Source: a virus (lineage: Duplodnaviria > Caudoviricetes). Taken from it: a stretch of DNA of 64,000 bases. The stretch spans positions 1 to 64,000 of IMG/VR virus record IMGVR_UViG_2850949226_000003; one strand, 5' to 3'. Each line of letters begins with the position of its first letter. Within the stretch, counting starts at the first letter, position 1. The position numbers and the translations under genes were made by a program. This document shows, piece by piece, positions 1 to 64,000 of the stretch. The notes under the pieces are model-generated. The model did no database searches, was not told where the DNA came from, and saw nothing but the letters and a program-made list of their open reading frames with translations.

Positions 1-1593
1 TTAAATCATTTTGAATTTTTGATCGATGATAACTTTTTTGTCCTCAACTCTAACCTCATTAATCCATTCGTGAAAGACTTCCCTAGTTCGGGAAATATCA
101 CTTAAATTAAGTTCGAGAAACTCATCGAATTTGGCTTTTAAATCATCTTTTGTCATAATTTCTTCTGCAAATTTCAATTCATCCATCAATTCGTCTTTTT
201 GCTTTCTAAGCCTTACGATTTCTTCTTTCAGTTTTAGGTTTAAGTCTCTGAAAGTCTGATCATCATACAAGTCTTTATTTTCTAACAATGTAAGAGATTT
301 GTTTGTATTCTTTTCAATCTCTCTGTCTATTACTTTGATTTGAGAGTTAATTTCTTCGTTCGGGTTGTATGTGGAGTACCCTTCTAAGAAATACTCGTCA
401 TTTTTAACTTTCTCTATTTGTTGAGATATCTGCTTGTGAATGTAATCTTCCAATTCATCAGCATTTATATTGGCTTGAGGACAAACGTCTCTGCCTTTTT
501 GGTGATAAGTCGAACAGACATAGTATCTGTACGTAACTTTAGTTCCGTCTGCTTTTTTGTTGGTTCGCTTTTGACAGATCATCGGAGCGCCGCACAAACT
601 GCATTTGAGTAAGCCAGTTAATGGGTGTTTTGCGTTGTTAAAACGCCGTCCTTTGTTGAAGGCTTTCTCTTTTTGTTTTATTAGGCGTTGCGCTTTCATA
701 AAAACCTCCCTTTCTATGATGGGTGGATGAGCGTCTTCGCAAATTGCCCAATCTTCTTTATCGACATTTATGACCTTTTGAATCTTTCTTAAACCATCAT
801 CTGAATCAATATAATTGTACCTTGTTTTTCCGTAAACTATAACCCCTATGTAAGCAGGATTCATCAATATCCTTTTAATTGTAATATCTCCAATTTTATT
901 CCCGTATTGAGTTTTAATGCCCTGGGAATTAACCCAATTAACAATTTTCTTTCTCCCAAATCCTTGGTTAACATACATATCGAATATCTTTCTGATTATA
1001 TCAGCTTTTTCAGGATGAGGGAATAAAGTTTGGGGATGAACACCTTTTGAAATTAACTCTTCTTTTTTCGCTTTATCGGTTATGTCTTTGACCTTGATGT
1101 ACCCAAAAGGTGGTACAGAACCAGCCCACAAACCATTTCTGGATTTCTGTTTATTCCCTAAAGAAACCCTTATGGACGTCTTTCTGGATTCGGCTTCCGC
1201 AAGGACAGCGTACATTTGAAAGAATGTGGGATCACTAACATCAGAATCGTAATTTTCCTCGATAGAGATAACCCGAACACCTTTTTGAATTAAACGTTTG
1301 GATGTTTGGATTGCTTCTCCGCTGTCGCGCGCAAAACGGGATATACCTTTGAAAAACACAATATCAATTAGTCCAGAATCAATATCTTCAAGAAGCTGTT
1401 TCATAGGGGGGCGTTGCAAGAGAGTTGTTTTGTATCCTGATTCTCCGTCATCTGGATAAATAAATTTTTCGTCAAAAGAAACATTGAACTCCAATCTCTT
1501 CGCGTATTCTTGGATCATTTGTACTTGGTGCTTAACTGTATCTCCCTGTTTGGTTTGTCCTAAAGAACTCCTGGCATAAATTCCTCCTATCAT
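1..1593 (-). CDS. Large serine recombinase (phage integrase)
   Basis: YARSS catalytic motif, DDGESG, ISRFAR, recombinase domain, zinc ribbon LTGLLKCSLCG...YYVC and C-terminal coiled coil. Confidence 0.95.
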   Translation of the reverse strand: MIGGIYARSSLGQTKQGDTVKHQVQMIQEYAKRLEFNVSFDEKFIYPDDGESGYKTTLLQRPPMKQLLEDIDSGLIDIVFFKGISRFARDSGEAIQTSKRLIQKGVRVISIEENYDSDVSDPTFFQMYAVLAEAESRKTSIRVSLGNKQKSRNGLWAGSVPPFGYIKVKDITDKAKKEELISKGVHPQTLFPHPEKADIIRKIFDMYVNQGFGRKKIVNWVNSQGIKTQYGNKIGDITIKRILMNPAYIGVIVYGKTRYNYIDSDDGLRKIQKVINVDKEDWAICEDAHPPIIEREVFMKAQRLIKQKEKAFNKGRRFNNAKHPLTGLLKCSLCGAPMICQKRTNKKADGTKVTYRYYVCSTYHQKGRDVCPQANINADELEDYIHKQISQQIEKVKNDEYFLEGYSTYNPNEEINSQIKVIDREIEKNTNKSLTLLENKDLYDDQTFRDLNLKLKEEIVRLRKQKDELMDELKFAEEIMTKDDLKAKFDEFLELNLSDISRTREVFHEWINEVRVEDKKVIIDQKFKMI

Positions 1594-1723
1594 GAATTCA
1601 CCTCTTAATAGTTAATTTGAACACATTTTATATACCCATTGTATTAACAAATTAAACAAGCGGATTTTCATTCACTGTATTTTCAGAATTGCAAAGCTTG
1701 TATATCACATTTTAAATAAGAAA

Positions 1724-1749
1724 CCACCTTTGGTCAATCCAAAAGTGGC
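1724..1749. terminator. Hairpin downstream of the 62-aa ORF
   Basis: CCACCTTTGG-TCAAT-CCAAAAGTGG imperfect stem. Confidence 0.5.
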
Positions 1750-1763
1750 TCTGTAATAACAAA

Positions 1764-1952
1764 TTAACAATAGGGGTTGGGTTTTCTTGTGTCCGGCTCA
1801 TTTTTGCTTTTTGTTCCATTTAAACCTAGATACGGATATCCTTTCTCATCGTTGATGTACCTTACGAATTGGCGTTTAAGTATATCCCTGATGTCTTCTT
1901 CCCCTTTGCCGACAAATTCGCATTCTTCAAACATGGTACGCTTCTTACGCAA
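1764..1952 (-). CDS. Small protein, candidate recombination directionality factor
   Basis: RBS AAGGGGGA then TTG at 1952; 62 aa; directly upstream of and co-oriented with the integrase. Function is inferred from position only. Confidence 0.45.
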   Translation of the reverse strand: MRKKRTMFEECEFVGKGEEDIRDILKRQFVRYINDEKGYPYLGLNGTKSKNEPDTRKPNPYC

Positions 1953-2073
1953 ATCCGACTCCCCCTTCAATCAAATCTTATGCACGGTTGTTTTGAAAAA
2001 GAACAAGCTGGTTTTGGTAAGGAAAATGATACCACGAAAAAAGGAACAAAACAAGAACGTATGTTCCCTTTCT

Positions 2074-2958
2074 TCATAATGAACGATGGAATTTTTCGAA
2101 TTTTTTGTGCAATACTAGGTCTAAATCAGCATAATTTTGTGTGGTCGTGTTTATGTTGGCGTGACCTAAGTATTGTGAAACATATTCAATAGGCATTTCG
2201 TTTTCGAGAAGGTGGGTTGTAACGGATTTACGGAAAATATGAGTGGTAACACCATCAATATCTGCCGCTTTAGAAACTTCTTTGATAATCTGATCGATTC
2301 TTCTTTCGGTGAATGGCTTTTTTGTTTTTAAGCTCGCGAAGATATACTCGGTTTTAAATGGTCGCTCATTTATCATTCTTTTTATAACTTCAAATGTCTC
2401 TTTGGTTAAAATGACATACCGAACCTTGGACATGCCACCTTTCCCTTTTCCTGCGACCTTCAGAATTATGCGGTTAGGGAAAATTTCAATATCGGATAAC
2501 TTTGCATTAACTAATTCCGATACGCGCATACCTGTATCGTAGAACGTTCTAATGATCGCTTCTTTCAAGGTATCTTCACGGGAAACGAGCAACATACTCC
2601 TTAGTTGTTCTAAGGTTAACGATTTAGCTTTTTTTCGTTGGATGACTGGAAGGTATTCGTTCAACTCTCCGCTATCGAGAAATGGCATTTTACTAATATA
2701 ACCTTTACGGTGAAGAAAGGTTAACCAACCATAAATCGCTGTCATGTGAGCATGAATTGATTTGGGGGCATATGTCTGTTTGAGAAAGTCGATATAATCA
2801 AGATATACCTCTTGATTCAATTCGAAAGGATCGACAGCTAAATTGTTATTGGTTGTCCAATCAATGAATTTCCCGATATGAAGTTCGTAATTGCGGAGTG
2901 TATACGGGGATTTATTTCTGGCTAAATGGGAGATATACTCATCTAATTTTTTGTACAC
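2074..2958 (-). CDS. XerC/D-like tyrosine recombinase
   Basis: Full catalytic set visible: TGMRVSE (R), GKGK (K), HIFR (HxxR), LGH (H), TTQNY (Y); N-terminal SAM-like domain. Confidence 0.93.
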   Translation of the reverse strand: MYKKLDEYISHLARNKSPYTLRNYELHIGKFIDWTTNNNLAVDPFELNQEVYLDYIDFLKQTYAPKSIHAHMTAIYGWLTFLHRKGYISKMPFLDSGELNEYLPVIQRKKAKSLTLEQLRSMLLVSREDTLKEAIIRTFYDTGMRVSELVNAKLSDIEIFPNRIILKVAGKGKGGMSKVRYVILTKETFEVIKRMINERPFKTEYIFASLKTKKPFTERRIDQIIKEVSKAADIDGVTTHIFRKSVTTHLLENEMPIEYVSQYLGHANINTTTQNYADLDLVLHKKFEKFHRSL

Positions 2959-2971
2959 AAGATCAACTCCC

Positions 2972-3253
2972 TTATTTCGCTTTAAATCTTATTTCGTGAT
3001 CCAATATCTTTTTCGCTAAATGACTAATAGGCTTAATTTCATGCTCGTTCATGCCTACACCTTTATCAACGGTAGTCAATTTTATCACCGTTTTTCTATA
3101 TTTCTTAGACATGTCTCTAGCCTTTCTAAGTTTTATCAGTCGTTTATATCTTCTCCTTCTTTCCCTAATAATAATTCTGTCTAACCCGTTAATTTCAAAC
3201 CACCTCCGGGTATATTGTAGATTCATTATAACTGTTTTTATAACCAAATTCAA
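2972..3253 (-). CDS. Basic hypothetical protein (start uncertain)
   Basis: ORF co-oriented with neighbours; no clear motif. Confidence 0.4.
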   Translation of the reverse strand: MNLVIKTVIMNLQYTRRWFEINGLDRIIIRERRRRYKRLIKLRKARDMSKKYRKTVIKLTTVDKGVGMNEHEIKPISHLAKKILDHEIRFKAK

Positions 3254-3414
3254 GTTGGTAGGGAGGGGTTAGTTATGGAGCGATTAACAATGAGGACTTG
3301 ATTTGAAAGTTTGTTTCTGAAGGTAAGCGACGTAACTTCGATTTGTTTTTCTGTTGTCCCTGTGTGGCTACAGCCTCTTAAAAATTCAAGAGGGGATGAA
3401 ACCCCTCTCTTTTT

Positions 3415-3597
3415 TTAAATGCGGCGGTTATTGCCAGAAGACTTCAGCATGTCTAAGGCAAACCTATAGTCATCTTCGGCTTGTTTAAGTAATTTCTTGG
3501 CTGTCTCGTTGTTCGGATTGATTTCGTAAGCCTGTCTGATCAATTCCAAGTTCTTTTTCTTTTCTTCGTAATTCTCCTTGGCGTCATAAGGTTTCAA
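3415..3597 (-). CDS. Hypothetical protein
   Basis: 60-aa helical ORF coupled to the upstream gene and followed by the hairpin GAGGGG-ATGAAA-CCCCTC. Confidence 0.6.
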   Translation of the reverse strand: MKPYDAKENYEEKKKNLELIRQAYEINPNNETAKKLLKQAEDDYRFALDMLKSSGNNRRI

Positions 3598-3601
3598 ATC
3601 A

Positions 3602-3922
3602 TCACCACACTCCGGGTATTTTCAACTCCTTGAACTTTACAGGATCAAAATAAAGATCGCGTTCAATCATTGGGAAGCTGTTAGTTTTATTATAATCCTC
3701 AAACTCCTGAATTGAAAATGTTCCCCATTCACTAAGCATCGGATCAGAAAGATTATCAACATAACCATAGGCCATTTTGGTTTTGGCGTCGTATTCAGTC
3801 ATGTACCAAGTAAAAACTCCTGCGAAGTATTTGGCCGTAACCATCTTTTCGCCGAGCGGTGTTTCTTCAGTTTCATAAAGTCCGGGAGTGTTTTCAATTA
3901 TTGATTTAGTGATTAATTCCAT
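3602..3922 (-). CDS. DUF2958-like protein
   Basis: KYF..FTWY.TEYD...AYGYV...EWGTFS..E...IERDLYF.P pattern; RBS AAGGAGG. Confidence 0.75.
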   Translation of the reverse strand: MELITKSIIENTPGLYETEETPLGEKMVTAKYFAGVFTWYMTEYDAKTKMAYGYVDNLSDPMLSEWGTFSIQEFEDYNKTNSFPMIERDLYFDPVKFKELKIPGVW

Positions 3923-4014
3923 TGTGTTCCTCCTTAATTGATTAATTCACGCCATTAACTGTTTTGGCTCTAAATTCAAACTCAAAAAACAAACTGATAT
4001 TTTCTCGCGACAAA

Positions 4015-4161
4015 TCAATCCAACTCCTTCACTTCCAAAAATCTGTCCGAATAGGCTCTCCGTGCGAATTCCTCTGCTTCAACTTTTGAATCAGCAACGA
4101 CAAGAATTCGAGATAGAGGCCCGAAACTCTTACGATCTTTGATAATAGCTTCATATTGCAA
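4015..4161 (-). CDS. Small hypothetical protein (48 aa, not in the ORF track)
   Basis: RBS GGAGGTGG, TTG start, MQYEAIIKDRKSFGPLSRILVVADSKVEAEEFARRAYSDRFLEVKELD. Confidence 0.65.
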   Translation of the reverse strand: MQYEAIIKDRKSFGPLSRILVVADSKVEAEEFARRAYSDRFLEVKELD

Positions 4162-4277
4162 TTAACCACCTCCTTATTCATTTGTCAGTTTTTATATAAC
4201 CGTAGGCTAACTATGTTAAACCTGATTTTTTGAAAAAAGTTATAAAGATTTAAGGGGGTACTCATAACCCTTTCAAT

Positions 4278-4306
4278 TTGAATAAAGTTATAGCGAAAGT
4301 TATGAT
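4278..4306 (+). promoter_or_regulatory. sigA-type promoter
   Basis: TTGAAT-17 bp-TATGAT upstream of the 4340 ORF. Confidence 0.65.
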
Positions 4307-4339
4307 AAAATCACGAAAGGAATTACGGAGTGATGTAGG

Positions 4340-4750
4340 GTGGAAACGAACAACTTTGGTGCATTGGATTATAAAGAATTCCAGGCACAAATGGACTTGG
4401 CGGGGGAACTGGCCTACAAAGAGAATTACGAGTCTGAAAAATACACTAGGACAGCATTTGAAGTCGAAGAGTACATGTTGTCAAACATGGAAGGTCAGCA
4501 GTTCAAATTAATGAGATACATCATTTACAAATGCTATAGAAGCCCCTCGTTTAATTCCTTATGGATGAAGGAAACGGTCGGGGAAATAGCCAGTAATCTA
4601 AAAATGGACCCGAAAACAGTGAAAAGACACCTACAGAAATTTGAAGATGCAAAAATTATCAAAAGGTACAAAAGGCATCCAAGGGATAAACAACACATCG
4701 TTTTAATGGCGACAAAATTTTGGGAGCCATTGAGCACCCCCTCAAAATAA
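4340..4750 (+). CDS. Winged-helix DNA-binding protein, putative replication initiator
   Basis: ETVGEIASNLKMDPKTVKRHLQKFEDAKII HTH; iteron-like repeats start at its 3' end. Confidence 0.65.
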   Translation: METNNFGALDYKEFQAQMDLAGELAYKENYESEKYTRTAFEVEEYMLSNMEGQQFKLMRYIIYKCYRSPSFNSLWMKETVGEIASNLKMDPKTVKRHLQKFEDAKIIKRYKRHPRDKQHIVLMATKFWEPLSTPSK

Positions 4751-4855
4751 CTGTGAAAGGGTAACAGTTACCCCCTCAAATCAATTTTGGCAGGGTAATG
4801 ATTACCCCCACCTATATATTAACTATTATTAAAGTATTAATTATTTATATAAAAC
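4725..4855. other. Putative replication origin (iterons plus AT-rich tract)
   Basis: GGGTAA-N3-TTACCC palindromes at 4759-4773 and 4793-4807, ACCCCC(T/A)C at 34-bp period, then an almost pure A/T tract at 4812-4853. Confidence 0.55.
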
Positions 4856-4885
4856 CGAGCGAATAGCTCAAATAGAGGGACAAGG

Positions 4886-5036
4886 ATGAATTGCTTACAC
4901 GAAAAGACTAAGGTCATCAATGTTGTGGTAATTGCAGGGGTAAATAAATAGGCGGTGTGAGGTATGTGAAAAATGCGAAATGATTATAGACTCGCAAGAT
5001 TACGACGTACAAAAGCCTTGGCCAACAGAGGGGTAA
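4886..5036 (+). pseudogene. Small Zn-binding protein disrupted by a 4-bp duplication
   Basis: MNCLHEK...AGVN then GTAAATAAATAGG; removing one AAAT restores RRCEVCEKCEMIIDSQDYDVQKPWPTEG. Confidence 0.55.
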
Positions 5037-5210
5037 GGGTGATTTTCAACCCTTGGTTTTCTGTCTGATCGAGGCGGCTCCAAAGTTACAAATCAACAAA
5101 TTCGTATTGGATACCATATAACCAAAATAATGGACTTTGGTTAACAACAGATATGAACGGGTGATATAAACGAAGGGGTATCTAACTTCTTTCTGAAACT
5201 GAACATTTCG

Positions 5211-5501
5211 GAGGATACCCGTTTTTCAGAATCACAGTTTTTTGGGGGAGAAGGGGTTTTTCAAACCGGGGATATCTGTAAACCATACCCGAAAATCAAA
5301 ATTTCATTTTCCATACTTTTTCTTTTCGTACATTTTCAAGATTGAATCTTGCCAGGAGGATACCTGAATTTCAAGATGTCGAAATCAGAAACCTTATAGA
5401 GGAGCTTCGAGATGTCATCTTTTTGAGTTGCAAAAACCATAGGAGATTTTCAAAATCTCAAATGTATTATTTCGCGAACCATAGGCGAATTTCAAGATTT
5501 C
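5211..5501 (+). repeat. Degenerate ~25-bp direct-repeat array (about 8 copies)
   Basis: Copies at 5211, 5246, 5281, 5321, 5356, 5392, 5435, 5477; core ATA-N3-GA-N-TTTCAARAT-N-TC. Confidence 0.6.
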
Positions 5502-5543
5502 ATCCAACCGTAGGCAAAAGCCAAAACCAATAATTTCAGGAGG

Positions 5544-5990
5544 TTGAGCTGTTTGAAAAAATGGGAAGAGGTTGAATGCGGTGAAATTCAAGGATTTGAA
5601 GGTTATGAATTCAGCGAGAAACTCTCTAATGGCCAAATTGCCGCTGTGTACTTCCAAAGAGTTGACGTTGATTGTTATAACTGTGCATTCTGCATCATGG
5701 ATAACATTGAGCAATGTGAAAAATGGTGCTCGGGAGATACTGAATTTCATAAAATAAACGGTAGGTGCGGACTTGAGGGTCTTGTTAGGGCATATAGATT
5801 AATTCGTTGGTTTATTGAAAATAGGCTTCCTTCAGGTTATAAGTTATATGTTCATGGGGAAGGGAAGAGAGGAAGGGCATATAGGTATCTCATGAGATTG
5901 GGATTTAAGATTGACTTCGAAACACAACAAGAGATAAGTTATGTTTTCAAGAAGGATAATGATCTCGATGAATTAAACTTTGCATGGTGA
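5544..5990 (+). CDS. Hypothetical protein, possibly GNAT-like fold
   Basis: RBS AGGAGG (start probably TTG 5553); C-terminal RGRAYRYLMRLGF resembles a GNAT motif B. Confidence 0.55.
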   Translation: MSCLKKWEEVECGEIQGFEGYEFSEKLSNGQIAAVYFQRVDVDCYNCAFCIMDNIEQCEKWCSGDTEFHKINGRCGLEGLVRAYRLIRWFIENRLPSGYKLYVHGEGKRGRAYRYLMRLGFKIDFETQQEISYVFKKDNDLDELNFAW

Positions 5991-6090
5991 ATTGATTATT
6001 CTAAATCCGTAAAGGAATTAAATCAAAACGACAGAAACCATTGGATTATTTCGTATTCGTTGAGAAGCGGGGGCCTTTTTTTGCTAAGGA

Positions 6091-6240
6091 AGCGCCGCGG
6101 CCGGATAAAAGCAATTTTTGAAGCACGCTGTTATTATATACGAATTCTTTCCACCAACTTACTCATAGTAACACCACTCGCACGCCCGCGGCGCCCCTTT
6201 AGCGATTTTTGAGGTCGGCTGTTAATAATATATAACTTTT
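6091..6240. repeat. Two imperfect ~55-bp direct repeats
   Basis: CCGCGG...AGC(A/G)ATTTTTGA(A/G)G...GCTGTTA.TA.ATA at about 6095 and 6186. Confidence 0.55.
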
Positions 6241-6679
6241 CGCAGTAATAACCTCATCGAAGTTAGAACGAAAATTAAAATTAACTTTTATATACCGCTG
6301 TTTCTTTAATCTGAAAATCGTTTTTTAAAGCATATATATGCCTTTATAAGAGGTTTTTTATCACCTTAACCCTTTTGCCCTTTGGTACACTTCCGAACCT
6401 TTAAAACGCCTTTAAATGACTTTTAAGGTCGTAACTCATTTTTTAGGATAGGAGGGAACCAGATTTAAAGGATAATCAATTTAATCATTGTGTTTTTTGG
6501 CCTTTTTAGCCTTGTGAGAAGCTTTTTCTTCTCCTTAGTGTAAAACCATTCGGAATAATTAAAACGCGTGTACGGGAGTGATAGAACTTTTAAAATCGAT
6601 TCGTGAATTTCTTTTGATGACCGCAATAATACCATTAATAAAAAATGCAAAAACGCGCCCAACAATGGACGCGCGTCAA

Positions 6680-6781
6680 TTATTTTTTTCTAATATCAAC
6701 TTTTGGACGATCTTTTATTAAATCAACTTTTTCTTGTTTCTTTTTGAGGTTTACAAAAGGCTTTTTCTTTAGATCAATCAT
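6680..6781 (-). CDS. 33-aa basic peptide with four (I/V)(D/N)(L/I)xK repeats (not in the ORF track)
   Basis: RBS GGAGGG and ATG; IDL.K, VNLKK, VDLIK, VDIRK. Confidence 0.55.
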   Translation of the reverse strand: MIDLKKKPFVNLKKKQEKVDLIKDRPKVDIRKK

Positions 6782-6794
6782 AATAAAAACCCTC

Positions 6795-7295
6795 CTATAA
6801 CTGTTTTTCGCTTTTAATCGGTTTTGCACTTATAAACTCGCCGTATTCGTTACTTACAATACTGATCCTATCGCCTTTTTTGATGTCGGCTTGCTTAACT
6901 TCATCAGGGTATAAAAAGTATTCAGAGCTATCAGTTGTACTGACAAAAATATAATTTCCGTCTTTATCGATTCTCTGAAATTCGTAATAATCAAAATGAT
7001 TGAATCGTGAATCTGTGCCGGCCTCGGTTTCCTTGTATATTTCTTTTTCCGTTTTTCCTTCTGTGTCATATCTGAAAAGGATGTCTTTGATATCTTCGGT
7101 TTCTTTATAATTAAAAGTTTCTTTGTTTAACGCCTTTCCTAATAACTTTTCCCTATAATCAATTTCGCCATTTTGATCAAGTGTAATTTGTTCGTATACG
7201 TCCGCGGCTTCTTTCCATTCATGCGCCTGATAAGCAAAATAAACAGCCCCAAGAGATAGTAAACCCATCAAAACACCGATAACAATTTTTTTCAT
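6795..7295 (-). CDS. Membrane-anchored or secreted hypothetical protein
   Basis: N-terminal MKK plus hydrophobic helix; RBS AAAGGGA. Confidence 0.75.
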   Translation of the reverse strand: MKKIVIGVLMGLLSLGAVYFAYQAHEWKEAADVYEQITLDQNGEIDYREKLLGKALNKETFNYKETEDIKDILFRYDTEGKTEKEIYKETEAGTDSRFNHFDYYEFQRIDKDGNYIFVSTTDSSEYFLYPDEVKQADIKKGDRISIVSNEYGEFISAKPIKSEKQL

Positions 7296-7322
7296 GTTAT
7301 AACATCCCTTTCATTTTTTATA

Positions 7323-7562
7323 TCAACCAAAATTTTCGATCAAATGAGAGATAGCGAAGTCATCTATTTTCTCTAAATAATCGTAATTACCGCCGCTAGA
7401 TACGAATTTAGGGTATTTCTTGACAAACTCCCTTGCCATCTCCGGAATAAAATCGTTTATGAAAACTCTTGAATCTTCAATAGAAATTTCATTTTTCGCA
7501 ATCAAATAACCCGCATTCAAAGCGATATCTTTTTCAATTTCTTGTACGTTGTAAATTTTCAT
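7323..7562 (-). CDS. Hypothetical early protein
   Basis: RBS AAGGGGG before MKIYNVQEIEK; start shortened relative to the track. Confidence 0.7.
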   Translation of the reverse strand: MKIYNVQEIEKDIALNAGYLIAKNEISIEDSRVFINDFIPEMAREFVKKYPKFVSSGGNYDYLEKIDDFAISHLIENFG

Positions 7563-7573
7563 GTCAAACCCCC

Positions 7574-8077
7574 TTAACCATTGCACAATCCGGCGGCAAT
7601 TAATGCGCGGGCTGTTCTTCCGTAATTTCCTTGTAGCTTCCAAACAGAACCGGATTTTATAAGCTCCTGAAATCCTTCTATTATCTCTTTATCGGATAGC
7701 TTTCCGCCTTCGTAATCAATGATGAATTGAACCTCATCAAACGGCTTTTCATCCATTTCTGGACCTTCTAAAACAAAACCGATTGAAGGACCATAACGAA
7801 AATAAAAACGTTGATCATGTCCTACTAAGTCCAAAAGAGTGTTCATGCTGTCCCTATCGCTTGCAGATTCGCCATAATAATCTTTAATGATCTTTTTTGA
7901 TGTGTCATAAACTAATGTCGTCGTTCCGTAGTGTCTCAAAATCAAATCTTTGCCGTTTAACAGGAACATTTCATAAACTTTTATGCCGTCCCTTGTCAGC
8001 CAAGCTTCGTTTTTTCCGTCCATAACCTTTTGATACATCTTTTCAATGATTCCTATTGTTTTTCCGTTCCGCGACAT
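7574..8077 (-). CDS. Hypothetical early protein (two-domain)
   Basis: RBS AAGGGGGG before MSRNGK; C-terminal FQELIKSG.VWKLQGNYGRTA motif typical of phage early proteins. Confidence 0.75.
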   Translation of the reverse strand: MSRNGKTIGIIEKMYQKVMDGKNEAWLTRDGIKVYEMFLLNGKDLILRHYGTTTLVYDTSKKIIKDYYGESASDRDSMNTLLDLVGHDQRFYFRYGPSIGFVLEGPEMDEKPFDEVQFIIDYEGGKLSDKEIIEGFQELIKSGSVWKLQGNYGRTARALIAAGLCNG

Positions 8078-8078
8078 A

Positions 8079-8369
8079 TTAAAACCCCCCTTCATATAGT
8101 TTTCTTGTTGTCTCTTCAAAACTAAACCAGGCATACCAGTTTTTCAGATCGCCAGTATGATGCAGTTTTTCGCCTGTCATTTCTTCAAATTTTTTAACAA
8201 GCTCCATTATTTCGCGATAAAATTTATCAAACCATTTGTGAGTGTCTACATAGTAAACTAAATTCGGTACACATCCAGAAACACAGCCGTAGGTTAAAAC
8301 ATCCGCGGCGAATTTTCTGCCGCCGTTTTCTTCGATAATTTCCGTAACATGTTTTTCTAGTTTGTTCAT
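8079..8369 (-). CDS. Hypothetical early protein
   Basis: GCVSG.VP.LVYY.DT..WFD motif; RBS AGAAAGGA. Confidence 0.75.
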   Translation of the reverse strand: MNKLEKHVTEIIEENGGRKFAADVLTYGCVSGCVPNLVYYVDTHKWFDKFYREIMELVKKFEEMTGEKLHHTGDLKNWYAWFSFEETTRKLYEGGF

Positions 8370-8391
8370 TCTGATAACATCCTTTCTATTG

Positions 8392-8451
8392 ATTTTTGAA
8401 GCTTATCAGCTCCATTAACGGCTATAACTGAACGTTATAACCGTTTAGCAA
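8392..8451 (-). repeat. Intergenic two-hairpin motif, copy 1
   Basis: Minus strand TTGCTAA-[ACGGTTATAAC/GTTATAGCCGT stem]-TAATGGAGCT-GAT-AAGCTT-CAAAAAT. Confidence 0.7.
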
Positions 8452-8470
8452 ATGATAATCACTAAAAAAG

Positions 8471-8671
8471 TTAATTCATGATTTTTAAAGCCTGTTTCGC
8501 AATGTTGAAAAAGGTATCATCGTATGACTTTCTCAAAATCATTTCTAAAACGCCTTTTTCATTTTCTTCAATCGCTGAATAAAGCATTTCTTTGAGTGTT
8601 GAAAAATATTGACCGTCATACTCCAGTTCCTCTAGTGAGTTTACAGCTAGTAAAAGATTTTCTTTATTCAT
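8471..8671 (-). CDS. Hypothetical early protein
   Basis: 66 aa, RBS AGGAGGG, flanked by the two motif copies. Confidence 0.7.
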   Translation of the reverse strand: MNKENLLLAVNSLEELEYDGQYFSTLKEMLYSAIEENEKGVLEMILRKSYDDTFFNIAKQALKIMN

Positions 8672-8685
8672 GTTTAAACCCTCCT

Positions 8686-8745
8686 ATTTTTGATAAGCTT
8701 AAAAGCTCCATTAGATACCCGATTTATAACCGGATATCTTAGCAA
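8686..8745 (-). repeat. Intergenic two-hairpin motif, copy 2
   Basis: Minus strand TTGCTAA-[GATATCCGGTT/AATCGGGTATC stem]-TAATGGAGCT-TTT-AAGCTT-ATCAAAAAT. Confidence 0.7.
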
Positions 8746-8748
8746 CTT

Positions 8749-9093
8749 TCAAACTAGATAGAACGCGCCGTTGATTTCTAACCCTATACATTCTTGAGAA
8801 AGTTCACTTTTCATCCGATCGGCAAAATCAAGGACGACCGCTAATGATTCGGGCGTTATTTTATCCGCAAAAGCATAAACCTTTGTAACATCTTCTTTTA
8901 TAAGGCCGATTTGATCAGAAACGTAAGCGCCGGAAGCCTTGACCGCTGTTGCGCCGCCGAACTGTTCAGACAAGATTTTTAAAGCCTGATCAACATAAAA
9001 AGAAGTATCTGCGGCTTTTTCCGCGTCTGTCGTTCCTGGTACAATGATTTCGATCTTTTCTTTTAGCTTGACAGCACCTTTTAACAGTTCCAT
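8749..9093 (-). CDS. DUF3574-like (PII/GlnB-like fold) protein
   Basis: FGGAT...SGAY...G.IKE.V.KV...ELSQECI pattern; RBS AAAGGG. Confidence 0.6.
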   Translation of the reverse strand: MELLKGAVKLKEKIEIIVPGTTDAEKAADTSFYVDQALKILSEQFGGATAVKASGAYVSDQIGLIKEDVTKVYAFADKITPESLAVVLDFADRMKSELSQECIGLEINGAFYLV

Positions 9094-9131
9094 TTTCGAA
9101 CACCCTTTCATTTTGTTTTCCTTATAACTTT

Positions 9132-9160
9132 ATTATAAATGATCTTTATAACTTTATCAA
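9132..9160 (-). promoter_or_regulatory. sigA early promoter with GTTATAA sites
   Basis: TTGATA-17 bp-TATAAT; GTTATAA in the spacer and again near +1. Confidence 0.75.
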
Positions 9161-9197
9161 CTTATATTTTTCTTTTTAGTTATAATAGTCTGCGACT

Positions 9198-9653
9198 TTA
9201 TTCGACAACCTGCATTGCCTTCAAAAGTTCCCAGCCACTTTCATCATAAATAGCAACGACTTTTCCGCCTTTATCTACGTTTTTAAGTCCCCAAGCGTCT
9301 ACCCTGTCCCAACTAATGAAAACAGTTGGTTCGTGTTCTGCATTAGGATCGTAATAAAATTGGCCTTTTTCATTTTCCCCGGTCTTAAAAATTTCCGCTT
9401 TCCTATAATCGTGACTGTGGTTGAGTTTTTCAAATTCTTGATTATTGCTAACGCATTCGCCGGCTTGATTATCAACATTTTTGCAACCGCCCAAAACTCC
9501 AAAAGAAACAGTAAGCGCACTTAAAAAATATACGGCTCTTTTAGTTTTTGGAATCCTAATTCGTTTTGCTGGAATGGATGAAACAAGCTGTGCGCCTTTG
9601 TCTGTTTGTTCTTGAAAATACGCGAATAAACATTCTTTGATATCTTTTTGCAT
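9198..9653 (-). CDS. Putative lipoprotein
   Basis: RBS AGGAGGAG before MQKDIK; hydrophobic stretch ending in the lipobox LGGC. Confidence 0.6.
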   Translation of the reverse strand: MQKDIKECLFAYFQEQTDKGAQLVSSIPAKRIRIPKTKRAVYFLSALTVSFGVLGGCKNVDNQAGECVSNNQEFEKLNHSHDYRKAEIFKTGENEKGQFYYDPNAEHEPTVFISWDRVDAWGLKNVDKGGKVVAIYDESGWELLKAMQVVE

Positions 9654-9672
9654 TCTTTGACTCCTCCTATAA

Positions 9673-9777
9673 TTAAGCCGCTTTTTGTAAATCGCTTTTC
9701 TTTTCTTGTTCTTTTTGATCCTGATATCTTTCCCAACTGATAGCAAAAATCAACTTTAAAGCATTTTCTGTTTTCAC
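9673..9777 (-). CDS. 34-aa hypothetical protein (not in the ORF track)
   Basis: RBS AAAGGAG, GTG start, MKTENALKLIFAISWERYQDQKEQEKKSDLQKAA; fills the gap between neighbours. Confidence 0.6.
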   Translation of the reverse strand: MKTENALKLIFAISWERYQDQKEQEKKSDLQKAA

Positions 9778-9803
9778 CCTGATTCACTCCTTTAATTTAT
9801 GTA

Positions 9804-10034
9804 TTAAGCAACTGCCGCAACGTCCGAACCTTCCGGACTTATTGGAAAAACGTCCACAATTTCATTATAAGGATAGCAGTTCATAAACCTTGTACAAGCA
9901 TCGATCTTATGTTTAGCGTAAACTGTCTTACTTTGTACAAGACCACCACCTTTATATATGATTTTAAAATGGGACATAGTGAAAACCCCCTTTCTCTTAG
10001 TGAATATTCGCGTTATGTGGGGAACGAAATTCAT
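9804..10034 (-). CDS. Hypothetical early protein (alternative start 9977)
   Basis: First ORF after the promoter at 10053-10081; two plausible RBS. Confidence 0.65.
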   Translation of the reverse strand: MNFVPHITRIFTKRKGVFTMSHFKIIYKGGGLVQSKTVYAKHKIDACTRFMNCYPYNEIVDVFPISPEGSDVAAVA

Positions 10035-10052
10035 TCCCTTTCATTCAACTTA

Positions 10053-10081
10053 ATTATACAACATTATTATAACTAATTCAA
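10053..10081 (-). promoter_or_regulatory. sigA early promoter with a GTTATAA site
   Basis: TTGAAT-17 bp-TATAAT; GTTATAA 2 bp after the -35 box. Confidence 0.8.
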
Positions 10082-10129
10082 GTAATAATCGAATTTCGGT
10101 TATAAAAAATAAGTTATAAAGGGATAGAT

Positions 10130-11340
10130 GAAGCCGAAGAAGAACGCGCATAAAACGCCGTATGTATTCGCCTGATATACGCGTCTTATATAAAACCTCT
10201 ATATGCATCGCCTATATAACGCATATATAAAACGCCTTATATTACCCTTTATATATAAAGCCTATATACATAACGCATATATAAGCTATATAAAAATGCA
10301 TCTATGCAGAAGCAAACAAACCTAATAAACAAACGCAATTCATTCGCCTTATATTCATTGGTGTATGTGTTCGCTTGTATATATTCGCTTTATGTGTATA
10401 GTGTGTAAGTACGTATTATAACTAATGATATATGGATTGTATGTATATAGTTATATTGGTTATAAATCTAATAATATATGTACTTACAATATATGTATCA
10501 TATAGTGTAATGTATATTGATATAGAATATAGAACAAATATTCGCATGTGATCAACGACATGAACAAAGAACATTGATTAATAAATGATTAATGATTGAT
10601 TGATCATTGTTTGCTTTGTTTGTTCGTTCAATTGATCGTGTGTAAGTGAGTGCAAAGAATCATTTGATTGTTCGTTTGCTTGTGTGTACTGAATGAGTGA
10701 AAAGGTTTGCTTGCTTGTGTCGTTCGTTGCTCGCTTCGGTCTAGTCGCTTGTCTGTTGGTTGTATGCATTGGCTGGTGATCGTGTGTATTGGTTAGCAAG
10801 GATGAAAAGAGAATGAATAAACTTCGATGTGCTTTTGTTTGTTCGTGTACTTGATCAGTCGTGTTGTATGGTGTGGTTGTGAATGATATTTGTTGGTTTG
10901 GGGTGCTGTTGACGTGCGTTCCTGTTAATGTTCGATCCCTAGCGCCGAGAAAACCAAAAACAATCATAAAAATTAACTAAAAGATGCCAATGAACAGCAA
11001 AGGAGCGGACAAACGGAAAGACGCGTATTTCATATAATGTTTATTATACGAAAAAGGTATAAGACCGGGTGTTTTACGAAATTGACCAACCGAACGCCCG
11101 AAAAAATTCCGAACTCCCCACCTCTCTCACCCAAGAAAAAATCCGGACCTTCCGAAAATCCATCGAAAACAAATAGCAAAAGAATGCTCGTAACTCGAAG
11201 TCGAGCAAAAAACGATATTCGAAATAAGAGTGATTTGAAAGGGGGAGGGGGTGTTTAAAAATTTGATAAATAAGAGATTTTATGTCCGAGGGTGGGGGGG
11301 TATATTCGAGAGAGATTCGAAAAGGAATATAAGGAGAGTT
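10130..11340. other. Non-coding low-complexity region, candidate packaging or genome-end region
   Basis: CGC/TATA micro-repeats, a G/T-skewed TTCG block, then a CGAA/A-tract block and G-runs; sits between divergent transcription units. Confidence 0.5.
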
Positions 11341-11400
11341 ACCTTTTAAAAAATCCGTTTTGCGTGTAAGATAAAAATGTTATAAAAAAGGAGGGGTTTT

Positions 11401-11748
11401 GTGAGTGAATTTGGTATGGATGACTCTACATTGAGCGCTCTTCTGGACTTTCTGTTAGAACTGCATCAGAAGAATGATAAGCTTGATGAAGCTTTAGGCG
11501 CTACAGTTGAGTTCATTAGTCATGAATGCGACAAATTAGAAGGGATTATAATGGATTCTATGGGAATCCCAAAAGACAATACGCTTGAGCAAATTAAAAA
11601 ATACGGCTCTCCGGAGGGATATTTCAAGGAAGATACTTTCTGTCGCGATGGATATGCCGATTTGTTCTACTCATTCATAACAGGGGAAATCCCCAAAGAG
11701 AAGCTGATTTTTAGTTTAAAGAACCAAAGAATGATTGATGAAGAGTAA
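11401..11748 (+). CDS. Acidic hypothetical protein
   Basis: RBS AAGGAGGGG, GTG start. Confidence 0.75.
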   Translation: MSEFGMDDSTLSALLDFLLELHQKNDKLDEALGATVEFISHECDKLEGIIMDSMGIPKDNTLEQIKKYGSPEGYFKEDTFCRDGYADLFYSFITGEIPKEKLIFSLKNQRMIDEE

Positions 11749-11783
11749 GGTAACTGAAATTATGACCCCAAAATAATGGGGTT

Positions 11784-11975
11784 TTATTTTTCTCGCTTTT
11801 CCTTGTCTTCATTCGAAAAAAGTGTCTGTATTATCTCATCTATAGTCACAAATGATTGATAACACTCATCACATAACAGTATTGTTTGCTTACCTTTTCG
11901 CGGTTTATATTTTGTTAGGCGTTTTTCTGTACTTAACTTACTGCAACTGTCGCAATTTCGGGTTCTAACTATCAA
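11784..11975 (-). CDS. Small Zn-finger protein
   Basis: CDSC and CDEC pairs; RBS AAGGAG. Confidence 0.65.
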   Translation of the reverse strand: MIVRTRNCDSCSKLSTEKRLTKYKPRKGKQTILLCDECYQSFVTIDEIIQTLFSNEDKEKREK

Positions 11976-12082
11976 GACTCATCACTCCTTACATACATTT
12001 TAACATCCAAAGAATGTAATTAAAAAGGATTTTTTTTGATATAATTGGATTAAGATAAAGAAAAAGTAAAGGAGCTAAAAAC

Positions 12083-12850
12083 ATGGGAGATGTTAAAAGG
12101 AAGTTATCTGATATACCAGGTTTTGAGAATCAAATTCATGCGTTTTCCAAATTCACACCATACATAGACAGTCTTGTTGATGGAAATCTATATATGAATA
12201 ACTTTCAGTATTTTATTGATAGAGAATTAGAGACTGGAGATAGGGGCGTTGGAGACAAATATGAGGTTTCAAACCATTATTCTGATGTATATTTGAGGTT
12301 TTATAACAATTTAACTGGAGAATTACTTGGGGAAGGACCGGCTGATAAAGTTTATTCACAAAAAGAAGAAGACAAAAGGAGACCTGTTTATTGCATGTTT
12401 TGTCTCCATAGCGGGAACTTAAATGTTGTCGGAGAAGATGATGATTGGTATTATACCGAACTTGATTTAACAAAAGAAGAAAAAGAAAAAATGATAAATG
12501 AGTTTAATGATCAAGCTTTGCTTATCAACCCCAATCCATTTATAGAAAGAGTTGAAAAGGCAGGAAAAGAAAAAGGCTTTATACTTGCTAAAGGTCTTGT
12601 AGAATATGATGATTTTTCAATCAATTCTGAAAAGAGAATAGAATCTTATAGACAACAAAACAGGATTTTCTTTTGGAAGGATCATTTCTTTAAAAACCAA
12701 CATGAATATAGAATTGTGGTAACAAATACTGAAAGAGAAGTAAAAGACCCTTTAATTTTTAACATAGGAAATATCGATGATATTTCTTACAGAGTAAACG
12801 CCGAGCAATTTTTTCAGGATTTTCAACTGAAAATAAAAAAGAGAAAATAG
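12083..12850 (+). CDS. Hypothetical moron, DUF2971-like
   Basis: Low GC, own terminator; VYCMF...VEY...FWK..FF..QHEYRIV pattern. Confidence 0.55.
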   Translation: MGDVKRKLSDIPGFENQIHAFSKFTPYIDSLVDGNLYMNNFQYFIDRELETGDRGVGDKYEVSNHYSDVYLRFYNNLTGELLGEGPADKVYSQKEEDKRRPVYCMFCLHSGNLNVVGEDDDWYYTELDLTKEEKEKMINEFNDQALLINPNPFIERVEKAGKEKGFILAKGLVEYDDFSINSEKRIESYRQQNRIFFWKDHFFKNQHEYRIVVTNTEREVKDPLIFNIGNIDDISYRVNAEQFFQDFQLKIKKRK

Positions 12851-13135
12851 AATCTGGCTCATGCCAGGTTTTTTGCATTATTTAAAGTGAAAGCAAGGAA
12901 AAACAAAATTTGCAAACTCGGTATGATGAGGTGTTAAAAAACAGGAAGAAATAAAAAAAGAAATCGATGACGTTCTGTTTAAGCGAGAGATCACCAACCA
13001 AAGACGCTCGGAATTTCACAAAAATTATAACCAACTATCACTCGACGCTTATCAAAACGGTGGGGAGTTGCAAGCCTTATCTTTCGCAATCAGGGAAATA
13101 AAATGCTTTTACGATACAATAAACGAAAGTAACTA

Positions 13136-13162
13136 AAAAAGAGGCTAAACGGAGCCTCTTTC
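13136..13162. terminator. Intrinsic terminator after phr
   Basis: A6-GAGGCT-AAACGG-AGCCTC-TTT. Confidence 0.75.
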
Positions 13163-13175
13163 TATCCTGTGTTTA

Positions 13176-13298
13176 TTAAGACCCGAACCTATCGGCTACT
13201 ATGTGTGTGTTATTGTTTGATTTGACGTAGTACGAAGCAGTTGTAATACCAACAGCACCTAATAAAAGAACGGCACAAATTAGTAATTTAGTTTTCAT
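13176..13298 (-). CDS. phr: Phr signalling peptide precursor (not in the ORF track)
   Basis: MKTKLLICAVLLLGAVGITTASYYVKSNNNTHIVADRFGS: signal peptide plus C-terminal (A)DRFGS; overlaps the rap stop codon. Confidence 0.9.
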   Translation of the reverse strand: MKTKLLICAVLLLGAVGITTASYYVKSNNNTHIVADRFGS

Positions 13299-14409
13299 GT
13301 TCAAACCCACTCCTTTGAATTTGTCTTCTCGCACTCACGGCAACACGGTAAAGTTCCAACGCATCGTGAACCTTCTCTTCTCTTTCTAAGAGTTCAGCCC
13401 CAACGACTCCGTATTCTTCCATGTCTGCATACATGCCCTTCTCTTCGAAGAACTTAAAAGTATCTCGTATCAAGTCCATATCGTATTCTAAATAAAGTCC
13501 TTTGATCATTTTAAGCTTTGCCAGTACATCAGTATCCCGGTATTTTTCGGCTAGTTCGTAACCCTCCGAGTATAGGTCATTCACTTCGTTCCATTCGGTT
13601 TGCTTGGCTTTTACGTGTGTGAGGTTAAACATTGCCTTCGGGAGAAAGCTATGATTTTCCTCTCTATACAGGTTTAGGGCTTTTTTCAGATGATTGGAGG
13701 ATTTATCAAGTTCTTCAAGTTGATTATAACATATTCCGATATTCATGTGTGCTGTACCTGATAAATGAGTGGCGCGTTGTTTTAACGACTCCTCTAATGC
13801 AGTATTCAAATTATGTAACGCCTTTTCGGGGTACATCTTATCTAGCCAGTTTCCGGCAATAATGAATTGACATTGTATCATCCGTTCTCCGTAGGTTTCG
13901 TGGTTTTTGAATATGTTGTAAGCGCGAGTTGCATAATTCATCGAGAAGAACGTCTGTTTCATATGATAATATACTTCAGACAATTTGAAATAAAATTCTG
14001 CTTTTTCCACTTCATCACAATCGAAAGAGTTGAGTTGGTTCTCGGCTGTCCTGTAAAAATTTAAAGCGTGTATCAATTCTTTTTGCCTGAAATGATACAT
14101 TCCAGCGAAGAAATTGTAATAATACTCAAGCATTCCTTCGAGTGTTTGCGTCTGTCTGAGTGCTTGAAACTCCCTAAAACGGCTTTCAAGATCACCGCCA
14201 GCTCCTGAACTTAAATAATCAAGTTGGAGTTGATGCCTAAACTCCAATAGAGAGTAATAAATCAAGGCGTCTTGGTTCTCTTCCATTGAATTGATAATCT
14301 CTCTCACTTCATTTTTTGTTTTTTCCGCTTTATCCGGCCAGTTATTCACCAATGCTTTATACCAAAAGTTCATTTTTGTCGCAACCAAATCATACGGAAT
14401 TACGCTCAC
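13288..14409 (-). CDS. rap: Rap family aspartate phosphatase (RRNPP/TPR)
   Basis: MEENQDALIYYSLLEFRH, EYYYNFFAGMY, EKAEFYFKLSEVYYHMKQT signatures. Confidence 0.95.
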   Translation of the reverse strand: MSVIPYDLVATKMNFWYKALVNNWPDKAEKTKNEVREIINSMEENQDALIYYSLLEFRHQLQLDYLSSGAGGDLESRFREFQALRQTQTLEGMLEYYYNFFAGMYHFRQKELIHALNFYRTAENQLNSFDCDEVEKAEFYFKLSEVYYHMKQTFFSMNYATRAYNIFKNHETYGERMIQCQFIIAGNWLDKMYPEKALHNLNTALEESLKQRATHLSGTAHMNIGICYNQLEELDKSSNHLKKALNLYREENHSFLPKAMFNLTHVKAKQTEWNEVNDLYSEGYELAEKYRDTDVLAKLKMIKGLYLEYDMDLIRDTFKFFEEKGMYADMEEYGVVGAELLEREEKVHDALELYRVAVSARRQIQRSGFEHEN

Positions 14410-14639
14410 CTATCCTCTTCCCTTCACTCAAGATTATAAAATTTTCAGAAAATTAAAACATCATTTGGAAGTTTCCTTTTTCTACATAGTAAATATTCTA
14501 CATAATTAACGGTCTTTTGACAACCATATATTGTTATTGATCTTGAAAAAAGTTCCTATATATAGATGGCGATGCTGTTCACTTGTTCGTTGAAATGTCC
14601 CAACCAATATCGTATCCTTTTAACGGGGGTTGAAAGCGA

Positions 14640-14813
14640 ATGGATTATGAAACTAAAGGATACGATACGACGATCGTATACGACTACAAAGAGTACCCGG
14701 ACGTTCATCACGGACGGTGTGATAACTGCGATTATACGCTGTTTAAAAGTTCAGTTAAAGACGGCGTTTTCTTGCGTGAGTGTCGTCGGTGCGGAATGAA
14801 AAAGAGTATATAA
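14640..14813 (+). CDS. 57-aa Zn-ribbon protein (not in the ORF track)
   Basis: RBS GGGGG; MDYETKGYD...GRCDNC...RECRRCGMKKSI; terminator follows at about 14822-14848. Confidence 0.75.
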   Translation: MDYETKGYDTTIVYDYKEYPDVHHGRCDNCDYTLFKSSVKDGVFLRECRRCGMKKSI

Positions 14814-14981
14814 GAACACACAAGCCCGACTCATGCTGGGCTTTTTTCTCTTCGTTTTGGGATTTTTGTCCTGATCAATATGATTCATTTTCATGGGTGT
14901 ACAGGATTTATTCACCAATTCATTTCCGTATAGTGGTAAACTCTATACTGATTGTAACCATTAGTATTAGAGGAGAATGCC

Positions 14982-16646
14982 ATGAAAACCTTGGATGTTC
15001 AGGCGTTGCACAATGCAATTGATCAAACGCTGGAACAATTAAAACAACAGTCAGAAGAAATCGCCAAAGTCAAAAAGGCCGTTGAGGGCATCACGTCTCT
15101 TGACGATGCGTTAAAAGGAAAAGGCGGCGACGCGATCCGTGCCTTTTACGAGGAATGTCATACCCCATTCTTGAAGTTCTTTGAATCCTTTATCGAGGAA
15201 TATCAGTCAGCCTTGAAAAAAATGAAAAAAGAGCTTCAATCATTGGAACCGAATCATAACGGATTTATTTCACAAGCCTTTCTCGAACACGAATTGGAAC
15301 AAGGCTTGAACGCGGCCGATCGAACAACAAAAAACCTGGTGTCTAAAGCCAACGCTACGATCGCAAAAGTCAGCCACATTGTCGATTTGCCTGATTTGAA
15401 TGACACCGATTTTCATGAACAAAATCGAAAAGCGATGAAAGATATCAATCAAACGATCGAAAAACTCCATACCTTCGACCGCGAACAGACTAATGCGCTA
15501 AAAACAGCCGAAAATGATCTTGAGACGATGCAAAAGTACATTACAAGGCTCGAGAAAATGTATACCGGGCCTAAAATTGAAATCACCGGCTATCAAAAAG
15601 GATCGATTTCAAAACCAGAAGAAAACGCGAACATCAACGGACCTGTCGGCGGCCTTCAAGGAGAGCTGGAAAATGCCGAGCCATCTCCGATGGAAGTCAT
15701 GCTGAAAAAACTGTCCGATCAAGAAGACTCTGAAGTCGATTCACTGGCCAAAGCAGACCGTTCCAAAAAGATCGATACAGGTATTCGCGTCATCAATGGC
15801 AGAGTGTATAATATGAAGGGGTACAAAAAGCTCGGTTCTGTCGATGTCACCGATGAAATCGGTACAGGCAAGGAATTCGTCGGCGGTTCATACACGCTTT
15901 ATTCAAACGGTCAAATTGTTCGGAAGTACATATCCGGCGGTGAAGTGAAGTACGAGCTTGTCAGACGCATACCTGAAAATAGGGTGAAGAAAAGCGACAT
16001 TGAAAAAGCCTTTGATTGGGCTAAAGACACAGTTGGAGAGTTGTCCGGTGGATATGATGGTTACAGAGCGATAACAGGTGTTGATCCTGTGACCGGCGAA
16101 AAACTATCTGTCACTGACCGTATCCTGTCCGGTGTTTCTGTCATACCCGCTACTAAAGTAGTCAAGGTAGGAAAATACGTTTTTAAAGCGAATAAAGGTG
16201 CGAAAACGGTTAAAAAGGTTTCAAATGTTGAAAAGAGCGCTAAAGGTACTAATAAATCACTATTGCCTAACGAAGGAAAAGTTGGAACGTATAAAGAACT
16301 GATTAAACAAGGTACTGCCTTTGATAATATTACTCCTCACCATATGCCGTCTGCCGCTAAAATGAAACAGTCGGGTATAAAAAGGAACAATGGTATTAGT
16401 ATGAACATGGAACAACCACATCCTGGCACCGGAGGTAGACATCGTGAGACATATACCTATGGTTTATCAGGTCAAAAATTGAATGATTATCTAAAACTTG
16501 GTTACCGCGATGCTTTAGCTCATGATATTTGGGATGCTCGGAAAATTTATATAAAAGATGGTTTATACAATTCACAGGTAAAACAAGGTTTAAAAGACGT
16601 AATGAAGAAAAATAGAGAGCAATACCCACATTTATTTGATAAGTAA
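14982..16646 (+). CDS. T7SS LXG polymorphic toxin (LXG, pre-toxin TG, putative HNH-fold nuclease)
   Basis: LKGKGGDAIRAFY LXG domain; YDGYRAITGVDPVTGEKLS pre-toxin motif; C-terminal TPHH...GRH. Confidence 0.9.
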   Translation: MKTLDVQALHNAIDQTLEQLKQQSEEIAKVKKAVEGITSLDDALKGKGGDAIRAFYEECHTPFLKFFESFIEEYQSALKKMKKELQSLEPNHNGFISQAFLEHELEQGLNAADRTTKNLVSKANATIAKVSHIVDLPDLNDTDFHEQNRKAMKDINQTIEKLHTFDREQTNALKTAENDLETMQKYITRLEKMYTGPKIEITGYQKGSISKPEENANINGPVGGLQGELENAEPSPMEVMLKKLSDQEDSEVDSLAKADRSKKIDTGIRVINGRVYNMKGYKKLGSVDVTDEIGTGKEFVGGSYTLYSNGQIVRKYISGGEVKYELVRRIPENRVKKSDIEKAFDWAKDTVGELSGGYDGYRAITGVDPVTGEKLSVTDRILSGVSVIPATKVVKVGKYVFKANKGAKTVKKVSNVEKSAKGTNKSLLPNEGKVGTYKELIKQGTAFDNITPHHMPSAAKMKQSGIKRNNGISMNMEQPHPGTGGRHRETYTYGLSGQKLNDYLKLGYRDALAHDIWDARKIYIKDGLYNSQVKQGLKDVMKKNREQYPHLFDK

Positions 16647-16667
16647 AAATGGAAAGGGTGGGATTAT

Positions 16668-17129
16668 TTGGATATTAAGCCGGATTTGAAAAAAATATAT
16701 GAAAACCGTTTGTTGGAAAGTGAAGATGAAGTACAAGAGTTTGAAGAGTCCTTGGCAAAGGTTCTTGATTATGGAGACGTATCGGTTATCCCAGATTTAT
16801 GTAGGGCTTTCGATGACGATACTGAACAATTCGAGGTTATGTTTGGCTTAGTTCACGGAATTGAGAGGTTATACAAAAATAATATAGAAGAAGGACTAAC
16901 TTACATTGCTATAGCTGTTCCAGAGCTTCTTAGCCGAGCTGAAGAATGGGTTGAAATCTTACATTACAGGATTCTCAACCATCCTGAAGTAAGATTAGCT
17001 TATCGTAATGTGTTATCAAAACTTGATTCATCAATAGTTGTTAATATTAAAGATTTATTAACTGAAATAAAGAATGAGGACCCTGATATGTTTAGTGTGT
17101 CTGTAGATGAAGTAATTAGTGATATCTAA
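16668..17129 (+). CDS. Imm30-like immunity protein
   Basis: Directly downstream of the toxin; NRLL...FE...LC..FDD.TE...VMFGL.H.IE...RILNH. Confidence 0.8.
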   Translation: MDIKPDLKKIYENRLLESEDEVQEFEESLAKVLDYGDVSVIPDLCRAFDDDTEQFEVMFGLVHGIERLYKNNIEEGLTYIAIAVPELLSRAEEWVEILHYRILNHPEVRLAYRNVLSKLDSSIVVNIKDLLTEIKNEDPDMFSVSVDEVISDI

Positions 17130-17181
17130 ACCTTGGTTGGCTTTGTCCTTTCAAGGTTTTTGTTAAGGATGGGGGAAATTT

Positions 17182-17646
17182 TTGAATATCCAAACAGAGT
17201 TGAAAAAATTAAGAGATAATCGGTTACTAAGAAATTCTGATGAAATAAATGAATTCGAATCGGCCATCGCTAACATTGTTGAATTAGAGGATGCAGACCA
17301 TATTGAATACTTGTGTCAGGGATTCGATGATTCTACAGAAGAGGATGAAGTTATGTTTGGTTTGATCCACGCTATTGAATCATATGATAACAAATTTGAC
17401 GGAGAGATAACTTTGAAGAAGTTCGCTGAGGCTGTTCCAAGTATGTTGCCTCACCCTAAAGAATGGTCAAAAATTATGCATAAGAGAATTTTAAATCATG
17501 AACCTTCTAGGATCACTTATTCAAAGATCATCAAAGAACTTGATAAAGAAATCCAATCTAAAATCGTTGACCAGTTAGTTGAAATTAAAAACAAAAATCC
17601 TAAACGATTTGAAGCGAGCGCTAACCAAATTATCGAGCATTTATAA
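17182..17646 (+). CDS. Second, diverged Imm30-like immunity protein
   Basis: Shares NRLL, FDD.TE, VMFGL.H.IE, AVP, EW and RILNH with the preceding gene. Confidence 0.8.
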   Translation: MNIQTELKKLRDNRLLRNSDEINEFESAIANIVELEDADHIEYLCQGFDDSTEEDEVMFGLIHAIESYDNKFDGEITLKKFAEAVPSMLPHPKEWSKIMHKRILNHEPSRITYSKIIKELDKEIQSKIVDQLVEIKNKNPKRFEASANQIIEHL

Positions 17647-17660
17647 AGAGATTTGATTTT

Positions 17661-17686
17661 GCACCGATAAGACTATCGGTGTTTTT
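17661..17686 (+). terminator. Intrinsic terminator
   Basis: CACCGATA-AGAC-TATCGGTG-TTTTT. Confidence 0.8.
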
Positions 17687-17776
17687 ATTTTGTGAAAAAA
17701 GTTTCCTAAAAAACCCCAATATGGTAAAATGTTAAATGTTTAACTATCTCAAAAAATCTATGGAGGGATTTATCTA

Positions 17777-18640
17777 TTGGGTGAACTTTTAAACATTGTC
17801 TTAGGTATTATCGCATCTGTACTAACCATAATTAGTTTTAAATCGGCAAAAGAAGCTTCAACTGAAATAACGCAGACTGGTGATAACAATTCTGTATATA
17901 TTGATAATAAAAAAGTCAATATAAATAACTTTTTGATGCCTACCCAAAAACAAATTATTAAAATAGAGCGTATTATCGAACGCGTTGTAGTGCGTGAGAA
18001 AAGGGAGAACTCTGCTGATATCATTTGGATCATCATTGCTTTTGTATTATTTACTTTGTTTGGTGCGATCTATATGAGTTATTCTTTTCTTTTCGCTACA
18101 ATTCTATTAGCTTTATTTGTATTTCGGTTCATTTTATACATCCAGTATTCGAATGCGATAAGAATTTACTCTGATTCATATGATAAAAGTAAATTCATCA
18201 TCTGCTCCATTCAACGTCTAATTTTATTTTGTATTCTTCTCAGCCTAATGTTTTTTTCAGTTCCTCAAGAATTGCAGAAGGTTGTTGCTCATACTAAATT
18301 TGATTTTTATTCCTTGCTAATGAAAGGCGGCGGAACTTCTTTAGCGAATTGGGCTGACGGAGTAATTAAATACATCCGAAGTATCTGGAATACAACTCCT
18401 TTTTATTTCTTCTTGTTTAGAAGTGTCGGAGTAATCGGCCTTACTTCTGGAATATGGTATATAACAGGTAAAAGCGTCTTGCCGATATATTCACATAATA
18501 TTGAAAGATGGAAAGCTTTATTGTCGGAACTTTGTTTTTTTATTTTTATCGCTATTGTTTTTTTCGCACTCTATCCTTGGATATTCTTAGATACAAAAAA
18601 CGCTGTAGAACCCATAGTGATTGAATGGTTACGGAAATAA
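17777..18640 (+). CDS. Multi-pass membrane protein (moron)
   Basis: About 6 hydrophobic segments, low GC, own promoter region and terminator AAGCCCT-TTAG-AGGGCTT-T. Confidence 0.75.
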   Translation: MGELLNIVLGIIASVLTIISFKSAKEASTEITQTGDNNSVYIDNKKVNINNFLMPTQKQIIKIERIIERVVVREKRENSADIIWIIIAFVLFTLFGAIYMSYSFLFATILLALFVFRFILYIQYSNAIRIYSDSYDKSKFIICSIQRLILFCILLSLMFFSVPQELQKVVAHTKFDFYSLLMKGGGTSLANWADGVIKYIRSIWNTTPFYFFLFRSVGVIGLTSGIWYITGKSVLPIYSHNIERWKALLSELCFFIFIAIVFFALYPWIFLDTKNAVEPIVIEWLRK

Positions 18641-18704
18641 ACTATATAAGCCCTTTAGAGGGCTTTTTTTATTGTGATGAGAAGTTGAAGTGAGCACCAA
18701 TAAA

Positions 18705-18733
18705 TTGATTCTTTATTATAACTAAAATAAAAT
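18705..18733 (+). promoter_or_regulatory. sigA promoter with TTATAAC in the spacer
   Basis: TTGATT-17 bp-TAAAAT; a second GTTATAA next to the RBS. Confidence 0.65.
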
Positions 18734-18768
18734 TAAGTCGTAAAAACAGTTATAAGGAGGGCGTCTAA

Positions 18769-19014
18769 ATGGACGTGATGGAGTACATTTTTAAGAAAGC
18801 AATTATTGAGGGAGCGAGAAGCAACACTGAACAATTGGTCGAAAAATTTAAGGCGGGAGAAGAACTAACCAGAGAAGAGGTTGAACGTCTCCTGACAACT
18901 ACTGTTTGTGCATTAGGTATTATCCGGGAGGAAATCCTTGAGCCTGTTCGTGAAGAATTTGAAAAAGACCCGTTTTTTCAACCATTTAAAGATACAGATG
19001 GTCCATTGCATTAG
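18769..19014 (+). CDS. Hypothetical protein
   Basis: RBS AAGGAGG. Confidence 0.7.
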   Translation: MDVMEYIFKKAIIEGARSNTEQLVEKFKAGEELTREEVERLLTTTVCALGIIREEILEPVREEFEKDPFFQPFKDTDGPLH

Positions 19015-19078
19015 AGATGGCGAGAGGGCTTCGGTCCTCTTATAAATAAAAAGCCACGACCAGAAAGGATGAGAGAGT

Positions 19079-19267
19079 GTGGAAAATGGATTAGCTACTA
19101 CAATAAGTGAAATTTTAAATGCACTAAGTCCATTTATTATAGGTTACTTAATTTTTTCTGTAGTGTTATTTGTTTTCGTTTTTTCATTCATTATTTTTGT
19201 TGCCATTAAAGTGATAAAGGGGCATAGGGAGTTTGAGAAGCGGAGAAAAGAAAATGGTAGCGGTTAA
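19079..19267 (+). CDS. Small membrane protein
   Basis: Single long hydrophobic segment and basic tail. Confidence 0.65.
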   Translation: MENGLATTISEILNALSPFIIGYLIFSVVLFVFVFSFIIFVAIKVIKGHREFEKRRKENGSG

Positions 19268-19291
19268 AATGCCGTTCGGAAAGGACGAAAA

Positions 19292-19531
19292 ATGCAAAGA
19301 CATAAGCTGAAAATTTTGCCGGAGTATTTCGATTATGTTTGTACCGGCGAAAAATCTTTCGAGATAAGGAAAAACGATCGGGGTTTTAAGGTCGGTGATT
19401 TGCTGGAGCTTCACGAGTATATTCCCGAGAAAGATGAATTTACAGGACGGGTTGTAGTTCGTGAAGTAACGTATATGACTGACTACGCTCAAAAAGAAAA
19501 TTACGTCGTTATGGCTATTGATATAGCTTGA
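19292..19531 (+). CDS. ASCH/PUA domain protein (DUF3850)
   Basis: HKLKILPEYF..V..GEKSFEIRKNDRGFKVGD.L.L.E...FTGR signature. Confidence 0.88.
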   Translation: MQRHKLKILPEYFDYVCTGEKSFEIRKNDRGFKVGDLLELHEYIPEKDEFTGRVVVREVTYMTDYAQKENYVVMAIDIA

Positions 19532-19543
19532 CACGGGAAGGAG

Positions 19544-19741
19544 ATGGCGAAATTGACGGAAGAACAAGTGTATGAATTTAAGTCAACACTCGATTTTTTT
19601 CTCGAAAATATGGAACTCGTTGCTCACCAAGTCGAATTGAATGCAGTTTTAATGAGAAAAGCAAAAGATGCACTCATGAAAGCGGGTTTTACTGAAGAAC
19701 AGGCATTAGAAATCATAAAAGCAAGAGGGGCAATGTTGTAA
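19544..19741 (+). CDS. Hypothetical protein
   Basis: AGFTEEQALEI motif common in phage small proteins. Confidence 0.7.
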   Translation: MAKLTEEQVYEFKSTLDFFLENMELVAHQVELNAVLMRKAKDALMKAGFTEEQALEIIKARGAML

Positions 19742-19799
19742 TAAAAATCAATGGTTCAGAGAAGAAAAGGTGGAAAAACGGTGACTAAAGAGTTAATAA

Positions 19800-20057
19800 A
19801 TGTTGGTTTATATGGTGGTAAAAGCATATTCAGGAGGTAGAGGGATGAGAAAACCAATGGTGTTGAGCGAAGAAGAGGTATTGAACAGTGTAGGAACAAT
19901 GATGATAATGACTGGTGCAACGCGGTTGGTTGAACATGAAGGAATGACACCGCACGAAGCTTTACAACAGATGGAACGTGTAAAAAATTCGGTGTTTCAT
20001 GTGCTATCTGAAATCCATCGCGAAGTAAATCAAGCGGAAAAGGAGGTAGAGGAATGA
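19800..20057 (+). CDS. Hypothetical protein (start probably MRKPM)
   Basis: RBS GGAGG; translationally coupled to the next gene. Confidence 0.65.
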   Translation: MLVYMVVKAYSGGRGMRKPMVLSEEEVLNSVGTMMIMTGATRLVEHEGMTPHEALQQMERVKNSVFHVLSEIHREVNQAEKEVEE

Positions 20058-20374
20058 ATTATAAACTAAGTCCGAGACTTAAACGATATTTCGATGATAT
20101 TGAAATAAAGAAGATGATGAACAACAATATTTTTGAGTTTCAAAAGAAACGACAGGAATTTTTCAATTCAGAAATTAGAAGGGTGTTCGATCATTTCGGT
20201 TTAACGTTTGATGAAGTGAAGAAGCGCGCGAAGTTCGGAACCGATATAGACGGAAATCAGATTCTTTGGATTGACGATAAACAAGTTTTGACCTTTTCGA
20301 TGCCGGAGATTTCAGGCGCTCAAGTGATACAGCGGGTCAAGCGGCTTTATAAGGAGCGGCGGAATGATGCCTGA
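20054..20374 (+). CDS. Hypothetical protein
   Basis: ATGA overlap, RBS AAGGAGG. Confidence 0.7.
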   Translation: MNYKLSPRLKRYFDDIEIKKMMNNNIFEFQKKRQEFFNSEIRRVFDHFGLTFDEVKKRAKFGTDIDGNQILWIDDKQVLTFSMPEISGAQVIQRVKRLYKERRNDA

Positions 20375-20723
20375 AAAAATAATTGATGAAGTAAATTATT
20401 TAATGACTTTGACTGATGATGAATTAAACGAATTATTAATTAGTGAAAAATATAATAAAGCAAACTTGCGCGAGCTGGTAAGACGGACTTTGAAGGTTGC
20501 GAATGAGTATAAAAAAGCCTTTGAGTACGAGACAAGCGAAGAGAAAAAAGAAACTGATGAATCTTTAAAGCGTTATGACCGAATGGAGGCGGAAAACGAG
20601 CGGTTGAAGAAGGCGCTGAAATTAATCCAATCGAAGTCGGAGCTTCCCGAAGAACCAGTCGATTTAGTTCCGATTACTGAGCTATACGAAATAAATTTAC
20701 ACGCAAAGGAGGCGCTAAGATGA
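20364..20723 (+). CDS. Hypothetical coiled-coil protein
   Basis: RBS AAGGAG; EAENERLKKAL. Confidence 0.7.
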   Translation: MMPEKIIDEVNYLMTLTDDELNELLISEKYNKANLRELVRRTLKVANEYKKAFEYETSEEKKETDESLKRYDRMEAENERLKKALKLIQSKSELPEEPVDLVPITELYEINLHAKEALR

Positions 20724-20818
20724 GCGAAATTAAATAAAGCAAAGGAGTTGATGCTCTATGTAGCAATATGAGGATGTTTACTACAATTAAGAAAAAATCA
20801 AACAAAGGGGATTGAGAA

Positions 20819-21668
20819 ATGAAAGGTATTGCAAAACTGAATAATTTGTTCTCTAGGATTAAGTTTCTTCCGAAGACGGGAAATCGACTGAAGCAAACTT
20901 TTATTGAAGGGGGCAGAGTGTTGCAACCGACCAAAGCCACGACACTCTACCACCCGGCGCTTCCCAAGAGTGAGAAGCATACCAATTATATCATGTTTTC
21001 TCTCTTTTTTGCAATTCAGCTTTTACTATCGCCTGTCGTCCAAGCGGCTGATAAATACCAAAATTTCGCGGAATTACAGGCAAACGAAGACCCTGCAAAC
21101 TATAACATCGAGAGTGTAAGTCATGATCACTCTGTTCTTATATTCGCTCCGCATGGTGGAGGTATCGAAGGGGGAACAAGTGAAATTGCACGTCACTTGA
21201 GCGCAGGTTATTCGATGTATCTGTTTGAGGGACTAAAGTCTTCTGGAAACTTCGATTTACACATCACAAGTACAAATTTCGACGAACCCACCGCATTAAA
21301 AATGATCAGCAAACACCAATACGTCATATCTCTTCATGGTTATCGGGATAATAAAGAGCATGTCATTGTTGGTGGCTCTGACACCCTGAATGCGGCTCGC
21401 TTAACGGAGATTTTAAATGATGCAGGAATTTCAGCAGAACATAGAACAAGCGGCTCTCTAGCTGGAGTTGATCCGGGGGAACATTGCGAATAAGTGCATC
21501 ACAGGTAAAAGCATCCAGATCGAGATGAGCACACCGTTACGGAAATCCATGTTCGAAACGTTCACATTATCAGGAAGGTCTGGTTCTCAAAACGAAAGAT
21601 TTTATTTGTTCACTAATTTATTAACGACTTTCATCAAGGACACTTATGAAAGCGGGGTAAATGAGTAA
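20819..21668 (+). pseudogene. Poly-gamma-glutamate hydrolase (PghP/DUF867 family), frameshifted
   Basis: APHGGGIEGGTSE, LHITSTNFDEP, SLHG motifs; one extra G in CCGGGGGA (21475-21479) separates GVDP from NIANK...SIQIE in the 21468..21668 frame. Confidence 0.85.
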
Positions 21669-23422
21669 TGTTTACATTTATCCCGGCAGAATGGAATATC
21701 TTTACGGACAAAACGAATGCAAAAGAAACAACTGATGGTTTGAATGCTGTAATACACGCCGCACAAAAAGCAGGACACACTGAAATTTTTATTCCTAGAG
21801 GGAATTATTTAATTGACGGTGTAAATGAAACAGGGAAAACGCCAGAGGAAGGTGCAGGGATTCGCCCGCCTTCTAATATCAAAATCCTTATGCACCCCGA
21901 AACGGTTCTCAATGTAAAACCGAACGGTTCGTATGGGTATTCTTGTTTCCATCTGGAAACCGTTGAAAATGTCACGATATCAGGCGGGAAGATCAGAGGG
22001 GACCGGTACGAACATGATTTCACAGGGCATGGGGACCTCAAAGAAAAAGATACTCACGAATGGGGATTCGGAATTAATATCCAAGGTTCAAAAAATATCA
22101 TCATCGAAAATGTAGACATCACAGGTTTAACAGGAGATTGCATTTTCATATGTGCTAAAGGTCTGCTTAATGTCCCTTGGACAGATTACACGCCATCCCA
22201 AAACATAACCATCCGAAATTGTATTCTTGATGGATCACGCCGGAATAACATTTCTGTAACAGCCGGCGAAGGAGTTTTGATTCAAAGAAATGTTATCACA
22301 AACGCAGGAATTAATGATGGATGTAAACCAGGATTCGGTATTGATATAGAGGGGTATGGAGAAGGGGATATTGATTTCGAAGAACCGAAGAACATCATCG
22401 TTTCCAAAAACACTTTTATCGGCAATGTTAATCAGTCAGCCTGTAATTATAACGGGTATGGAGTGGTGTTCGAGGGGAACTATTCTGACAATTCCATTTC
22501 ATACGGGTATGGCACCGACACAGTTCTGTTTGATAACGTATTTAGTCGTGAGGACAAAAAGCAAGTTGCCATAACTGCTTTAGGGGTTTCTAACGGTAAG
22601 AAAGCCAATAATGTGTCTATCAAAGGGAATGTAGTCAAAGGCTTTAGTAGTGGTATAGATGCGCGTGGAAAAGGTATTGTCGTAACGGGGAATGCACTTT
22701 CAGAATTAGGTGGCGTTCCGATATCGACGTATAAAGCTGAAAATATCCTTATAACAAATAATATCGTTCACGAATGCAAGGGAACTCTGTGCAAGACCTT
22801 TCAATCAGGCGATGTTTTCATTCAAGGAAATAAGTTCAGCGATTCTGATGTAACTGCTTTCGAAATTGTGGATTCCGTTAACGTTAAATTGTTAATGAAT
22901 GACATAAGGAAATCAAAACAAGGTTTTAGGATCATGAGTTCAAGTGCAAAAATAATGGATAACATCATCGACTTATCAGAACATGAATCTCCGTCATACG
23001 GAATTTACTTTGACAAGTTCAGTGATGTAATTATGAAGCGGAATCATTTTGAAGGTCTGCGAAACATGGCTATCTACGGAGACAGCAAAGAAGGTCGGAA
23101 AGTCGAATTGAAACAAAACGTTATCAAAGATTTCCGGGCCATTATCCCGGTCTATATTGTCGGAGGAAAAGATCATAAAATCACAGACAATGACATCACT
23201 TTTAATCGTTCTTCGGACGGAGGATACGGCATCTATCTCAAAGATACAGATAACGTTATGATAGCTGGAAATTCTGTTCTGAATAATTCTCCGTTCAAAA
23301 TTGCAAGCCACATTAAGACGAACGAGTCGGTTAATTCTAAAGTGATCAATAACACTTTGTGCAAAAGCGGTAAATTACTTTTGAATGAAACCGATTCAGA
23401 GTACGGAAATATATTGATCTAA
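21668..23422 (+). CDS. Right-handed parallel beta-helix (pectin lyase-like) protein, SPbeta YorA-like
   Basis: IFIPRGNYLI, GGKIRGDR, HEWGFGI, RRNNIS and many I..N repeats; follows a pgh gene as in SPbeta yoqZ-yorA. Confidence 0.85.
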   Translation: MFTFIPAEWNIFTDKTNAKETTDGLNAVIHAAQKAGHTEIFIPRGNYLIDGVNETGKTPEEGAGIRPPSNIKILMHPETVLNVKPNGSYGYSCFHLETVENVTISGGKIRGDRYEHDFTGHGDLKEKDTHEWGFGINIQGSKNIIIENVDITGLTGDCIFICAKGLLNVPWTDYTPSQNITIRNCILDGSRRNNISVTAGEGVLIQRNVITNAGINDGCKPGFGIDIEGYGEGDIDFEEPKNIIVSKNTFIGNVNQSACNYNGYGVVFEGNYSDNSISYGYGTDTVLFDNVFSREDKKQVAITALGVSNGKKANNVSIKGNVVKGFSSGIDARGKGIVVTGNALSELGGVPISTYKAENILITNNIVHECKGTLCKTFQSGDVFIQGNKFSDSDVTAFEIVDSVNVKLLMNDIRKSKQGFRIMSSSAKIMDNIIDLSEHESPSYGIYFDKFSDVIMKRNHFEGLRNMAIYGDSKEGRKVELKQNVIKDFRAIIPVYIVGGKDHKITDNDITFNRSSDGGYGIYLKDTDNVMIAGNSVLNNSPFKIASHIKTNESVNSKVINNTLCKSGKLLLNETDSEYGNILI

Positions 23423-23640
23423 GAATAAAGCTGACGAATATTATGATAAGAGGGGGATTGCGACATGTTCTTGATATTGATTTTAACAGGCTTATTTGTT
23501 GTTGACGCAATAGGGATTGGACTTCGGTTGCATCTTACGCATTTTCGTATATCCCCCTTTTAGTTGTGATCACTGCGGTTTCGATATTTATGTCTTTCTA
23601 CACAATAATCAAATGGATGGACAAATAGGGGTGTGTCAGT

Positions 23641-23793
23641 ATGGCTGATGAAAAAGTTTGCTCTGTGTGCGGAAGAGAAGTTTTCCCTGACTATAATTTC
23701 TTTGATCGAGATGAAGTCTGCGATAGATGCTGGAAAGAATGGGAGCAGGAAAAGAGAGAACAGGAGCATGAATATTGGAGATCGAGGTTATGA
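23641..23793 (+). CDS. 50-aa Zn-finger protein (not in the ORF track)
   Basis: MADEKVCSVCGRE...EVCDRCWKEW; RBS AGGGG. Confidence 0.65.
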   Translation: MADEKVCSVCGREVFPDYNFFDRDEVCDRCWKEWEQEKREQEHEYWRSRL

Positions 23794-23838
23794 AACAGCC
23801 GATTATTTGCTTGGCTTAGGCGTTTAGAAGAATGGAGG

Positions 23839-24072
23839 ATGAAGATGAAAGAAGAATACGAACATCCAACACACAGGTTCAACAGTAACGGAGAATTGGT
23901 CCCTATTCAACCGCCTTTAAGCAGGAAACAGCGCAGGATGATCAAGCAAGTTCAAAAACGCAGAATCAAAAAATTAAAGAAAGCAAGACTTCAATTAGAG
24001 CGGGAGAAGATTAAGTATGACCAAACGGAGAAAGCCAAAACTAAAAGAAAAAATACGGGTAGTGACAGATGA
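23839..24072 (+). CDS. Basic hypothetical protein
   Basis: RBS GGAGG; SRKQRR motif. Confidence 0.6.
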   Translation: MKMKEEYEHPTHRFNSNGELVPIQPPLSRKQRRMIKQVQKRRIKKLKKARLQLEREKIKYDQTEKAKTKRKNTGSDR

Positions 24073-24297
24073 TTTCGACCATCCATTTAAATCAAATACA
24101 TTGGTCGAGGTAACAGAAATACTGATTATGGTGTTGTTTGGGCGAAGGATAAGTCGGGTATCTTAGGTTGTTTAATTCCTGATGATTATGTTTTTGAGGA
24201 CTCTATAGAAAAATAGAGTCCTTTTTATAACCAATTGGTTGAATTATTATGGTTATAGTGATAATATTCAGATATAAAAATAAAGGGAGGAAACTGG

Positions 24298-25044
24298 ATG
24301 TTCTTTTTGCATGATATTTGGATTAACTGGATCGAGGGAGCGATTAAAGGGTATCAAGTACCAGAATTCTTCGAATGGCACGCTAGTGATGATGTTACTC
24401 TTATGGATGTTATACCATTAATAAAAGTTGAGGAAGGGTTCTTCGATTACGTTGAAGATGGGATTAACGAATTGCCGTCTGATCTTATGCAATTAGTGAA
24501 AAACAGTGCTTGTATGTACAAAAAGAATGAGAAGGTCAATATGAGCGCGTTCGTCATAACAGATGGCAGGAGGATTTTAGCTGTCGATCCTGTAGATTCG
24601 AATTCTCCTTCCAAGAAGAGCAGACTAACTCTTCGTCATGAGCGGAAGATTTTGGAGATGGTCGAAGGAGTAGAGCCTTTGAAGTTTGAGTACACCCCAC
24701 TTCCTGAAGGTGATTTTGATTTCTTCAATGCCCCCGAACAGTTTATGTATGGTTTGACGAGGACCGAAAGAGAAGTGAAATCTTTGATCTTTGAAGGATT
24801 AATTTTAATGTATCCTGATGAGGATATCGCTAAATTAAGATACCTGTATCATGAGTGGGATTATAACAGTATAGATTCGATTAATGATTTAGAATTCAAA
24901 GACTTAATGGTTAGGTTATTATCGGAGGTTTCAATTGGTTTTCACCAAGGTCATAAAGACCTTGCTAAAGCGATTGCTAATACAGATGATATAATAAATT
25001 CAAAGTACAAATATATCATTGAAAGGAAGAACATGATTGGCTAG
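24298..25044 (+). CDS. yjbA: YjbA/MdfA (DUF3603) family protein
   Basis: M.FLHD.W.NW.EG...GY.V..F.EW...D.V.L.D..PL, TDG..ILAVD and KSRL..R.E match B. subtilis YjbA as recalled. Confidence 0.85.
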   Translation: MFFLHDIWINWIEGAIKGYQVPEFFEWHASDDVTLMDVIPLIKVEEGFFDYVEDGINELPSDLMQLVKNSACMYKKNEKVNMSAFVITDGRRILAVDPVDSNSPSKKSRLTLRHERKILEMVEGVEPLKFEYTPLPEGDFDFFNAPEQFMYGLTRTEREVKSLIFEGLILMYPDEDIAKLRYLYHEWDYNSIDSINDLEFKDLMVRLLSEVSIGFHQGHKDLAKAIANTDDIINSKYKYIIERKNMIG

Positions 25045-25459
25045 GAAAAGTTGGGATCAATATTTTATGGAGCAAGCAGAACTTGTCTCTACCCGCGCGA
25101 CTTGCGACAGGTTGAAGGTTGGTGCTGTTCTAGTTAAAGATAACAGGATAATTGCTACGGGTTATAACGGTTCTATTTCTGGTACTGCTCACTGCGATGA
25201 CGTAGGCCATCTTATGTACGAGAATGGTTGTAAAAGGACAATACATGCGGAGTTTAATGCTATTTTACAATGTGCGAAATATGGTGTTGCCGTAGATGGC
25301 GCCACGGCTTATGTAACTCATTATCCATGCCCGTCTTGTATGCAAGCTTTAAATCAGGCTGGCATCAAGAGAGTGGTTTATAGGTATTTCTATAAGCATA
25401 GATACGAAAACGATTTTGATCAAGGGATGGAAGTGGTTCAATTTGAAGGGGATAATTAG
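25037..25459 (+). CDS. dCMP deaminase (ComEB-like)
   Basis: RATC.RL.VGA, ATGYNG, HAEFNA, PCPSC. Confidence 0.92.
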   Translation: MARKSWDQYFMEQAELVSTRATCDRLKVGAVLVKDNRIIATGYNGSISGTAHCDDVGHLMYENGCKRTIHAEFNAILQCAKYGVAVDGATAYVTHYPCPSCMQALNQAGIKRVVYRYFYKHRYENDFDQGMEVVQFEGDN

Positions 25460-25712
25460 AAGAGTCGATGTTTTAGGTAGGATTGTATTACCGAAGGCTT
25501 TTAGAGAAGCTTGTGGTATTAATTCAGGAGACGAAGTTGAAATCGTTATGAAGGGGAACGGTATTTATCTTCAAAAACACAACAGATACGCTAGGTGTGC
25601 TATGACGGGGGAAGTTACAGAAGATATCAAGGTATACGGGAACGGAATTTTTTTGAGTCGAAAAGGGCGTGAACAATTATTGGAGGATTTAAAAAGAGAA
25701 GGGGATTCTTGA
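25416..25712 (+). CDS. AbrB-like transition-state regulator
   Basis: GIIRRVDVLGRIVLPK..R...I..GD.VEI, then C..TGEV and LS..G.EQL as in AbrB/Abh; start probably TTG near 25443. Confidence 0.88.
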   Translation: MIKGWKWFNLKGIIRRVDVLGRIVLPKAFREACGINSGDEVEIVMKGNGIYLQKHNRYARCAMTGEVTEDIKVYGNGIFLSRKGREQLLEDLKREGDS

Positions 25713-25835
25713 GAAGCAACCTTTAAAACTAGGTACTGTTATAACCGTATCGATTTGATTTTAACATTATATTAGTTATAAAATTAAGGTATAAAGATTT
25801 GATTTGAACTTCGTGGAAGAAATGGAGGAAACAGA

Positions 25836-26069
25836 ATGAAAGTCAGGGTTAAGGAGTTAAACGAAGATAAAGCGATCTTGGAAGTTCATACTACCAGTGG
25901 AATTAAGGAATTGGTTGTTTCAAGAACGCAATTTGGGCATTCTTATGACGACTTTTCTTCTTGGGATATTTCTGATCAGAATTATTACGACTTAGAAGAT
26001 TTGGTTGATAATGTGATAGCTCGTATGAGTGGAACCGCATCGTCGTTGGAAGTCGAATGGGAGGTTTAA
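25836..26069 (+). CDS. Hypothetical protein
   Basis: RBS GGAGG. Confidence 0.7.
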   Translation: MKVRVKELNEDKAILEVHTTSGIKELVVSRTQFGHSYDDFSSWDISDQNYYDLEDLVDNVIARMSGTASSLEVEWEV

Positions 26070-26269
26070 GAATGAAAATTATTTCGAGAAAAGAAATGAA
26101 TGCCGCTGATTTTGCTTCCGAATTGTTTGGGGTTATTCCTATAGGTCAAGCTAAAGAAATTTATCGGAATATTGAACATTATACAGAGGCTAAGAAAAAC
26201 ATCATTATTGACCTCTTGAGGGCAAACCCAAGAAAATACATTGCGGCTTTATTAAAATATGACGACTAA
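26057..26269 (+). CDS. Hypothetical protein (start probably MKIIS)
   Basis: RBS GGGAGG. Confidence 0.65.
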   Translation: MGGLRMKIISRKEMNAADFASELFGVIPIGQAKEIYRNIEHYTEAKKNIIIDLLRANPRKYIAALLKYDD

Positions 26270-26477
26270 AACATTCGATGACTTATATGCCGGGGTATAT
26301 CTGGATGTGGTTCATGACAAGGATTATATCTATTCCTCCGGCTTTGTTGGTTTTTGTAAGGTTTGCAATCGGTTAACCCGTTGGACATCGATCCTATATG
26401 GGTGCTACGCATGTAGTGAGGAATGTATAAGGCATCTCGATAGGAGTGGGTATTTTGATTTCATGGAAAGTGATTAG
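26259..26477 (+). CDS. Small Zn-binding protein
   Basis: CKVC and CSEEC. Confidence 0.65.
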   Translation: MTTKTFDDLYAGVYLDVVHDKDYIYSSGFVGFCKVCNRLTRWTSILYGCYACSEECIRHLDRSGYFDFMESD

Positions 26478-26856
26478 GGATGATGCTGTTGTATTCGAGG
26501 GACCTATTGAACTTGCAGTATTGCACTTGAAACAATTTGGAGAGAAATTCAAACTAAAAGTCTTTATAAAAGAAATGGAGATATATGTTGTTGATTCGAA
26601 AGTCGAAGTAAGCAGATCAGAGCTTATAAAACAAGGTATGAAGAGAAAACAAATAGAAAAATTCAGGAAGTACAAGGGTTTCGTTAACGACCCCGGTTAT
26701 AAATTCTGTACCCATTGCAAATTGAGCAAACCCTTAGATGCTTTTGGTTTCAGGTCTAATAGCGAAGACGGCAGAGCAAGGCAATGCCGCGAGTGCGTGA
26801 ATAAAAAGGCAAAGAAGTATAGGAATCGCAGAACGAGGAAGGAAGAAGAAAAGTGA
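26446..26856 (+). CDS. Protein with a C-terminal CxxC..CxxC Zn finger
   Basis: KFCTHCKLSKPLDAF...DG...QCRECV, as in the N-termini of phage HNH/EndoVII proteins; no nuclease domain seen. Confidence 0.65.
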   Translation: MGILISWKVIRDDAVVFEGPIELAVLHLKQFGEKFKLKVFIKEMEIYVVDSKVEVSRSELIKQGMKRKQIEKFRKYKGFVNDPGYKFCTHCKLSKPLDAFGFRSNSEDGRARQCRECVNKKAKKYRNRRTRKEEEK

Positions 26857-27164
26857 AATTGCAGAATGTATTGGAAAAGTTTAAACAGCAGGGAAATTAT
26901 GCAGTGTCTCTTTTTTATGGTGAAGGTATGGGGTGCGACGATTTAGGTGTTCCGCAAGAAGAGAGAAAGATTCAAATAGTCATGCACCCGGTTGGATATT
27001 TAGGTGGTGTCAGGAAGTTGGTTGTAACTAATTTGAAGGAATTAGAGGATTTTGATTTTGAGCAAAAACCTAAAGTTATCAGTAACCCACCGGAAACCCA
27101 TGAGTATTCAGAAAATGGAGTTTATATTTGGGGAACAGAAGAGGCGATTAAAAAGTTTGTTTAA
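26853..27164 (+). CDS. Hypothetical protein
   Basis: GTGA overlap with the upstream gene. Confidence 0.65.
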   Translation: MKLQNVLEKFKQQGNYAVSLFYGEGMGCDDLGVPQEERKIQIVMHPVGYLGGVRKLVVTNLKELEDFDFEQKPKVISNPPETHEYSENGVYIWGTEEAIKKFV

Positions 27165-27215
27165 CGATCGATGTATAGCTTCGAGGACGCCTTCGCCAAC
27201 ACAACCGTTTGATCT

Positions 27216-28046
27216 TTGATTGGTCAAGGCGTTCAGTTAGTAGTGATAAAAGGAGGATGCCTTGTGGGTGATAAGGTAATCAGAGCTTCGGACAATGAAG
27301 AAGTAAAATATGACATTATCGATTTTAAGAAACTCACAACGGTCATGAAAAGGTTTTTGGGTAGCAAAAAATCTGATCCGGAAGTAACGAAGTGGTATAA
27401 GGTAGAAGATGGTCTTCATTTTATGGCGACAACATTAGGGTCTGCGGTTTACATTCTTTTCAAAAACAAATATGCCGGTACTTTTAATAAAGCGACTGGA
27501 AAAGACTTCTTTGTGAAACCTTTATCTAACGGAAAACAAGAGGAAGTTGAAGCCATCCCTGAATTAGAAATTGTTACTGAAGGAAAGAAAAAAATTGAAA
27601 GACCTACAGGAAGGACACTTGAATATCCTGATGTAGTTGGTCTGTTTAATAGTTTTAATTTTAATGATTTTCATAAAGTTGAAATAGATGTAGATGACAC
27701 TGATGATTTTATTTCGGTTCATGAAGCGATGTCGAAAGCATCGAAGGTAGGCGGACCGCATAATACAGCCAAGATGAAAATTGAGAGTAATGAGCTATTA
27801 TTAAAACTTCATGATTCTCCGATTGATTTTGAATTCAAATACAAAATAAAAAGTGATAATCGATTTTGTTTTGGGGATTATCATTATGATTTTGATTTAA
27901 TGACAGCAATATTCAAATCGTTAAAGGACCTAAAACCTTACAAAATCGAAATGTATGTAAGAGATATTGACCATCCCATCCTATTTGTCGGTGAATCAAC
28001 TGACTATAACTTTAACTTTGCAATTCAAAGGATATTAGTTAGATAG
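27216..28046 (+). CDS. Hypothetical protein, possible divergent sliding clamp
   Basis: Start probably GTG near 27264 (RBS AAAGGAGG); EYPDV linker and C-terminal YDFDLM...FKSL...IEMY....HPILF resemble beta-clamp. Confidence 0.45.
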   Translation: MIGQGVQLVVIKGGCLVGDKVIRASDNEEVKYDIIDFKKLTTVMKRFLGSKKSDPEVTKWYKVEDGLHFMATTLGSAVYILFKNKYAGTFNKATGKDFFVKPLSNGKQEEVEAIPELEIVTEGKKKIERPTGRTLEYPDVVGLFNSFNFNDFHKVEIDVDDTDDFISVHEAMSKASKVGGPHNTAKMKIESNELLLKLHDSPIDFEFKYKIKSDNRFCFGDYHYDFDLMTAIFKSLKDLKPYKIEMYVRDIDHPILFVGESTDYNFNFAIQRILVR

Positions 28047-28052
28047 GAGAGT

Positions 28053-28544
28053 ATGATGAAAATGACACCGGGTGTAGGCGATTATGTCGAAGTGTTGGGG
28101 TGTTCTTATGGCGGCAGGGACATTTTTATCGGAAAGACTGGTGAAATTGTGGAGATCAACAAAGACCGTTCGCCAGCTATATATAAAGTGAGAGTTAGAT
28201 TTGAATGGATTAATCAAGTGTGGTGGTTTAAGTCATCCGAATTGAGGGTTCTTAAAAAAGGTTTGGAAACAATCCCAACTAAGTTGAATAGTCGTTATGT
28301 GGCAAAAGCTTTTTGGATTGGCCACAAGAAAATGATGGAAGAGAAAGTGAAACAATTAGAGGAAGATTGCAAAAAGGTCGGAAGAGAAATGTTGCTTGCT
28401 CTTTGTGATGGCAGTTTCAATATAGAGGACGCTATTTATTGGCACGAACAATGCAAAGAATTATTTGAGATGTACACCGGATACAAGGAGAAGTTAGAAA
28501 AAGCTAAAGGGGTAGTTGGTGCCGAAGATGAAAAACTCAACTAA
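28053..28544 (+). CDS. Hypothetical protein with an N-terminal KOW/SH3-like domain
   Basis: VGDYVEV...IGKTGEIVEI...VRF...WF.SSEL. Confidence 0.65.
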   Translation: MMKMTPGVGDYVEVLGCSYGGRDIFIGKTGEIVEINKDRSPAIYKVRVRFEWINQVWWFKSSELRVLKKGLETIPTKLNSRYVAKAFWIGHKKMMEEKVKQLEEDCKKVGREMLLALCDGSFNIEDAIYWHEQCKELFEMYTGYKEKLEKAKGVVGAEDEKLN

Positions 28545-29220
28545 GATGATGGAGCTATTCAAGAGTAAACCGATCTTTGAAGAGCTTGCGGAATTGAGGT
28601 TAAAAATCGCAACGACAGATGATTTAAAAATAAAGGGCGAATTGGAATTGTATGAAGATCGTATCCGTGAGTTCTCCGTTTCTTTATTGAAAAGGGTTAA
28701 AGCGAGAGAGAACGGGGCATTTGAAGAATTAATGAGTCTCAAGGATATGAAGAATTTTCTTCATTTTTACGCTTACCATATCAGGGATTACCATAAATTT
28801 AGGTACAGCAAACAAAACGTTCTCCACGAAATCAGATTTCAAATATTTTACCACGTAGTAAACAATTATCGCATTTATAATGAACCTCACGAAATCAGCC
28901 TATTAATCACAAGTATGAGGAACTGGATCAGACAGAAGGTTAGTGCCGCATTAAAAAACACATACAATCCGAAGGACGATGAGAAATTAGATCAAGTTTT
29001 TTTAGTAGGGGATGCGACGGATGATACAGAGGTTCTTGTGCGGGATCTAATTGACAGATACCTCGATAGAGAGGAAAAAATTGTTTTTGAGTTGAAATTC
29101 TTTGAAGAGAGAGGCTTCGTGGAAATCGGAAAATTCATAGGAGCTTCGAAAGATACCGCCCAAAGAAGATACAAAAAAGCTTTAAATAAATTGAGTAAAA
29201 TATTGTCGAAAGAGTTATAA
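28516..29220 (+). CDS. Phage sigma-70 family RNA polymerase sigma factor
   Basis: AFEEL region-2 start; C-terminal L.REEKIVFELKFFEE.GFVEIG..IG.SK.TA.RRYKKAL.KL region-4 HTH. Confidence 0.75.
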   Translation: MVPKMKNSTKMMELFKSKPIFEELAELRLKIATTDDLKIKGELELYEDRIREFSVSLLKRVKARENGAFEELMSLKDMKNFLHFYAYHIRDYHKFRYSKQNVLHEIRFQIFYHVVNNYRIYNEPHEISLLITSMRNWIRQKVSAALKNTYNPKDDEKLDQVFLVGDATDDTEVLVRDLIDRYLDREEKIVFELKFFEERGFVEIGKFIGASKDTAQRRYKKALNKLSKILSKEL

Positions 29221-29233
29221 GGAGGACGTATAA

Positions 29234-29731
29234 GTGCGATTAACTAAATTGTTCGAAATACAACGTAAATTAGATAGGCGTATTGTCGTGGAAAAGGGAC
29301 TTGAGCGGCAAGACCTCTTGTGGAATAAAATATTAGCTTTGCAAGTTGAATTGGCAGAATTGGCTCAAGAAGTACAGGACGAATGGAAGTTTTGGAAAAC
29401 AAACTTCAAAAGATGTTCCGGCAAAATATTAGAAGAGTATTGTGATTGTTTACATTTTGTTTTGAGCATTGGAATTGAACATGGATTCGATAAACATGCA
29501 GATGGATTGGTAATTGACTCTATTGAATGTCCGAATATGGTGTTCCAAATCTCCGAGCTGATGCAATGCAATTGGTACTTGTACGAGGAAGGAGATGACG
29601 GAGACTACCATGAAGGTTTTGAGCTGTTTTTAGGTCTAGGAAAAATGTTGGGGTTTACGTGGGAAGAAGTGGAGAAAGCATACTTAGAAAAGAATAAAAT
29701 CAACCACAAAAGACAAGATCAAGGATATTGA
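29234..29731 (+). CDS. dut: Dimeric (all-alpha) dUTPase
   Basis: LALQVELAELA, WKFWK, LEEYCDCLHFVLSIG, AY..KN..N..RQ..GY. Confidence 0.88.
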   Translation: MRLTKLFEIQRKLDRRIVVEKGLERQDLLWNKILALQVELAELAQEVQDEWKFWKTNFKRCSGKILEEYCDCLHFVLSIGIEHGFDKHADGLVIDSIECPNMVFQISELMQCNWYLYEEGDDGDYHEGFELFLGLGKMLGFTWEEVEKAYLEKNKINHKRQDQGY

Positions 29732-29756
29732 TAAAGATTAACCTTCTAACTTTTTA

Positions 29757-29785
29757 TTGAAAACACGTTTATATCCAGTTATAAT
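29757..29785 (+). promoter_or_regulatory. sigA promoter overlapped by GTTATAA sites
   Basis: TTGAAA-17 bp-TATAAT; GTTATAA at 29778 and 29788. Confidence 0.7.
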
Positions 29786-29829
29786 CGGTTATAAAGTGAG
29801 TAAGACGATAAAAGGTTAGGAGGTTCTTT

Positions 29830-30474
29830 ATGTCTGAAAAGCATAACAATCTTCAGGGCGAAGTATGGACCGATGATGACGATATTCAATTAGCTGAAAC
29901 GGTGTTGAGGAGGGTTAGACAAGGAGATTCCGTAATTGATGCTTGCCGCGAGTTTGAAGAAGCCACAAAAGGCAGACGAACATCATCAGCTTCTAAATTC
30001 AGATGGCACACAAAATTAAAAGAACGATATGCTGGCGCTTACGAATTAGCCAGAAGGGAAGGGAAGAAAACAAGAGATTATAAACGCCGAAAAGTAAACC
30101 AAGGCGAACGCTATCAAGATTTGTTGGAAAACGTTTTGGACAAGGATAGTGACAGAGAGATCACTATTGATGATATTTTGATTTTAGTCAAAAAATACAA
30201 AGAACAAAGTGAAGACAAAGTTAGTGAATATGAACGTTATGAAAAAGAAACCGATAAACTCCGCAGAGAAATCGAAAAGCTCAAAAAAGAGTTGAAAGAT
30301 GAACGTTTAGAAAAGAAACAAATGAAAGAAGCTTTAATTGAGGTTGATCGCAACTACAAAAAACTATTGGATGCTCTCAAAGTTCTGAAGGAAGCCGGAA
30401 TTCAAATCAATGTTCCCGAACCTGAATCATTCGAATATATAGTCAATAAAGATGGTACTGTAGAAAAAATGTAA
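29830..30474 (+). CDS. RsfA family transcriptional regulator
   Basis: W...DD..LAETVLR.VR.G and RT..A..FRW Myb-like N-terminus plus coiled coil. Confidence 0.85.
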   Translation: MSEKHNNLQGEVWTDDDDIQLAETVLRRVRQGDSVIDACREFEEATKGRRTSSASKFRWHTKLKERYAGAYELARREGKKTRDYKRRKVNQGERYQDLLENVLDKDSDREITIDDILILVKKYKEQSEDKVSEYERYEKETDKLRREIEKLKKELKDERLEKKQMKEALIEVDRNYKKLLDALKVLKEAGIQINVPEPESFEYIVNKDGTVEKM

Positions 30475-30536
30475 ATATACGCTCCGACGCAAAATCGCCT
30501 ATTTTTGGGCGGTTTTTTTGTTTTCTTTTAAAAACA

Positions 30537-30569
30537 TGAGATCAGATACGTTTTAGAGGTACTAATGTT
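30537..30569 (+). promoter_or_regulatory. Putative phage late promoter
   Basis: TGAGA-18 bp-TACTAATGTT, just after a terminator. Confidence 0.55.
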
Positions 30570-30575
30570 TCATGA

Positions 30576-30881
30576 ATGCAAAAGAAAAGGGAGGATATTC
30601 GGGTGAGTCGTATCAATAAAACCAAAGAAGATAAATTCAAAGACTCGTTAAAGTCATGGGGGCCTGAAGAAACTCGTCCTTTTATTCGTGAAAAAGAGGA
30701 CCTCGTGAGAGATGCGTTTGATTATAAGAGAAAGTACGACAAAATCAAAAGAGAAAGAGATGAGGTGGCGAAAATTACAGGTGATTCTTTAGAGAACATC
30801 AATATTTGGTCATCTCGTGGATTGGAAAGTCAATCAGGACCTATAAAGGACTGGACACCGATAAAGAAGGAGGAAGAATGA
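30576..30881 (+). CDS. Hypothetical protein
   Basis: RBS GGGAGG suggests GTG near 30603. Confidence 0.65.
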   Translation: MQKKREDIRVSRINKTKEDKFKDSLKSWGPEETRPFIREKEDLVRDAFDYKRKYDKIKRERDEVAKITGDSLENINIWSSRGLESQSGPIKDWTPIKKEEE

Positions 30882-31438
30882 TGGAATGGTTAAAATGGCA
30901 AAGTAAAATCCTTGAACAAGATGATCTGGATATCTTTGAAGTCATTGCTACTAGAGGAGCGGGGAAAACCACCTTCTCTTTAGGCTGGGTGACTAAAGAC
31001 GCGGATATTTCTATTTTTATTACAAAGAATGCTTCGATGATCAGAAAAAAACTCAAAGAAAATATCAAGACTTTAGATTTTAATTTAAATGAATTTCATG
31101 TAATATCCAACTTAAAGCAATTAAGAAAGCTAAATACAAACCCTAAAAAGAATATCAGGATAGTTGTTGATGAATACTTTTATCAGCCAGAAATCACTTT
31201 AGATTCGCTTGATCGTATCTTAGGACACAAAAAATATAAAGCTTTATTTATAGGAACAAGAAGAACAAAAGAAGACAAATTTAAAATTCCTTTTAGTAAA
31301 CAATATATAGTCGATATTATTCAACTCATAAGCGATCAAGTGATTTCGCCGGCACAACTCATTGACATTCTGAATAAAGGAATGTTGGATTTAGAGCAAT
31401 TTTATATCGAATTCGGTGCTCCTTTCGAAGCGAATTAG
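30806..31438 (+). CDS. Stand-alone terminase-like P-loop ATPase domain
   Basis: Start probably 30878; WQ motif, ATRGAGKT Walker A, IVVDE Walker B, FIGT. Confidence 0.6.
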   Translation: MVISWIGKSIRTYKGLDTDKEGGRMMEWLKWQSKILEQDDLDIFEVIATRGAGKTTFSLGWVTKDADISIFITKNASMIRKKLKENIKTLDFNLNEFHVISNLKQLRKLNTNPKKNIRIVVDEYFYQPEITLDSLDRILGHKKYKALFIGTRRTKEDKFKIPFSKQYIVDIIQLISDQVISPAQLIDILNKGMLDLEQFYIEFGAPFEAN

Positions 31439-31460
31439 TCATAAGGAGTTGGTATAATAG

Positions 31461-32234
31461 ATGGATTTAATTTACAAGAAAGGTACTGTCATTGGGAAGC
31501 CGGATGAATTGAGGGTATATCTTTTGAATGATCTTCATTTCGGTTCTGAAGCTGTTGATTATGAGCTTTGGGAAAGGATCAAACAAGACATTAGAGAAAA
31601 TAGGCACAGGTCAAGGATTTTAATTAATGGTGATATCATCGAAGGAGTAACCAGACAATCTAAAGGCGATATCTACAAGCAACGAATGTCACCAAAGGAA
31701 CAGGTCGATTTTGCAGTTAGTGAATTTTATGAATTTCGTGATTTGATCGATGCTGTAAACAGTGGTAATCACGATCAAAGAATCAAAAACGAAACAAGCT
31801 TTGATCCTATCGAGACGTTTTGCAAGGATTTGGGTATACTTGATAAGTACCTGGAGTATGAAGGTATAATCGCTTATAGCTGGAATAAGTGTTTTTATTC
31901 TATTCAAATGCACCACGGATCGGGTGGAGCTTCGACTACTGCTGGTATCATTAACAAAATGAAAAAGATGAGAAAATCCAATTGTACTGTGACCTATATC
32001 GCTCATCACCACAGGGAAGTTGCTGAACCTTTTATCGAATATTACATTGACCCATTCAATCATAAGTTGCACAAACGAAAGCATTGGTTCATTTGTGGTA
32101 ACACAATCACAAAACATGCGGAATACGCAAAGAAATTCGCATATGAAGAGAAATTCCCCTCCCAAGCTGTATTGTTGTTGTCGGGGAATAGGAAGAACAG
32201 GTCGGTTGAAGTTGAGTGGATAAGAAGCATGTAA
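31461..32234 (+). CDS. Calcineurin-like metallophosphoesterase
   Basis: DLHFG, NGDIIE, GNHD, HHG, AHHH motifs. Confidence 0.88.
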   Translation: MDLIYKKGTVIGKPDELRVYLLNDLHFGSEAVDYELWERIKQDIRENRHRSRILINGDIIEGVTRQSKGDIYKQRMSPKEQVDFAVSEFYEFRDLIDAVNSGNHDQRIKNETSFDPIETFCKDLGILDKYLEYEGIIAYSWNKCFYSIQMHHGSGGASTTAGIINKMKKMRKSNCTVTYIAHHHREVAEPFIEYYIDPFNHKLHKRKHWFICGNTITKHAEYAKKFAYEEKFPSQAVLLLSGNRKNRSVEVEWIRSM

Positions 32235-32295
32235 AGTTAGGTTATAAAGAAGGGCTAGATAAAAGAACACCGTTCAAAAAAGAACGGTGCTTTTT

Positions 32296-32607
32296 TTATT
32301 TCTCTCTTGTTCTGAAGTCACATGTCCAGTCGTGAAGTAAACCGATATCTACATAATCCTCCAAAGCCTCCACGCTGTTGCTTTCTAACTCAATCCGGTG
32401 AAGAAATACATTGCATTCGTTTCGTTGATAATTAATATGTACTTCTCCTACTTCTATTTCATATGGGTTCTTATATAAGGAATCCGCAATGAAATCTCCC
32501 TTATGAGGTATAACATTTGATTCGAACTCTTTGTGAAGCGTTCTAAAATCTCGCATACTATCCTTCAAACAAACCTGTTGATGAAGCCTGATTTTCATGT
32601 CCTTCAC
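32296..32607 (-). CDS. Hypothetical protein (opposite-strand moron)
   Basis: RBS AAGGAGGTG; shared terminator at about 32266-32296. Confidence 0.7.
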   Translation of the reverse strand: MKDMKIRLHQQVCLKDSMRDFRTLHKEFESNVIPHKGDFIADSLYKNPYEIEVGEVHINYQRNECNVFLHRIELESNSVEALEDYVDIGLLHDWTCDFRTREK

Positions 32608-32675
32608 CTCCTTTTTTAGTGTTCAAACTAATTATATATTCCTTAAAACTTGAAGTATATTAAAACATTCAAAAG

Positions 32676-32709
32676 TGAGAAAATATTTCTTTTTTCTCAT
32701 ACTACTGTT
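32676..32709 (+). promoter_or_regulatory. Putative phage late promoter
   Basis: TGAGAAA...CATACTACTGTT (19 bp between TGAGA and TACTA). Confidence 0.6.
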
Positions 32710-32711
32710 CA

Positions 32712-33050
32712 TGAGGACTTTTAGTTAAGGGATATCCAATCCTCTAACTTTCCAATATATAAGTGGAAAGTTGATATTTAAGAGAAGGAAAGGCAGTGGG
32801 GAACTGAAGCAAAGGGGCTGTCTGCTCGGATGATGTGGGTTTAAGCCGAGGGATTTAGAAGACCAAGGTCCTACCTCCTGGCATGGGTAATGTGAAAACG
32901 GATCAAAAAACGTCTCGCGGAGTCCGTTGTCGTAATAACGGATAAGGGTTGCCACCTGACAAGAGCACGGAGATAGAGACAATGACCGCGTTTAATTGGT
33001 TTTGCGGTTAATGCCACTTGCTACGAAAAAATCGTGGCGGTGGCTTTTTT
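32712..33050 (+). ncRNA. Candidate structured non-coding RNA or leader upstream of terS
   Basis: No credible ORF, GC-richer than its flanks, at least six stems, ends in a terminator with U6. Confidence 0.55.
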
Positions 33051-33076
33051 AGTTTGTTGCGAAAGGAGCAATTAAC

Positions 33077-33754
33077 ATGGCAAAAAACGAGATCAAATCT
33101 TATGTTACATCTGATGGGCAAGTTTTTAAAACAACGTTAGATATAGGTGACGTTGATCCAAAATTATATACACTTAACCATTTGGAGATGGCGGAAAAAA
33201 GAGTGATAAAAGGCAGTAACAAAAACTTAAAGACGGCTTTAGGTAGTACAAGAGCGTTAGCAAAGAAAAATCAAACTACAGCCAAATCTCTTTCTGACGC
33301 TCAATTTGATGAGTATGGACTCGATCCGTCTATTTACACCAAGAAACAAATCGATTTTGTTCACCAAAAGATCAGAGAATTCGAAGCGCAATACGAGTCT
33401 TCTACGCCTTTTGAAAAAGAGACAATTGGCATGATGGCGGTAACTTTACTAAAAATTACTGAAATTAAAGCGAAAATGATTTCATCTGATAGTAACAACT
33501 ACGTGAAACAGTTAAAGGATTTACGCGAGATGTTTTCTAAAATGGCCGAAGATTTGAAGCTTAGACCAAAAGACAAGAAAGAGGAAGACAGGAGCAAGAA
33601 CAGAAACTCACTTACAGAAATGGTGCGGAGATACGAAGCGCGGAAGAGAAGTCAACGCAAGGAAACTAGCGATAAAACAAAAGCAATGGAAGAGATGCTT
33701 TCTAAAGTAAGGGTAAACTCGCTGGACGGAAAATACGCCGGAGCTGAAGAATAA
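33077..33754 (+). CDS. Putative terminase small subunit
   Basis: Helical, TAATG-coupled to terL; LKLRP.D motif. Confidence 0.65.
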   Translation: MAKNEIKSYVTSDGQVFKTTLDIGDVDPKLYTLNHLEMAEKRVIKGSNKNLKTALGSTRALAKKNQTTAKSLSDAQFDEYGLDPSIYTKKQIDFVHQKIREFEAQYESSTPFEKETIGMMAVTLLKITEIKAKMISSDSNNYVKQLKDLREMFSKMAEDLKLRPKDKKEEDRSKNRNSLTEMVRRYEARKRSQRKETSDKTKAMEEMLSKVRVNSLDGKYAGAEE

Positions 33755-35340
33755 TGGATTGGTACAGCGAATGGATTACTGAAGAAGAAATATACGAAAT
33801 AATGAACCTCCCTCATGACGAGTTTGAAGAGTACATCTTTGAAATGATCGAGTTTTATCGCGAAAATCCTGTAGAAGCTGTATACGACCTATTAGGTCTT
33901 GGTTTAACTGAATACCAAAAAGTGATGCTAATTGAATCCTGGAATTCAAAAAACATTTATTGGTGTACAAGCCGTGGTGCTGGGAAATCATTCATGATGG
34001 CTATTCTTGCTTGTTTAAAGATGTTGCTCTATCCAGATGAAGCTATACTCATGTTCGGCCCTTCTTATCGTCAATCATTAATGCTCTACGACAAGATCGT
34101 AAGTGAAGTTTACAATAAGTCCTTTTCTTTTAAACACGAAGTCATGGAAATGCCTAGGGGATCGATGGGTGCCAAGATTCAACTCAAGAATTTGTCTTAT
34201 GCGAAATTCTTGCCTATAGGCGACGGGGGATCAATTCGTGGTGAGCGTACAACTTTCATCTTTTTGGATGAGGACGCCCAACAAGACAAAACGTTAATTG
34301 ATCGGGTAATTTTACCGATGGCTGTATCTAACTTAAAATACGATCCTGATAATCCTGAAGAGGGATTTCAACCGACTATCGTTCGTGCCACATCTGCATA
34401 CTTTCAATTCAACCATAGCTATAAGACTTTCCAAATTCATTTGCACAGAATGGCATTCGATGAGGATTACTACTGCGCTGTAGTCCCTTATACAATCCCA
34501 TTGGAAGCGAAACTCTACAATGAAAAGTTCGTAGCCACACAGAAGCGGGATATGTCTAATGATGACTTTGAAATGGAAATGGGTTGCAAATGGATAACCG
34601 GCAACGAAAACGCGTTTATTAGTATGAAATTGTGGGATGAGAACGTTAAATATGACGACACGCTAGAACCCCTTTTCTGTGGCGAAGGCAATAAGGAGTA
34701 TGTATTGTTTGCTGATATCGCAAGGTCGGAAGGCGGAGATAACGCATCATTAAAACTATGTGAAATTCGTGGACATCGACTCGCCGTTGTCAGAGAAAAA
34801 GCTTTAAATGGTCAGCCGTATCAAGTGATCCGAGATGAAATAAGAAAATTTCTAATTAAGTTCAATGTTATTGACCTTTGGATGGATAAATTAGGAGGCG
34901 GTGAAGCTGTGGCCGACTTACTTGCTGAAGATTGGATGGACTTCGAAACTGGAGCTAAACACCCTCCTATTCTTTCTGTTGACAGCGGCAGAGGGGATGG
35001 GATCAAATTAATCACATTTATTGTAGCGGATACTGCCCTTAACCACAGACTAGGACACCTGGCAAAGAAGCATATTGAAAAAGGTCACTTCGTTTTCCCA
35101 AGACTCATGGACAGACACCCGGAAAGAGAGATGGAAATGGCGTACTTAGACCTCATTATGGTCAAGAAAGAAGTAACCAATATACAAGCTGTGCCGGCAG
35201 GAAATTTCCATAAATTCGTGCCTACCAAGGGGTCAAAGCTTCGAAAAGACCGTTGGACAACCTTCTGTTATGCCGCGCTTTATATCGAAGAAAAATTGAT
35301 AAAAAAAGAAGAGGACGAACTATTGATTGAAATCTTCTGA
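33754..35340 (+). CDS. terL: Terminase large subunit
   Basis: YQ motif, SRGAGKS, IRGER..FIFLDE, ATSA; nuclease ADIA...D...KDR. Confidence 0.92.
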   Translation: MDWYSEWITEEEIYEIMNLPHDEFEEYIFEMIEFYRENPVEAVYDLLGLGLTEYQKVMLIESWNSKNIYWCTSRGAGKSFMMAILACLKMLLYPDEAILMFGPSYRQSLMLYDKIVSEVYNKSFSFKHEVMEMPRGSMGAKIQLKNLSYAKFLPIGDGGSIRGERTTFIFLDEDAQQDKTLIDRVILPMAVSNLKYDPDNPEEGFQPTIVRATSAYFQFNHSYKTFQIHLHRMAFDEDYYCAVVPYTIPLEAKLYNEKFVATQKRDMSNDDFEMEMGCKWITGNENAFISMKLWDENVKYDDTLEPLFCGEGNKEYVLFADIARSEGGDNASLKLCEIRGHRLAVVREKALNGQPYQVIRDEIRKFLIKFNVIDLWMDKLGGGEAVADLLAEDWMDFETGAKHPPILSVDSGRGDGIKLITFIVADTALNHRLGHLAKKHIEKGHFVFPRLMDRHPEREMEMAYLDLIMVKKEVTNIQAVPAGNFHKFVPTKGSKLRKDRWTTFCYAALYIEEKLIKKEEDELLIEIF

Positions 35341-35426
35341 TGCGAAATCGTTTATTATAACCATTTTGAGAAAACAAGCACTTTAAACCGTATAATGGTA
35401 ATAGAAAGCGGTTATGAAGGGGGGTT

Positions 35427-36791
35427 TTGTTTTTGAGTGACCAGGAACTTGCGGAGGGCGCTTATAATCCAAAAGAATTTGGCGAAGAGGTTGCTTCCGT
35501 GAAAAACGAAGGAATAGAACGGGTCAGTTCGTTATCTAACATATCAGGGTATGAAGCGAACAAACTTTTAATGAATCCACAGGGGAATTTCCGGAAGATC
35601 GTTCAATTGAGTCATTATTATACCGAAAAGATAGGTATTCTTAAAAGTGCCGTTCGCGTTTATGTGACTCTCACAAATGGAGAGATTCAACTTGAAGGTG
35701 GCACAAAGAAAAATAAAAATTTCCTGGAAGAATTCGTTGAGAAAACTAATCTCAATAAAACTCTCCGACAATCGATACCGGATTTATATAAGGCCGGTAA
35801 TTTTATTTGGTATAGAGAATTAGAGGGCAGAGAGTCAGTTTGGATTCATCAATTAAACCCTATTGATGTCGATATAAAGGGACACAAACGGGATAGACCT
35901 GTCGCTGATTTAAGGACAAATAATGATCCTGCTACTCTCCCTGATGATTTAAAGCAAGGTGAGGACGGGAAATATCATTTACCTCCAAATCAAACTTATC
36001 ACTGTTCAGTTGAACGAGAAGGGTATTTACGCTACGGGATGCCTTTTACAACTTCAGCCTTCGAGCCTATACAACACATTCAAGAATTGATTGATATGGA
36101 GAAAGACTCTATCAAAAGCGTAATCGAATCACTCATTATCATTACATTGGGCGATGAGAAAAGGCCGGCAACCCAAGAACAGATTGATAAATTAAAACAA
36201 CATGTCAAAAATCTCAAAAGTACCTCAAGACTTGTAGGTAATCACACCTTAAAGGCTGAGGTTATCGAGAAAAATATCGAGGTATTCAACAAAGAAAAGT
36301 TTGAAGTGCCGATGAGAATGTTAATGCAATCCATCGGAATTACTCCTAGTATTTTTACCGGCGAAGGTTCTTATGCTACTGCTTCAGCAGGAATGCAGTC
36401 AGCTAAAAAAACGATTGAGTTAATTAGACTGGAGATCGAAGACACTTTAAAGCAATTATTTGCTGATGTCGCAAAAGAAAGAGGATTGGACCCTAAGAAA
36501 AACCCTACAGTGTCGTTAGGGAAACTTGACCTTACAGAAGAAAAGGTCCAACACGCCATCCTCCGCGACCTTTATCTGGACGGAATCATCAGTGCTGAAA
36601 CATATGCGCTTGCTCATGGTCATATCCTTGAACACGAGCAGACCAAGACGAAAGAAGAGAAGAAGTACGACATTCAACCTCGTAAAATGTCAAGCACTCT
36701 GGGAAATGATGGTCCTGGCGCGCCAGAGAAGATTGATTCTAAACCGGATAATAACCCTAATCAAGATAAAAAGCCTTCAGGTGATAATTAA
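35427..36791 (+). CDS. Portal protein
   Basis: Follows terL; 454 aa; YGMP and GSYATA motifs. Confidence 0.8.
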   Translation: MFLSDQELAEGAYNPKEFGEEVASVKNEGIERVSSLSNISGYEANKLLMNPQGNFRKIVQLSHYYTEKIGILKSAVRVYVTLTNGEIQLEGGTKKNKNFLEEFVEKTNLNKTLRQSIPDLYKAGNFIWYRELEGRESVWIHQLNPIDVDIKGHKRDRPVADLRTNNDPATLPDDLKQGEDGKYHLPPNQTYHCSVEREGYLRYGMPFTTSAFEPIQHIQELIDMEKDSIKSVIESLIIITLGDEKRPATQEQIDKLKQHVKNLKSTSRLVGNHTLKAEVIEKNIEVFNKEKFEVPMRMLMQSIGITPSIFTGEGSYATASAGMQSAKKTIELIRLEIEDTLKQLFADVAKERGLDPKKNPTVSLGKLDLTEEKVQHAILRDLYLDGIISAETYALAHGHILEHEQTKTKEEKKYDIQPRKMSSTLGNDGPGAPEKIDSKPDNNPNQDKKPSGDN

Positions 36792-36807
36792 AGGAGGTGA
36801 ATGGTTA

Positions 36808-37857
36808 TTGTTGAGAAAGGATATTGACCTTTACGAATTTGCGAGCAAAAAAGCAAAAGAGTTAGAAAGATTGACTATAACGAAATATGAATTATCCGAA
36901 GATAAAGATCATATTGATGTTACTTATATTTTGGCATCTTCGGTCGAGAATGCGAATGGTGCTTTGATCACCAAAGAGGAAATGGAGTCGGCAAAAGATA
37001 GTATCATTCACCAACCTTTGATCATTGTTCCTGATTGGGATGATTTGCCGACAGGCCACAGTTTAGAGGAATTCCCTAAATTAAGTTGGGGAGCACTTAT
37101 CATTGGGACACACATTTCTTCGGATATCGTTCAGGATGGTGATATTTATCATTTAACGGCAAAAGCGAGGGTCTGGAAAATTAGATATCCAGAGGTTGCC
37201 GCAAACATCATCCGGCTTCACGAAGCAGGTACATTGAAGTTTTCAATGGAATCGCGCTATACAAGTCAAACGATAGAGGGGGCAACCAGGACATTACACG
37301 GAGTAAGATTTATCGGCTCTGCGGTTGTAGATGATCCTGCTAACCCGTTCAGTTACGCTTTGGAAGTAGCGCGCAAAGAAAAAACAAAGGAGGAAAAAGT
37401 CGTGAATTTCGAACAAGCTATGCAAAAACTCAAAGAACTTGATGCTGACGCATATTTAATTGTTAATAAAGAATTTACCACACTGAATGATCAAATCGGT
37501 GATAAAGAGAAATTGGAGACAGCATCTAATGAGTTGAAGAACTCTCTTAAAACAGCAAATGAAAAGATCGATGAACTTACGAATGAACTCAATTCCATGA
37601 AGGAAGAAAAGGCACAAACTGAACTTGCTCAAAAACAAGAAGCTCGCTTCAATGCTATTTCCGAGTTTATTGAGTTTGCAGAAGATGAAATTGAAAGCAA
37701 AAAAGAGGCTTTCGGGAAAATGGATGAAGACACTTTTGCTCTCGTTCTTGAAACAGCAAAACGCAATAAAAAAGAAAAGAAAGAAAGCAATGTAGAATTT
37801 GCTTCCGACACTAAATTAGAAGTGCAAAATGGTTTCTTAGATGGTCTTGGAGAATAA
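36808..37857 (+). CDS. Prohead protease / scaffold fusion
   Basis: RBS AAAGGAGGTG, TTG start; N.NG, H, FSMES and V.DPA protease motifs plus C-terminal coiled coil. Confidence 0.8.
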   Translation: MLRKDIDLYEFASKKAKELERLTITKYELSEDKDHIDVTYILASSVENANGALITKEEMESAKDSIIHQPLIIVPDWDDLPTGHSLEEFPKLSWGALIIGTHISSDIVQDGDIYHLTAKARVWKIRYPEVAANIIRLHEAGTLKFSMESRYTSQTIEGATRTLHGVRFIGSAVVDDPANPFSYALEVARKEKTKEEKVVNFEQAMQKLKELDADAYLIVNKEFTTLNDQIGDKEKLETASNELKNSLKTANEKIDELTNELNSMKEEKAQTELAQKQEARFNAISEFIEFAEDEIESKKEAFGKMDEDTFALVLETAKRNKKEKKESNVEFASDTKLEVQNGFLDGLGE

Positions 37858-37877
37858 TCAAAGGAGGATAAAAAACT

Positions 37878-38297
37878 ATGAACAAGGTTGCTTTTTACTA
37901 CAGAAAAGATTTAAACGTAACTAAGCACGGCGAATTTAAAGCCGCTGTCAACATGTTGCAAGGTGACGCGGTAAAACGTAATGATGTAACTGGACAGGCC
38001 GAGATCGCGGCTAATTCAGATGAATTTGAAGGTGTAGTTGATGTCATCCGTTACAACGTCCAAGGAAACGATACCCTGGATATCGAAGCAGGCGAACGGG
38101 TTCGTGTCGGCGTAGGTAAAGACTTTGAAATTGTAGTCAAAGGAAATCACCCTGCTCTTGATGCTTTAAATAAAGGAGCTGAAGTGGGTGTTGCGAACGG
38201 TAAATTTGTTGCAGTTGACGGAACCGATGTAACTGTTGCAGTCGGTAAATTGGTTGAAAAATTCATTTCCGGCGAAAAAGTTGTTCGCATTTATTAA
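37878..38297 (+). CDS. Putative head decoration/cement protein
   Basis: Small beta-rich ORF between the scaffold and capsid genes. Confidence 0.6.
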   Translation: MNKVAFYYRKDLNVTKHGEFKAAVNMLQGDAVKRNDVTGQAEIAANSDEFEGVVDVIRYNVQGNDTLDIEAGERVRVGVGKDFEIVVKGNHPALDALNKGAEVGVANGKFVAVDGTDVTVAVGKLVEKFISGEKVVRIY

Positions 38298-38326
38298 TTG
38301 ATAAAATAAAGGAGGATAAAAATACA

Positions 38327-39256
38327 ATGGCATATACCGTTGCACAACGTAAAAAATTCTTCGAGCTAGTTAAAAAATACGAAAATGCTTCTCGTTACAA
38401 CGCTGAAGCTCAAGACCTCTCCAATCGTATCCGCGAGATGGCTAAATCTCCGATGGGTCGTCATGAACTAGCTCAACTCATCACTGAAGACCTTGAAGAA
38501 GAAATGAAAGCTTATGATATTCGTCCACTGTTCTTCGGCGGTGTCAAAACCCGTGATCTAAACGAAAAAGTTGAATACAAAAGAAAAGGAAAGTTCCGCG
38601 CGTATCAGATTTCTCCAGGTGGTTACGTTCCTAAGTCCCGCATCTTCCAAGATGTAATGCAAGTGACTCCTGATGTATTCGCTGTTCGCCCTGCTTGCGA
38701 TTTGATTCAACTTGAGACTGGTAAAATTAGTGCTGTTCAAGAACTCCGCGATGGTGCTCGTGACGCTCTTTTAACAGAGTATAATCGTTACGTGTACAGT
38801 ATGTTAGAAACAGCTATTCCTGACGGACCAAAAAACACCGCTAACGTAACTTCTGAAGTTGATAAAGCTACTCTCGACGCGATGATTTATCACTTCTCTC
38901 AATATGGCCCCGTCTCCATCGTGGGTACTCACGCTAACTTGGGTCCTATTCTGGATTTCCAAGGTTACTCTGATGCTACGCTTCGAGACATCGAACGGAA
39001 TGGTTCCCTCGGAATTTACCGTGGCGCAAACCTTGTCAAATTAGACGAATATCTTGATGCAGATGATGAGCCAGTTATCAAGTCTGATAAGATTTTTATC
39101 ACAACCCAAAAAGCCGGTCATATTGATGACTTCGGTGAACTAGCAAATCGCGAAATCATCGATGAAGAACACGAAGAATTCTCTGTAAAGATTCAACGTA
39201 TGTGGGGATTAACTGTTCTTCATGGCGAAAAAATGGGTGTAATCAATATCGGATAA
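38327..39256 (+). CDS. Major capsid protein
   Basis: Position, strong RBS, biased codon use, terminator after; HK97-like size. Confidence 0.8.
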   Translation: MAYTVAQRKKFFELVKKYENASRYNAEAQDLSNRIREMAKSPMGRHELAQLITEDLEEEMKAYDIRPLFFGGVKTRDLNEKVEYKRKGKFRAYQISPGGYVPKSRIFQDVMQVTPDVFAVRPACDLIQLETGKISAVQELRDGARDALLTEYNRYVYSMLETAIPDGPKNTANVTSEVDKATLDAMIYHFSQYGPVSIVGTHANLGPILDFQGYSDATLRDIERNGSLGIYRGANLVKLDEYLDADDEPVIKSDKIFITTQKAGHIDDFGELANREIIDEEHEEFSVKIQRMWGLTVLHGEKMGVINIG

Positions 39257-39328
39257 TCTCTAACCAAAACGGGGAGTTTTTCTCCCCATTAGTTTTAAAA
39301 TAAAGTAATGAAAAGGAGAAGGTAAGGG

Positions 39329-39727
39329 ATGGAAGAGATTGCAAAGGTACTCATAAACAAAACTCCAGGAAGGATGACAATAAACTTCTTAGGAGCATTT
39401 CCTCAAAACAAATGGACCAATAAAGAAAACGGAAAAATCTATCTCACGGGGAAAGAGTGGGAATGGGTGCAAACTAATATTCCGCATGTTTTGGAGAAAG
39501 GTTTTCTTATTGAGGAAGGTTCAGTTACAAATGTTAAAACGAATAGTGATAAAGCAAAAGAATTTGAGAGCTTTTTCAAGCAACATGTAAACAAAGCAAA
39601 AGCTCAAATCGCTAAAATGGACGATCTTGATGAAATTAATGCCCTTATTGATTATGCTAACGATCATGAAATCGATAACAAAGCTGTTGATGCTTTAGTT
39701 GAACGGGCAAATGAACTAGGAGAATAA
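39329..39727 (+). CDS. Hypothetical virion-associated protein
   Basis: Position after the capsid gene. Confidence 0.6.
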   Translation: MEEIAKVLINKTPGRMTINFLGAFPQNKWTNKENGKIYLTGKEWEWVQTNIPHVLEKGFLIEEGSVTNVKTNSDKAKEFESFFKQHVNKAKAQIAKMDDLDEINALIDYANDHEIDNKAVDALVERANELGE

Positions 39728-39729
39728 TT

Positions 39730-40092
39730 GTGGCTATTAGTGAAGATATGTTAGTCATAGTTGATATTGTTAGGGGTAGATTGGATGACTTGGATGTAAA
39801 CGCTGTTGAATTTGATGACGATTATCTCGCAAAACACGTCCAAAACAATCTAGACGTATACGACTGGACATTGCCGTTGAAAAGAGGCCGAGACAGACAA
39901 TTGATCGCTGTAGAAGCGATGATCGATATCGTTATAGCGATAAAAGCTTGGGCTGACGGAGAATCTTATAGTTATAAAAATGATGCAATCCAAGTAACAC
40001 GGGGATTAATGAGTAAGCACTTCCAAGATACGATCAATCTTCTCAAAGAAGAACGAAATGAAATCATTGGATTGGACGGAGGGTTTGCGTGA
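39730..40092 (+). CDS. Putative head-tail adaptor
   Basis: VR..L.D......FDDDYL N-terminus typical of gp6/gp15-like adaptors. Confidence 0.55.
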   Translation: MAISEDMLVIVDIVRGRLDDLDVNAVEFDDDYLAKHVQNNLDVYDWTLPLKRGRDRQLIAVEAMIDIVIAIKAWADGESYSYKNDAIQVTRGLMSKHFQDTINLLKEERNEIIGLDGGFA

Positions 40093-40253
40093 TGGATCAG
40101 GATAAATTGAAATATTATTGGAAGTCCTTTGTCAGTTTGTTGGACTTCGTTGATTTAATAAAAGATCAACCGACTCTTAAAGCCAAATTGAAAACAAAAA
40201 TTTTAGACTTGGCCCACGAGGTTCAAGAGGAACTAAAATCGCTTGAAAAATAA
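40092..40253 (+). CDS. 53-aa hypothetical protein (not in the ORF track)
   Basis: TGATG overlap; MDQDKLKYYWKSFVSLL...SLEK. Confidence 0.6.
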   Translation: MDQDKLKYYWKSFVSLLDFVDLIKDQPTLKAKLKTKILDLAHEVQEELKSLEK

Positions 40254-40268
40254 AGGAGGAAAAAATAA

Positions 40269-41049
40269 ATGCCATTCACAGGACAAGAAGAAGTTTATAA
40301 TGGTTATAACCGAAAGTTGTTTTTCACAACCGGTTCTCCAACAGCTTTGCCAACTGATACATCTCCGTCTTATACTTGGACTGAATTGGGGTATGATGAT
40401 TCTTTTTCTTTTAACGAAAACGAAAACGAAGCACAAAAATACAATAAACGAGTGAAATCTCATAAGAAAAAAGGTCGTAAAGAATACACATTTGAAGTAT
40501 CACAACTTTATGCAGGTGTTGACGTTTCTATCTTCATGATGAAACAAAAAGAAGGTACCCTAAAGCAAGTGACTTATAACGACGCTGGAGAAATCGTCGA
40601 AGTGAACTACTTCCATAAAGCGTACATCAACTCTCCGCAATTCAACGGAGGTACAGATGACGGGGATGACACTGTATCAGCTTCAGGAGACTATTCTGAA
40701 CGTTATATGTACAATGGTGATAGTTCTTCGGCTGTTCTTCTTTATGCCACTGACGGCTCTCACGAGACACCCTAAAGCTCCCTCCGGCGTAACAGTTGGG
40801 ACCGTGACAGCGAATTCGATTTCATTGTCGTGGAACCCTGTTGCGTATAGGGAGGGCATTCAAAGTTATAAAGTGTATCGTGATGGTGTTTCTGTTGGAA
40901 CGACGAACGAAACAGCGTTCACGGATTCCGAATTGAGTCCGTCAACTCAATACAGTTATCAAGTGACTGCTGTGGGTAATGATGGCGCGGAAAGCCTCAA
41001 GAGCGCAGTTGTTACTGCTGAAACAAGCGCGGCAGATCAAACAACTTAA
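40269..41049 (+). CDS. Major tail protein (40269-40775) with an FN3 extension by +1 frameshift (to 41049)
   Basis: Ends ACA CCC TAA; +1 frame reads PKAPSGVTV...LSW...YKVYRDG...LSPSTQYSYQVTAV with no RBS of its own. Confidence 0.8.
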
Positions 41050-41065
41050 AAATAAATTTAGGGGG

Positions 41066-41090
41066 AAGGGCTATCGCTCTTCCTCTTTTT
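41066..41090 (+). terminator. Intrinsic terminator
   Basis: GGGGGAAGGGC-TATC-GCTCTTCCTC-TTTTT. Confidence 0.7.
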
Positions 41091-41116
41091 AAATTCCGTG
41101 GAAAGGACGATCGGGA

Positions 41117-41836
41117 ATGCTTACTTTAGTTCATGAAGATATCTACGTTTATATCGATAAGATCGAAGAACAAATTCAAAGCTTTTCAGGAACGTCAGAA
41201 TTCGTTCTGAGCAACATAGCGTATAAATCGATAGTTGATCAAGGGGTCATCGAAATAAACGCTACATCAGGCTCCTATACGTCTTTATCGCTATCCGATG
41301 GAACTGAAACATTATCGATCAATCAGCCTTTGTCAGCAGGAGACAAGGTTGTTATTGATTTAAGGGAGAGATTTTACACACTTAATGGCGCCCCATTCTT
41401 GTTAGATGGTTTTTTGGAGTTGGAAGATGATAAGGAAAACACACTAACTCTCTCTCTTACTGGTGCAGGCACCACAGAAGTTAAATACAAAAGGAACCAG
41501 GTTGTGGAGAACCAAATGGACCTTTATTTCTGTACTGGAATTGATATTTCCGATAACAGAGAGATTGTCAAAAGGACAAATGTCAAAGGTGAAACAAAGA
41601 TTTGTAAAACTGCGAAAAAAGAGTACCAATGGAGTATTAATGGTTTATGGAACGACACAGAAATACAAAAGTTCAATTCAAGTTCAGGTTTGTTTAGACT
41701 TCGATTGGTAGATGAAGATGGTGTGGAAATGGAAAAGCTCGCTAATTGTGTTATTTCGAGCTTTCAAAAGAACTCTTCCGATTCGGGAGACTATACTTAC
41801 ACCCTTAACGGAAACTGTGAAAAAATTTTTGATTAA
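41117..41836 (+). CDS. Tail protein: Dit-like beta domain fused to a tail-tube-like domain
   Basis: L.AGD.VVID...TLNG...FLEL....N.L at the N-terminus; C-half aligns by eye with the major tail protein (KKEYQWSINGLW vs RKEYTFEVSQLY). Confidence 0.55.
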   Translation: MLTLVHEDIYVYIDKIEEQIQSFSGTSEFVLSNIAYKSIVDQGVIEINATSGSYTSLSLSDGTETLSINQPLSAGDKVVIDLRERFYTLNGAPFLLDGFLELEDDKENTLTLSLTGAGTTEVKYKRNQVVENQMDLYFCTGIDISDNREIVKRTNVKGETKICKTAKKEYQWSINGLWNDTEIQKFNSSSGLFRLRLVDEDGVEMEKLANCVISSFQKNSSDSGDYTYTLNGNCEKIFD

Positions 41837-41845
41837 TTAGGAGGA

Positions 41846-42504
41846 ATGGTTATAATGGCGGGAAAAGTTATGAAGTTTGCTGAAAAGGTTAAAAAGATCA
41901 AAAGGACGGACACTGTACCCTTCACTACTGACGAAGGAGAAACAATTGAATTTAAGGTTGAATCAAGGTCCGAAAAACAAGTAGATGAAGTAAATACAAA
42001 ATACGAAGCGATGAAGCCGAAGGTACCGACAAAACGTTTGCCGGCCGCTGGAGGTAGATTCAAGATTGTTGAGGATCATGAAAACCCTGATTATAAAATT
42101 AAAATGGCCGAAGTTCAGAAACAAAACTTTGCTGAATTAGCCCTTTTATTCTTGGCTGAAGAAGAACGTCCTGAAGGTAATATCGATGAGCAATTGACTC
42201 AAATCATGGAAGTTGAATTAGCTGGATTTGTTCCTAAGATCGTTCAGCGAGGACTAGAAATTTCGGCTCTTATTGATGAAGAAGAAAACTATGAAGAGGA
42301 ACTTGAAGCGGCAAAAAACGACTAGCACCATCGGGGAAAATAGAAGAAGGTGTAACAGACGAATACATTCTTCTTGAATTATGTGAAAAGTATTCTATCG
42401 ATCCTTTGAGGATGGATGAAATACCCGATGAAATTAAAATATCAATGATCGCGAAATACCATCTCGAAGTTGAACATAAGAACAGGTTGAACAAAGAAGA
42501 TTAA
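41846..42504 (+). CDS. Tail assembly chaperone G (to 42325) / GT by -1 frameshift (to 42504)
   Basis: Slippery A AAA AAC at 42313-42319; -1 frame open for about 60 codons (RLAPSGK...LELCEKYSIDP...KED). Confidence 0.75.
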
Positions 42505-42542
42505 TATTGAACTACTAGGGTAGGGGTAGGCGCTTATTTAAT

Positions 42543-43040
42543 ATGCCTATCCCTATTTTTGTATCTAAAAGAGAAAGGAGTATCGAGATGCCTGGGTTAA
42601 GGAGAACCAAAACACCGTTAAGAAAGAGTCGTTTTAACAAAGCAATTGTGATGATAAACGATGTCATAAAAATGGCTGAAGAAGATGGTGACACAGTAAC
42701 TTTTGAATGGAAAGAAAGGGTCGGAGCCACATGGAACGAAACCTATGAAGTTTGGGAAGGCGGGGCAGTTACAACGGCCACTTATACCACAAAGGGGTTT
42801 GGTAAAGTGGTTGACTTCGCAGAGGACGAAATGGAGTACGAGTGGGGACGGGTAGCGGTAGGAGATTGCTTGATTCGCTTTCCGATCGATTTTGATATAG
42901 AGCAATTTAGTAATAAAGAAGAGTTAAGGTTCACGTACAAGGGACAACGGTGGAAACCTGATAACAAACTAGGTGTGGGAGATTGGCTGGAAAATCATCA
43001 AGTTTCTAAAATTCTCAAAGGGGTGAAGACTCTTGATTAA
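42543..43040 (+). CDS. Putative head closure protein
   Basis: Beta-rich; FTYKGQRW motif; start probably MPGL. Confidence 0.55.
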   Translation: MPIPIFVSKRERSIEMPGLRRTKTPLRKSRFNKAIVMINDVIKMAEEDGDTVTFEWKERVGATWNETYEVWEGGAVTTATYTTKGFGKVVDFAEDEMEYEWGRVAVGDCLIRFPIDFDIEQFSNKEELRFTYKGQRWKPDNKLGVGDWLENHQVSKILKGVKTLD

Positions 43041-43530
43041 AATGAACATCACCGGTTTGAACGAATTGAAAAAATTATCCGAAGACCTCAAGAAGCTCAA
43101 GCAACACGTAAATCGTCAAAGCCAATGGGCTGTTGAATCCCTATATAAAAGCACAACAACTATTTATGAAAGACACATATACGACTTAGTTTACGAAGAG
43201 TACGATCCAGTTGTATATGAAAGAACTTACCACCTTTTAGGGGGACATGGTGCAAAAGACGAAAAAATAAATCTCGCCGGACCGGTAAAAAGTTATGACT
43301 TCTCAATCGATGAGAATAGTCGCGATCCGGTAGACGGAACTACTTGGGGCCAAAAAGCGAACGCGATCGAACACGGCTCAACAGAAATGTATTTTAAACA
43401 CGACCAAACTCCATTTAACCGACCTTTTGTCCAGAAAACACAGGAAGCTCTTGAATGGGAAAACAAACGTACAGCGGACGCATTTGAACGCTCTGTAAAT
43501 GCGATCATCAATAGGATAACAAGGGGGTAA
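43033..43530 (+). CDS. Putative neck / tail completion protein (HK97 gp10-like)
   Basis: ITGLNEL, YERT..L, IEHG, RPF motifs. Confidence 0.65.
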   Translation: MIKMNITGLNELKKLSEDLKKLKQHVNRQSQWAVESLYKSTTTIYERHIYDLVYEEYDPVVYERTYHLLGGHGAKDEKINLAGPVKSYDFSIDENSRDPVDGTTWGQKANAIEHGSTEMYFKHDQTPFNRPFVQKTQEALEWENKRTADAFERSVNAIINRITRG

Positions 43531-43535
43531 TTGGG

Positions 43536-44000
43536 TTGGCTATTTTATTTGATCAACAAAAATATATCGAGTCTACAAAAGGGATCATTAAGGATTACCT
43601 AAAAAAAATGTTCCCCGACTACGATTTGCCATTAGCTCTTCCTGACCTTGCGGACGATAACTTGTCGTTAGAAAAACCAGTTGTTTACATCGAGTTTAAC
43701 AATTCCATGAATATTGACGGAAAGGCCGGTAGAACAACTGGCAGGGGAGGAAGGTTGAAAAGAAAGAGTTTGAGATTCAGCTTTCAAATCTTAACTACAG
43801 GAGAGAATAGCGCTGTCCTGGAGAGAGATCGAATATCACAAAAGTTAGAGTATGAATTTTCGAGAGAAATGAATATACAGCAATTGGCATCTGTGGGACT
43901 TAAAGATGTAGATATCAGGTACATCAATTCCTATAGGGTCAGGGAGGGTGTTCATTTGGCACGATTGGAGCTGTATACAACGATAAATTTGATGAATTAA
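43536..44000 (+). CDS. Putative tail terminator
   Basis: Position and size; P.VYIE...FQI pattern. Confidence 0.55.
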   Translation: MAILFDQQKYIESTKGIIKDYLKKMFPDYDLPLALPDLADDNLSLEKPVVYIEFNNSMNIDGKAGRTTGRGGRLKRKSLRFSFQILTTGENSAVLERDRISQKLEYEFSREMNIQQLASVGLKDVDIRYINSYRVREGVHLARLELYTTINLMN

Positions 44001-44012
44001 GGAGGGTAAAAA

Positions 44013-47000
44013 TTGTCCGAGAATAGAAGGATTGGCATTCATTTCGATGTAAATGGAGAAGAACTGCAAAAATTAGAGAGAGCCGTCAAGATAATGGACA
44101 ACTTTAATAAGCATGTCGCCACCTTACAAAAATCTGCTGGCTCCGTATCTGCGGCTTTCGATAGAATGACAAGGGCGCAAGAAAAAACATCTCAAAAACA
44201 ACAAAACTTATCTTCGATGTTAAAGAGTTTTGATAGTGCTCTAAAATCTCATCACTTCACTATTAATAACGTTCAAATGGCTCAAAACGCTTTGAGCAAG
44301 CGACTGGAGCAGTTCGGGCGGAATGTAAAAGTCACAATGGACGAGACAGGAAGATTCACGGCCACCCTCACGAATATGCGAAACCAAACTGTAAAAATGA
44401 GTGGAGGTTTTGATGTCGCTTCAGGGAAATTGACTAATTTAAAAAGAAGCGTGACGACAACGAATGATGCAGTTGATCAAATGAGAAGGAAAACAAAAGA
44501 AGCCGTTAGAGAAATGGAAAAGATGAGGGGAATTGATATATCCAACAGACTTCCTCAAGATAGAGCTTGGAATGTCCAGAAAGACGCATTGATCCAATAC
44601 GGACGAGTAATCCAAGGTTCGATTGACCGAAATAACAAATTTACACAAACGGTCGTAACCCAACAAGGTGAAGTTAAAAAGATAACGGGCTATTATAATC
44701 AAGCAAAGAGAGCCTTAGTGCAGTACAATGAACAGACTTCCAAAGCATCAAGGACTCAATTGAATCAGGCCGGTTTCACAAATGATGCTGTTCAAAGGAT
44801 CGGACTGATGTCGGATTCAATGAAGGGTTTGAATAAGTACACAATGTCGTGGAATGAAGCGATGGCGATTTCTGCGACTCGTATGATTCAGTGGGGTGCC
44901 GCAGGTACAGCTATTTTTGGCACTAAAAGAGCATTGACTGAAATGATGCACACAATTATTAAGTTGGACGAGCAGTTCACGGCCATCAATCGTGTAATCG
45001 ATTTAAGTGCTAAAGATATGGATCGTTTGTTCCAGGGTGCCATCAGAAATGCTAATACTTTAGGAATTCGTTTAACTGAAATTAATGAATCGATGATTGA
45101 ATTTGGACGTCAGGGTTTCGGCGCCGATGATATCGAAACGCTAGTTAAAGCTACAGGTTTATTAAAAAACGTTGCGGATATGGATATGACGCAAGCTTCA
45201 GAAAACATGACAGCATACTTGGCTACATTCCGAAAAGAAGTTGCAGATATCGGAAGTTATGTTGACAGGTTGAACGAAGTGGATAATAAATATGCCGTAT
45301 CAGTTGATCAGCTTTCTGAATCCGTCAGAAGAGCTGGCGGAACCGCAAATGCCTTCGGGGTATCAATCGATAATTTATTGGGGTATACAACTGCGGTGGC
45401 GGAAGCTACGCGTGAATCAGGCTCAATTATAGGGAACTCCTTCAAAACTATCTTTTCCCGTATTACGACCATTAAAGAAGCGGAAGATGCTCTTGATGCT
45501 GTCGGGGTTAGCATTCGCGATGTGGGCGGAGATATGAAATCTGTTGACCATATTTTAGCGGAGCTACACGGAAAATGGGACGGTTTATCTGATGCTGAAA
45601 GGCAACATATCGCCGTAACATTGGCGGGCCGGTACCAATTGAACCGTTTCTTAGTGCTAATGCAGAACTTTGACAAGGCAATGATGGCTTCGAAGACTGC
45701 AACGCAATCATGGGGGTCTGCTCAACGCGAGAACCAAAGATACATGGGGTCGTTAAGGGCAAATATTGAAAAATTGTGGACTTCTCTTCAATTGTTAGCT
45801 CATGCTGTTGGAGAAGCTGGATTGACGAAAGCGTTTGGCGCATTGCTTGCCATGACAACAACTATGGTAACTGGATTCACTAAAGTTGTTCAGACTTTAG
45901 ATGGTTTTACATTCGCCCTTCCAGTAGTAACAGCAGGGATTGTTGCATTAACTTATAATTTTATGAAATTGAAAGGTTCTACTGCCGCGCTTCAGGCCGG
46001 GCTTGTAACAGTTAACCCTACACTAACCGCACTCGGAACTCGAATGGGGATGTCAACCGCCACCGCTACCATCTTTGCCGGGGCTGTTGGGAAAGTAACA
46101 ATGGGGCTTCGCACGTTAGCGATGGCTACAGTTGCTAACCCTTTATTCTGGATTCCTGTTGCTATCAGTGGATTGATTGGTTTGATCGGTCATTTCGAGA
46201 ACGTTAAGAGAAGACAAGAAGATTTGAACAAATCAACGAAAGATGCCAAGAAAGAATACCAAGATTTCTTGGATGCAATTAACAATGGTACAGTTGACGC
46301 TTATCAGATCGAAAAATATAAAGAACAAATGACCATGCTTAAAGATCAACAAAAAGAGCTGAATAAGTACGCAAAAGAACATAGTTATGAGATGCAAATA
46401 CAGACATCTTATTACAGCACTATGGGCGTTAACGCCGCGAATTTAGCACTTTCTAAAGAAGAGTTAGTGTCTAAATACAAAGAGGAAACAAGTGCGATGA
46501 AAGCTCTTTCTGATGAAGAAGAAAATCTTATAGCCCAAATGGGGATCAAAATAACTAAAGACATGACAATCTCTGAATTGTCCAAGAAAATGTCAGAAAG
46601 GCATAAGGAATTGAGTTCTTCTGTAAAACAAGCTGAAAAAGCGATGGAAGAACAACGTTTAAAAGGAGTTTTACCGTCTGCGGATGCTTATTTCGAATTA
46701 GGGGAAGCGATTGACGATCAAGCTTCATCTATGGAAAACGCTATAGGTCTTACTGATAAGATCATGAACCAAATGAAAGAACAAAAGGCTTTGATTGAGT
46801 TATTATCAGGAGTCAAAAACAAAGATGCTGTACAAACGCAATTGCTTGATAATGCCTATGATTATTGGTCTTCAACCCTAGGGGTTTCTGAAGAAAAGCT
46901 TAAAAAGCATCCTGAACTTATGAATAAACAAATTAAAAAGAGTAAGGAATTACTCGACATAACCAAGAAATTGGCTGATGGAACGGCGTCAGCGGAAGAA

Positions 47001-49973
47001 AAAAGAAGAGCGCAACAATTATTAACTGCTCAAAACAAAGAGAAAGCGACGAAAAGAGAAGCCAAAGCAGATCAAGAGTCAAAAGAAATTCAACGAAAAG
47101 TATACGCGGCTAAGTTGAAAAAGCTTCACGATTACGATAAAGCGATGAGTGAATCCAGCAAGAATACTAAAAATAAATTAAGCGACTCAACTAAAACCGT
47201 TAAAGAAAAAATGAAAGAACAAAGAAGCAGTGTGGAATCGACTAAAAAGAAATATCAAAATATGTCCGAATCCGTGAGCAAGTCCTCCAAAAAACTTAAA
47301 GATAATGTAACTAAAAATGCAAAAGAACAAGCCAAAAACCACAAAAAACACAGCAAAGATGAAACTGACAGCGTTACAAAAGGATGGAATAATATGTGGG
47401 ATGGGGTATCTAAGATTTGGGGTTGGATCAAAGACCTGTTTGGTGGAGGTTCAAGTAAAAAATCCAAATCTAAAGACAAAGGAAATAGGTATGCGAAAGG
47501 TACTTCTGCAAGCGGCCATCCCGGCGGTCCTGCGATTGTCGGTGAAGAAGGTCGCGAGTTAGCGTATATTCCTGGCGTGGGGACGACTATTGTTGGTCAG
47601 AATGGTCCTGAATTCTTAGATTTACCTAAAGGAACTTCAGTCCTTCCTAACAAACATACCGAGCATCTTTTGAAACGTTACGGATTCCCTGGTTATGCTA
47701 ATGGAATCGGAGATTATTTTGACACAATCTTAAAAGGGCCTAAAGCGCTTTGGGATTTGGCGGTATCAAAGTTCAACATAAGCGACGGTTTGATACCAAA
47801 ATGGTTCACCAAAAGAAGCGGAAGCCCTATGAAAGCCATTGGCGCTCTGGCTGTAAAAGGAGTTAAAAATCTGATTGACAGCGCTTTTGGAGGTTTCTTG
47901 GGCGGAGGATACCAAGGCGGAGCTGGAGCCGATGTTGCGCGTAAAGCGATCTCCACAGCATTATCTATCTTAGGTAAATCACAAGCTTTCCTCCCAGCCT
48001 TGATGAGAATAGCATTCCATGAATCAGGTTATAACCCTAGAGCCGTAAACAATTGGGACATTAACGCTCGTCGTGGTGATCCTTCTGTGGGGTTGTTCCA
48101 GATTATAAATAGTACGTTCCAAAGATATAAATATCCAGGAATGAACGACAGAACAAATCCATTACATTCTGCGGTCGCCGCAATTCGCTACTTGGATGGA
48201 CGTTATGGCGGAATTCAAAATCACCCTGGTCTTCGCTCAATGGCTCGTGGGGGAGGTTATAAACCTTACGCTGAAGGTGGATTCATAGATAAACCTCATA
48301 TGGGTCTTGTTGGAGAAGCGGGGCCTGAAGCGATTATTCCTTTGTCTACAGGCAAGCGTTCAAGAGCCTTAGAGCTATATGCAAAAGTCGGAAATATATT
48401 GGGAGTTAAACCTTTTGCCAACGGCGGGATTGTCAATTATAAAGTTAAACGTGGCGATACGATCTCCGAATTGGCTATGAAATACTTCGGTAATGCGTAC
48501 TCTGGTGGTATGCAAAAACTATTGAAGATGAACCCACAAATCAAGAACCCTAATAGGATTTATGTGGGACAAACTATTAAAGTACCAAGTTCAAAGGGAT
48601 CAAGCTCTAAATCGAAAAAATCAAAATCGAAAAAACCAATGTTTAAAAATGCCGAAGAAGCCCAAAATTATCTGTCCAATAGATTAGAATGGATCGATCA
48701 AGTCGAAGCGTTAGGAATCCGGGCATCAGATTATCGAGTAAGGCACATAACTTCAGAGAAGTACAGGAAAGCTTACGAAATGACTGGGCGGAAAAACGAA
48801 TACAATAAAGCAGTGTTTGATGAGTTGAGCAAATTCACTGATGCCAATTACGCGAAGAAAATTTTCAATCAATCAAAACTGTTTTTAAGCTCGGCCGATA
48901 AAGCGAAAACTTTCCAAAGTATCCTTAAAAACATCGGGCAAAACGTCCTGAAAGAAGTCCAAGAGAAAACAACAACATGGTTGGAAAAATTCAATAGCGG
49001 TGTAAAAGAAGCTTCTGCAAGTGTCAAGGAAATGATCAACATTAGTGAGCAAGTTAAGAGCAGGAAGTTAGAAGAAAAGAAAGACAACTTCGTAAACAAA
49101 TACACTTCTGATTTATTGGCGAAGTTAGGTGTTGCCGAAGAGGTTGATCCTGCCGAGGCTTTGAAAAACCAAGCTGAAGAATTAAAACGAAAAATTGAAG
49201 AGCGCGCTGAAGAGTCAGCTCTTCTCGAATATCGCTTGAGTAGTTCCCAACTCCAACCAAGATTAAAAGAACTTGCCGGGTATAAAAGCAAGTTAGAAGC
49301 TCAAATGAAGGCTATTGAAAAAGATTTCAAAAATCGCGGCATCACAGATAAGAACCTTATTAGTGAAGCACAACAACCTCTAAAAGAACGTCTAGCAGAA
49401 ATCACAGAAGAGTACAATGAACTCCAAAATGCAATTTCAAACGGGAATAAAACTCTTGCCGAAAACAAAGCTGAATTAGAAAGATTAGCCCAAGAGTATA
49501 AGGACCTCCAAAAACAAATTGAGAAGACAGAAAGCAAGAGAGAGTTCACGGATGTTTGGGGGAACATTGTTCGCGATGCTGAAGGTAATGTGAAAATGAT
49601 TACCGACCAAGGGCAGTTGCTTATGAACACTTATGAAAAGATAAAACAGGAGATGGAAGCTGTTCAGCAAATTGCGGTTTCTGGAGGAGGATTTTCTGCC
49701 ATTGTGACCCCGATTATCGAGCAACTTTCTAAAGTGGTGGAATCATATAAGCCAACTATTAACACAGAAGTCGATCCAGGAAAAGCGGTTGTAACCAATA
49801 ATAATTCGGCTGTGAGTGAGACAAGAACATACGAAGCCAATACTAATGTTAATAGAAACGTGAGCTACCATATCCACACAGGGGTAGCGCTTGCGAGTGA
49901 AACTGAACTGCGGGAGTTCGCGATGATGATTAAAGAAATGATTGACGAAGAGGAAGGTAGGTCGAGAAGCTAA
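44013..49973 (+). CDS. Tape measure protein with lytic transglycosylase and LysM domains
   Basis: TP901-type core (IGNSFKTIFSR); SLT HESGYNPRAVNNWD.N...PS.GLFQ; LysM YKVKRGDTIS. Confidence 0.93.
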   Translation: MSENRRIGIHFDVNGEELQKLERAVKIMDNFNKHVATLQKSAGSVSAAFDRMTRAQEKTSQKQQNLSSMLKSFDSALKSHHFTINNVQMAQNALSKRLEQFGRNVKVTMDETGRFTATLTNMRNQTVKMSGGFDVASGKLTNLKRSVTTTNDAVDQMRRKTKEAVREMEKMRGIDISNRLPQDRAWNVQKDALIQYGRVIQGSIDRNNKFTQTVVTQQGEVKKITGYYNQAKRALVQYNEQTSKASRTQLNQAGFTNDAVQRIGLMSDSMKGLNKYTMSWNEAMAISATRMIQWGAAGTAIFGTKRALTEMMHTIIKLDEQFTAINRVIDLSAKDMDRLFQGAIRNANTLGIRLTEINESMIEFGRQGFGADDIETLVKATGLLKNVADMDMTQASENMTAYLATFRKEVADIGSYVDRLNEVDNKYAVSVDQLSESVRRAGGTANAFGVSIDNLLGYTTAVAEATRESGSIIGNSFKTIFSRITTIKEAEDALDAVGVSIRDVGGDMKSVDHILAELHGKWDGLSDAERQHIAVTLAGRYQLNRFLVLMQNFDKAMMASKTATQSWGSAQRENQRYMGSLRANIEKLWTSLQLLAHAVGEAGLTKAFGALLAMTTTMVTGFTKVVQTLDGFTFALPVVTAGIVALTYNFMKLKGSTAALQAGLVTVNPTLTALGTRMGMSTATATIFAGAVGKVTMGLRTLAMATVANPLFWIPVAISGLIGLIGHFENVKRRQEDLNKSTKDAKKEYQDFLDAINNGTVDAYQIEKYKEQMTMLKDQQKELNKYAKEHSYEMQIQTSYYSTMGVNAANLALSKEELVSKYKEETSAMKALSDEEENLIAQMGIKITKDMTISELSKKMSERHKELSSSVKQAEKAMEEQRLKGVLPSADAYFELGEAIDDQASSMENAIGLTDKIMNQMKEQKALIELLSGVKNKDAVQTQLLDNAYDYWSSTLGVSEEKLKKHPELMNKQIKKSKELLDITKKLADGTASAEEKRRAQQLLTAQNKEKATKREAKADQESKEIQRKVYAAKLKKLHDYDKAMSESSKNTKNKLSDSTKTVKEKMKEQRSSVESTKKKYQNMSESVSKSSKKLKDNVTKNAKEQAKNHKKHSKDETDSVTKGWNNMWDGVSKIWGWIKDLFGGGSSKKSKSKDKGNRYAKGTSASGHPGGPAIVGEEGRELAYIPGVGTTIVGQNGPEFLDLPKGTSVLPNKHTEHLLKRYGFPGYANGIGDYFDTILKGPKALWDLAVSKFNISDGLIPKWFTKRSGSPMKAIGALAVKGVKNLIDSAFGGFLGGGYQGGAGADVARKAISTALSILGKSQAFLPALMRIAFHESGYNPRAVNNWDINARRGDPSVGLFQIINSTFQRYKYPGMNDRTNPLHSAVAAIRYLDGRYGGIQNHPGLRSMARGGGYKPYAEGGFIDKPHMGLVGEAGPEAIIPLSTGKRSRALELYAKVGNILGVKPFANGGIVNYKVKRGDTISELAMKYFGNAYSGGMQKLLKMNPQIKNPNRIYVGQTIKVPSSKGSSSKSKKSKSKKPMFKNAEEAQNYLSNRLEWIDQVEALGIRASDYRVRHITSEKYRKAYEMTGRKNEYNKAVFDELSKFTDANYAKKIFNQSKLFLSSADKAKTFQSILKNIGQNVLKEVQEKTTTWLEKFNSGVKEASASVKEMINISEQVKSRKLEEKKDNFVNKYTSDLLAKLGVAEEVDPAEALKNQAEELKRKIEERAEESALLEYRLSSSQLQPRLKELAGYKSKLEAQMKAIEKDFKNRGITDKNLISEAQQPLKERLAEITEEYNELQNAISNGNKTLAENKAELERLAQEYKDLQKQIEKTESKREFTDVWGNIVRDAEGNVKMITDQGQLLMNTYEKIKQEMEAVQQIAVSGGGFSAIVTPIIEQLSKVVESYKPTINTEVDPGKAVVTNNNSAVSETRTYEANTNVNRNVSYHIHTGVALASETELREFAMMIKEMIDEEEGRSRS

Positions 49974-50335
49974 TGAGCTACTTTAAGTTAGGAGTTCAGG
50001 GAGAAGGCTTTGTCTTCTTCCTCCCTGATTCTTATAGAAAACCATTAAAGATTTTAGGGTCCGGTATTCGACGGTCAATTAATGGAACAGCAAAACGAGA
50101 TGTGGTGGCAACGAAATACACGTTCGAATTAGGGTTCGATTATTTGTCGGAAAAAGAATACCTTAACTTTATGCAGATTTTCAGAAAGAACAACGAAGAA
50201 GGCAAGGATTTAACATTTGTCGATGACGAAGGTACCTATACTGTTCTTTGGGGATCGGATGGTTTTGGTTTGGATGAGAGGAAACCCGATGAAGAAATTT
50301 ATTGGTCAGGGACTATCATTTTAGAAGAAATTTAA
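49973..50335 (+). CDS. Minimal distal tail protein
   Basis: Directly after TMP; RSINGT...D.VA.K..F.L.F..L pattern. Confidence 0.65.
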   Translation: MSYFKLGVQGEGFVFFLPDSYRKPLKILGSGIRRSINGTAKRDVVATKYTFELGFDYLSEKEYLNFMQIFRKNNEEGKDLTFVDDEGTYTVLWGSDGFGLDERKPDEEIYWSGTIILEEI

Positions 50336-50351
50336 AGGAGGTTGGTTATAA

Positions 50352-53300
50352 GTGCGAGGTAGATTGGATTTAACCACCCGATTCCCGGTTATGAAAGTCG
50401 TTGTAGACTTTGACAACGTGGGATTTGGGTATATGGAAAAATGGACGGACATCACTGATTATGTACTTGATGTATCTGGTTCCAAAGAAAAAGAGAGCGA
50501 AGTTCTTGGTGGAGTTTCGAGTGATATTGTAACTCTGACAGTTGATAACTCTGAAAATAAATTTTCCGTTGATAACCCCAATTCTTTATTTTATAAAAAG
50601 TCCAAGAGCAATTTAAGGTTTGCTTTATTGACAGGATTTAAAGGGGAATACTTAACCCCATACGTTGTAGGATATATCCATTCGATGCAACCACGATGGA
50701 AAAGCAAAGAGTATTTATTAAAAGCTACCTGTCCTATGGAGAAATTAAAAAGAGCTGATGTTCCGGAACAAACTTTTTACAATGTTTCCTGGGACGACCT
50801 CGTGAACGCTTTGTTGGATCAGGCGGGTATCGAGCCGTATTTCTTGAGAGAAATACCTAAAACCGAATTGTTTTACAAATACTTTAAGTTTGAAGAAAAT
50901 AAATGTTTTGATGCTCTTAAAAAATTAATGGAAGTAGTGGCCGGACAATCTTTTTTTGACGGTCGTTATTTTAAAACAATAACGAAATTAGCAATTAATT
51001 ACACTGAAGACAGAAGCCACAAACACGAAATAACAGTCAGCGATTTGTTCGAGTTTGAAGAGATCATTGACGACAATTCTATTATCAATAAGGTTTCAAT
51101 CATTAGTGAGCCGAAAGAAATTGCACCTTTGCAAGTTGTATGGGAGACTCCAGAAAATTTTGTTGGTGTCCAAAATGAACAAGTTTTTTATGATGGAACA
51201 GATTATGTCTATATCGATATAAACAACAGGCCCTTATTTTGGGATGACAGTCACGAAATCACTATTAAAAATTTGACCAATGGGATTGACATTACTTGGG
51301 AGGTTTATAACGCTGAATTAGGGAGAATTAAATTGACCGCGGAAGGCAAGGGTTACTGTAATCCGGGCGATTTACTTTCAGTATCGTACACGTACCAATA
51401 CCTGGTGTTGTTACCTGGTCAGGAAAGAAAATACGTCGCACAAACTGATGAGGTTATTGATGTCTTTTTGGAACCTGACATAGTAGCTTGGAATGCTGAT
51501 GCAACTGAACAAGTTGAATACAGTTCCACGCCCGATATCCCTAACACCTTATCAAAACAATCAATGACTGTAAAAGAAGATGGAACAATCGTAGAATTGG
51601 TTTTGAAAAACAACACTTCTGACAAGGTATCAATTTCAACATTGCAATTTAGAGGGTATCCCGTTAGGGTACTCAACCCTATTGAGGTATATAATAAAGA
51701 CAAAGAATCGATCGAGCAAAACGACACCAAAGAAGTTAACATCACAAATAATTACATCAACAACATAAAGCTGGCCGAAAAACTTTCACAATTCATAGTG
51801 GAGAATAAAGCGAATATTAAAAAAGAGTTAAATATCCAAATCAACGGATATTCAGAACTCCTTTTGAATGATGTCGCCTTAGTCACGGAAGAAGCCAGCG
51901 GGACTAACCATCTTTTAACTATCGAAAGAATCAATTTCACCTTCGGAGTCAATTCCGGTTGGACCGCCGACTTGACCGTGTTAGAAGTTCCTACAAATGA
52001 TTGGAGCTATGATGGATTTTTAGGGGATTCATATACATCTCCCCAAAAGGGGACACCAAGTTCTACTCAACCTTATCATAAAGGTACAGAACCACCGTCA
52101 GACACGAGTTTGTTTTGGGTAGACACAAGTGTAAATCCTAACGTAACGAAGGTTTATGATCAAGCTTCCGGCCAATGGGTTAAAGCAAATCCGACTACTC
52201 CGGAAGAAATAGGTGCGGAAACTCCGCAAGGAGCACAAGATAAAGCGGATAAAGCCAAGTGGGATGCAATCGACTATACAGACACGGAAGTTGCGAAGCG
52301 CGAAATGGCAATGTTCAAACAACCTACTCCGCCCGAAAAACCTGTTTTAAATCAAATTTGGATCGATACGAGTGGAGAGATGCAAATATTCAAAAGGTGG
52401 AACGGGACAGATTGGCAACCAATCGGACCTGTTACTGCTGGCGATCTCGATACCTATACGTCCATCGAAATTGATAATGCTTTAAAGACTAAAGTCGGTC
52501 AAACAGAATTCAATGAAGTTGAAGAAAGATTGAGCTTGGCCGAGTCAAGCATCACTCAAAATGCCGGTGAAATAGCTTTAAGGGTAAAGCAAGATACTTA
52601 TGATATGGATATTGGAAACCTTCGTTCTCGATTGTCTTCTGCGGAATCCAGCATAACCCAAAATGCGAATGAAATCGAATTGAAGGTAAGCCAAGATGGT
52701 GTCATCTCAGCTATTAATCAAACAGCAGAGCAGATACAAATTGAAGCGAGTAAGATCAACCTGGTCGGTGCAATCACTTTAAATTCGTTTAGTTCTGAAT
52801 TATTGACAGACTTTAATAGCAAAGCAGAGCAATCATACGTCAATCAAAAGGTGAATGATTTACAGATCGGAGGACGGAACTTAACTCCTAATAGTACAGG
52901 AAAGTTCTTGGATGAAGAAACATCAATCCCGGTGGGATGGTCATTGTGGGGAACGGCTGAAGACCTGACTTCTAGTACGGAAGATGTAAGAGGTGCGGAT
53001 GCGTCTGTAAAAGTTACAGCAACAGCAGACCAAGGTGGAGTGATGGCTCCGGTAACAGAAGTTCAGCGCGGGAAAGTTTATACAATTTCTTTTTATGTAA
53101 AAGTAGATAAACCGGCATTAATCGGTTATTTATTAAAATTCTTTGATGAACAAGGTGTTGAAATCGATCCTATTCAAATCGAGTCACAAACACTCGCCGC
53201 TAACGAATGGATGCATTACAAACAGACTTTTATTGTTCCAATGACAGCGGCAACTATGAGGGCGACTCCGATTGTTTATAGCACAACAGATGTTTATCCT

Positions 53301-54461
53301 GTTGTATTGACTATATCTGAATTAAAAACTGAATTAGGGGATAAAGCTACAGATTGGTCGCCCGCCCCTGAAGATGTGAATCAACAATTCGATTGGTTAG
53401 CAACGAGGATTTCTAATGCTGAATTGAAAATCGATGACGATTCTATAATCAGCACTGTTACATCATCTATAACATTTCAGAACGCTCTTGATACAAAAGC
53501 CGATGCGAGTGTTGTTGGTGATATGGCTACTAAAGAAGAAGTTGATGAAAAGATTGGATCAATTGATTTCGAAGGTGAAATAGACACCAGGTTGCAAAAT
53601 CTCTCGGAAGACGAGAACAGCATGTTAAACCTCACCTATGCAACCAAATCGGAGTTAACCCAAACATCGGAAGCGATCACATCGAAATTCTCTGCTACCG
53701 GCGGAATGAATTTGATTAGAAACTCTATAGGATATGCAGAGTTCGACTTTTGGACCGCGATTGGAGCGACTAGGATTGAGTCGTTTTCTGATCCTACTTT
53801 AGATACTTTAGGATTTGGGCATGGATTTAAGTTTACTCCAGGAGCATCAGCGAGTTCTTTATCCCAGGAAATGACGGTTATTGCAGGACAAGAGTATACG
53901 CTTTCCTGGTATGGCAATAAAATAAACAACACAATTTCAGGAGATGGCAGAGTAGCGGTTCAAATATTAAACGAAGACGGAACGGCACTTCATACGCGTT
54001 GGTATCAACATACAGATTTAACTCAAGGTTACGAACCAGATAACTTTGTTTTCATTCCTAATAGCAATAAGGTAACTGTAAGAATTTATTGTTACCAAGA
54101 TGCTGAATTTTCTATAACTGGTTTGATGTGCGGGATCGGAGATATAGCACTTCAATGGTCATTAGCAACCGGAGAGTTGTACAACACCAATGTAAGAACT
54201 GACATTAACGGTATACGAGTTTCGAGGATCGAAGATGAAGAGGTTGTTGGGTACACAAATATGACCCCGGAAGAGTTTGCCGGTTATTACACAGACGGAA
54301 ACGGCGGATATGAGAAGGTTTTCTATCTTAACCAAGATGAAACCGTCACGAAGAAATTCAAAGCAATGACAGAGTTTACAATGGGATCGATAAAAGTGAT
54401 TAACGTCAAAGGCGGCGGGAATGATGGTTGGGCGTTTGTTCCGACTGTACCTGAAGAATAA
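50352..54461 (+). CDS. Baseplate hub / central tail fibre with carbohydrate-binding-like domains
   Basis: AESSITQNA.EI.L.V coiled-coil repeats; IGGRNL...ELGDKATDWSPAPED module. Confidence 0.8.
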   Translation: MRGRLDLTTRFPVMKVVVDFDNVGFGYMEKWTDITDYVLDVSGSKEKESEVLGGVSSDIVTLTVDNSENKFSVDNPNSLFYKKSKSNLRFALLTGFKGEYLTPYVVGYIHSMQPRWKSKEYLLKATCPMEKLKRADVPEQTFYNVSWDDLVNALLDQAGIEPYFLREIPKTELFYKYFKFEENKCFDALKKLMEVVAGQSFFDGRYFKTITKLAINYTEDRSHKHEITVSDLFEFEEIIDDNSIINKVSIISEPKEIAPLQVVWETPENFVGVQNEQVFYDGTDYVYIDINNRPLFWDDSHEITIKNLTNGIDITWEVYNAELGRIKLTAEGKGYCNPGDLLSVSYTYQYLVLLPGQERKYVAQTDEVIDVFLEPDIVAWNADATEQVEYSSTPDIPNTLSKQSMTVKEDGTIVELVLKNNTSDKVSISTLQFRGYPVRVLNPIEVYNKDKESIEQNDTKEVNITNNYINNIKLAEKLSQFIVENKANIKKELNIQINGYSELLLNDVALVTEEASGTNHLLTIERINFTFGVNSGWTADLTVLEVPTNDWSYDGFLGDSYTSPQKGTPSSTQPYHKGTEPPSDTSLFWVDTSVNPNVTKVYDQASGQWVKANPTTPEEIGAETPQGAQDKADKAKWDAIDYTDTEVAKREMAMFKQPTPPEKPVLNQIWIDTSGEMQIFKRWNGTDWQPIGPVTAGDLDTYTSIEIDNALKTKVGQTEFNEVEERLSLAESSITQNAGEIALRVKQDTYDMDIGNLRSRLSSAESSITQNANEIELKVSQDGVISAINQTAEQIQIEASKINLVGAITLNSFSSELLTDFNSKAEQSYVNQKVNDLQIGGRNLTPNSTGKFLDEETSIPVGWSLWGTAEDLTSSTEDVRGADASVKVTATADQGGVMAPVTEVQRGKVYTISFYVKVDKPALIGYLLKFFDEQGVEIDPIQIESQTLAANEWMHYKQTFIVPMTAATMRATPIVYSTTDVYPVVLTISELKTELGDKATDWSPAPEDVNQQFDWLATRISNAELKIDDDSIISTVTSSITFQNALDTKADASVVGDMATKEEVDEKIGSIDFEGEIDTRLQNLSEDENSMLNLTYATKSELTQTSEAITSKFSATGGMNLIRNSIGYAEFDFWTAIGATRIESFSDPTLDTLGFGHGFKFTPGASASSLSQEMTVIAGQEYTLSWYGNKINNTISGDGRVAVQILNEDGTALHTRWYQHTDLTQGYEPDNFVFIPNSNKVTVRIYCYQDAEFSITGLMCGIGDIALQWSLATGELYNTNVRTDINGIRVSRIEDEEVVGYTNMTPEEFAGYYTDGNGGYEKVFYLNQDETVTKKFKAMTEFTMGSIKVINVKGGGNDGWAFVPTVPEE

Positions 54462-54480
54462 AAGAAAGGAGAATGGATAA

Positions 54481-56883
54481 ATGGCATTAAGCGGTACTAT
54501 ATATACAAATGTCGGATCACATTGGCGATTACAGTTAGAGTGGACAGGATCACAAAGTACAAGCGGTAACTATACTGATGTTACAGCAAAACTTTATTGG
54601 ATCGCGAGAGATTCCTACGGTGCTGTATATTCTGGCGCAACAAAAAGTTGCGGTATCACTGTTTCGGGTAGCACCTCAACCAAGAGTGCATCAGGAATGG
54701 CGAAATTATCAGGGAATCAAAAGAAGTTAATTCACAAGTATACAAAGAGAATAAATCACAATTCGGATGGTACGGGTTCCATAACCTTAGACGGATACTT
54801 CAACGCTGAAGTAACTTTGGGTGGGACTTATTATGGAAAAATCAATTTAAGCGCTAAGACTTGGACCTTAAATACGATCCCTAGAGCTTCGAGTTTGTCT
54901 TCAAGTCCTTCATGGAAGGCCGGAAGCAACTTCACTCTATCCGTTTCGAGAGCCTCATCTTCTTTTAGTCATGAAGCGGAGATATATGTAAAAGATACAA
55001 GTGGAAATTGGGAATGGATAAAAAGGGTTGATTTTTCGAAGTCCCAAACATCGCTCTCATCTTCCTTTTCGACAGCTAATCAAGAGGAAATATTTCAAGT
55101 TTTAGCTGGGAGAAGCAGTGCAGACAGTAGGGTTCTTTTGCAAACGTTTAACGGTAGCACAATGATTGGCCAAAAAGAATATATAGGAAAGTGCACCGCC
55201 CCTAGCGCTAGTACAATAAGCAGTGGAACAGATCGTGATGTTTATATTGACCAGACCATTAACTTAGGGATTACCCGGCATGATAGTGAGTTTTCTCATA
55301 CTTTAAAAATATTCTGCGGTGGTACTTTGATCAAGACTATTACTGGTGTTGGGACAAGTACATCGTGGACTCCTACTGAAGCAGAAAAAGATATTATGTA
55401 TGGGAAGACTCCAAACTCCAATGAAGTTGACGGGAACATCGAGGTATATACTTATTACGGCTCACAACTTGTAAGAAGTTATACAAATAACGATATTGAT
55501 TTCCATGTAAGAAATTCAAATCCCACTTTCGGTACCGGTTATTCATACAAAGACACCAATTCAACAACAACAGGCATCACCGGAAATGATCAATATATAA
55601 TTCAAAACAAGTCGAGTGTTCTCGTTGAAATTCCGTCAACAGCTAAAGCGGCTCCGCTTAATGGAGCTTCTATGGTGGAATATGAAGCTAAATTAGGCGG
55701 AAAAACGATAAAACAACCGTATTCCAGTTCATCTACTGTTTCATTCAATTTTGGAGAAATAAATGCAAGCGCAAATCAAACCTTAACGGTTTCGGCTATA
55801 GATAGTAGAGGAAACAGGACTACCACAACAAAAACGGTAAACATGGTGCCATACTCTAATCCGAATGTTTCTGCGACCGCAAAACGAATTAATGACTTCG
55901 AGAACAATACCACAGTAACACTAACGGGTAGTGTCTCTCCATTGAATGTTGGAGGAAGCAACAAGAACACAGTGTTATCAATGAAGTATGAGTATAAACT
56001 GGTAACATCATCTTCTTATCCAACGACGGGGCCTGGTTCGCCAACTTCATTTTCTAACGATACTTCAAAAGCATTCCCGAAATATGGAGGGGTACCGGTA
56101 GTTGTCGATCTCAATAACCTTTCTGCTTGGAACGTAAGGATAACTGTTTCTGACAAGTTAGAGAGCACAACTGTAGTAAAAACCGTTGACACAGGAAAGC
56201 CTATATTCTTCATTGATTCACTAAAAAAGTCATTAGGGTTTAATGATTTCCCTCTTTATGAAAACGAATTTAGATTTAATGGGCGGATTGTTTTTGGGGC
56301 GAATCAATGGGCACCAAACTCTCAAGGCGAAGGGGCCGGCGCGTTATACCTTAACAACTCCGACATTACAGGCGTTAATGGGGTATGGTTCAATGACATT
56401 GCCAATAACGATGGCGAGGGATTATTGTTTCTGAAGAGCGGCTCAACAGCAGGGTCAACCACACCTTCAGATTACGATAACTTCTTGATACGAGATGGGG
56501 TAGCGTATCTTAATGGCCAACCTGTTCTCTATTCAGGAAATGAAGAGCTGTGGAATGGGGCTTATTATATGCACAGTGGACATACGATCTATCCTACAAA
56601 AAAGATTTCCGATTGTCCTAATGGATGGGTGCTCGTTTGGTCTGACTATGACAAACCCACAAAAACAGTAAATGACTTTAATTTCGCCTACACATTCATC
56701 CACAAATACCACGTAAAAGCATGGAACGGCGGCGGAGTATATTGTCCAATCGGCACAACAAGAACAACGATAACGAACAAATACCTCTATATCTACAATG
56801 ACAAAATAGCAGGAAACGATGACAACGATGATGATGACACTTATGCAAGTGATGCAGTATTGAGAAAGGTTCTTTGTTTTTAG
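54481..56883 (+). CDS. Siphovirus minor tail / receptor-binding protein (DUF859-like)
   Basis: QS...N.T.V...L, TIPRAS, DSRG and LWNGAYYM...CPNGWVLVWSDYD motifs. Confidence 0.75.
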   Translation: MALSGTIYTNVGSHWRLQLEWTGSQSTSGNYTDVTAKLYWIARDSYGAVYSGATKSCGITVSGSTSTKSASGMAKLSGNQKKLIHKYTKRINHNSDGTGSITLDGYFNAEVTLGGTYYGKINLSAKTWTLNTIPRASSLSSSPSWKAGSNFTLSVSRASSSFSHEAEIYVKDTSGNWEWIKRVDFSKSQTSLSSSFSTANQEEIFQVLAGRSSADSRVLLQTFNGSTMIGQKEYIGKCTAPSASTISSGTDRDVYIDQTINLGITRHDSEFSHTLKIFCGGTLIKTITGVGTSTSWTPTEAEKDIMYGKTPNSNEVDGNIEVYTYYGSQLVRSYTNNDIDFHVRNSNPTFGTGYSYKDTNSTTTGITGNDQYIIQNKSSVLVEIPSTAKAAPLNGASMVEYEAKLGGKTIKQPYSSSSTVSFNFGEINASANQTLTVSAIDSRGNRTTTTKTVNMVPYSNPNVSATAKRINDFENNTTVTLTGSVSPLNVGGSNKNTVLSMKYEYKLVTSSSYPTTGPGSPTSFSNDTSKAFPKYGGVPVVVDLNNLSAWNVRITVSDKLESTTVVKTVDTGKPIFFIDSLKKSLGFNDFPLYENEFRFNGRIVFGANQWAPNSQGEGAGALYLNNSDITGVNGVWFNDIANNDGEGLLFLKSGSTAGSTTPSDYDNFLIRDGVAYLNGQPVLYSGNEELWNGAYYMHSGHTIYPTKKISDCPNGWVLVWSDYDKPTKTVNDFNFAYTFIHKYHVKAWNGGGVYCPIGTTRTTITNKYLYIYNDKIAGNDDNDDDDTYASDAVLRKVLCF

Positions 56884-56903
56884 GGAAAAAGGAGGAATAG
56901 ACG

Positions 56904-57443
56904 ATGAACATTTATATATCGTTAAATGAAGAAGGTCAGGTCACCGGTTGGGGGAGCACAAGAGGAATGGATTCAGAGATTGAAATTGATATCGAGGACA
57001 ACGATCCTTTCTTAACGGACAATCCCTTTATATATCGTTATCTTGATGGGAAATTGGTAAAGGACGAATCTTTCGAACTGAATAGAGCTAAATCAGAAAA
57101 AATCGAGGAATTAAGTAGAGAGTGTAAGGCGGCAATTTTGGGAAGGTTTGTTGCAACAGTTGATGGAGTTGAGTATTTGTTCTCCTGTGACATTGAAGCG
57201 CAAGCTAATTTTGAAAAAGCAGAGAAATCTTTCGCCAAAGGACTTATTACTGAAATTCCGTGGACAGCTTATGATTCAAACGGAAAAGTCGTAAGGGTTC
57301 TCTTGAATCAAGAAAAATTCGAACCTGTATACATCAAACATTTAGAGCACATCCAAAACAATATTTCGAAATTTAGAGATTTCCTTCAGCCAATGGTAGA
57401 AGATGCTCAAACTCCTGAAGAGGTTTTTATAATACGGTGGTAA
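56904..57443 (+). CDS. Tail fibre assembly-like protein (DUF4376-like)
   Basis: AK.EKI.EL...C...I..F...FSCD.EAQANF pattern. Confidence 0.6.
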   Translation: MNIYISLNEEGQVTGWGSTRGMDSEIEIDIEDNDPFLTDNPFIYRYLDGKLVKDESFELNRAKSEKIEELSRECKAAILGRFVATVDGVEYLFSCDIEAQANFEKAEKSFAKGLITEIPWTAYDSNGKVVRVLLNQEKFEPVYIKHLEHIQNNISKFRDFLQPMVEDAQTPEEVFIIRW

Positions 57444-57464
57444 AGAAAGGGGTGTGAAAATCGA

Positions 57465-57929
57465 ATGATGGCAGGAGACATTGTTTTCGTAAATGGAAAC
57501 ACACCGATAAGTCGAATGGTAAAACTAATTGATGGCGGCCGTTTTTCTCACGTAGCGGTAGCTGTAAGTGAAACACATATTATCGAAGCGCAATACTTTA
57601 CCAAAGTGAGAATAACCCCTTTGAAGTACAGGGATTTTGAAGTTGTCAGCGTAAATTTGACAGACGAACAAAGGGATAGAATAGTTCATTTGGGGATTCA
57701 ACTGGTTGGAAAGTGGTATGACTATCTCCAGGTTTTTTGGTATTTCTTCAACAAATTATTAAGTTTGGATTTTAGAGGTGTTTGGAACTCGAAAAACAAC
57801 CTCATATGTTCAGAACTTGTGGACAGACTTCTATCTCAAGTCGGTTACATTCCAGAGAATCTATTCTTGGGGGATGTAACCCCTTCTGAACTGTATGAAT
57901 ACCTCAAAAAAATAGACCTTCGAAAATGA
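57465..57929 (+). CDS. Permuted papain-like NlpC/P60 enzyme (YiiX/YebB-like)
   Basis: GDIVF, FSHVAV (His), G..YD, ICSELV (Cys), TP..L. Confidence 0.85.
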   Translation: MMAGDIVFVNGNTPISRMVKLIDGGRFSHVAVAVSETHIIEAQYFTKVRITPLKYRDFEVVSVNLTDEQRDRIVHLGIQLVGKWYDYLQVFWYFFNKLLSLDFRGVWNSKNNLICSELVDRLLSQVGYIPENLFLGDVTPSELYEYLKKIDLRK

Positions 57930-57960
57930 GAAATCGCTCCAAAGAAATCATACTAATGTT
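57927..57960 (+). promoter_or_regulatory. Putative phage late promoter for the lysis genes
   Basis: TGAGAAA...CATACTAATGTT. Confidence 0.6.
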
Positions 57961-58028
57961 TTTAGGGCCGAAACCGTTGTTACAGTAAAAATGAGCAAAA
58001 GGGAAACTTATCGAAGGAGGATATACCG

Positions 58029-58331
58029 GTGGAGCAATTGTTGTTGAATTACGCAAAGGAGGGCGTATTCTTAGCTCTATTCCTCTATTTACTTGTTTGG
58101 TCTATACCTAAGATGAGGCAAGAGTTCAAACAAGATATGAAAGAGATGGAGGAACGACACGGCGCGGAAATTTTGCGAGTTGAGAAGAAGCATGAATCAG
58201 AAATCGAAAAGGTAGAAGAAAAGGCAGAAAAGCGCGAGAACGAGCTAATGAGATTATTGACCATGTTCGGCGATAAATATGACATTCTTACTCATAAAGT
58301 CGATGAAGTGCTTAAAAAGTTAGAAAAATAA
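58029..58331 (+). CDS. BhlA-like holin / lysis protein
   Basis: G.F.ALF.YLL TM segment then KRE.ELM coiled coil. Confidence 0.75.
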   Translation: MEQLLLNYAKEGVFLALFLYLLVWSIPKMRQEFKQDMKEMEERHGAEILRVEKKHESEIEKVEEKAEKRENELMRLLTMFGDKYDILTHKVDEVLKKLEK

Positions 58332-58355
58332 GTTATAAAGAAAGGTGAGTGATAA

Positions 58356-59438
58356 TTGATGGCTAAAGAGTGGGCTATTGATATCGGCCACGGAGAAGAT
58401 ACGTGGGAAAAAGGTGGAGGCAAAGGAGTTAAATTGCCTGGTGATTTAGGCGGCGGAAGAATGGAAGAACATTGGTTTAACTCTGCTGTAGGCATTTATG
58501 CTAAAGAGTTGTTAGAGCACAATGGAATCAAAGTTTTCATGGCTCAGAAACCTTACAAAAACGATGTACCTTTAACAACCCGCACCAACGCATATAATGC
58601 AAGAAAGGTAAGAGGGGTAATTTCTATTCACGCTAACGCCGGATCACACAAAGCTCATGGGTCTTGCGTTTTCTATTGGCACACCGCAGAAGATTCCAGG
58701 AAGTTAGCTGAAGTTTGGAAGAAGCACGCTTCCAAGTATATGTCGGAAGTTGGTTTTCACGGTAACGGCTTTCACCCATCGGTCCCTGGCACGTGGACAA
58801 ACCTTCATATTTGCCGTGAAACGAATATGAGAGCTATTTTGATTGAGCACGGCTTTATGACAAACAAGAGCGATCTGAAATGGTTGCTAAACGATTCATA
58901 CCGTCGTGATTGCGCTGAAGTTATAGCAAGGACAATTTGTGAAGTAGAAGGGATTACCTTCAAGCCGTTGTCAGGAAAGAAATCATCCGGTTCCACAAAA
59001 CCCTCTCCTTCTCCTGTGAATAAGGCGGCTGAATATAAGATCGAAAAGGGAGACACTATTTGGGGAATCGCTAAAGAGCTTAAAGTCAGCGTCGAGGACA
59101 TTCTTAAGTTAAATCCTGGGATCGATCCGACAAAACTTCAAATTGGACAAACCATCAAAGTAAAAGGCACTCCTTCGAAATCAAATGATAAGCCGAAAAA
59201 GTCTTCTTCAGGAAGTTTCATTGGAAAAAGAGTTGAATCCAAAGTTAATGGATTAAGATTTTATGCCAAGCCTTCGTGGTCAGATAAGGATGTTGTGGGT
59301 CACGCGAATAAAGGCCAAGGGTTCCCTTATATTTTGAGTAAGCACAAAGTCGGTGACGGGTACCAATACCGAGTCAAAAATTCAAAAGGGAAAATCTTTT
59401 ACATTACTGCAAGTTCAAAATATGTCACAGTCAAATAA
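58356..59438 (+). CDS. Endolysin: Amidase_3 with LysM and an SH3-like domain
   Basis: DIGHG, E, ISIHANA, ILIEHGFM; LysM YKIEKGDTIWGIA. Confidence 0.92.
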   Translation: MMAKEWAIDIGHGEDTWEKGGGKGVKLPGDLGGGRMEEHWFNSAVGIYAKELLEHNGIKVFMAQKPYKNDVPLTTRTNAYNARKVRGVISIHANAGSHKAHGSCVFYWHTAEDSRKLAEVWKKHASKYMSEVGFHGNGFHPSVPGTWTNLHICRETNMRAILIEHGFMTNKSDLKWLLNDSYRRDCAEVIARTICEVEGITFKPLSGKKSSGSTKPSPSPVNKAAEYKIEKGDTIWGIAKELKVSVEDILKLNPGIDPTKLQIGQTIKVKGTPSKSNDKPKKSSSGSFIGKRVESKVNGLRFYAKPSWSDKDVVGHANKGQGFPYILSKHKVGDGYQYRVKNSKGKIFYITASSKYVTVK

Positions 59439-59450
59439 GGAGAGGATAAA

Positions 59451-59735
59451 ATGATTAACTGGAAAGTTAGACTAAGAAACAAAATGTGGTTGACTTCTTT
59501 TGCTTCACAGACAGCTTTGCTTATTCAAGGGGTTTTGGCTGGCCTTGTTGGTTTAGGGGTAATCAGCATTGATCTCGCCGGTCTTGACTCATCTCTAAAA
59601 ATTGCTTTAGGTATGGTCGATGTTGTTTTGGCCTATCTTTCATTCTTAGGCATTGTTCAGGACCCAACTACTGAAGGAATCGGGGATAGTGCACAGGCTT
59701 TAGAATATGGCGAGCCAAAAGTCCAAGACAAATAA
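59451..59735 (+). CDS. Phage holin
   Basis: MINWKVRL.NK.W...LGIV.DPTT.GIGDS signature. Confidence 0.9.
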   Translation: MINWKVRLRNKMWLTSFASQTALLIQGVLAGLVGLGVISIDLAGLDSSLKIALGMVDVVLAYLSFLGIVQDPTTEGIGDSAQALEYGEPKVQDK

Positions 59736-59809
59736 TTTCATAAAATCAGATATTCATGTTTAATTTTACCTTCCCTCTGACTATAATTTAAGTATCAGGG
59801 GGGGTTTTT

Positions 59810-60175
59810 ATGAAGAAATTCATAGTGATGTTTGTTATGATTTTAGGGCTTTCAGGGTGTTCAGAAGAAAAGTTTGAATCATACAAAGAAGCTGATCAGC
59901 ATTTGATGAAAGAGATCGCTGACGGAAAAATAGACCTTAATAAAGTTAATGACAAATATACCGCTGAAGGAACAAAAATTTCTGAAGATGAATTCGATTC
60001 TCTGAAAAAATACTCAAAATTGCACTTTGAAGAAGACGGTATCGAAATCACTAGGGATGACAATGTAACACACATACAAGAAAAACCGACTGAAGCATTT
60101 GGCACCGATATGAATATTTACTGGAAATACGAAGACGGAACTTATAAAATTGAAAAGATCGAGAATTATGAATAA
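59810..60175 (+). CDS. Lipoprotein (moron)
   Basis: MKK-hydrophobic-LSGC lipobox; own promoter region and terminator. Confidence 0.8.
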   Translation: MKKFIVMFVMILGLSGCSEEKFESYKEADQHLMKEIADGKIDLNKVNDKYTAEGTKISEDEFDSLKKYSKLHFEEDGIEITRDDNVTHIQEKPTEAFGTDMNIYWKYEDGTYKIEKIENYE

Positions 60176-60212
60176 CACTCCCTATTCGGGAGTTTTTTTA
60201 TTATACTAATAG

Positions 60213-60752
60213 GTGGAATTAAGGAGGTACATAATGAATGATGTCATTATAACATTGATCAGTGTGGGAGTAGGGGCCGTTTCAACCGGAGTGGTTTCTT
60301 ATATTCTACAAGCGCAACAATTTAAAAGGCAGACAGATTGGGAACGAGAAAAGCAGGAAGTCCAACATAAGCAACAATTAGAAATAATGCACAACCAATT
60401 TACTAAAGAACAATTACTCAAGAAAGTGGAGGCGTATAACGAAATATTAAATGTCGAAAATAATCTCCAGGTTTGTGTGTGGGATCAGCATACAGGCGAT
60501 TGGGAGTTGAACTGTAATCTTTACAAAGAAAAGATTAGACCCTTACTATACAAGCACTTTCATTTGTTAGAAGACAACGTGGCCCGTTCTGTTCAAGAAA
60601 TCGATACAATATTTCATAAGTGGGGTATATACGAAGAGGCGGACGATTCTGATGATGAATTTTTGAGCGGGGAGTACCTAAAGATAATTTCGTCAATACA
60701 AAATGAACTTCAAAATTATAGAGATGTTTTTATTAATAAAAAATTAAATTAA
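60213..60752 (+). CDS. Membrane-anchored hypothetical protein
   Basis: N-terminal TM; start probably MNDV with RBS AAGGAGG. Confidence 0.7.
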   Translation: MELRRYIMNDVIITLISVGVGAVSTGVVSYILQAQQFKRQTDWEREKQEVQHKQQLEIMHNQFTKEQLLKKVEAYNEILNVENNLQVCVWDQHTGDWELNCNLYKEKIRPLLYKHFHLLEDNVARSVQEIDTIFHKWGIYEEADDSDDEFLSGEYLKIISSIQNELQNYRDVFINKKLN

Positions 60753-60762
60753 AAGAGAGTGG

Positions 60763-61314
60763 TTATTTCCACTCTCCGGTTTCTGTAAAGTATGTTACTC
60801 CTAGTCCGATAGCGTCTGCATCATTATCGTTTTTGACAGTAAATAGCTGAGCATTTTTCTTACCGACCAATTTCTCTTTTATTTCATAACACTTATCGAT
60901 GATATCTTGCTTTTCTGCATTTCCGTTCCCTGCGAAGACTCTTTTCATAGTCTTATTGTTTATGAAATAAAATTCAGAGACATCATTGAATACCTTTTTC
61001 GCTATTCCGTGTACCCCACCAAGCTTATAGGCCGAAGTATACCCATTGTTTTTATTGACCCTTCCCGAATTCTTTACATTAGCAAGCCATTCCTCACAAA
61101 CGATATCAGCAGGAAAGAAGCTTGCTCTTAATGTCATCAACTGCATTTCAATCCGTTGTAACTTCCGCCCTTCTTGGCTTGTTTCAAAATGATCGTTATT
61201 TATAGTTCCCCATTCAACTAATCCGGGATTACCGCGGGATTTCCTCCTGAATACAGCATATCCGGTTTCATTAAGAGACAGGTCTAATACGATTACATAT
61301 TCCTTTTTGCTCAT
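60763..61314 (-). CDS. RuvC-like Holliday junction resolvase
   Basis: LDLSL..TGYA, E, GNGNA.K, ND.DA. Confidence 0.85.
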   Translation of the reverse strand: MSKKEYVIVLDLSLNETGYAVFRRKSRGNPGLVEWGTINNDHFETSQEGRKLQRIEMQLMTLRASFFPADIVCEEWLANVKNSGRVNKNNGYTSAYKLGGVHGIAKKVFNDVSEFYFINNKTMKRVFAGNGNAEKQDIIDKCYEIKEKLVGKKNAQLFTVKNDNDADAIGLGVTYFTETGEWK

Positions 61315-62159
61315 TCTGCAATCTCCATTGCAAGTTTGCCGTGATGTTCATAGTTCAAGACCTTGATATGTTCAGGTTGGAAATCATAAAAATTCTTTAT
61401 ATTAGGATCAATAAAAAGCTCTGGAGCGGGGAGCGGCTCCCTTGTGATTTGTTCTTTCAAAACATCCATGTGACGATTATAGATGTGGGCGTTACCTAAG
61501 ACAAAGTGCATCTTCCCTAAAGGTAAGCCGGTATGAATAGCGACCAGGCGTTGAAGAACGGCATACTGATATACATTAAAGGGCAATCCTAATCCTACAT
61601 CGGAACTTCGGGCCTTGACCAAAAGGTTTAATGTCCCGTCAAATGTGTCCCATTGAGTATGGTGAACACAGGGGGCAAGAGACATTTCGTTTAAGTCATC
61701 GACATTCCAAAGTTCTGTCATGATCCGCCGCGAAGTCGGGTTATTGGTCAGTTCATGAAGGATATAATCAACTTGATCCATAATTTGCCCTTTGATGTTG
61801 ATGACTTTTTTCGAAAGCTGAAATCCGTATGCAGGACCGATCGTGCCGTTCCATCTGCCGCCTTCAATTCTCCATTCATTCCAAATCCTTACCCCCATTT
61901 TCAAGAGGTCGTTAATATCATTCGATTTCATATTCCAAATCCAATGTCGCTCTTTGTTCGCGGTATCAGGTGAATTGAATTTAGTTGTAAGAATGGGAAT
62001 TTCATCTGGAAAGAATGTCATGGTGTGAAAGAAAATGCTCTTCGTGTGAGCCGGTGTTCCATCTTTCCATTTAGCTCTGACATCCTTTCCATTGCTCCAA
62101 ACACCTTCGCGATCTATTCTTTTTACAAGCTCAGCATAAATAATGTCAAATTGAGACAT
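61311..62159 (-). CDS. thyA: Thymidylate synthase
   Basis: IGPAYG.Q, SRRI, LAPC, RSSD..LGLPFN, HIY; start MSQFD. Confidence 0.95.
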   Translation of the reverse strand: MSQFDIIYAELVKRIDREGVWSNGKDVRAKWKDGTPAHTKSIFFHTMTFFPDEIPILTTKFNSPDTANKERHWIWNMKSNDINDLLKMGVRIWNEWRIEGGRWNGTIGPAYGFQLSKKVINIKGQIMDQVDYILHELTNNPTSRRIMTELWNVDDLNEMSLAPCVHHTQWDTFDGTLNLLVKARSSDVGLGLPFNVYQYAVLQRLVAIHTGLPLGKMHFVLGNAHIYNRHMDVLKEQITREPLPAPELFIDPNIKNFYDFQPEHIKVLNYEHHGKLAMEIAE

Positions 62160-62661
62160 GTCTACAACCCCTATCATTGATCCTCTCGAACTCAAAGAAA
62201 ATATGTTCATGTTTGTTTTTATCATCAATAACGCCAAGTGTGACTGATTTGATCCTGAATTTTTCGTTCAAGTAATTGCCGGCCGGAAAGAACTTGTCGC
62301 AATCAAAGGTTTCAAGAATATTAGTCAGATAGATTCTTTGGGCGTGCGGTAAAAAGAGACTGTAGATGTCTTCGCCGCCTATGATCCATACGTCAACCGA
62401 CTTTGCCAAGATCAAGATTGGTTCAATACTCGAATACGTCAAGACTCCTTCATCATCAAAGTTATCCTCCCTCGACAACACGATGTTCGTTCTGTTTGGC
62501 AAAGGCTTCCTCAAAGACTTGTAAGTAGTGCTCCCCATAACCACAAACGATCCCTCGGTTTTCTCTCTGAAATAACGAAGGTCATCCGGGAGGTGCCAAG
62601 GTATATCTCCATCTCGCGCAATACCAAAATCTAAGTCTACACAAGCGATGATGTTAATCAT
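62146..62661 (-). CDS. Dihydrofolate reductase
   Basis: IPWHLPDDL..F, MG..T, PLP.R.NIVLS, IIGG, DKFFP. Confidence 0.95.
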   Translation of the reverse strand: MINIIACVDLDFGIARDGDIPWHLPDDLRYFREKTEGSFVVMGSTTYKSLRKPLPNRTNIVLSREDNFDDEGVLTYSSIEPILILAKSVDVWIIGGEDIYSLFLPHAQRIYLTNILETFDCDKFFPAGNYLNEKFRIKSVTLGVIDDKNKHEHIFFEFERINDRGCRHVSI

Positions 62662-62671
62662 CTTTAACCTC

Positions 62672-63403
62672 CTAGAAGCCGTTTTTCCGTTGGAAAATCG
62701 GGCAAATTGATCTGTTTTCGCAGAAGTTAGAGCAAAAGAACGGATTGTAAATAGCTGGATACTGACCGGACTTCATTTTGTTCCATGTTCCCTTGATCTT
62801 TATTTCACCTAACTTCACAAACTTTTCAGTTACTATGAAATCCCTAAACTCATTGAACCTCACAAAATCGAATTCGAACTTAAAGGGATATTCACCAAAT
62901 AAAGCTTTACAAGCAATCGAATAAAAATATGGTTGATATTGTTTGTTCAGTATTGACTTTGTATAAGGTTTAGATGTCTTATAGTCTCTGACTATTAGCC
63001 GGCCTTTTTCATCCTTGTAAACAAGGTCTATGAAACCGTGGAGGGGAGGGATAGTGAAGTCTATAGGTACTGTAAACTCCACTTCCGCACCTACAATATT
63101 CAAGCGATTTAGCTCACTCCATTTGCGTTCGATAGCTTCTCGCCCTTGTTTATAGTAATCAGACCTATTTCTTTCCGGAACTTTACATGAAGGAAAGTCG
63201 GAATCGAATTTCCTGAAGGCCTGTTCCAACAAAACAATTTCTTTTTTTGCTATTCCTTCATAAATGCTGTGATTCAATGTTCCGTAATCGGCGTACCAAT
63301 CGACCGTTTCATCACCGATGCCAACTGTTTTCAAATATTTTAAGTCGTAAGCAAGAGGGCATTGGTTGTAAAGCGACATTCTCGAAGGTGAAATGTACTC
63401 CAT
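62672..63403 (-). CDS. PD-(D/E)XK exonuclease (Cas4/AddB-like)
   Basis: ISPS...Y.QCP, G...H, E, GFIDL, DYKT, Q...Y and C-terminal C...C.....CP. Confidence 0.88.
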   Translation of the reverse strand: MEYISPSRMSLYNQCPLAYDLKYLKTVGIGDETVDWYADYGTLNHSIYEGIAKKEIVLLEQAFRKFDSDFPSCKVPERNRSDYYKQGREAIERKWSELNRLNIVGAEVEFTVPIDFTIPPLHGFIDLVYKDEKGRLIVRDYKTSKPYTKSILNKQYQPYFYSIACKALFGEYPFKFEFDFVRFNEFRDFIVTEKFVKLGEIKIKGTWNKMKSGQYPAIYNPFFCSNFCENRSICPIFQRKNGF

Positions 63404-64000
63404 TAATAACCACGGCCTGTTTCCGATTCAATGATGATGCGCGTGCCGCTAGGGTGATATGAAAGTGGTCGATCGATAAAGTCCATAACAGTGTTGTGCC
63501 AAAAAGAAAAGCCTTCAGATTTCGGGCATTTGATTTTTTCTTTGATGTGAGAAAAGACTTTCCATGTAACTTCGCAATCATTTACTGCATCGTGGTGTCG
63601 ATTGTTTTTGATGCCTAAACGCTCTGCTGTAGGTCCCAAAGAAGGATTACTGTCCGGATAGAGAACTTTTGCTAGAGTTCGAGTGCATACGAAATCATAA
63701 AACTCTTCAATTTGATCTCCGTCAGGATGTTTCCAGTGGATGAAACTTAAATCAAACGGGGCGTACTGGATTACCATAATTGAACCATCAATAAAATGGT
63801 CCAAGGCCAGCACTGCTACTTCTTCGGCCATTCCTGTCGAACATAGTTCTTCAGTTATGTGCGGTGTATACTCCGACGGCTTTCGACCTTCTGTTAACTG
63901 AACATAAGTATTGAAGAGGGCTATCTGGTTGCCATCCTTTGTATATTTAATAGCTGATATTTGGGTGATTTGATCTTTTTCAGGGTCTAATCCTGTAGTC
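63403..64000 (-). CDS. DnaQ-like (DEDDh) 3'-5' exonuclease, 5' end outside the window
   Basis: Frame open to the edge (TTGLDPEKDQITQISA); APFD and HDAVND motifs. Confidence 0.85.
   Translation of the reverse strand, partial: TTGLDPEKDQITQISAIKYTKDGNQIALFNTYVQLTEGRKPSEYTPHITEELCSTGMAEEVAVLALDHFIDGSIMVIQYAPFDLSFIHWKHPDGDQIEEFYDFVCTRTLAKVLYPDSNPSLGPTAERLGIKNNRHHDAVNDCEVTWKVFSHIKEKIKCPKSEGFSFWHNTVMDFIDRPLSYHPSGTRIIIESETGRGY

Follow-up and report, generated by a model that had tools for sequence, protein, structure and literature searches.

MdfA (YjbA) is a forespore ClpC adaptor of Bacillus subtilis (Massoni et al. 2025, PMC11960690; Riley et al. 2025, PMC11960778), whose activity is reported to deplete dozens of metabolic enzymes (PMC11960778). 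Unscheduled MdfA activity in growing cells is harmful to the host, with vegetative expression resulting in ClpCP-dependent filamentation and lysis (PMC11960690). The co-crystal of MdfA with the ClpC N-domain (PDB 8B3S) places residues E161, E116, and E53 of the adaptor within bonding distance of K12, K85, and H79 of ClpC, respectively, and charge swaps at this interface reduce two-hybrid binding as well as the function of MdfA in sporulation and its toxicity to vegetative cells, whereas paired swaps in MdfA and ClpC restore binding or function partly or fully (PMC11960690). As detailed in the same paper, AlphaFold-Multimer missed the true MdfA-ClpC interface, and the docking surface on ClpC matches the target of anti-mycobacterial cyclic peptides. 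The canonical ClpC adaptor, MecA, resembles MdfA in activating ClpC through its N-domain, but the two have unrelated folds and occupy different surfaces of that domain (PMC11960690). MdfA is described as being conserved within endospore-forming Bacillaceae, and the homology searches of its authors gave no evidence of relatives further afield (PMC11960690).

Redirection of ClpCP by a phage, which the earlier note on this DNA had inferred for the present gene, is already represented by Gp53 of Bacillus phage SPO1. This protein binds the ClpC N-domain, stimulates ATPase activity, and aids phage development (Mulvenna et al. 2019, PMC6873191), and it competes with MecA for ClpC (PMC6873191). As a Bacillus phage protein that binds the N-domain of ClpC, Gp53 represents a functional precedent for the role proposed below, although it is unrelated in sequence to DUF3603, the Pfam family of MdfA. 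Because many distant family matches of approximately 210 residues exist, this 25-kDa ClpC binder was considered as a hidden DUF3603 relative and was rejected, its hhalign probability against the family profile being 0.5%, with no DUF3603 match in a comparison with Pfam at E ≤ 1. Phage-encoded sigma-F-like factors, including ELDg169 of phage Eldridge, are known to alter sporulation (PMC9429907). A literature search covering main article texts returned no paper linking MdfA, YjbA, or DUF3603 to phages; in the main texts of PMC11960690 and PMC11960778, the word "phage" does not occur and "bacteriophage" occurs once, in reference to lambda cI. Thus, neither the MdfA family nor the manipulation of ClpCP by phages is new, whereas the literature searched contains no description of the two in combination.

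The stretch of DNA analyzed in this study (the window; 64,000 nucleotides) is part of an IMG/VR record, a provirus of 78,281 bases with an estimated completeness of 97%. It harbors an ATG-initiated open reading frame encoding a 248-residue protein (Table 1), which matches Pfam family DUF3603 (PF12227) over residues 35 to 230 with 136.6 bits (E = 1e-39), the gathering cutoff of this family being 23.7 bits; a genome search returned this Pfam match as well. The same protein matches phrog_7257 ("unknown function") over residues 1 to 233 (E = 2.6e-43) and chain A of PDB 8B3S ("UPF0736 protein YjbA") over query residues 1 to 220 (E = 1e-43); no matching model was found in NCBIfam. An AlphaFold2 model, for which a 42-row alignment served as input, attained a mean pLDDT of 92.8 and a pTM of 0.86, and a Foldseek search of this model against the PDB returned chain A of 8B3S as the sole match at E ≤ 0.001 (E = 3e-24, TM scores of 0.84 and 0.86, rmsd of 2.6, 241 columns, 33% identity), with no match to an enzyme fold at the same threshold. 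The model shares with 8B3S chain A a beta-rich N-domain (residues ~1 to 131) and a helical-bundle C-domain (residues ~147 to 245), the two domains occupying the same relative position in both structures. In view of the Pfam, PHROG, 8B3S, and Foldseek matches, the product is a full-length member of the DUF3603/MdfA (YjbA) family, with a likeness to MdfA far beyond chance. The full-length similarity to B. subtilis YjbA described in the earlier note was thereby substantiated, the profile matches providing the confirmation that the note had called for.

Table 1. Features of the mdfA-like locus and its upstream neighborhood, by position in the window
Feature	Coordinates	Strand	Basis
Poly-gamma-glutamate hydrolase (PghP-like)	20819..21493	+	PF05908, E 5e-49
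Right-handed beta-helix protein, 584 aa (YorA-like, "tail spike" PHROG)	21668..23422	+	PF13229, E 5e-28; phrog_2234, E 1e-82
Terminator-like hairpin (11 pairs, 24196-24223) with T-rich tail	24196..24230	+	Strand folding
Candidate sigma-A-type promoter, extended -10	24239..24267	+	Read by eye
Ribosome-binding site AAAGGGAGG, strong	24282..24290	+	7 nt 5' of ATG, read from sequence
MdfA/YjbA-family (DUF3603) gene	24298..25044	+	Pfam, PHROG, and PDB profile/sequence matches; AlphaFold2 model
dCMP (deoxycytidylate) deaminase, 140 aa	25037..25459	+	PF00383, E 2.1e-30; phrog_174 "dCMP deaminase", E 1e-53
AbrB-like DNA-binding protein, 89 aa	25443..25712	+	AbrB_C, E 3e-11; MazE/AbrB N-domain, E 6e-11

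The carrier of this gene is an intact temperate phage of Bacillus licheniformis. The left end of the provirus encodes a large serine recombinase and a tyrosine integrase, while accessory genes in the window specify a RapH-like phosphatase and an LXG toxin with two Imm30 immunity proteins. To the right of the mdfA-like operon lie a sigma-factor-like gene and a gene for a dimeric dUTPase, the latter 4.2 kb 3' of the mdfA-like gene, followed further to the right by genes for a terminase, a 1,986-residue open reading frame in the tail region, an amidase/LysM lysin, a thymidylate synthase, and a PD-(D/E)XK nuclease. Genes for a primase, a DnaB helicase, a second sigma factor, PhoH, and both ribonucleotide reductase subunits are located beyond the window. 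At 90% identity the protein clusters with others to a total of seven members, the named ones being from B. licheniformis and Bacillus sonorensis and cluster members being situated on contigs of up to 4.7 Mb; an identical protein in the same gene order is encoded by a 100,616-bp B. licheniformis record designated "plasmid pBL027-1" (NZ_CP021678.1). The assignment of the gene to a phage, as made previously from the letters of the sequence, accordingly stands, the gene being situated inside a 78-kb provirus of B. licheniformis/B. sonorensis. Megablast of positions 22000 to 30000 against the phage collection returned no near-identical DNA, and the terminase shares at most 38.5% identity with terminases of that collection (highest for Microcystis phage MaeS, with PBC4 and Stahl-type siphophages next). 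The prophage is thus without a close sequenced relative in the phage collection.

The canonical YjbA of B. licheniformis itself (P0191) shares 34% identity with the phage protein (79 of 230 positions; E = 1e-49), and recent capture from the host was rejected on account of this value. Among 401 sampled Bacilli species genomes, 41 contain a single match of 29 to 38% identity, and a second copy was found in none of the 401. An exhaustive search of 1.84 billion representatives identified 198 clusters at E ≤ 0.001 (the family spanning 198 clusters at 50% identity), a number that falls to 96 at 1e-10 and to 22 at 1e-30. The closest representatives share 97%, 51%, 43%, and 40% identity with the phage protein. 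Related-locus scans based on the single protein (viral and genome contigs) and on P0013 (viral contigs) returned no loci, while 557 loci on chromosomes were recovered with the canonical-MdfA alignment; the 80 highest-ranking loci, from halophilic Bacillaceae, were retained.

A FastTree phylogeny of 179 sequences was constructed, in which the window protein was combined with 46 copies from chromosomes (the Bacilli genome sample contributing 30 and the 80 canonical-MdfA loci 16), four phage isolates, and 128 representatives of at least 190 residues. The tree omits shorter representatives, P0001, three duplicates (L001, L082, and L113), the SIOphi copy, which is split, and the remaining 64 halophile loci. 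In this tree, whose midpoint root is unreliable, the chromosomal copies form one tight clade and the phage protein is placed outside it, in a clade shared with P0005, P0006, P0007, P0045, P0008, P0016, and P0010 (here termed the window clade), two of these relatives being situated on contigs of 76 and 80 kb. The Herelleviridae copies constitute a separate, long-branched clade, and approximately 42 clusters of ~210-residue proteins form a distant one. The placement obtained by this phylogeny, an analysis that the earlier note had proposed, assigns the phage protein to a divergent, non-chromosomal branch separate from host MdfA, and with 34% identity to the B. licheniformis protein it is not a close copy of host MdfA. 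Compared with B. subtilis MdfA, the phage protein belongs to the same Pfam family and has the same length, two-domain fold, and three acidic ClpC contacts, but it is only 33 to 34% identical, is encoded by a prophage beside nucleotide-metabolism genes and not at the locus of the chromosomal gene, and carries the N-terminal signature GAIKGYQVP in place of the GEENGYNVC of chromosomal MdfA.

A tblastn search of 50,697 phage records identified 55 with a copy of the gene, 50 of which cover at least 80% of the query; all fall below 60% identity, with a range of 24.5% to 38.4% among the 40 listed of the 55. All but one of these records (54 of 55) are named Bacillus phages, most copies residing in virulent Herelleviridae, and two uncultivated viral contigs (L120 and L122) also carry a DUF3603 copy. 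Phage Eldridge, mentioned above for its sigma-F-like factor, carries DUF3603 too. The Herelleviridae copies (phiNIT1 orf271, Goe8_c00310, Eldridge_023, and Shbh1 gp85; phrog_7257) are, like the window protein, phage-borne members of the family, but they are 23 to 33% identical to it, fall in another clade, and are carried by virulent myophages, whereas the window phage is temperate. Phage copies are thus catalogued (the GenBank note on Shbh1 gp85 reads "DUF3603 domain") and uncharacterized. The earlier note had described a characterized phage copy as lacking, which agrees with the literature searched; uncharacterized phage copies, with 55 phage records, are widespread and not rare. With these records, the two uncultivated contigs, and a PHROG family of its own, the gene has been retained in phages for a long time.

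The positions corresponding to the ClpC-contacting residues of MdfA were assigned by HMMER alignment combined with the family alignment; the 8B3S chain bears a 21-residue tag. This comparison covered the three acidic contacts, and all three are kept, with MdfA E53, E116, and E161 aligning to E53, E115, and E157 of the phage protein. In the family alignment, each of the three is glutamate in all 46 chromosomal copies. Within the window clade, E157 is present in eight of eight sequences, E115 in seven (with aspartate in the eighth), and E53 in five, the other three having Q, A, or V at this position. The Herelleviridae-like clade retains E157 throughout (29/29), E115 in 15 of 29 (with a further nine having aspartate), and E53 in 19 of 29, while the distant ~210-residue clade has E157 and E115 each in 39 of 42 and E53 in none (0/42). 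Position 157, equivalent to the K12-contacting E161 of MdfA, belongs to the five columns that are invariant across the 42 aligned sequences, and it is glutamate in 98% of 128 sequences (a set that excludes the 46 CHR_-labelled rows, the window protein, and four canonical-type representatives), tied with W27 as the most conserved column. The best-conserved stretches of the family, KSRL..R.E and GLTR.ER, are situated around the contact glutamates. Where chromosomal copies are at least 95% conserved, the phage protein retains only 43 of 86 columns (N-domain, 30 of 52; C-domain, 13 of 33), a divergence by which ClpC activation or the selection of substrates may have been altered or abolished. In one B. 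subtilis-group genome, the MdfA of which shares a 90% cluster with that of B. licheniformis, ClpC possesses Q11-K12 and the sequence HYTPRAKK at positions 80 to 87. Taken at the level of residues, this pattern would fit conserved docking combined with diverged remaining surfaces.

We propose that the gene encodes an MdfA-type adaptor deployed by the phage. By docking on the N-domain of ClpC, the protein would activate ClpCP and bring about the degradation of phage-chosen proteins during phage development, a reading that is based on sequence and modeling and to which we assign a probability of approximately one half. The protein would probably be produced in growing cells as the phage develops, under the control of a promoter of its own, and would engage the MdfA surface of the host ClpC N-domain around Q11/K12, H79, and K85. 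As is the case for MdfA, docking would be expected to switch ClpC on through hexamer assembly and ATPase activity, and ClpCP would then degrade a set of proteins selected by the diverged surfaces of the phage version, such that the cell may be turned over to phage production alongside the deoxynucleotide enzymes of the phage itself. The family assignment and fold, the three glutamates, the long retention in phages, the biology of MdfA, the Gp53 precedent, and the gene's own expression signals support this proposal. Counting against it are the 34% identity to the host protein, the retention of only 43 of 86 conserved columns, the variation of E53 within the window clade, and a promoter that scores below threshold; furthermore, an adaptor function gives no account of the steady linkage to thymidylate genes described below.

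Docking on ClpC could also have the opposite outcome, with the phage protein binding the N-domain without delivering host substrates and thus occupying the site or locking ClpC. A blocker of this kind would keep host adaptors (MdfA and perhaps, by steric means, MecA or McsB) from working, with the effect of shielding phage proteins from ClpCP or of averting the shutdown of the forespore. The persistence of the contact glutamates in a protein that departs from the chromosomal copies at half of the columns conserved among them, mostly in the C-domain, is what such a decoy might be expected to display, and Gp53 likewise competes with MecA for ClpC (PMC6873191). However, a decoy would need neither the full two-domain architecture nor the interdomain arrangement, both of which are preserved, and the motifs conserved across the family reach beyond the three contacts; we therefore regard blocking as an unlikely function.

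The mdfA-like gene is the first of a three-gene, overlapping, translationally coupled unit. Its stop is overlapped by 8 nt by the start of the dCMP deaminase gene, the product of which scores 173.5 bits against TIGR02571 (ComEB), under the cutoff of 219, and the end of the deaminase gene is in turn overlapped by 17 nt by the AbrB-like gene, which matches the AbrB family TIGR01439 (E = 2.5e-10) and begins with a TTG at position 25443, as annotated by PGAP in the identical record NZ_CP021678.1. The description of the gene as heading an operon with a dCMP deaminase and an AbrB-like gene, made from the sequence beforehand, is consequently upheld by gene layout as opposed to transcripts. Upstream, a hairpin (dG of -15.6 kcal/mol and z of -4.3, with one of 200 shuffles folding as well) which is absent from the list of a consensus scan forms a terminator-like close to the preceding unit. 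It is followed by a candidate promoter composed of TTGAAT (24239 to 24244), a 17-nt spacer, and TGaTAATAT ending at 24267; with 8 of 12 hexamer matches, this promoter is below the 9/12 threshold of the scan, is therefore unlisted, and is retained here as a putative element. Among libraries filed as RNA and available as contigs only, the stretch is crossed by a 71-kb contig in X2 and a 34.8-kb contig in X3 (the longest records of these libraries being 112.7 kb and 223.2 kb), both of which look like DNA. In X1, also comprising RNA-filed contigs, the mdfA-like gene is contained within a 21-kb contig, while one X6 contig ends at 24141 and another spans 24292 to 24864; the hairpin/promoter gap between them is uncovered and is uninformative in contig data.

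The position of a promoter-like site behind a terminator-like hairpin amounts to a moron-like layout, which would be in keeping with a sporulation factor acquired by lysogenic conversion. Expressed in the sporulating lysogen, such a factor would add to or alter the action of forespore MdfA, with the effect of adjusting dormancy or of ensuring that the phage genome is carried into spores. The prophage additionally encodes a RapH-like phosphatase and, in the same operon, the AbrB-like protein, and phage homologues of forespore sigma factors are reported to change sporulation, including that of the DUF3603-carrying Eldridge (PMC9429907). Against this, inspection by eye revealed no convincing sigma-F- or sigma-G-type promoter upstream of position 24298, an apparent difference from B. 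subtilis MdfA with respect to the sigma-F-type promoter. The sigma factor encoded in the window was considered as a sporulation-type factor and rejected, its best NCBIfam matches scoring 17 to 30 bits against cutoffs of 43 to 457. Moreover, most phage copies reside in virulent Herelleviridae, to which lysogenic conversion cannot apply, and a role of this nature is consequently judged to have a low likelihood.

The genetic context of the gene in other phages was assessed at seven loci, namely, those of Goe8, SIOphi, phiNIT1, Eldridge, and Shbh1 (Herelleviridae, Bastillevirinae) and those of contigs L120 and L122. In all seven, thyA is located within approximately 3.5 kb upstream of the DUF3603 gene, and in six a dihydrofolate reductase (DHFR) gene lies immediately upstream, this position being occupied by a dNMP kinase gene in Shbh1. 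The Herelleviridae copies and the window gene are alike in their proximity to thymidylate/dNMP, PghP, and beta-helix genes, but differ in that the former have DHFR upstream while the latter is joined to a dCMP deaminase gene downstream rather than to DHFR. Such linkage raises the question of a role in deoxynucleotide supply, whereby the protein would work with the linked thymidylate module, either by removing a host enzyme or a nucleotide-depleting defense protein via ClpCP or by acting without ClpC. The coupling of the window gene to the deaminase gene, the dUTPase gene downstream, and the ThyA and ribonucleotide reductase of the phage would be compatible with this role. However, the synteny may merely reflect a shared block of early/middle genes, the most conserved residues of the family are the ClpC contacts, and the model is without an enzyme fold match, so that a function in deoxynucleotide supply appears quite improbable. 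That the gene is a functionless passenger is highly improbable, given its intact frame, strong ribosome-binding site, and high-confidence predicted fold, the span of its 90%-identity cluster across B. licheniformis and B. sonorensis, and the conservation of the family across many phage lineages.

With a temperate B. licheniformis phage and 55 phage records among its carriers, the family extends beyond endospore-forming Bacillaceae. Should the adaptor function proposed here be correct, it would represent a second, independent route to the hijacking of ClpCP after that of SPO1 Gp53, and phage copies could help to reveal how MdfA selects its substrates. Because the residue that contacts ClpC K12 is among the best-conserved positions across the family, a structure-guided test of whether the MdfA docking site is used is feasible. 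The observation, which combines clear homology with an unusual setting, constitutes a good experimental lead and not a new kind of system. A more speculative extension, which we consider doubtful, is that DUF3603 originated in phages as a family of adaptors that hijack ClpC and accompany the thymidylate-synthesis module of Bacillus phages, the sporulation factor MdfA of Bacillaceae being a domesticated phage copy; this would explain both the nesting of the tight chromosomal clade among long, diverse non-chromosomal branches and the killing of growing cells by unscheduled MdfA.

Genes shared with other phages in the vicinity of the mdfA-like gene are not restricted to nucleotide metabolism. A PghP gene is annotated or was detected near the DUF3603 gene in Goe8, phiNIT1, L120, and L122, and in phiNIT1, orf587, which encodes a 587-residue beta-helix protein, is situated between the DUF3603 gene and pghP. 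The 584-residue beta-helix protein of the window shares 34% identity with the orf587 product over 578 residues. In light of the shared PghP, beta-helix, and DUF3603 genes, the window is viewed as carrying, in altered order, a set of genes that travels between Bacillus phages of unrelated lineages.

The DUF3603 family, to which the MdfA/YjbA-like protein of the window belongs, is broader than the published, Bacillaceae-only picture. Approximately 42 clusters of distant DUF3603 relatives, represented by P0091-P0152, comprise metagenomic proteins of approximately 200 to 220 amino acids, located on short contigs, which form a clade of their own in the tree. Equivalents of E115 and E157, which in the window protein align with the MdfA ClpC-contact residues E116 and E161, are each retained in 39 of the 42 distant relatives, and the equivalent of E53 is present in none of them (0/42).

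Among phages, the DUF3603 region of SIOphi is annotated as two coding sequences, and this copy, which is either split or affected by a sequencing error, was excluded from the tree. In Shbh1, a gene encoding an AbrB-family regulator is located 0.7 kb downstream of the DUF3603 gene, an arrangement which echoes the AbrB-like gene in the operon of the window. The thymidylate synthase open reading frame of one uncultivated viral contig specifies 558 amino acids, and because an I-HmuI/NUMOD-like endonuclease domain precedes its C-terminal ThyA part, insertion of an endonuclease into thyA, or its fusion with thyA, is suggested.

The record NZ_CP021678.1 (100,616 bp) is deposited as the B. licheniformis “plasmid pBL027-1.” Its gene content and order match those of the window, its DUF3603 protein is identical, and it exceeds the provirus record by 22 kb. 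It may represent an assembly of the phage of the window in an excised or episomal state. The annotation of NZ_CP021678.1 also agrees on the RapH-like phosphatase, the LXG/PT-TG toxin, and the two Imm30 genes of the window, which are additional host-manipulation and competition modules of the prophage.

Features of the window and of related loci, with their coordinates
Feature	Sequence	Position	Strand	Basis
RapH-like aspartate phosphatase	window	within 13288-17646	minus	annotation
LXG/PT-TG polymorphic toxin, then two Imm30 immunity genes	window	within 13288-17646		annotation
ORF upstream of PghP gene	window	20364-20723		
Replaced stretch	window	20608-20705		
Small Cys-rich ORF	window	23641-23793		
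Sigma-factor-like gene	window	28516-29220		
Sigma-factor-like gene	L124 (phage part beyond window)	3405-4127		
DUF3603 region (CDS 3998-4237 and 4241-4792)	L115 (SIOphi)	3998-4792		annotation
AbrB-family regulator gene	L118 (Shbh1)	5479-5970		
Thymidylate synthase ORF	L122 (uncultivated viral contig)	5131-6807		

The phage harbors two sigma-factor-like genes. In that of the window, which is not of the sporulation type, region 4 alone is detectable, and the gene located beyond the window possesses regions 2 and 4.

Two sequence differences from the window were apparent in the compared runs. Relative to the window, an extra G follows position 23627, just upstream of the small Cys-rich open reading frame, in all four compared runs, and may reflect a one-base error or variant in the window. 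Furthermore, 96 bases between the open reading frame at 20364 and the poly-gamma-glutamate hydrolase gene (PghP) are replaced by 117 different letters in X2 and X3, public runs compared as Logan contigs; this stretch is a small variable cassette differing between phage variants.

Follow-up and report, generated by a model that had tools for sequence, protein, structure and literature searches.

The DNA considered here is a 64,000-nucleotide stretch (the window) that forms part of a 78,281-base provirus record. Its leader region matches 'plasmid' pBL027-1 of Bacillus licheniformis SRCM100027 (NZ_CP021678.1) at 100% identity, the sole match in the plasmid collection. NZ_CP021678.1 opens with the chromosomal genes trmL and prkA, followed by a serine and a tyrosine recombinase, and for this reason looks like an integrated prophage or chromosome fragment rather than a plasmid. 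The prophage start in the window (positions 1-3000) holds a serine recombinase and a tyrosine integrase, and the record annotation places accessory cargo at 13288-21493 (a poly-gamma-glutamate hydrolase, a RapH-like protein, and an LXG polymorphic toxin accompanied by two Imm30 immunity genes). The large terminase (terL) protein is 37-38% identical to those of Basilisk, PBC4/pW4 and Slash/Staley/Stahl/Stills, all ~80-kb Bacillus siphophages, and of 'Microcystis phage MaeS'; the terS-like protein is 31-33% identical to its homologues in the same set. MaeS was deposited as a cyanophage, and its terminase genes are nearest those of Bacillus phages. A sigma-like factor (gene at 28516-29220), a dUTPase and a regulator (gene at 29830-30474) follow one another at 28516-30474, the order described for Basilisk-like phages in the relevant part of PMC6145125, where their kinship with B. 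licheniformis prophages is also noted. The source is taken to be a temperate B. licheniformis siphophage, distant kin of the Basilisk- and Slash-like phages.

The leader occupies a 469-nt gap between a divergent minus-strand small gene (32296-32607, phrog_17183) and the terS-like gene. On the far side of the small gene, a bidirectional terminator at 32266-32291 separates it from a metallophosphoesterase gene. The features of the gap and of the genes that follow are listed below; L127, L128 and L129 denote the leaders of relatives.

32676..32699, + strand: A/T-rich hairpin, where the block common to the relatives starts in the alignment
32698..32717, + strand: conserved promoter-like box, CATACTACTG then TTCATGAGGA, common to the window, L127, L128 and L129
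32745..32773, + strand: 10-bp hairpin found in the window only, in the unalignable spacer between box and module
32787..32851, + strand: conserved RNA module of ~65 nt, with two hairpins (H1 and H2) and a purine-rich 5' tail, GGAAAGG
32792-32797 with 32816-32822, + strand: H1, whose loop of ~19-20 nt has two GGGG runs
32825-32829 with 32846-32850, + strand: H2, whose loop carries GGATGATG..GGGTTTA
32852..33012, + strand: lineage-specific filler, with stems 32912/32976, 32923/32937 and 32984/33003 and a second GCCACC
33013..33050, + strand: intrinsic terminator, a 12-pair interrupted stem (GCCAC 33013 / GTGGC 33040) followed by T6 (33045-33050)
33062..33079, + strand: ribosome site AAAGGAG and terS start, the ATG lying at 33077, 26 nt past the T run
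33077-33754, + strand: terS-like gene (phrog_16146), first gene of the packaging/head operon
33754-35340, + strand: large terminase gene (terL), with the portal gene next

A preliminary description had read this gap, from the letters of the window, as a structured RNA with a series of stems and a terminator close to terS. The elements it named all lie where it put them: the stem arms AACTTTCCA (32746) and TGGAAAGTT (32764), AGGCAG (32791) and CTGTCT (32818), CTCGG (32825) and CCGAG (32846), GTCTC (32912) and GAGAC (32976), TCCGTT (32923) and AACGGA (32937), and GACCGCG (32984) and TGCGGTT (33003), as well as the second GCCACC (32951), the terminator and the 26-nt gap to terS. The segment is also non-coding, as had been claimed: 32712-33017 has no + strand ORF of at least 30 aa, and at a limit of at least 20 aa there are three 20-aa frames without a usable ribosome site. 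One of these frames, at 32771-32833, was considered as a leader peptide and rejected, since it starts with TTG without a spaced ribosome site and the relatives have other starts and frame-shifting 1-nt indels. A coding function of the module was rejected on its indels of 1 and 2 nt and its non-conserved start codon, and a minus-strand ORF of 85 aa was set aside because neither Pfam nor PHROG matches it and L127 and L128 do not preserve it. The G+C content is 0.43-0.50 over 32725-33099, against 0.29-0.33 just upstream and 0.34-0.39 downstream.

The segment belongs to no catalogued RNA family, again in agreement with the preliminary description. Rfam 15 gives no matches at the gathering score in the window and none at E<=10 in 32500-33200; on L127 and L128 it gives sub-threshold chance matches only (STnc170, 30.5 bits against a threshold of 80, and BcKCsr2, 28 against 40). 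ARAGORN finds no tRNA or tmRNA gene in the window or in L127, L128 and L129. Likeness to a tRNA, a K-turn, CsrA/GGA motifs and a G-quadruplex were each considered by eye and dropped, the conserved features being missing. Folding of the whole 339 nt is not beyond chance (z -1.45; 8 of 100 shuffles as good). The hairpin at 32745-32773 does fold beyond chance (-10.2 kcal/mol, z -3.34, 1 of 200 shuffles as good). Four RNA-library runs, which may contain DNA, have the region as assembled contigs that reveal neither transcript ends nor strand nor level; the full 4 kb is covered by three of these contigs, and one run yields fragments. One fragmentary contig has an extra A in the A run at 32904, and two runs of another organism show C>T at 33601, within terS.

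The strongest single structure in the leader is the terminator, which folds at -20 kcal/mol (z -5.8), with 0 of 200 shuffles folding as well. Every base of its arms is identical in the window, L127 and L128, the loop differs, and identity overall is 82%. The distance from its T run to the terS ribosome site is 11 nt, which leaves no room for a promoter; polymerases bound for terS must therefore read through the terminator, as the preliminary description had proposed for terminase expression. Terminators in this position recur among the relatives: six of the eight lineages examined (window, L127, L128, Slash, Basilisk and MaeS) have an intrinsic one ~20-36 nt 5' of the terS homologue, and pW4 and L129 lack it. 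The Slash terminator was annotated by that phage's authors. Further strong + strand terminator-like hairpins are seen within the late operon of the window, at 39271-39287, directly after the major capsid gene, and at 41060-41087.

At the other end of the leader, the A/T-rich hairpin has an equivalent in L127 and L128, where the hairpin with its T run closes an upstream + strand gene. In the window, L127, L128 and L129, a TAYTAC-type box (compare 32698-32707) comes after the T-rich hairpin, and looser look-alikes of the box occur in Slash and MaeS. The box is a candidate promoter by its sequence, perhaps for the phage's own sigma-like factor. The late promoter that had been placed here fares unevenly: the box is conserved, but a search 5' of the module gave no + strand site of the sigma-A type. 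The idea that the box recurs as a late promoter was rejected, as it is single-copy in the window; its short degenerate form has 32 matches where 27.5 are expected and is not enriched. Among 13 neighbouring ORFs (27216-37857), a scan with Pfam and PHROGs recognised the sigma-like factor and a 'transcriptional regulator' (phrog_16084) and no member of the Q family; no antiterminator protein was recognised near the leader. A 163-aa protein (28053-28544, + strand), just 5' of the sigma-like gene, carries near its N terminus a small stretch that resembles SH3/KOW. It was tried as a NusG-like factor and rejected, as the KOW match is N-terminal only and below the cut-off (E 0.013) and the protein falls in no PHROG family.

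The terS family to which this locus belongs is small, with 16 protein clusters, one of them named from Priestia megaterium. Leader DNA was compared among the window, L127, L128 and L131 (~81% identical terS), which amount to three distinct variants, and L129 (57% terS identity) was added as the nearest outgroup. A further 13 terS homologues, 55-82% identical, are represented as proteins. L127 and L128 come from IMG/VR contigs (L001 and L130 are the L127 contig, L002 and L132 the L128 contig). The module of L131 is identical to that of L128, and the leader differs by one spacer base. Pattern scans of IMG/VR for more leaders returned the same two contigs and chance matches, and a metagenome scan returned the same two, the contig of L129 and one contig with a module identical to that of L128. 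Searched with the terS profile, a collection with one genome per prokaryote species yielded no homologue, a core-pattern scan of that collection gave no real match among the at least 120 stretches listed, and blastn against 50,697 phage records gave no match.

Comparison of the window with L127 and L128 divides the leader sharply. The upstream hairpin and box are 74% identical and the module is 74% identical, against 72-73% for terS DNA, while the spacer between box and module (39-44%) and the stretch between module and terminator (14-40%) are unalignable. Distances vary accordingly: box and module are about 89, 57 and 76 nt apart in the three variants, and between module and terminator the window has 161 nt, L127 has 255 nt and L128 has 24 nt, with the module 5' of the terminator in all three. 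By alignment, three islands (box, module and terminator) are held at coding-like identity inside DNA that is otherwise replaced. A discrete conserved structured RNA of ~340 nt, as first envisaged, is not what the relatives keep; the conserved part is ~65 nt on the 5' side together with the terminator, and the central ~160 nt are lineage-specific. L129 has neither module nor terminator. Its non-homologous leader has, at L129:2220-2430, five or six copies of a TAGG..CGGTAAC-like repeat without a terminator, a candidate protein-binding array that could be a pac site or a regulator site.

The module keeps its two hairpins in the relatives. The stems 32791/32818 and 32825/32846, proposed from the window alone, stay paired there through double changes. 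In H1, two of the six pairs are changed on both sides (G-C to A-U and C-G to U-A), all 18 of 18 cells are paired, and one pair alternates between G-U and G-C among the variants. In H2, one of the five pairs is changed on both sides (U-A to C-G); at its outermost pair L127 has a mismatch and the window a gap. Together, H1 and H2 have three double changes in 11 pairs across three sequences. The three indels miss the stems (loop 1 and the linker have one of 1 nt each, loop 2 one of 2 nt), and the large loops, with UGGGGA...GGGG and GGAUGAUG..GGGUUUA, hardly vary. The + strand is taken to be the RNA, since the G-U pairs would be C-A on the opposite strand. Covariation is not significant by shuffles, with 62 of 500 for H1 and 158 of 500 for H2, because only three distinct variants are available. 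In a simulation that spread as many substitutions as were observed randomly across the module, at least as many double changes with no more broken pairs arose with P 0.0008 for the window versus L127, 0.0002 for the window versus L128 and 0.01 for L127 versus L128; the pairwise comparisons are non-independent and the null model naive, so that these values are taken as moderate support.

The stability of the module is unremarkable. The fold of 32785-32856 has a z of 0.05, and the three variants (0.05, -0.65 and -0.50) fold no better than shuffled sequences. The model of H1 and H2 is the minimum-energy fold in L128 only; for the window and L127 it is 2.5-2.9 kcal/mol less favourable than the best fold. 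RNAalifold, given a MAFFT alignment slightly out of phase, recovers H2 with an inner U-G-A/U-U-A extension, and H1 is distorted. A closing helix of 4-5 bp (in the window 4 bp, 32786-32789 with 32869-32872) can be drawn by eye in all three variants and would make the module a possible three-way junction; its outer pair is A-U, G-U and C-G in the three, and it is in the minimum-energy fold in L128 only.

The module has one copy in the 78-kb record and a narrow known range. The covariance model R1 detected no second module in the window, in the record as a whole or in the opening 50 kb of NZ_CP021678.1, and no module in the Slash, Basilisk, pW4, MaeS and L129 loci, all other matches having E>=0.09. 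Short words common to the module and the MaeS and Basilisk leaders (GAAGCAAAGG, GTGGGGA, GGATGATGG and AACTTTCCA) were discarded as being at chance level (blastn-short all-against-all, E 0.06-5), and there are no repeats inside the module. No description of the leader or the module was found in the literature searched. The 65-nt module is new in this sense, having no Rfam 15 match and no literature description found, and it is known from three variants.

What lies between module and terminator differs from phage to phage. In the window it is the filler, of which the part at 32862-33010 has a fold z of -0.64, not beyond chance. In L128 the filler is replaced by 24 nt, and in L127 by 255 nt with a Tad2-like ORF. 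This ORF (L127:2212-2430, + strand; 72 aa, with a GGAGG ribosome site) lies between the module and the terminator and matches the Thoeris anti-defence Tad2-like domain PF11195 over its full length, at E 0.0024 and 18.8 bits, below the cut-off of 25. In the more distant phages other cargo stands before the terminator: an amidase ORF in Slash, gp30 in Basilisk and a tRNA-Ser(GCT) in MaeS. The MaeS tRNA gene (MT362618.1, L271:1024-1112, + strand) is unannotated and ends 14 nt before a 14-pair terminator, which itself lies ~30 nt before the terS homologue within a 570-nt gene-free leader. Separately, Basilisk and pW4 share an 83-nt block that is 99% identical (L255:553-635 and L270:633-715) in a gene-free diverged region 3' of tRNA genes; in Basilisk it overlaps the 54-aa minus-strand 'gp29', and it may be another RNA element. 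The general picture that emerges is probably one of a modular layout: a box, a ~65-nt module, exchangeable filler or cargo, and a strong terminator abutting the terS ribosome site.

How might such a leader work? Transcription that reaches terS would have to cross the terminator at 33013-33050, and the nearest conserved upstream element from which it could begin is the box. The reading we favour, if tentatively, is that the packaging/late operon is transcribed with this segment as its leader, and that the module helps polymerase across the terminator. The module in the nascent RNA would then be a cis signal that allows read-through. It might act alone on RNA polymerase, in the manner of the put, EAR, conAn2 and canT RNAs, or alternatively be a docking site for a phage late protein, as lambda nut is for N. 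Polymerases that are not resistant would end transcription at 33050, and the short leader transcript set free would be comparable to the 6S RNA of lambda. The variable distances from the module to the terminator and to the box fit a position-independent RNA signal, and do not fit a DNA site of fixed spacing or a riboswitch.

The sequence of promoter, short terminated leader and late genes is a known theme of the lambda type. In the lambda late leader, the PR' promoter is followed by a 194-nt 6S RNA and the tR' terminator, through which Q makes polymerase read. As in PR'-6S-tR', a strong terminator here stands before the first late gene with no promoter after it, so that the late genes can be reached by read-through only, and the terminated product, we propose, would be a discrete small RNA like 6S. 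The element recognised by Q is DNA at the promoter, namely a Q-binding element and a pause site at fixed spacing. Unlike at PR', the conserved element here lies 57-89 nt past the box, at a spacing that varies, and appears to behave as a folded RNA; a Q homologue was not recognised among the 13 neighbouring ORFs; and the first late genes are those of terminase, whereas in lambda they are for lysis. Lambda has both nutL and nutR. Like the boxA-boxB signal of N/nut, the module would be a short signal in the RNA, close to where an operon begins, through which a phage protein could be brought to the polymerase, but there is no N-like protein, no small hairpin of the boxB type, and a single module copy in the record.

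Other likenesses are found among RNAs that act in cis on the polymerase. EAR is itself an Rfam family. As with put of phage HK022, EAR, and conAn2 and canT of Bacillota mobile elements, the candidate would be a folded leader RNA lying 5' of terminators at variable distance, although it has no sequence or model similarity to any of them (no Rfam match at E<=10). In the Bacillota, the precedents for antiterminator RNAs that work in cis are EAR, conAn2 of pLS20 and canT of Tn916, according to the relevant portions of PMC11658703 and PMC8191782. The same portions describe a G+C-rich stretch and a stem-loop as essential to conAn2, which acts without protein over short distances; the G+C-rich composition of the module agrees with this need. 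In size it differs from conAn2 (260-600 bp) and canT (341-452 nt), as given in those portions of PMC11658703 and PMC8191782: the module has 65 nt, short stems and large conserved loops. The likeness to moron and tRNA cargo is one of place, the MaeS tRNA-Ser, the Slash amidase and the L127 Tad2-like ORF occupying the same slot directly 5' of the terS-abutting terminator, but the module, unlike the cargo of the relatives, is neither a tRNA (ARAGORN) nor coding.

That shared slot is the basis of the main rival, which sees in box, module and terminator the promoter, gene and terminator of a moron, a stand-alone cassette whose small RNA would act in trans, for example as a sponge, a decoy or a counter-defence RNA; the terminator would be its 3' end, leaky or otherwise overcome on the way to terS. 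This reading is somewhat unlikely, though it has to be taken seriously. The slot is filled by other cargo in MaeS, Slash, Basilisk and L127, the presence of a terS-proximal terminator in six of eight lineages implies that the terminator is not module-dependent, and the module and terminator of L128 would make a compact RNA (137 nt folded, z -2.2). Against it, since no promoter belongs to terS itself, the cassette would not be transcriptionally independent of the late operon, and in both of two cases the module remains 5' of the inserted cargo. A plainer account, which we regard as improbable, gives the segment no specific RNA function: it would be an ordinary 5' untranslated leader with a leaky terminator that sets the terminase level, the module being kept by recent ancestry. 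That there are only three variants, with a thermodynamic stability no better than chance, speaks for such an account; it is harder to square with flanks scrambled or replaced on both sides of a module that has kept coding-like identity, whose changes include compensatory ones and whose indels spare the stems.

Two further readings give the island a different mode of action. In several phages, including SPP1 and P22, pac sites lie in or just before terS, and a recognition site could be common to phages with 81% identical terS; the island might by this token be bound or cut by the small terminase as a pac or cos site, or be the operator of some late regulator, acting as DNA and not as RNA. The CGGTAAC-like repeats of the equivalent L129 leader lend this some colour. 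The substitutions in the module nevertheless keep two hairpins, including G-U pairs valid only in + strand RNA, there are no repeats within the module, and its spacing to box and terS is variable. In Basilisk, moreover, base one is set at a short exact terminal repeat, as stated in the legend to Fig. 8 of PMC5000459, and this repeat is 11.7 kb from the terS homologue. A DNA-level site is on these grounds decidedly improbable. A riboswitch or attenuator, with the module as a ligand- or protein-sensing aptamer that chooses between the terminator and an antiterminator helix, is very improbable indeed, despite an order of G+C-rich folded RNA, terminator and gene that is riboswitch-like and the ability of L128 to form a three-way junction 24 nt before its terminator. 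The 24, 161 or 255 nt between module and terminator are unrelated in sequence and in L127 hold an ORF. The second GCCACC (32951), which had been suggested to pair with the 3' arm of the terminator and so to gate terminase synthesis, has no counterpart in L127 or L128. No conserved alternative pairing between module and terminator was found by eye, and Rfam gives no match at E<=10.

A role of the module in read-through in cis is favoured over these readings because its structure appears to be conserved, the module stays 5' of any insert, its distances are variable, and L129 lacks module and terminator together. Other observations count against antitermination. Several relatives have the terminator without the module, and read-through in Slash, Basilisk and MaeS thus cannot depend on it; there is no second copy, no partner protein is recognised and the fold is unremarkable. 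If the signal were unconditional, moreover, the terminator would be pointless for transcripts begun at the box. The bolder form of the proposal, that the module is a new and very small class of cis-acting antiterminator that, by itself or together with a phage late protein, makes polymerase resistant to the terS-proximal and later terminators of a 30-kb late operon, is put forward as an unlikely but definite possibility.

How the late genes for packaging and head are switched on in the large temperate Bacillus phages of the Basilisk/Slash lineage is little understood, and the locus offers a compact testable unit (box, 65-nt module and terminator) in a prophage of B. licheniformis used in food fermentation. 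Should the module prove to be a stand-alone small RNA, a slot also used by a tRNA and a Tad2-like gene would be a site for accessory or counter-defence cargo. As an antiterminator RNA, it would add a minimal member to a class of few known cases (put, EAR, conAn2 and canT) and might serve as a portable read-through part for Bacillus engineering. If it does represent a new antiterminator class, no earlier example would be on record from the late operon of a phage of Gram-positive bacteria, and the slot after the module would be a protected landing site for cargo such as the Tad2-like counter-defence gene.
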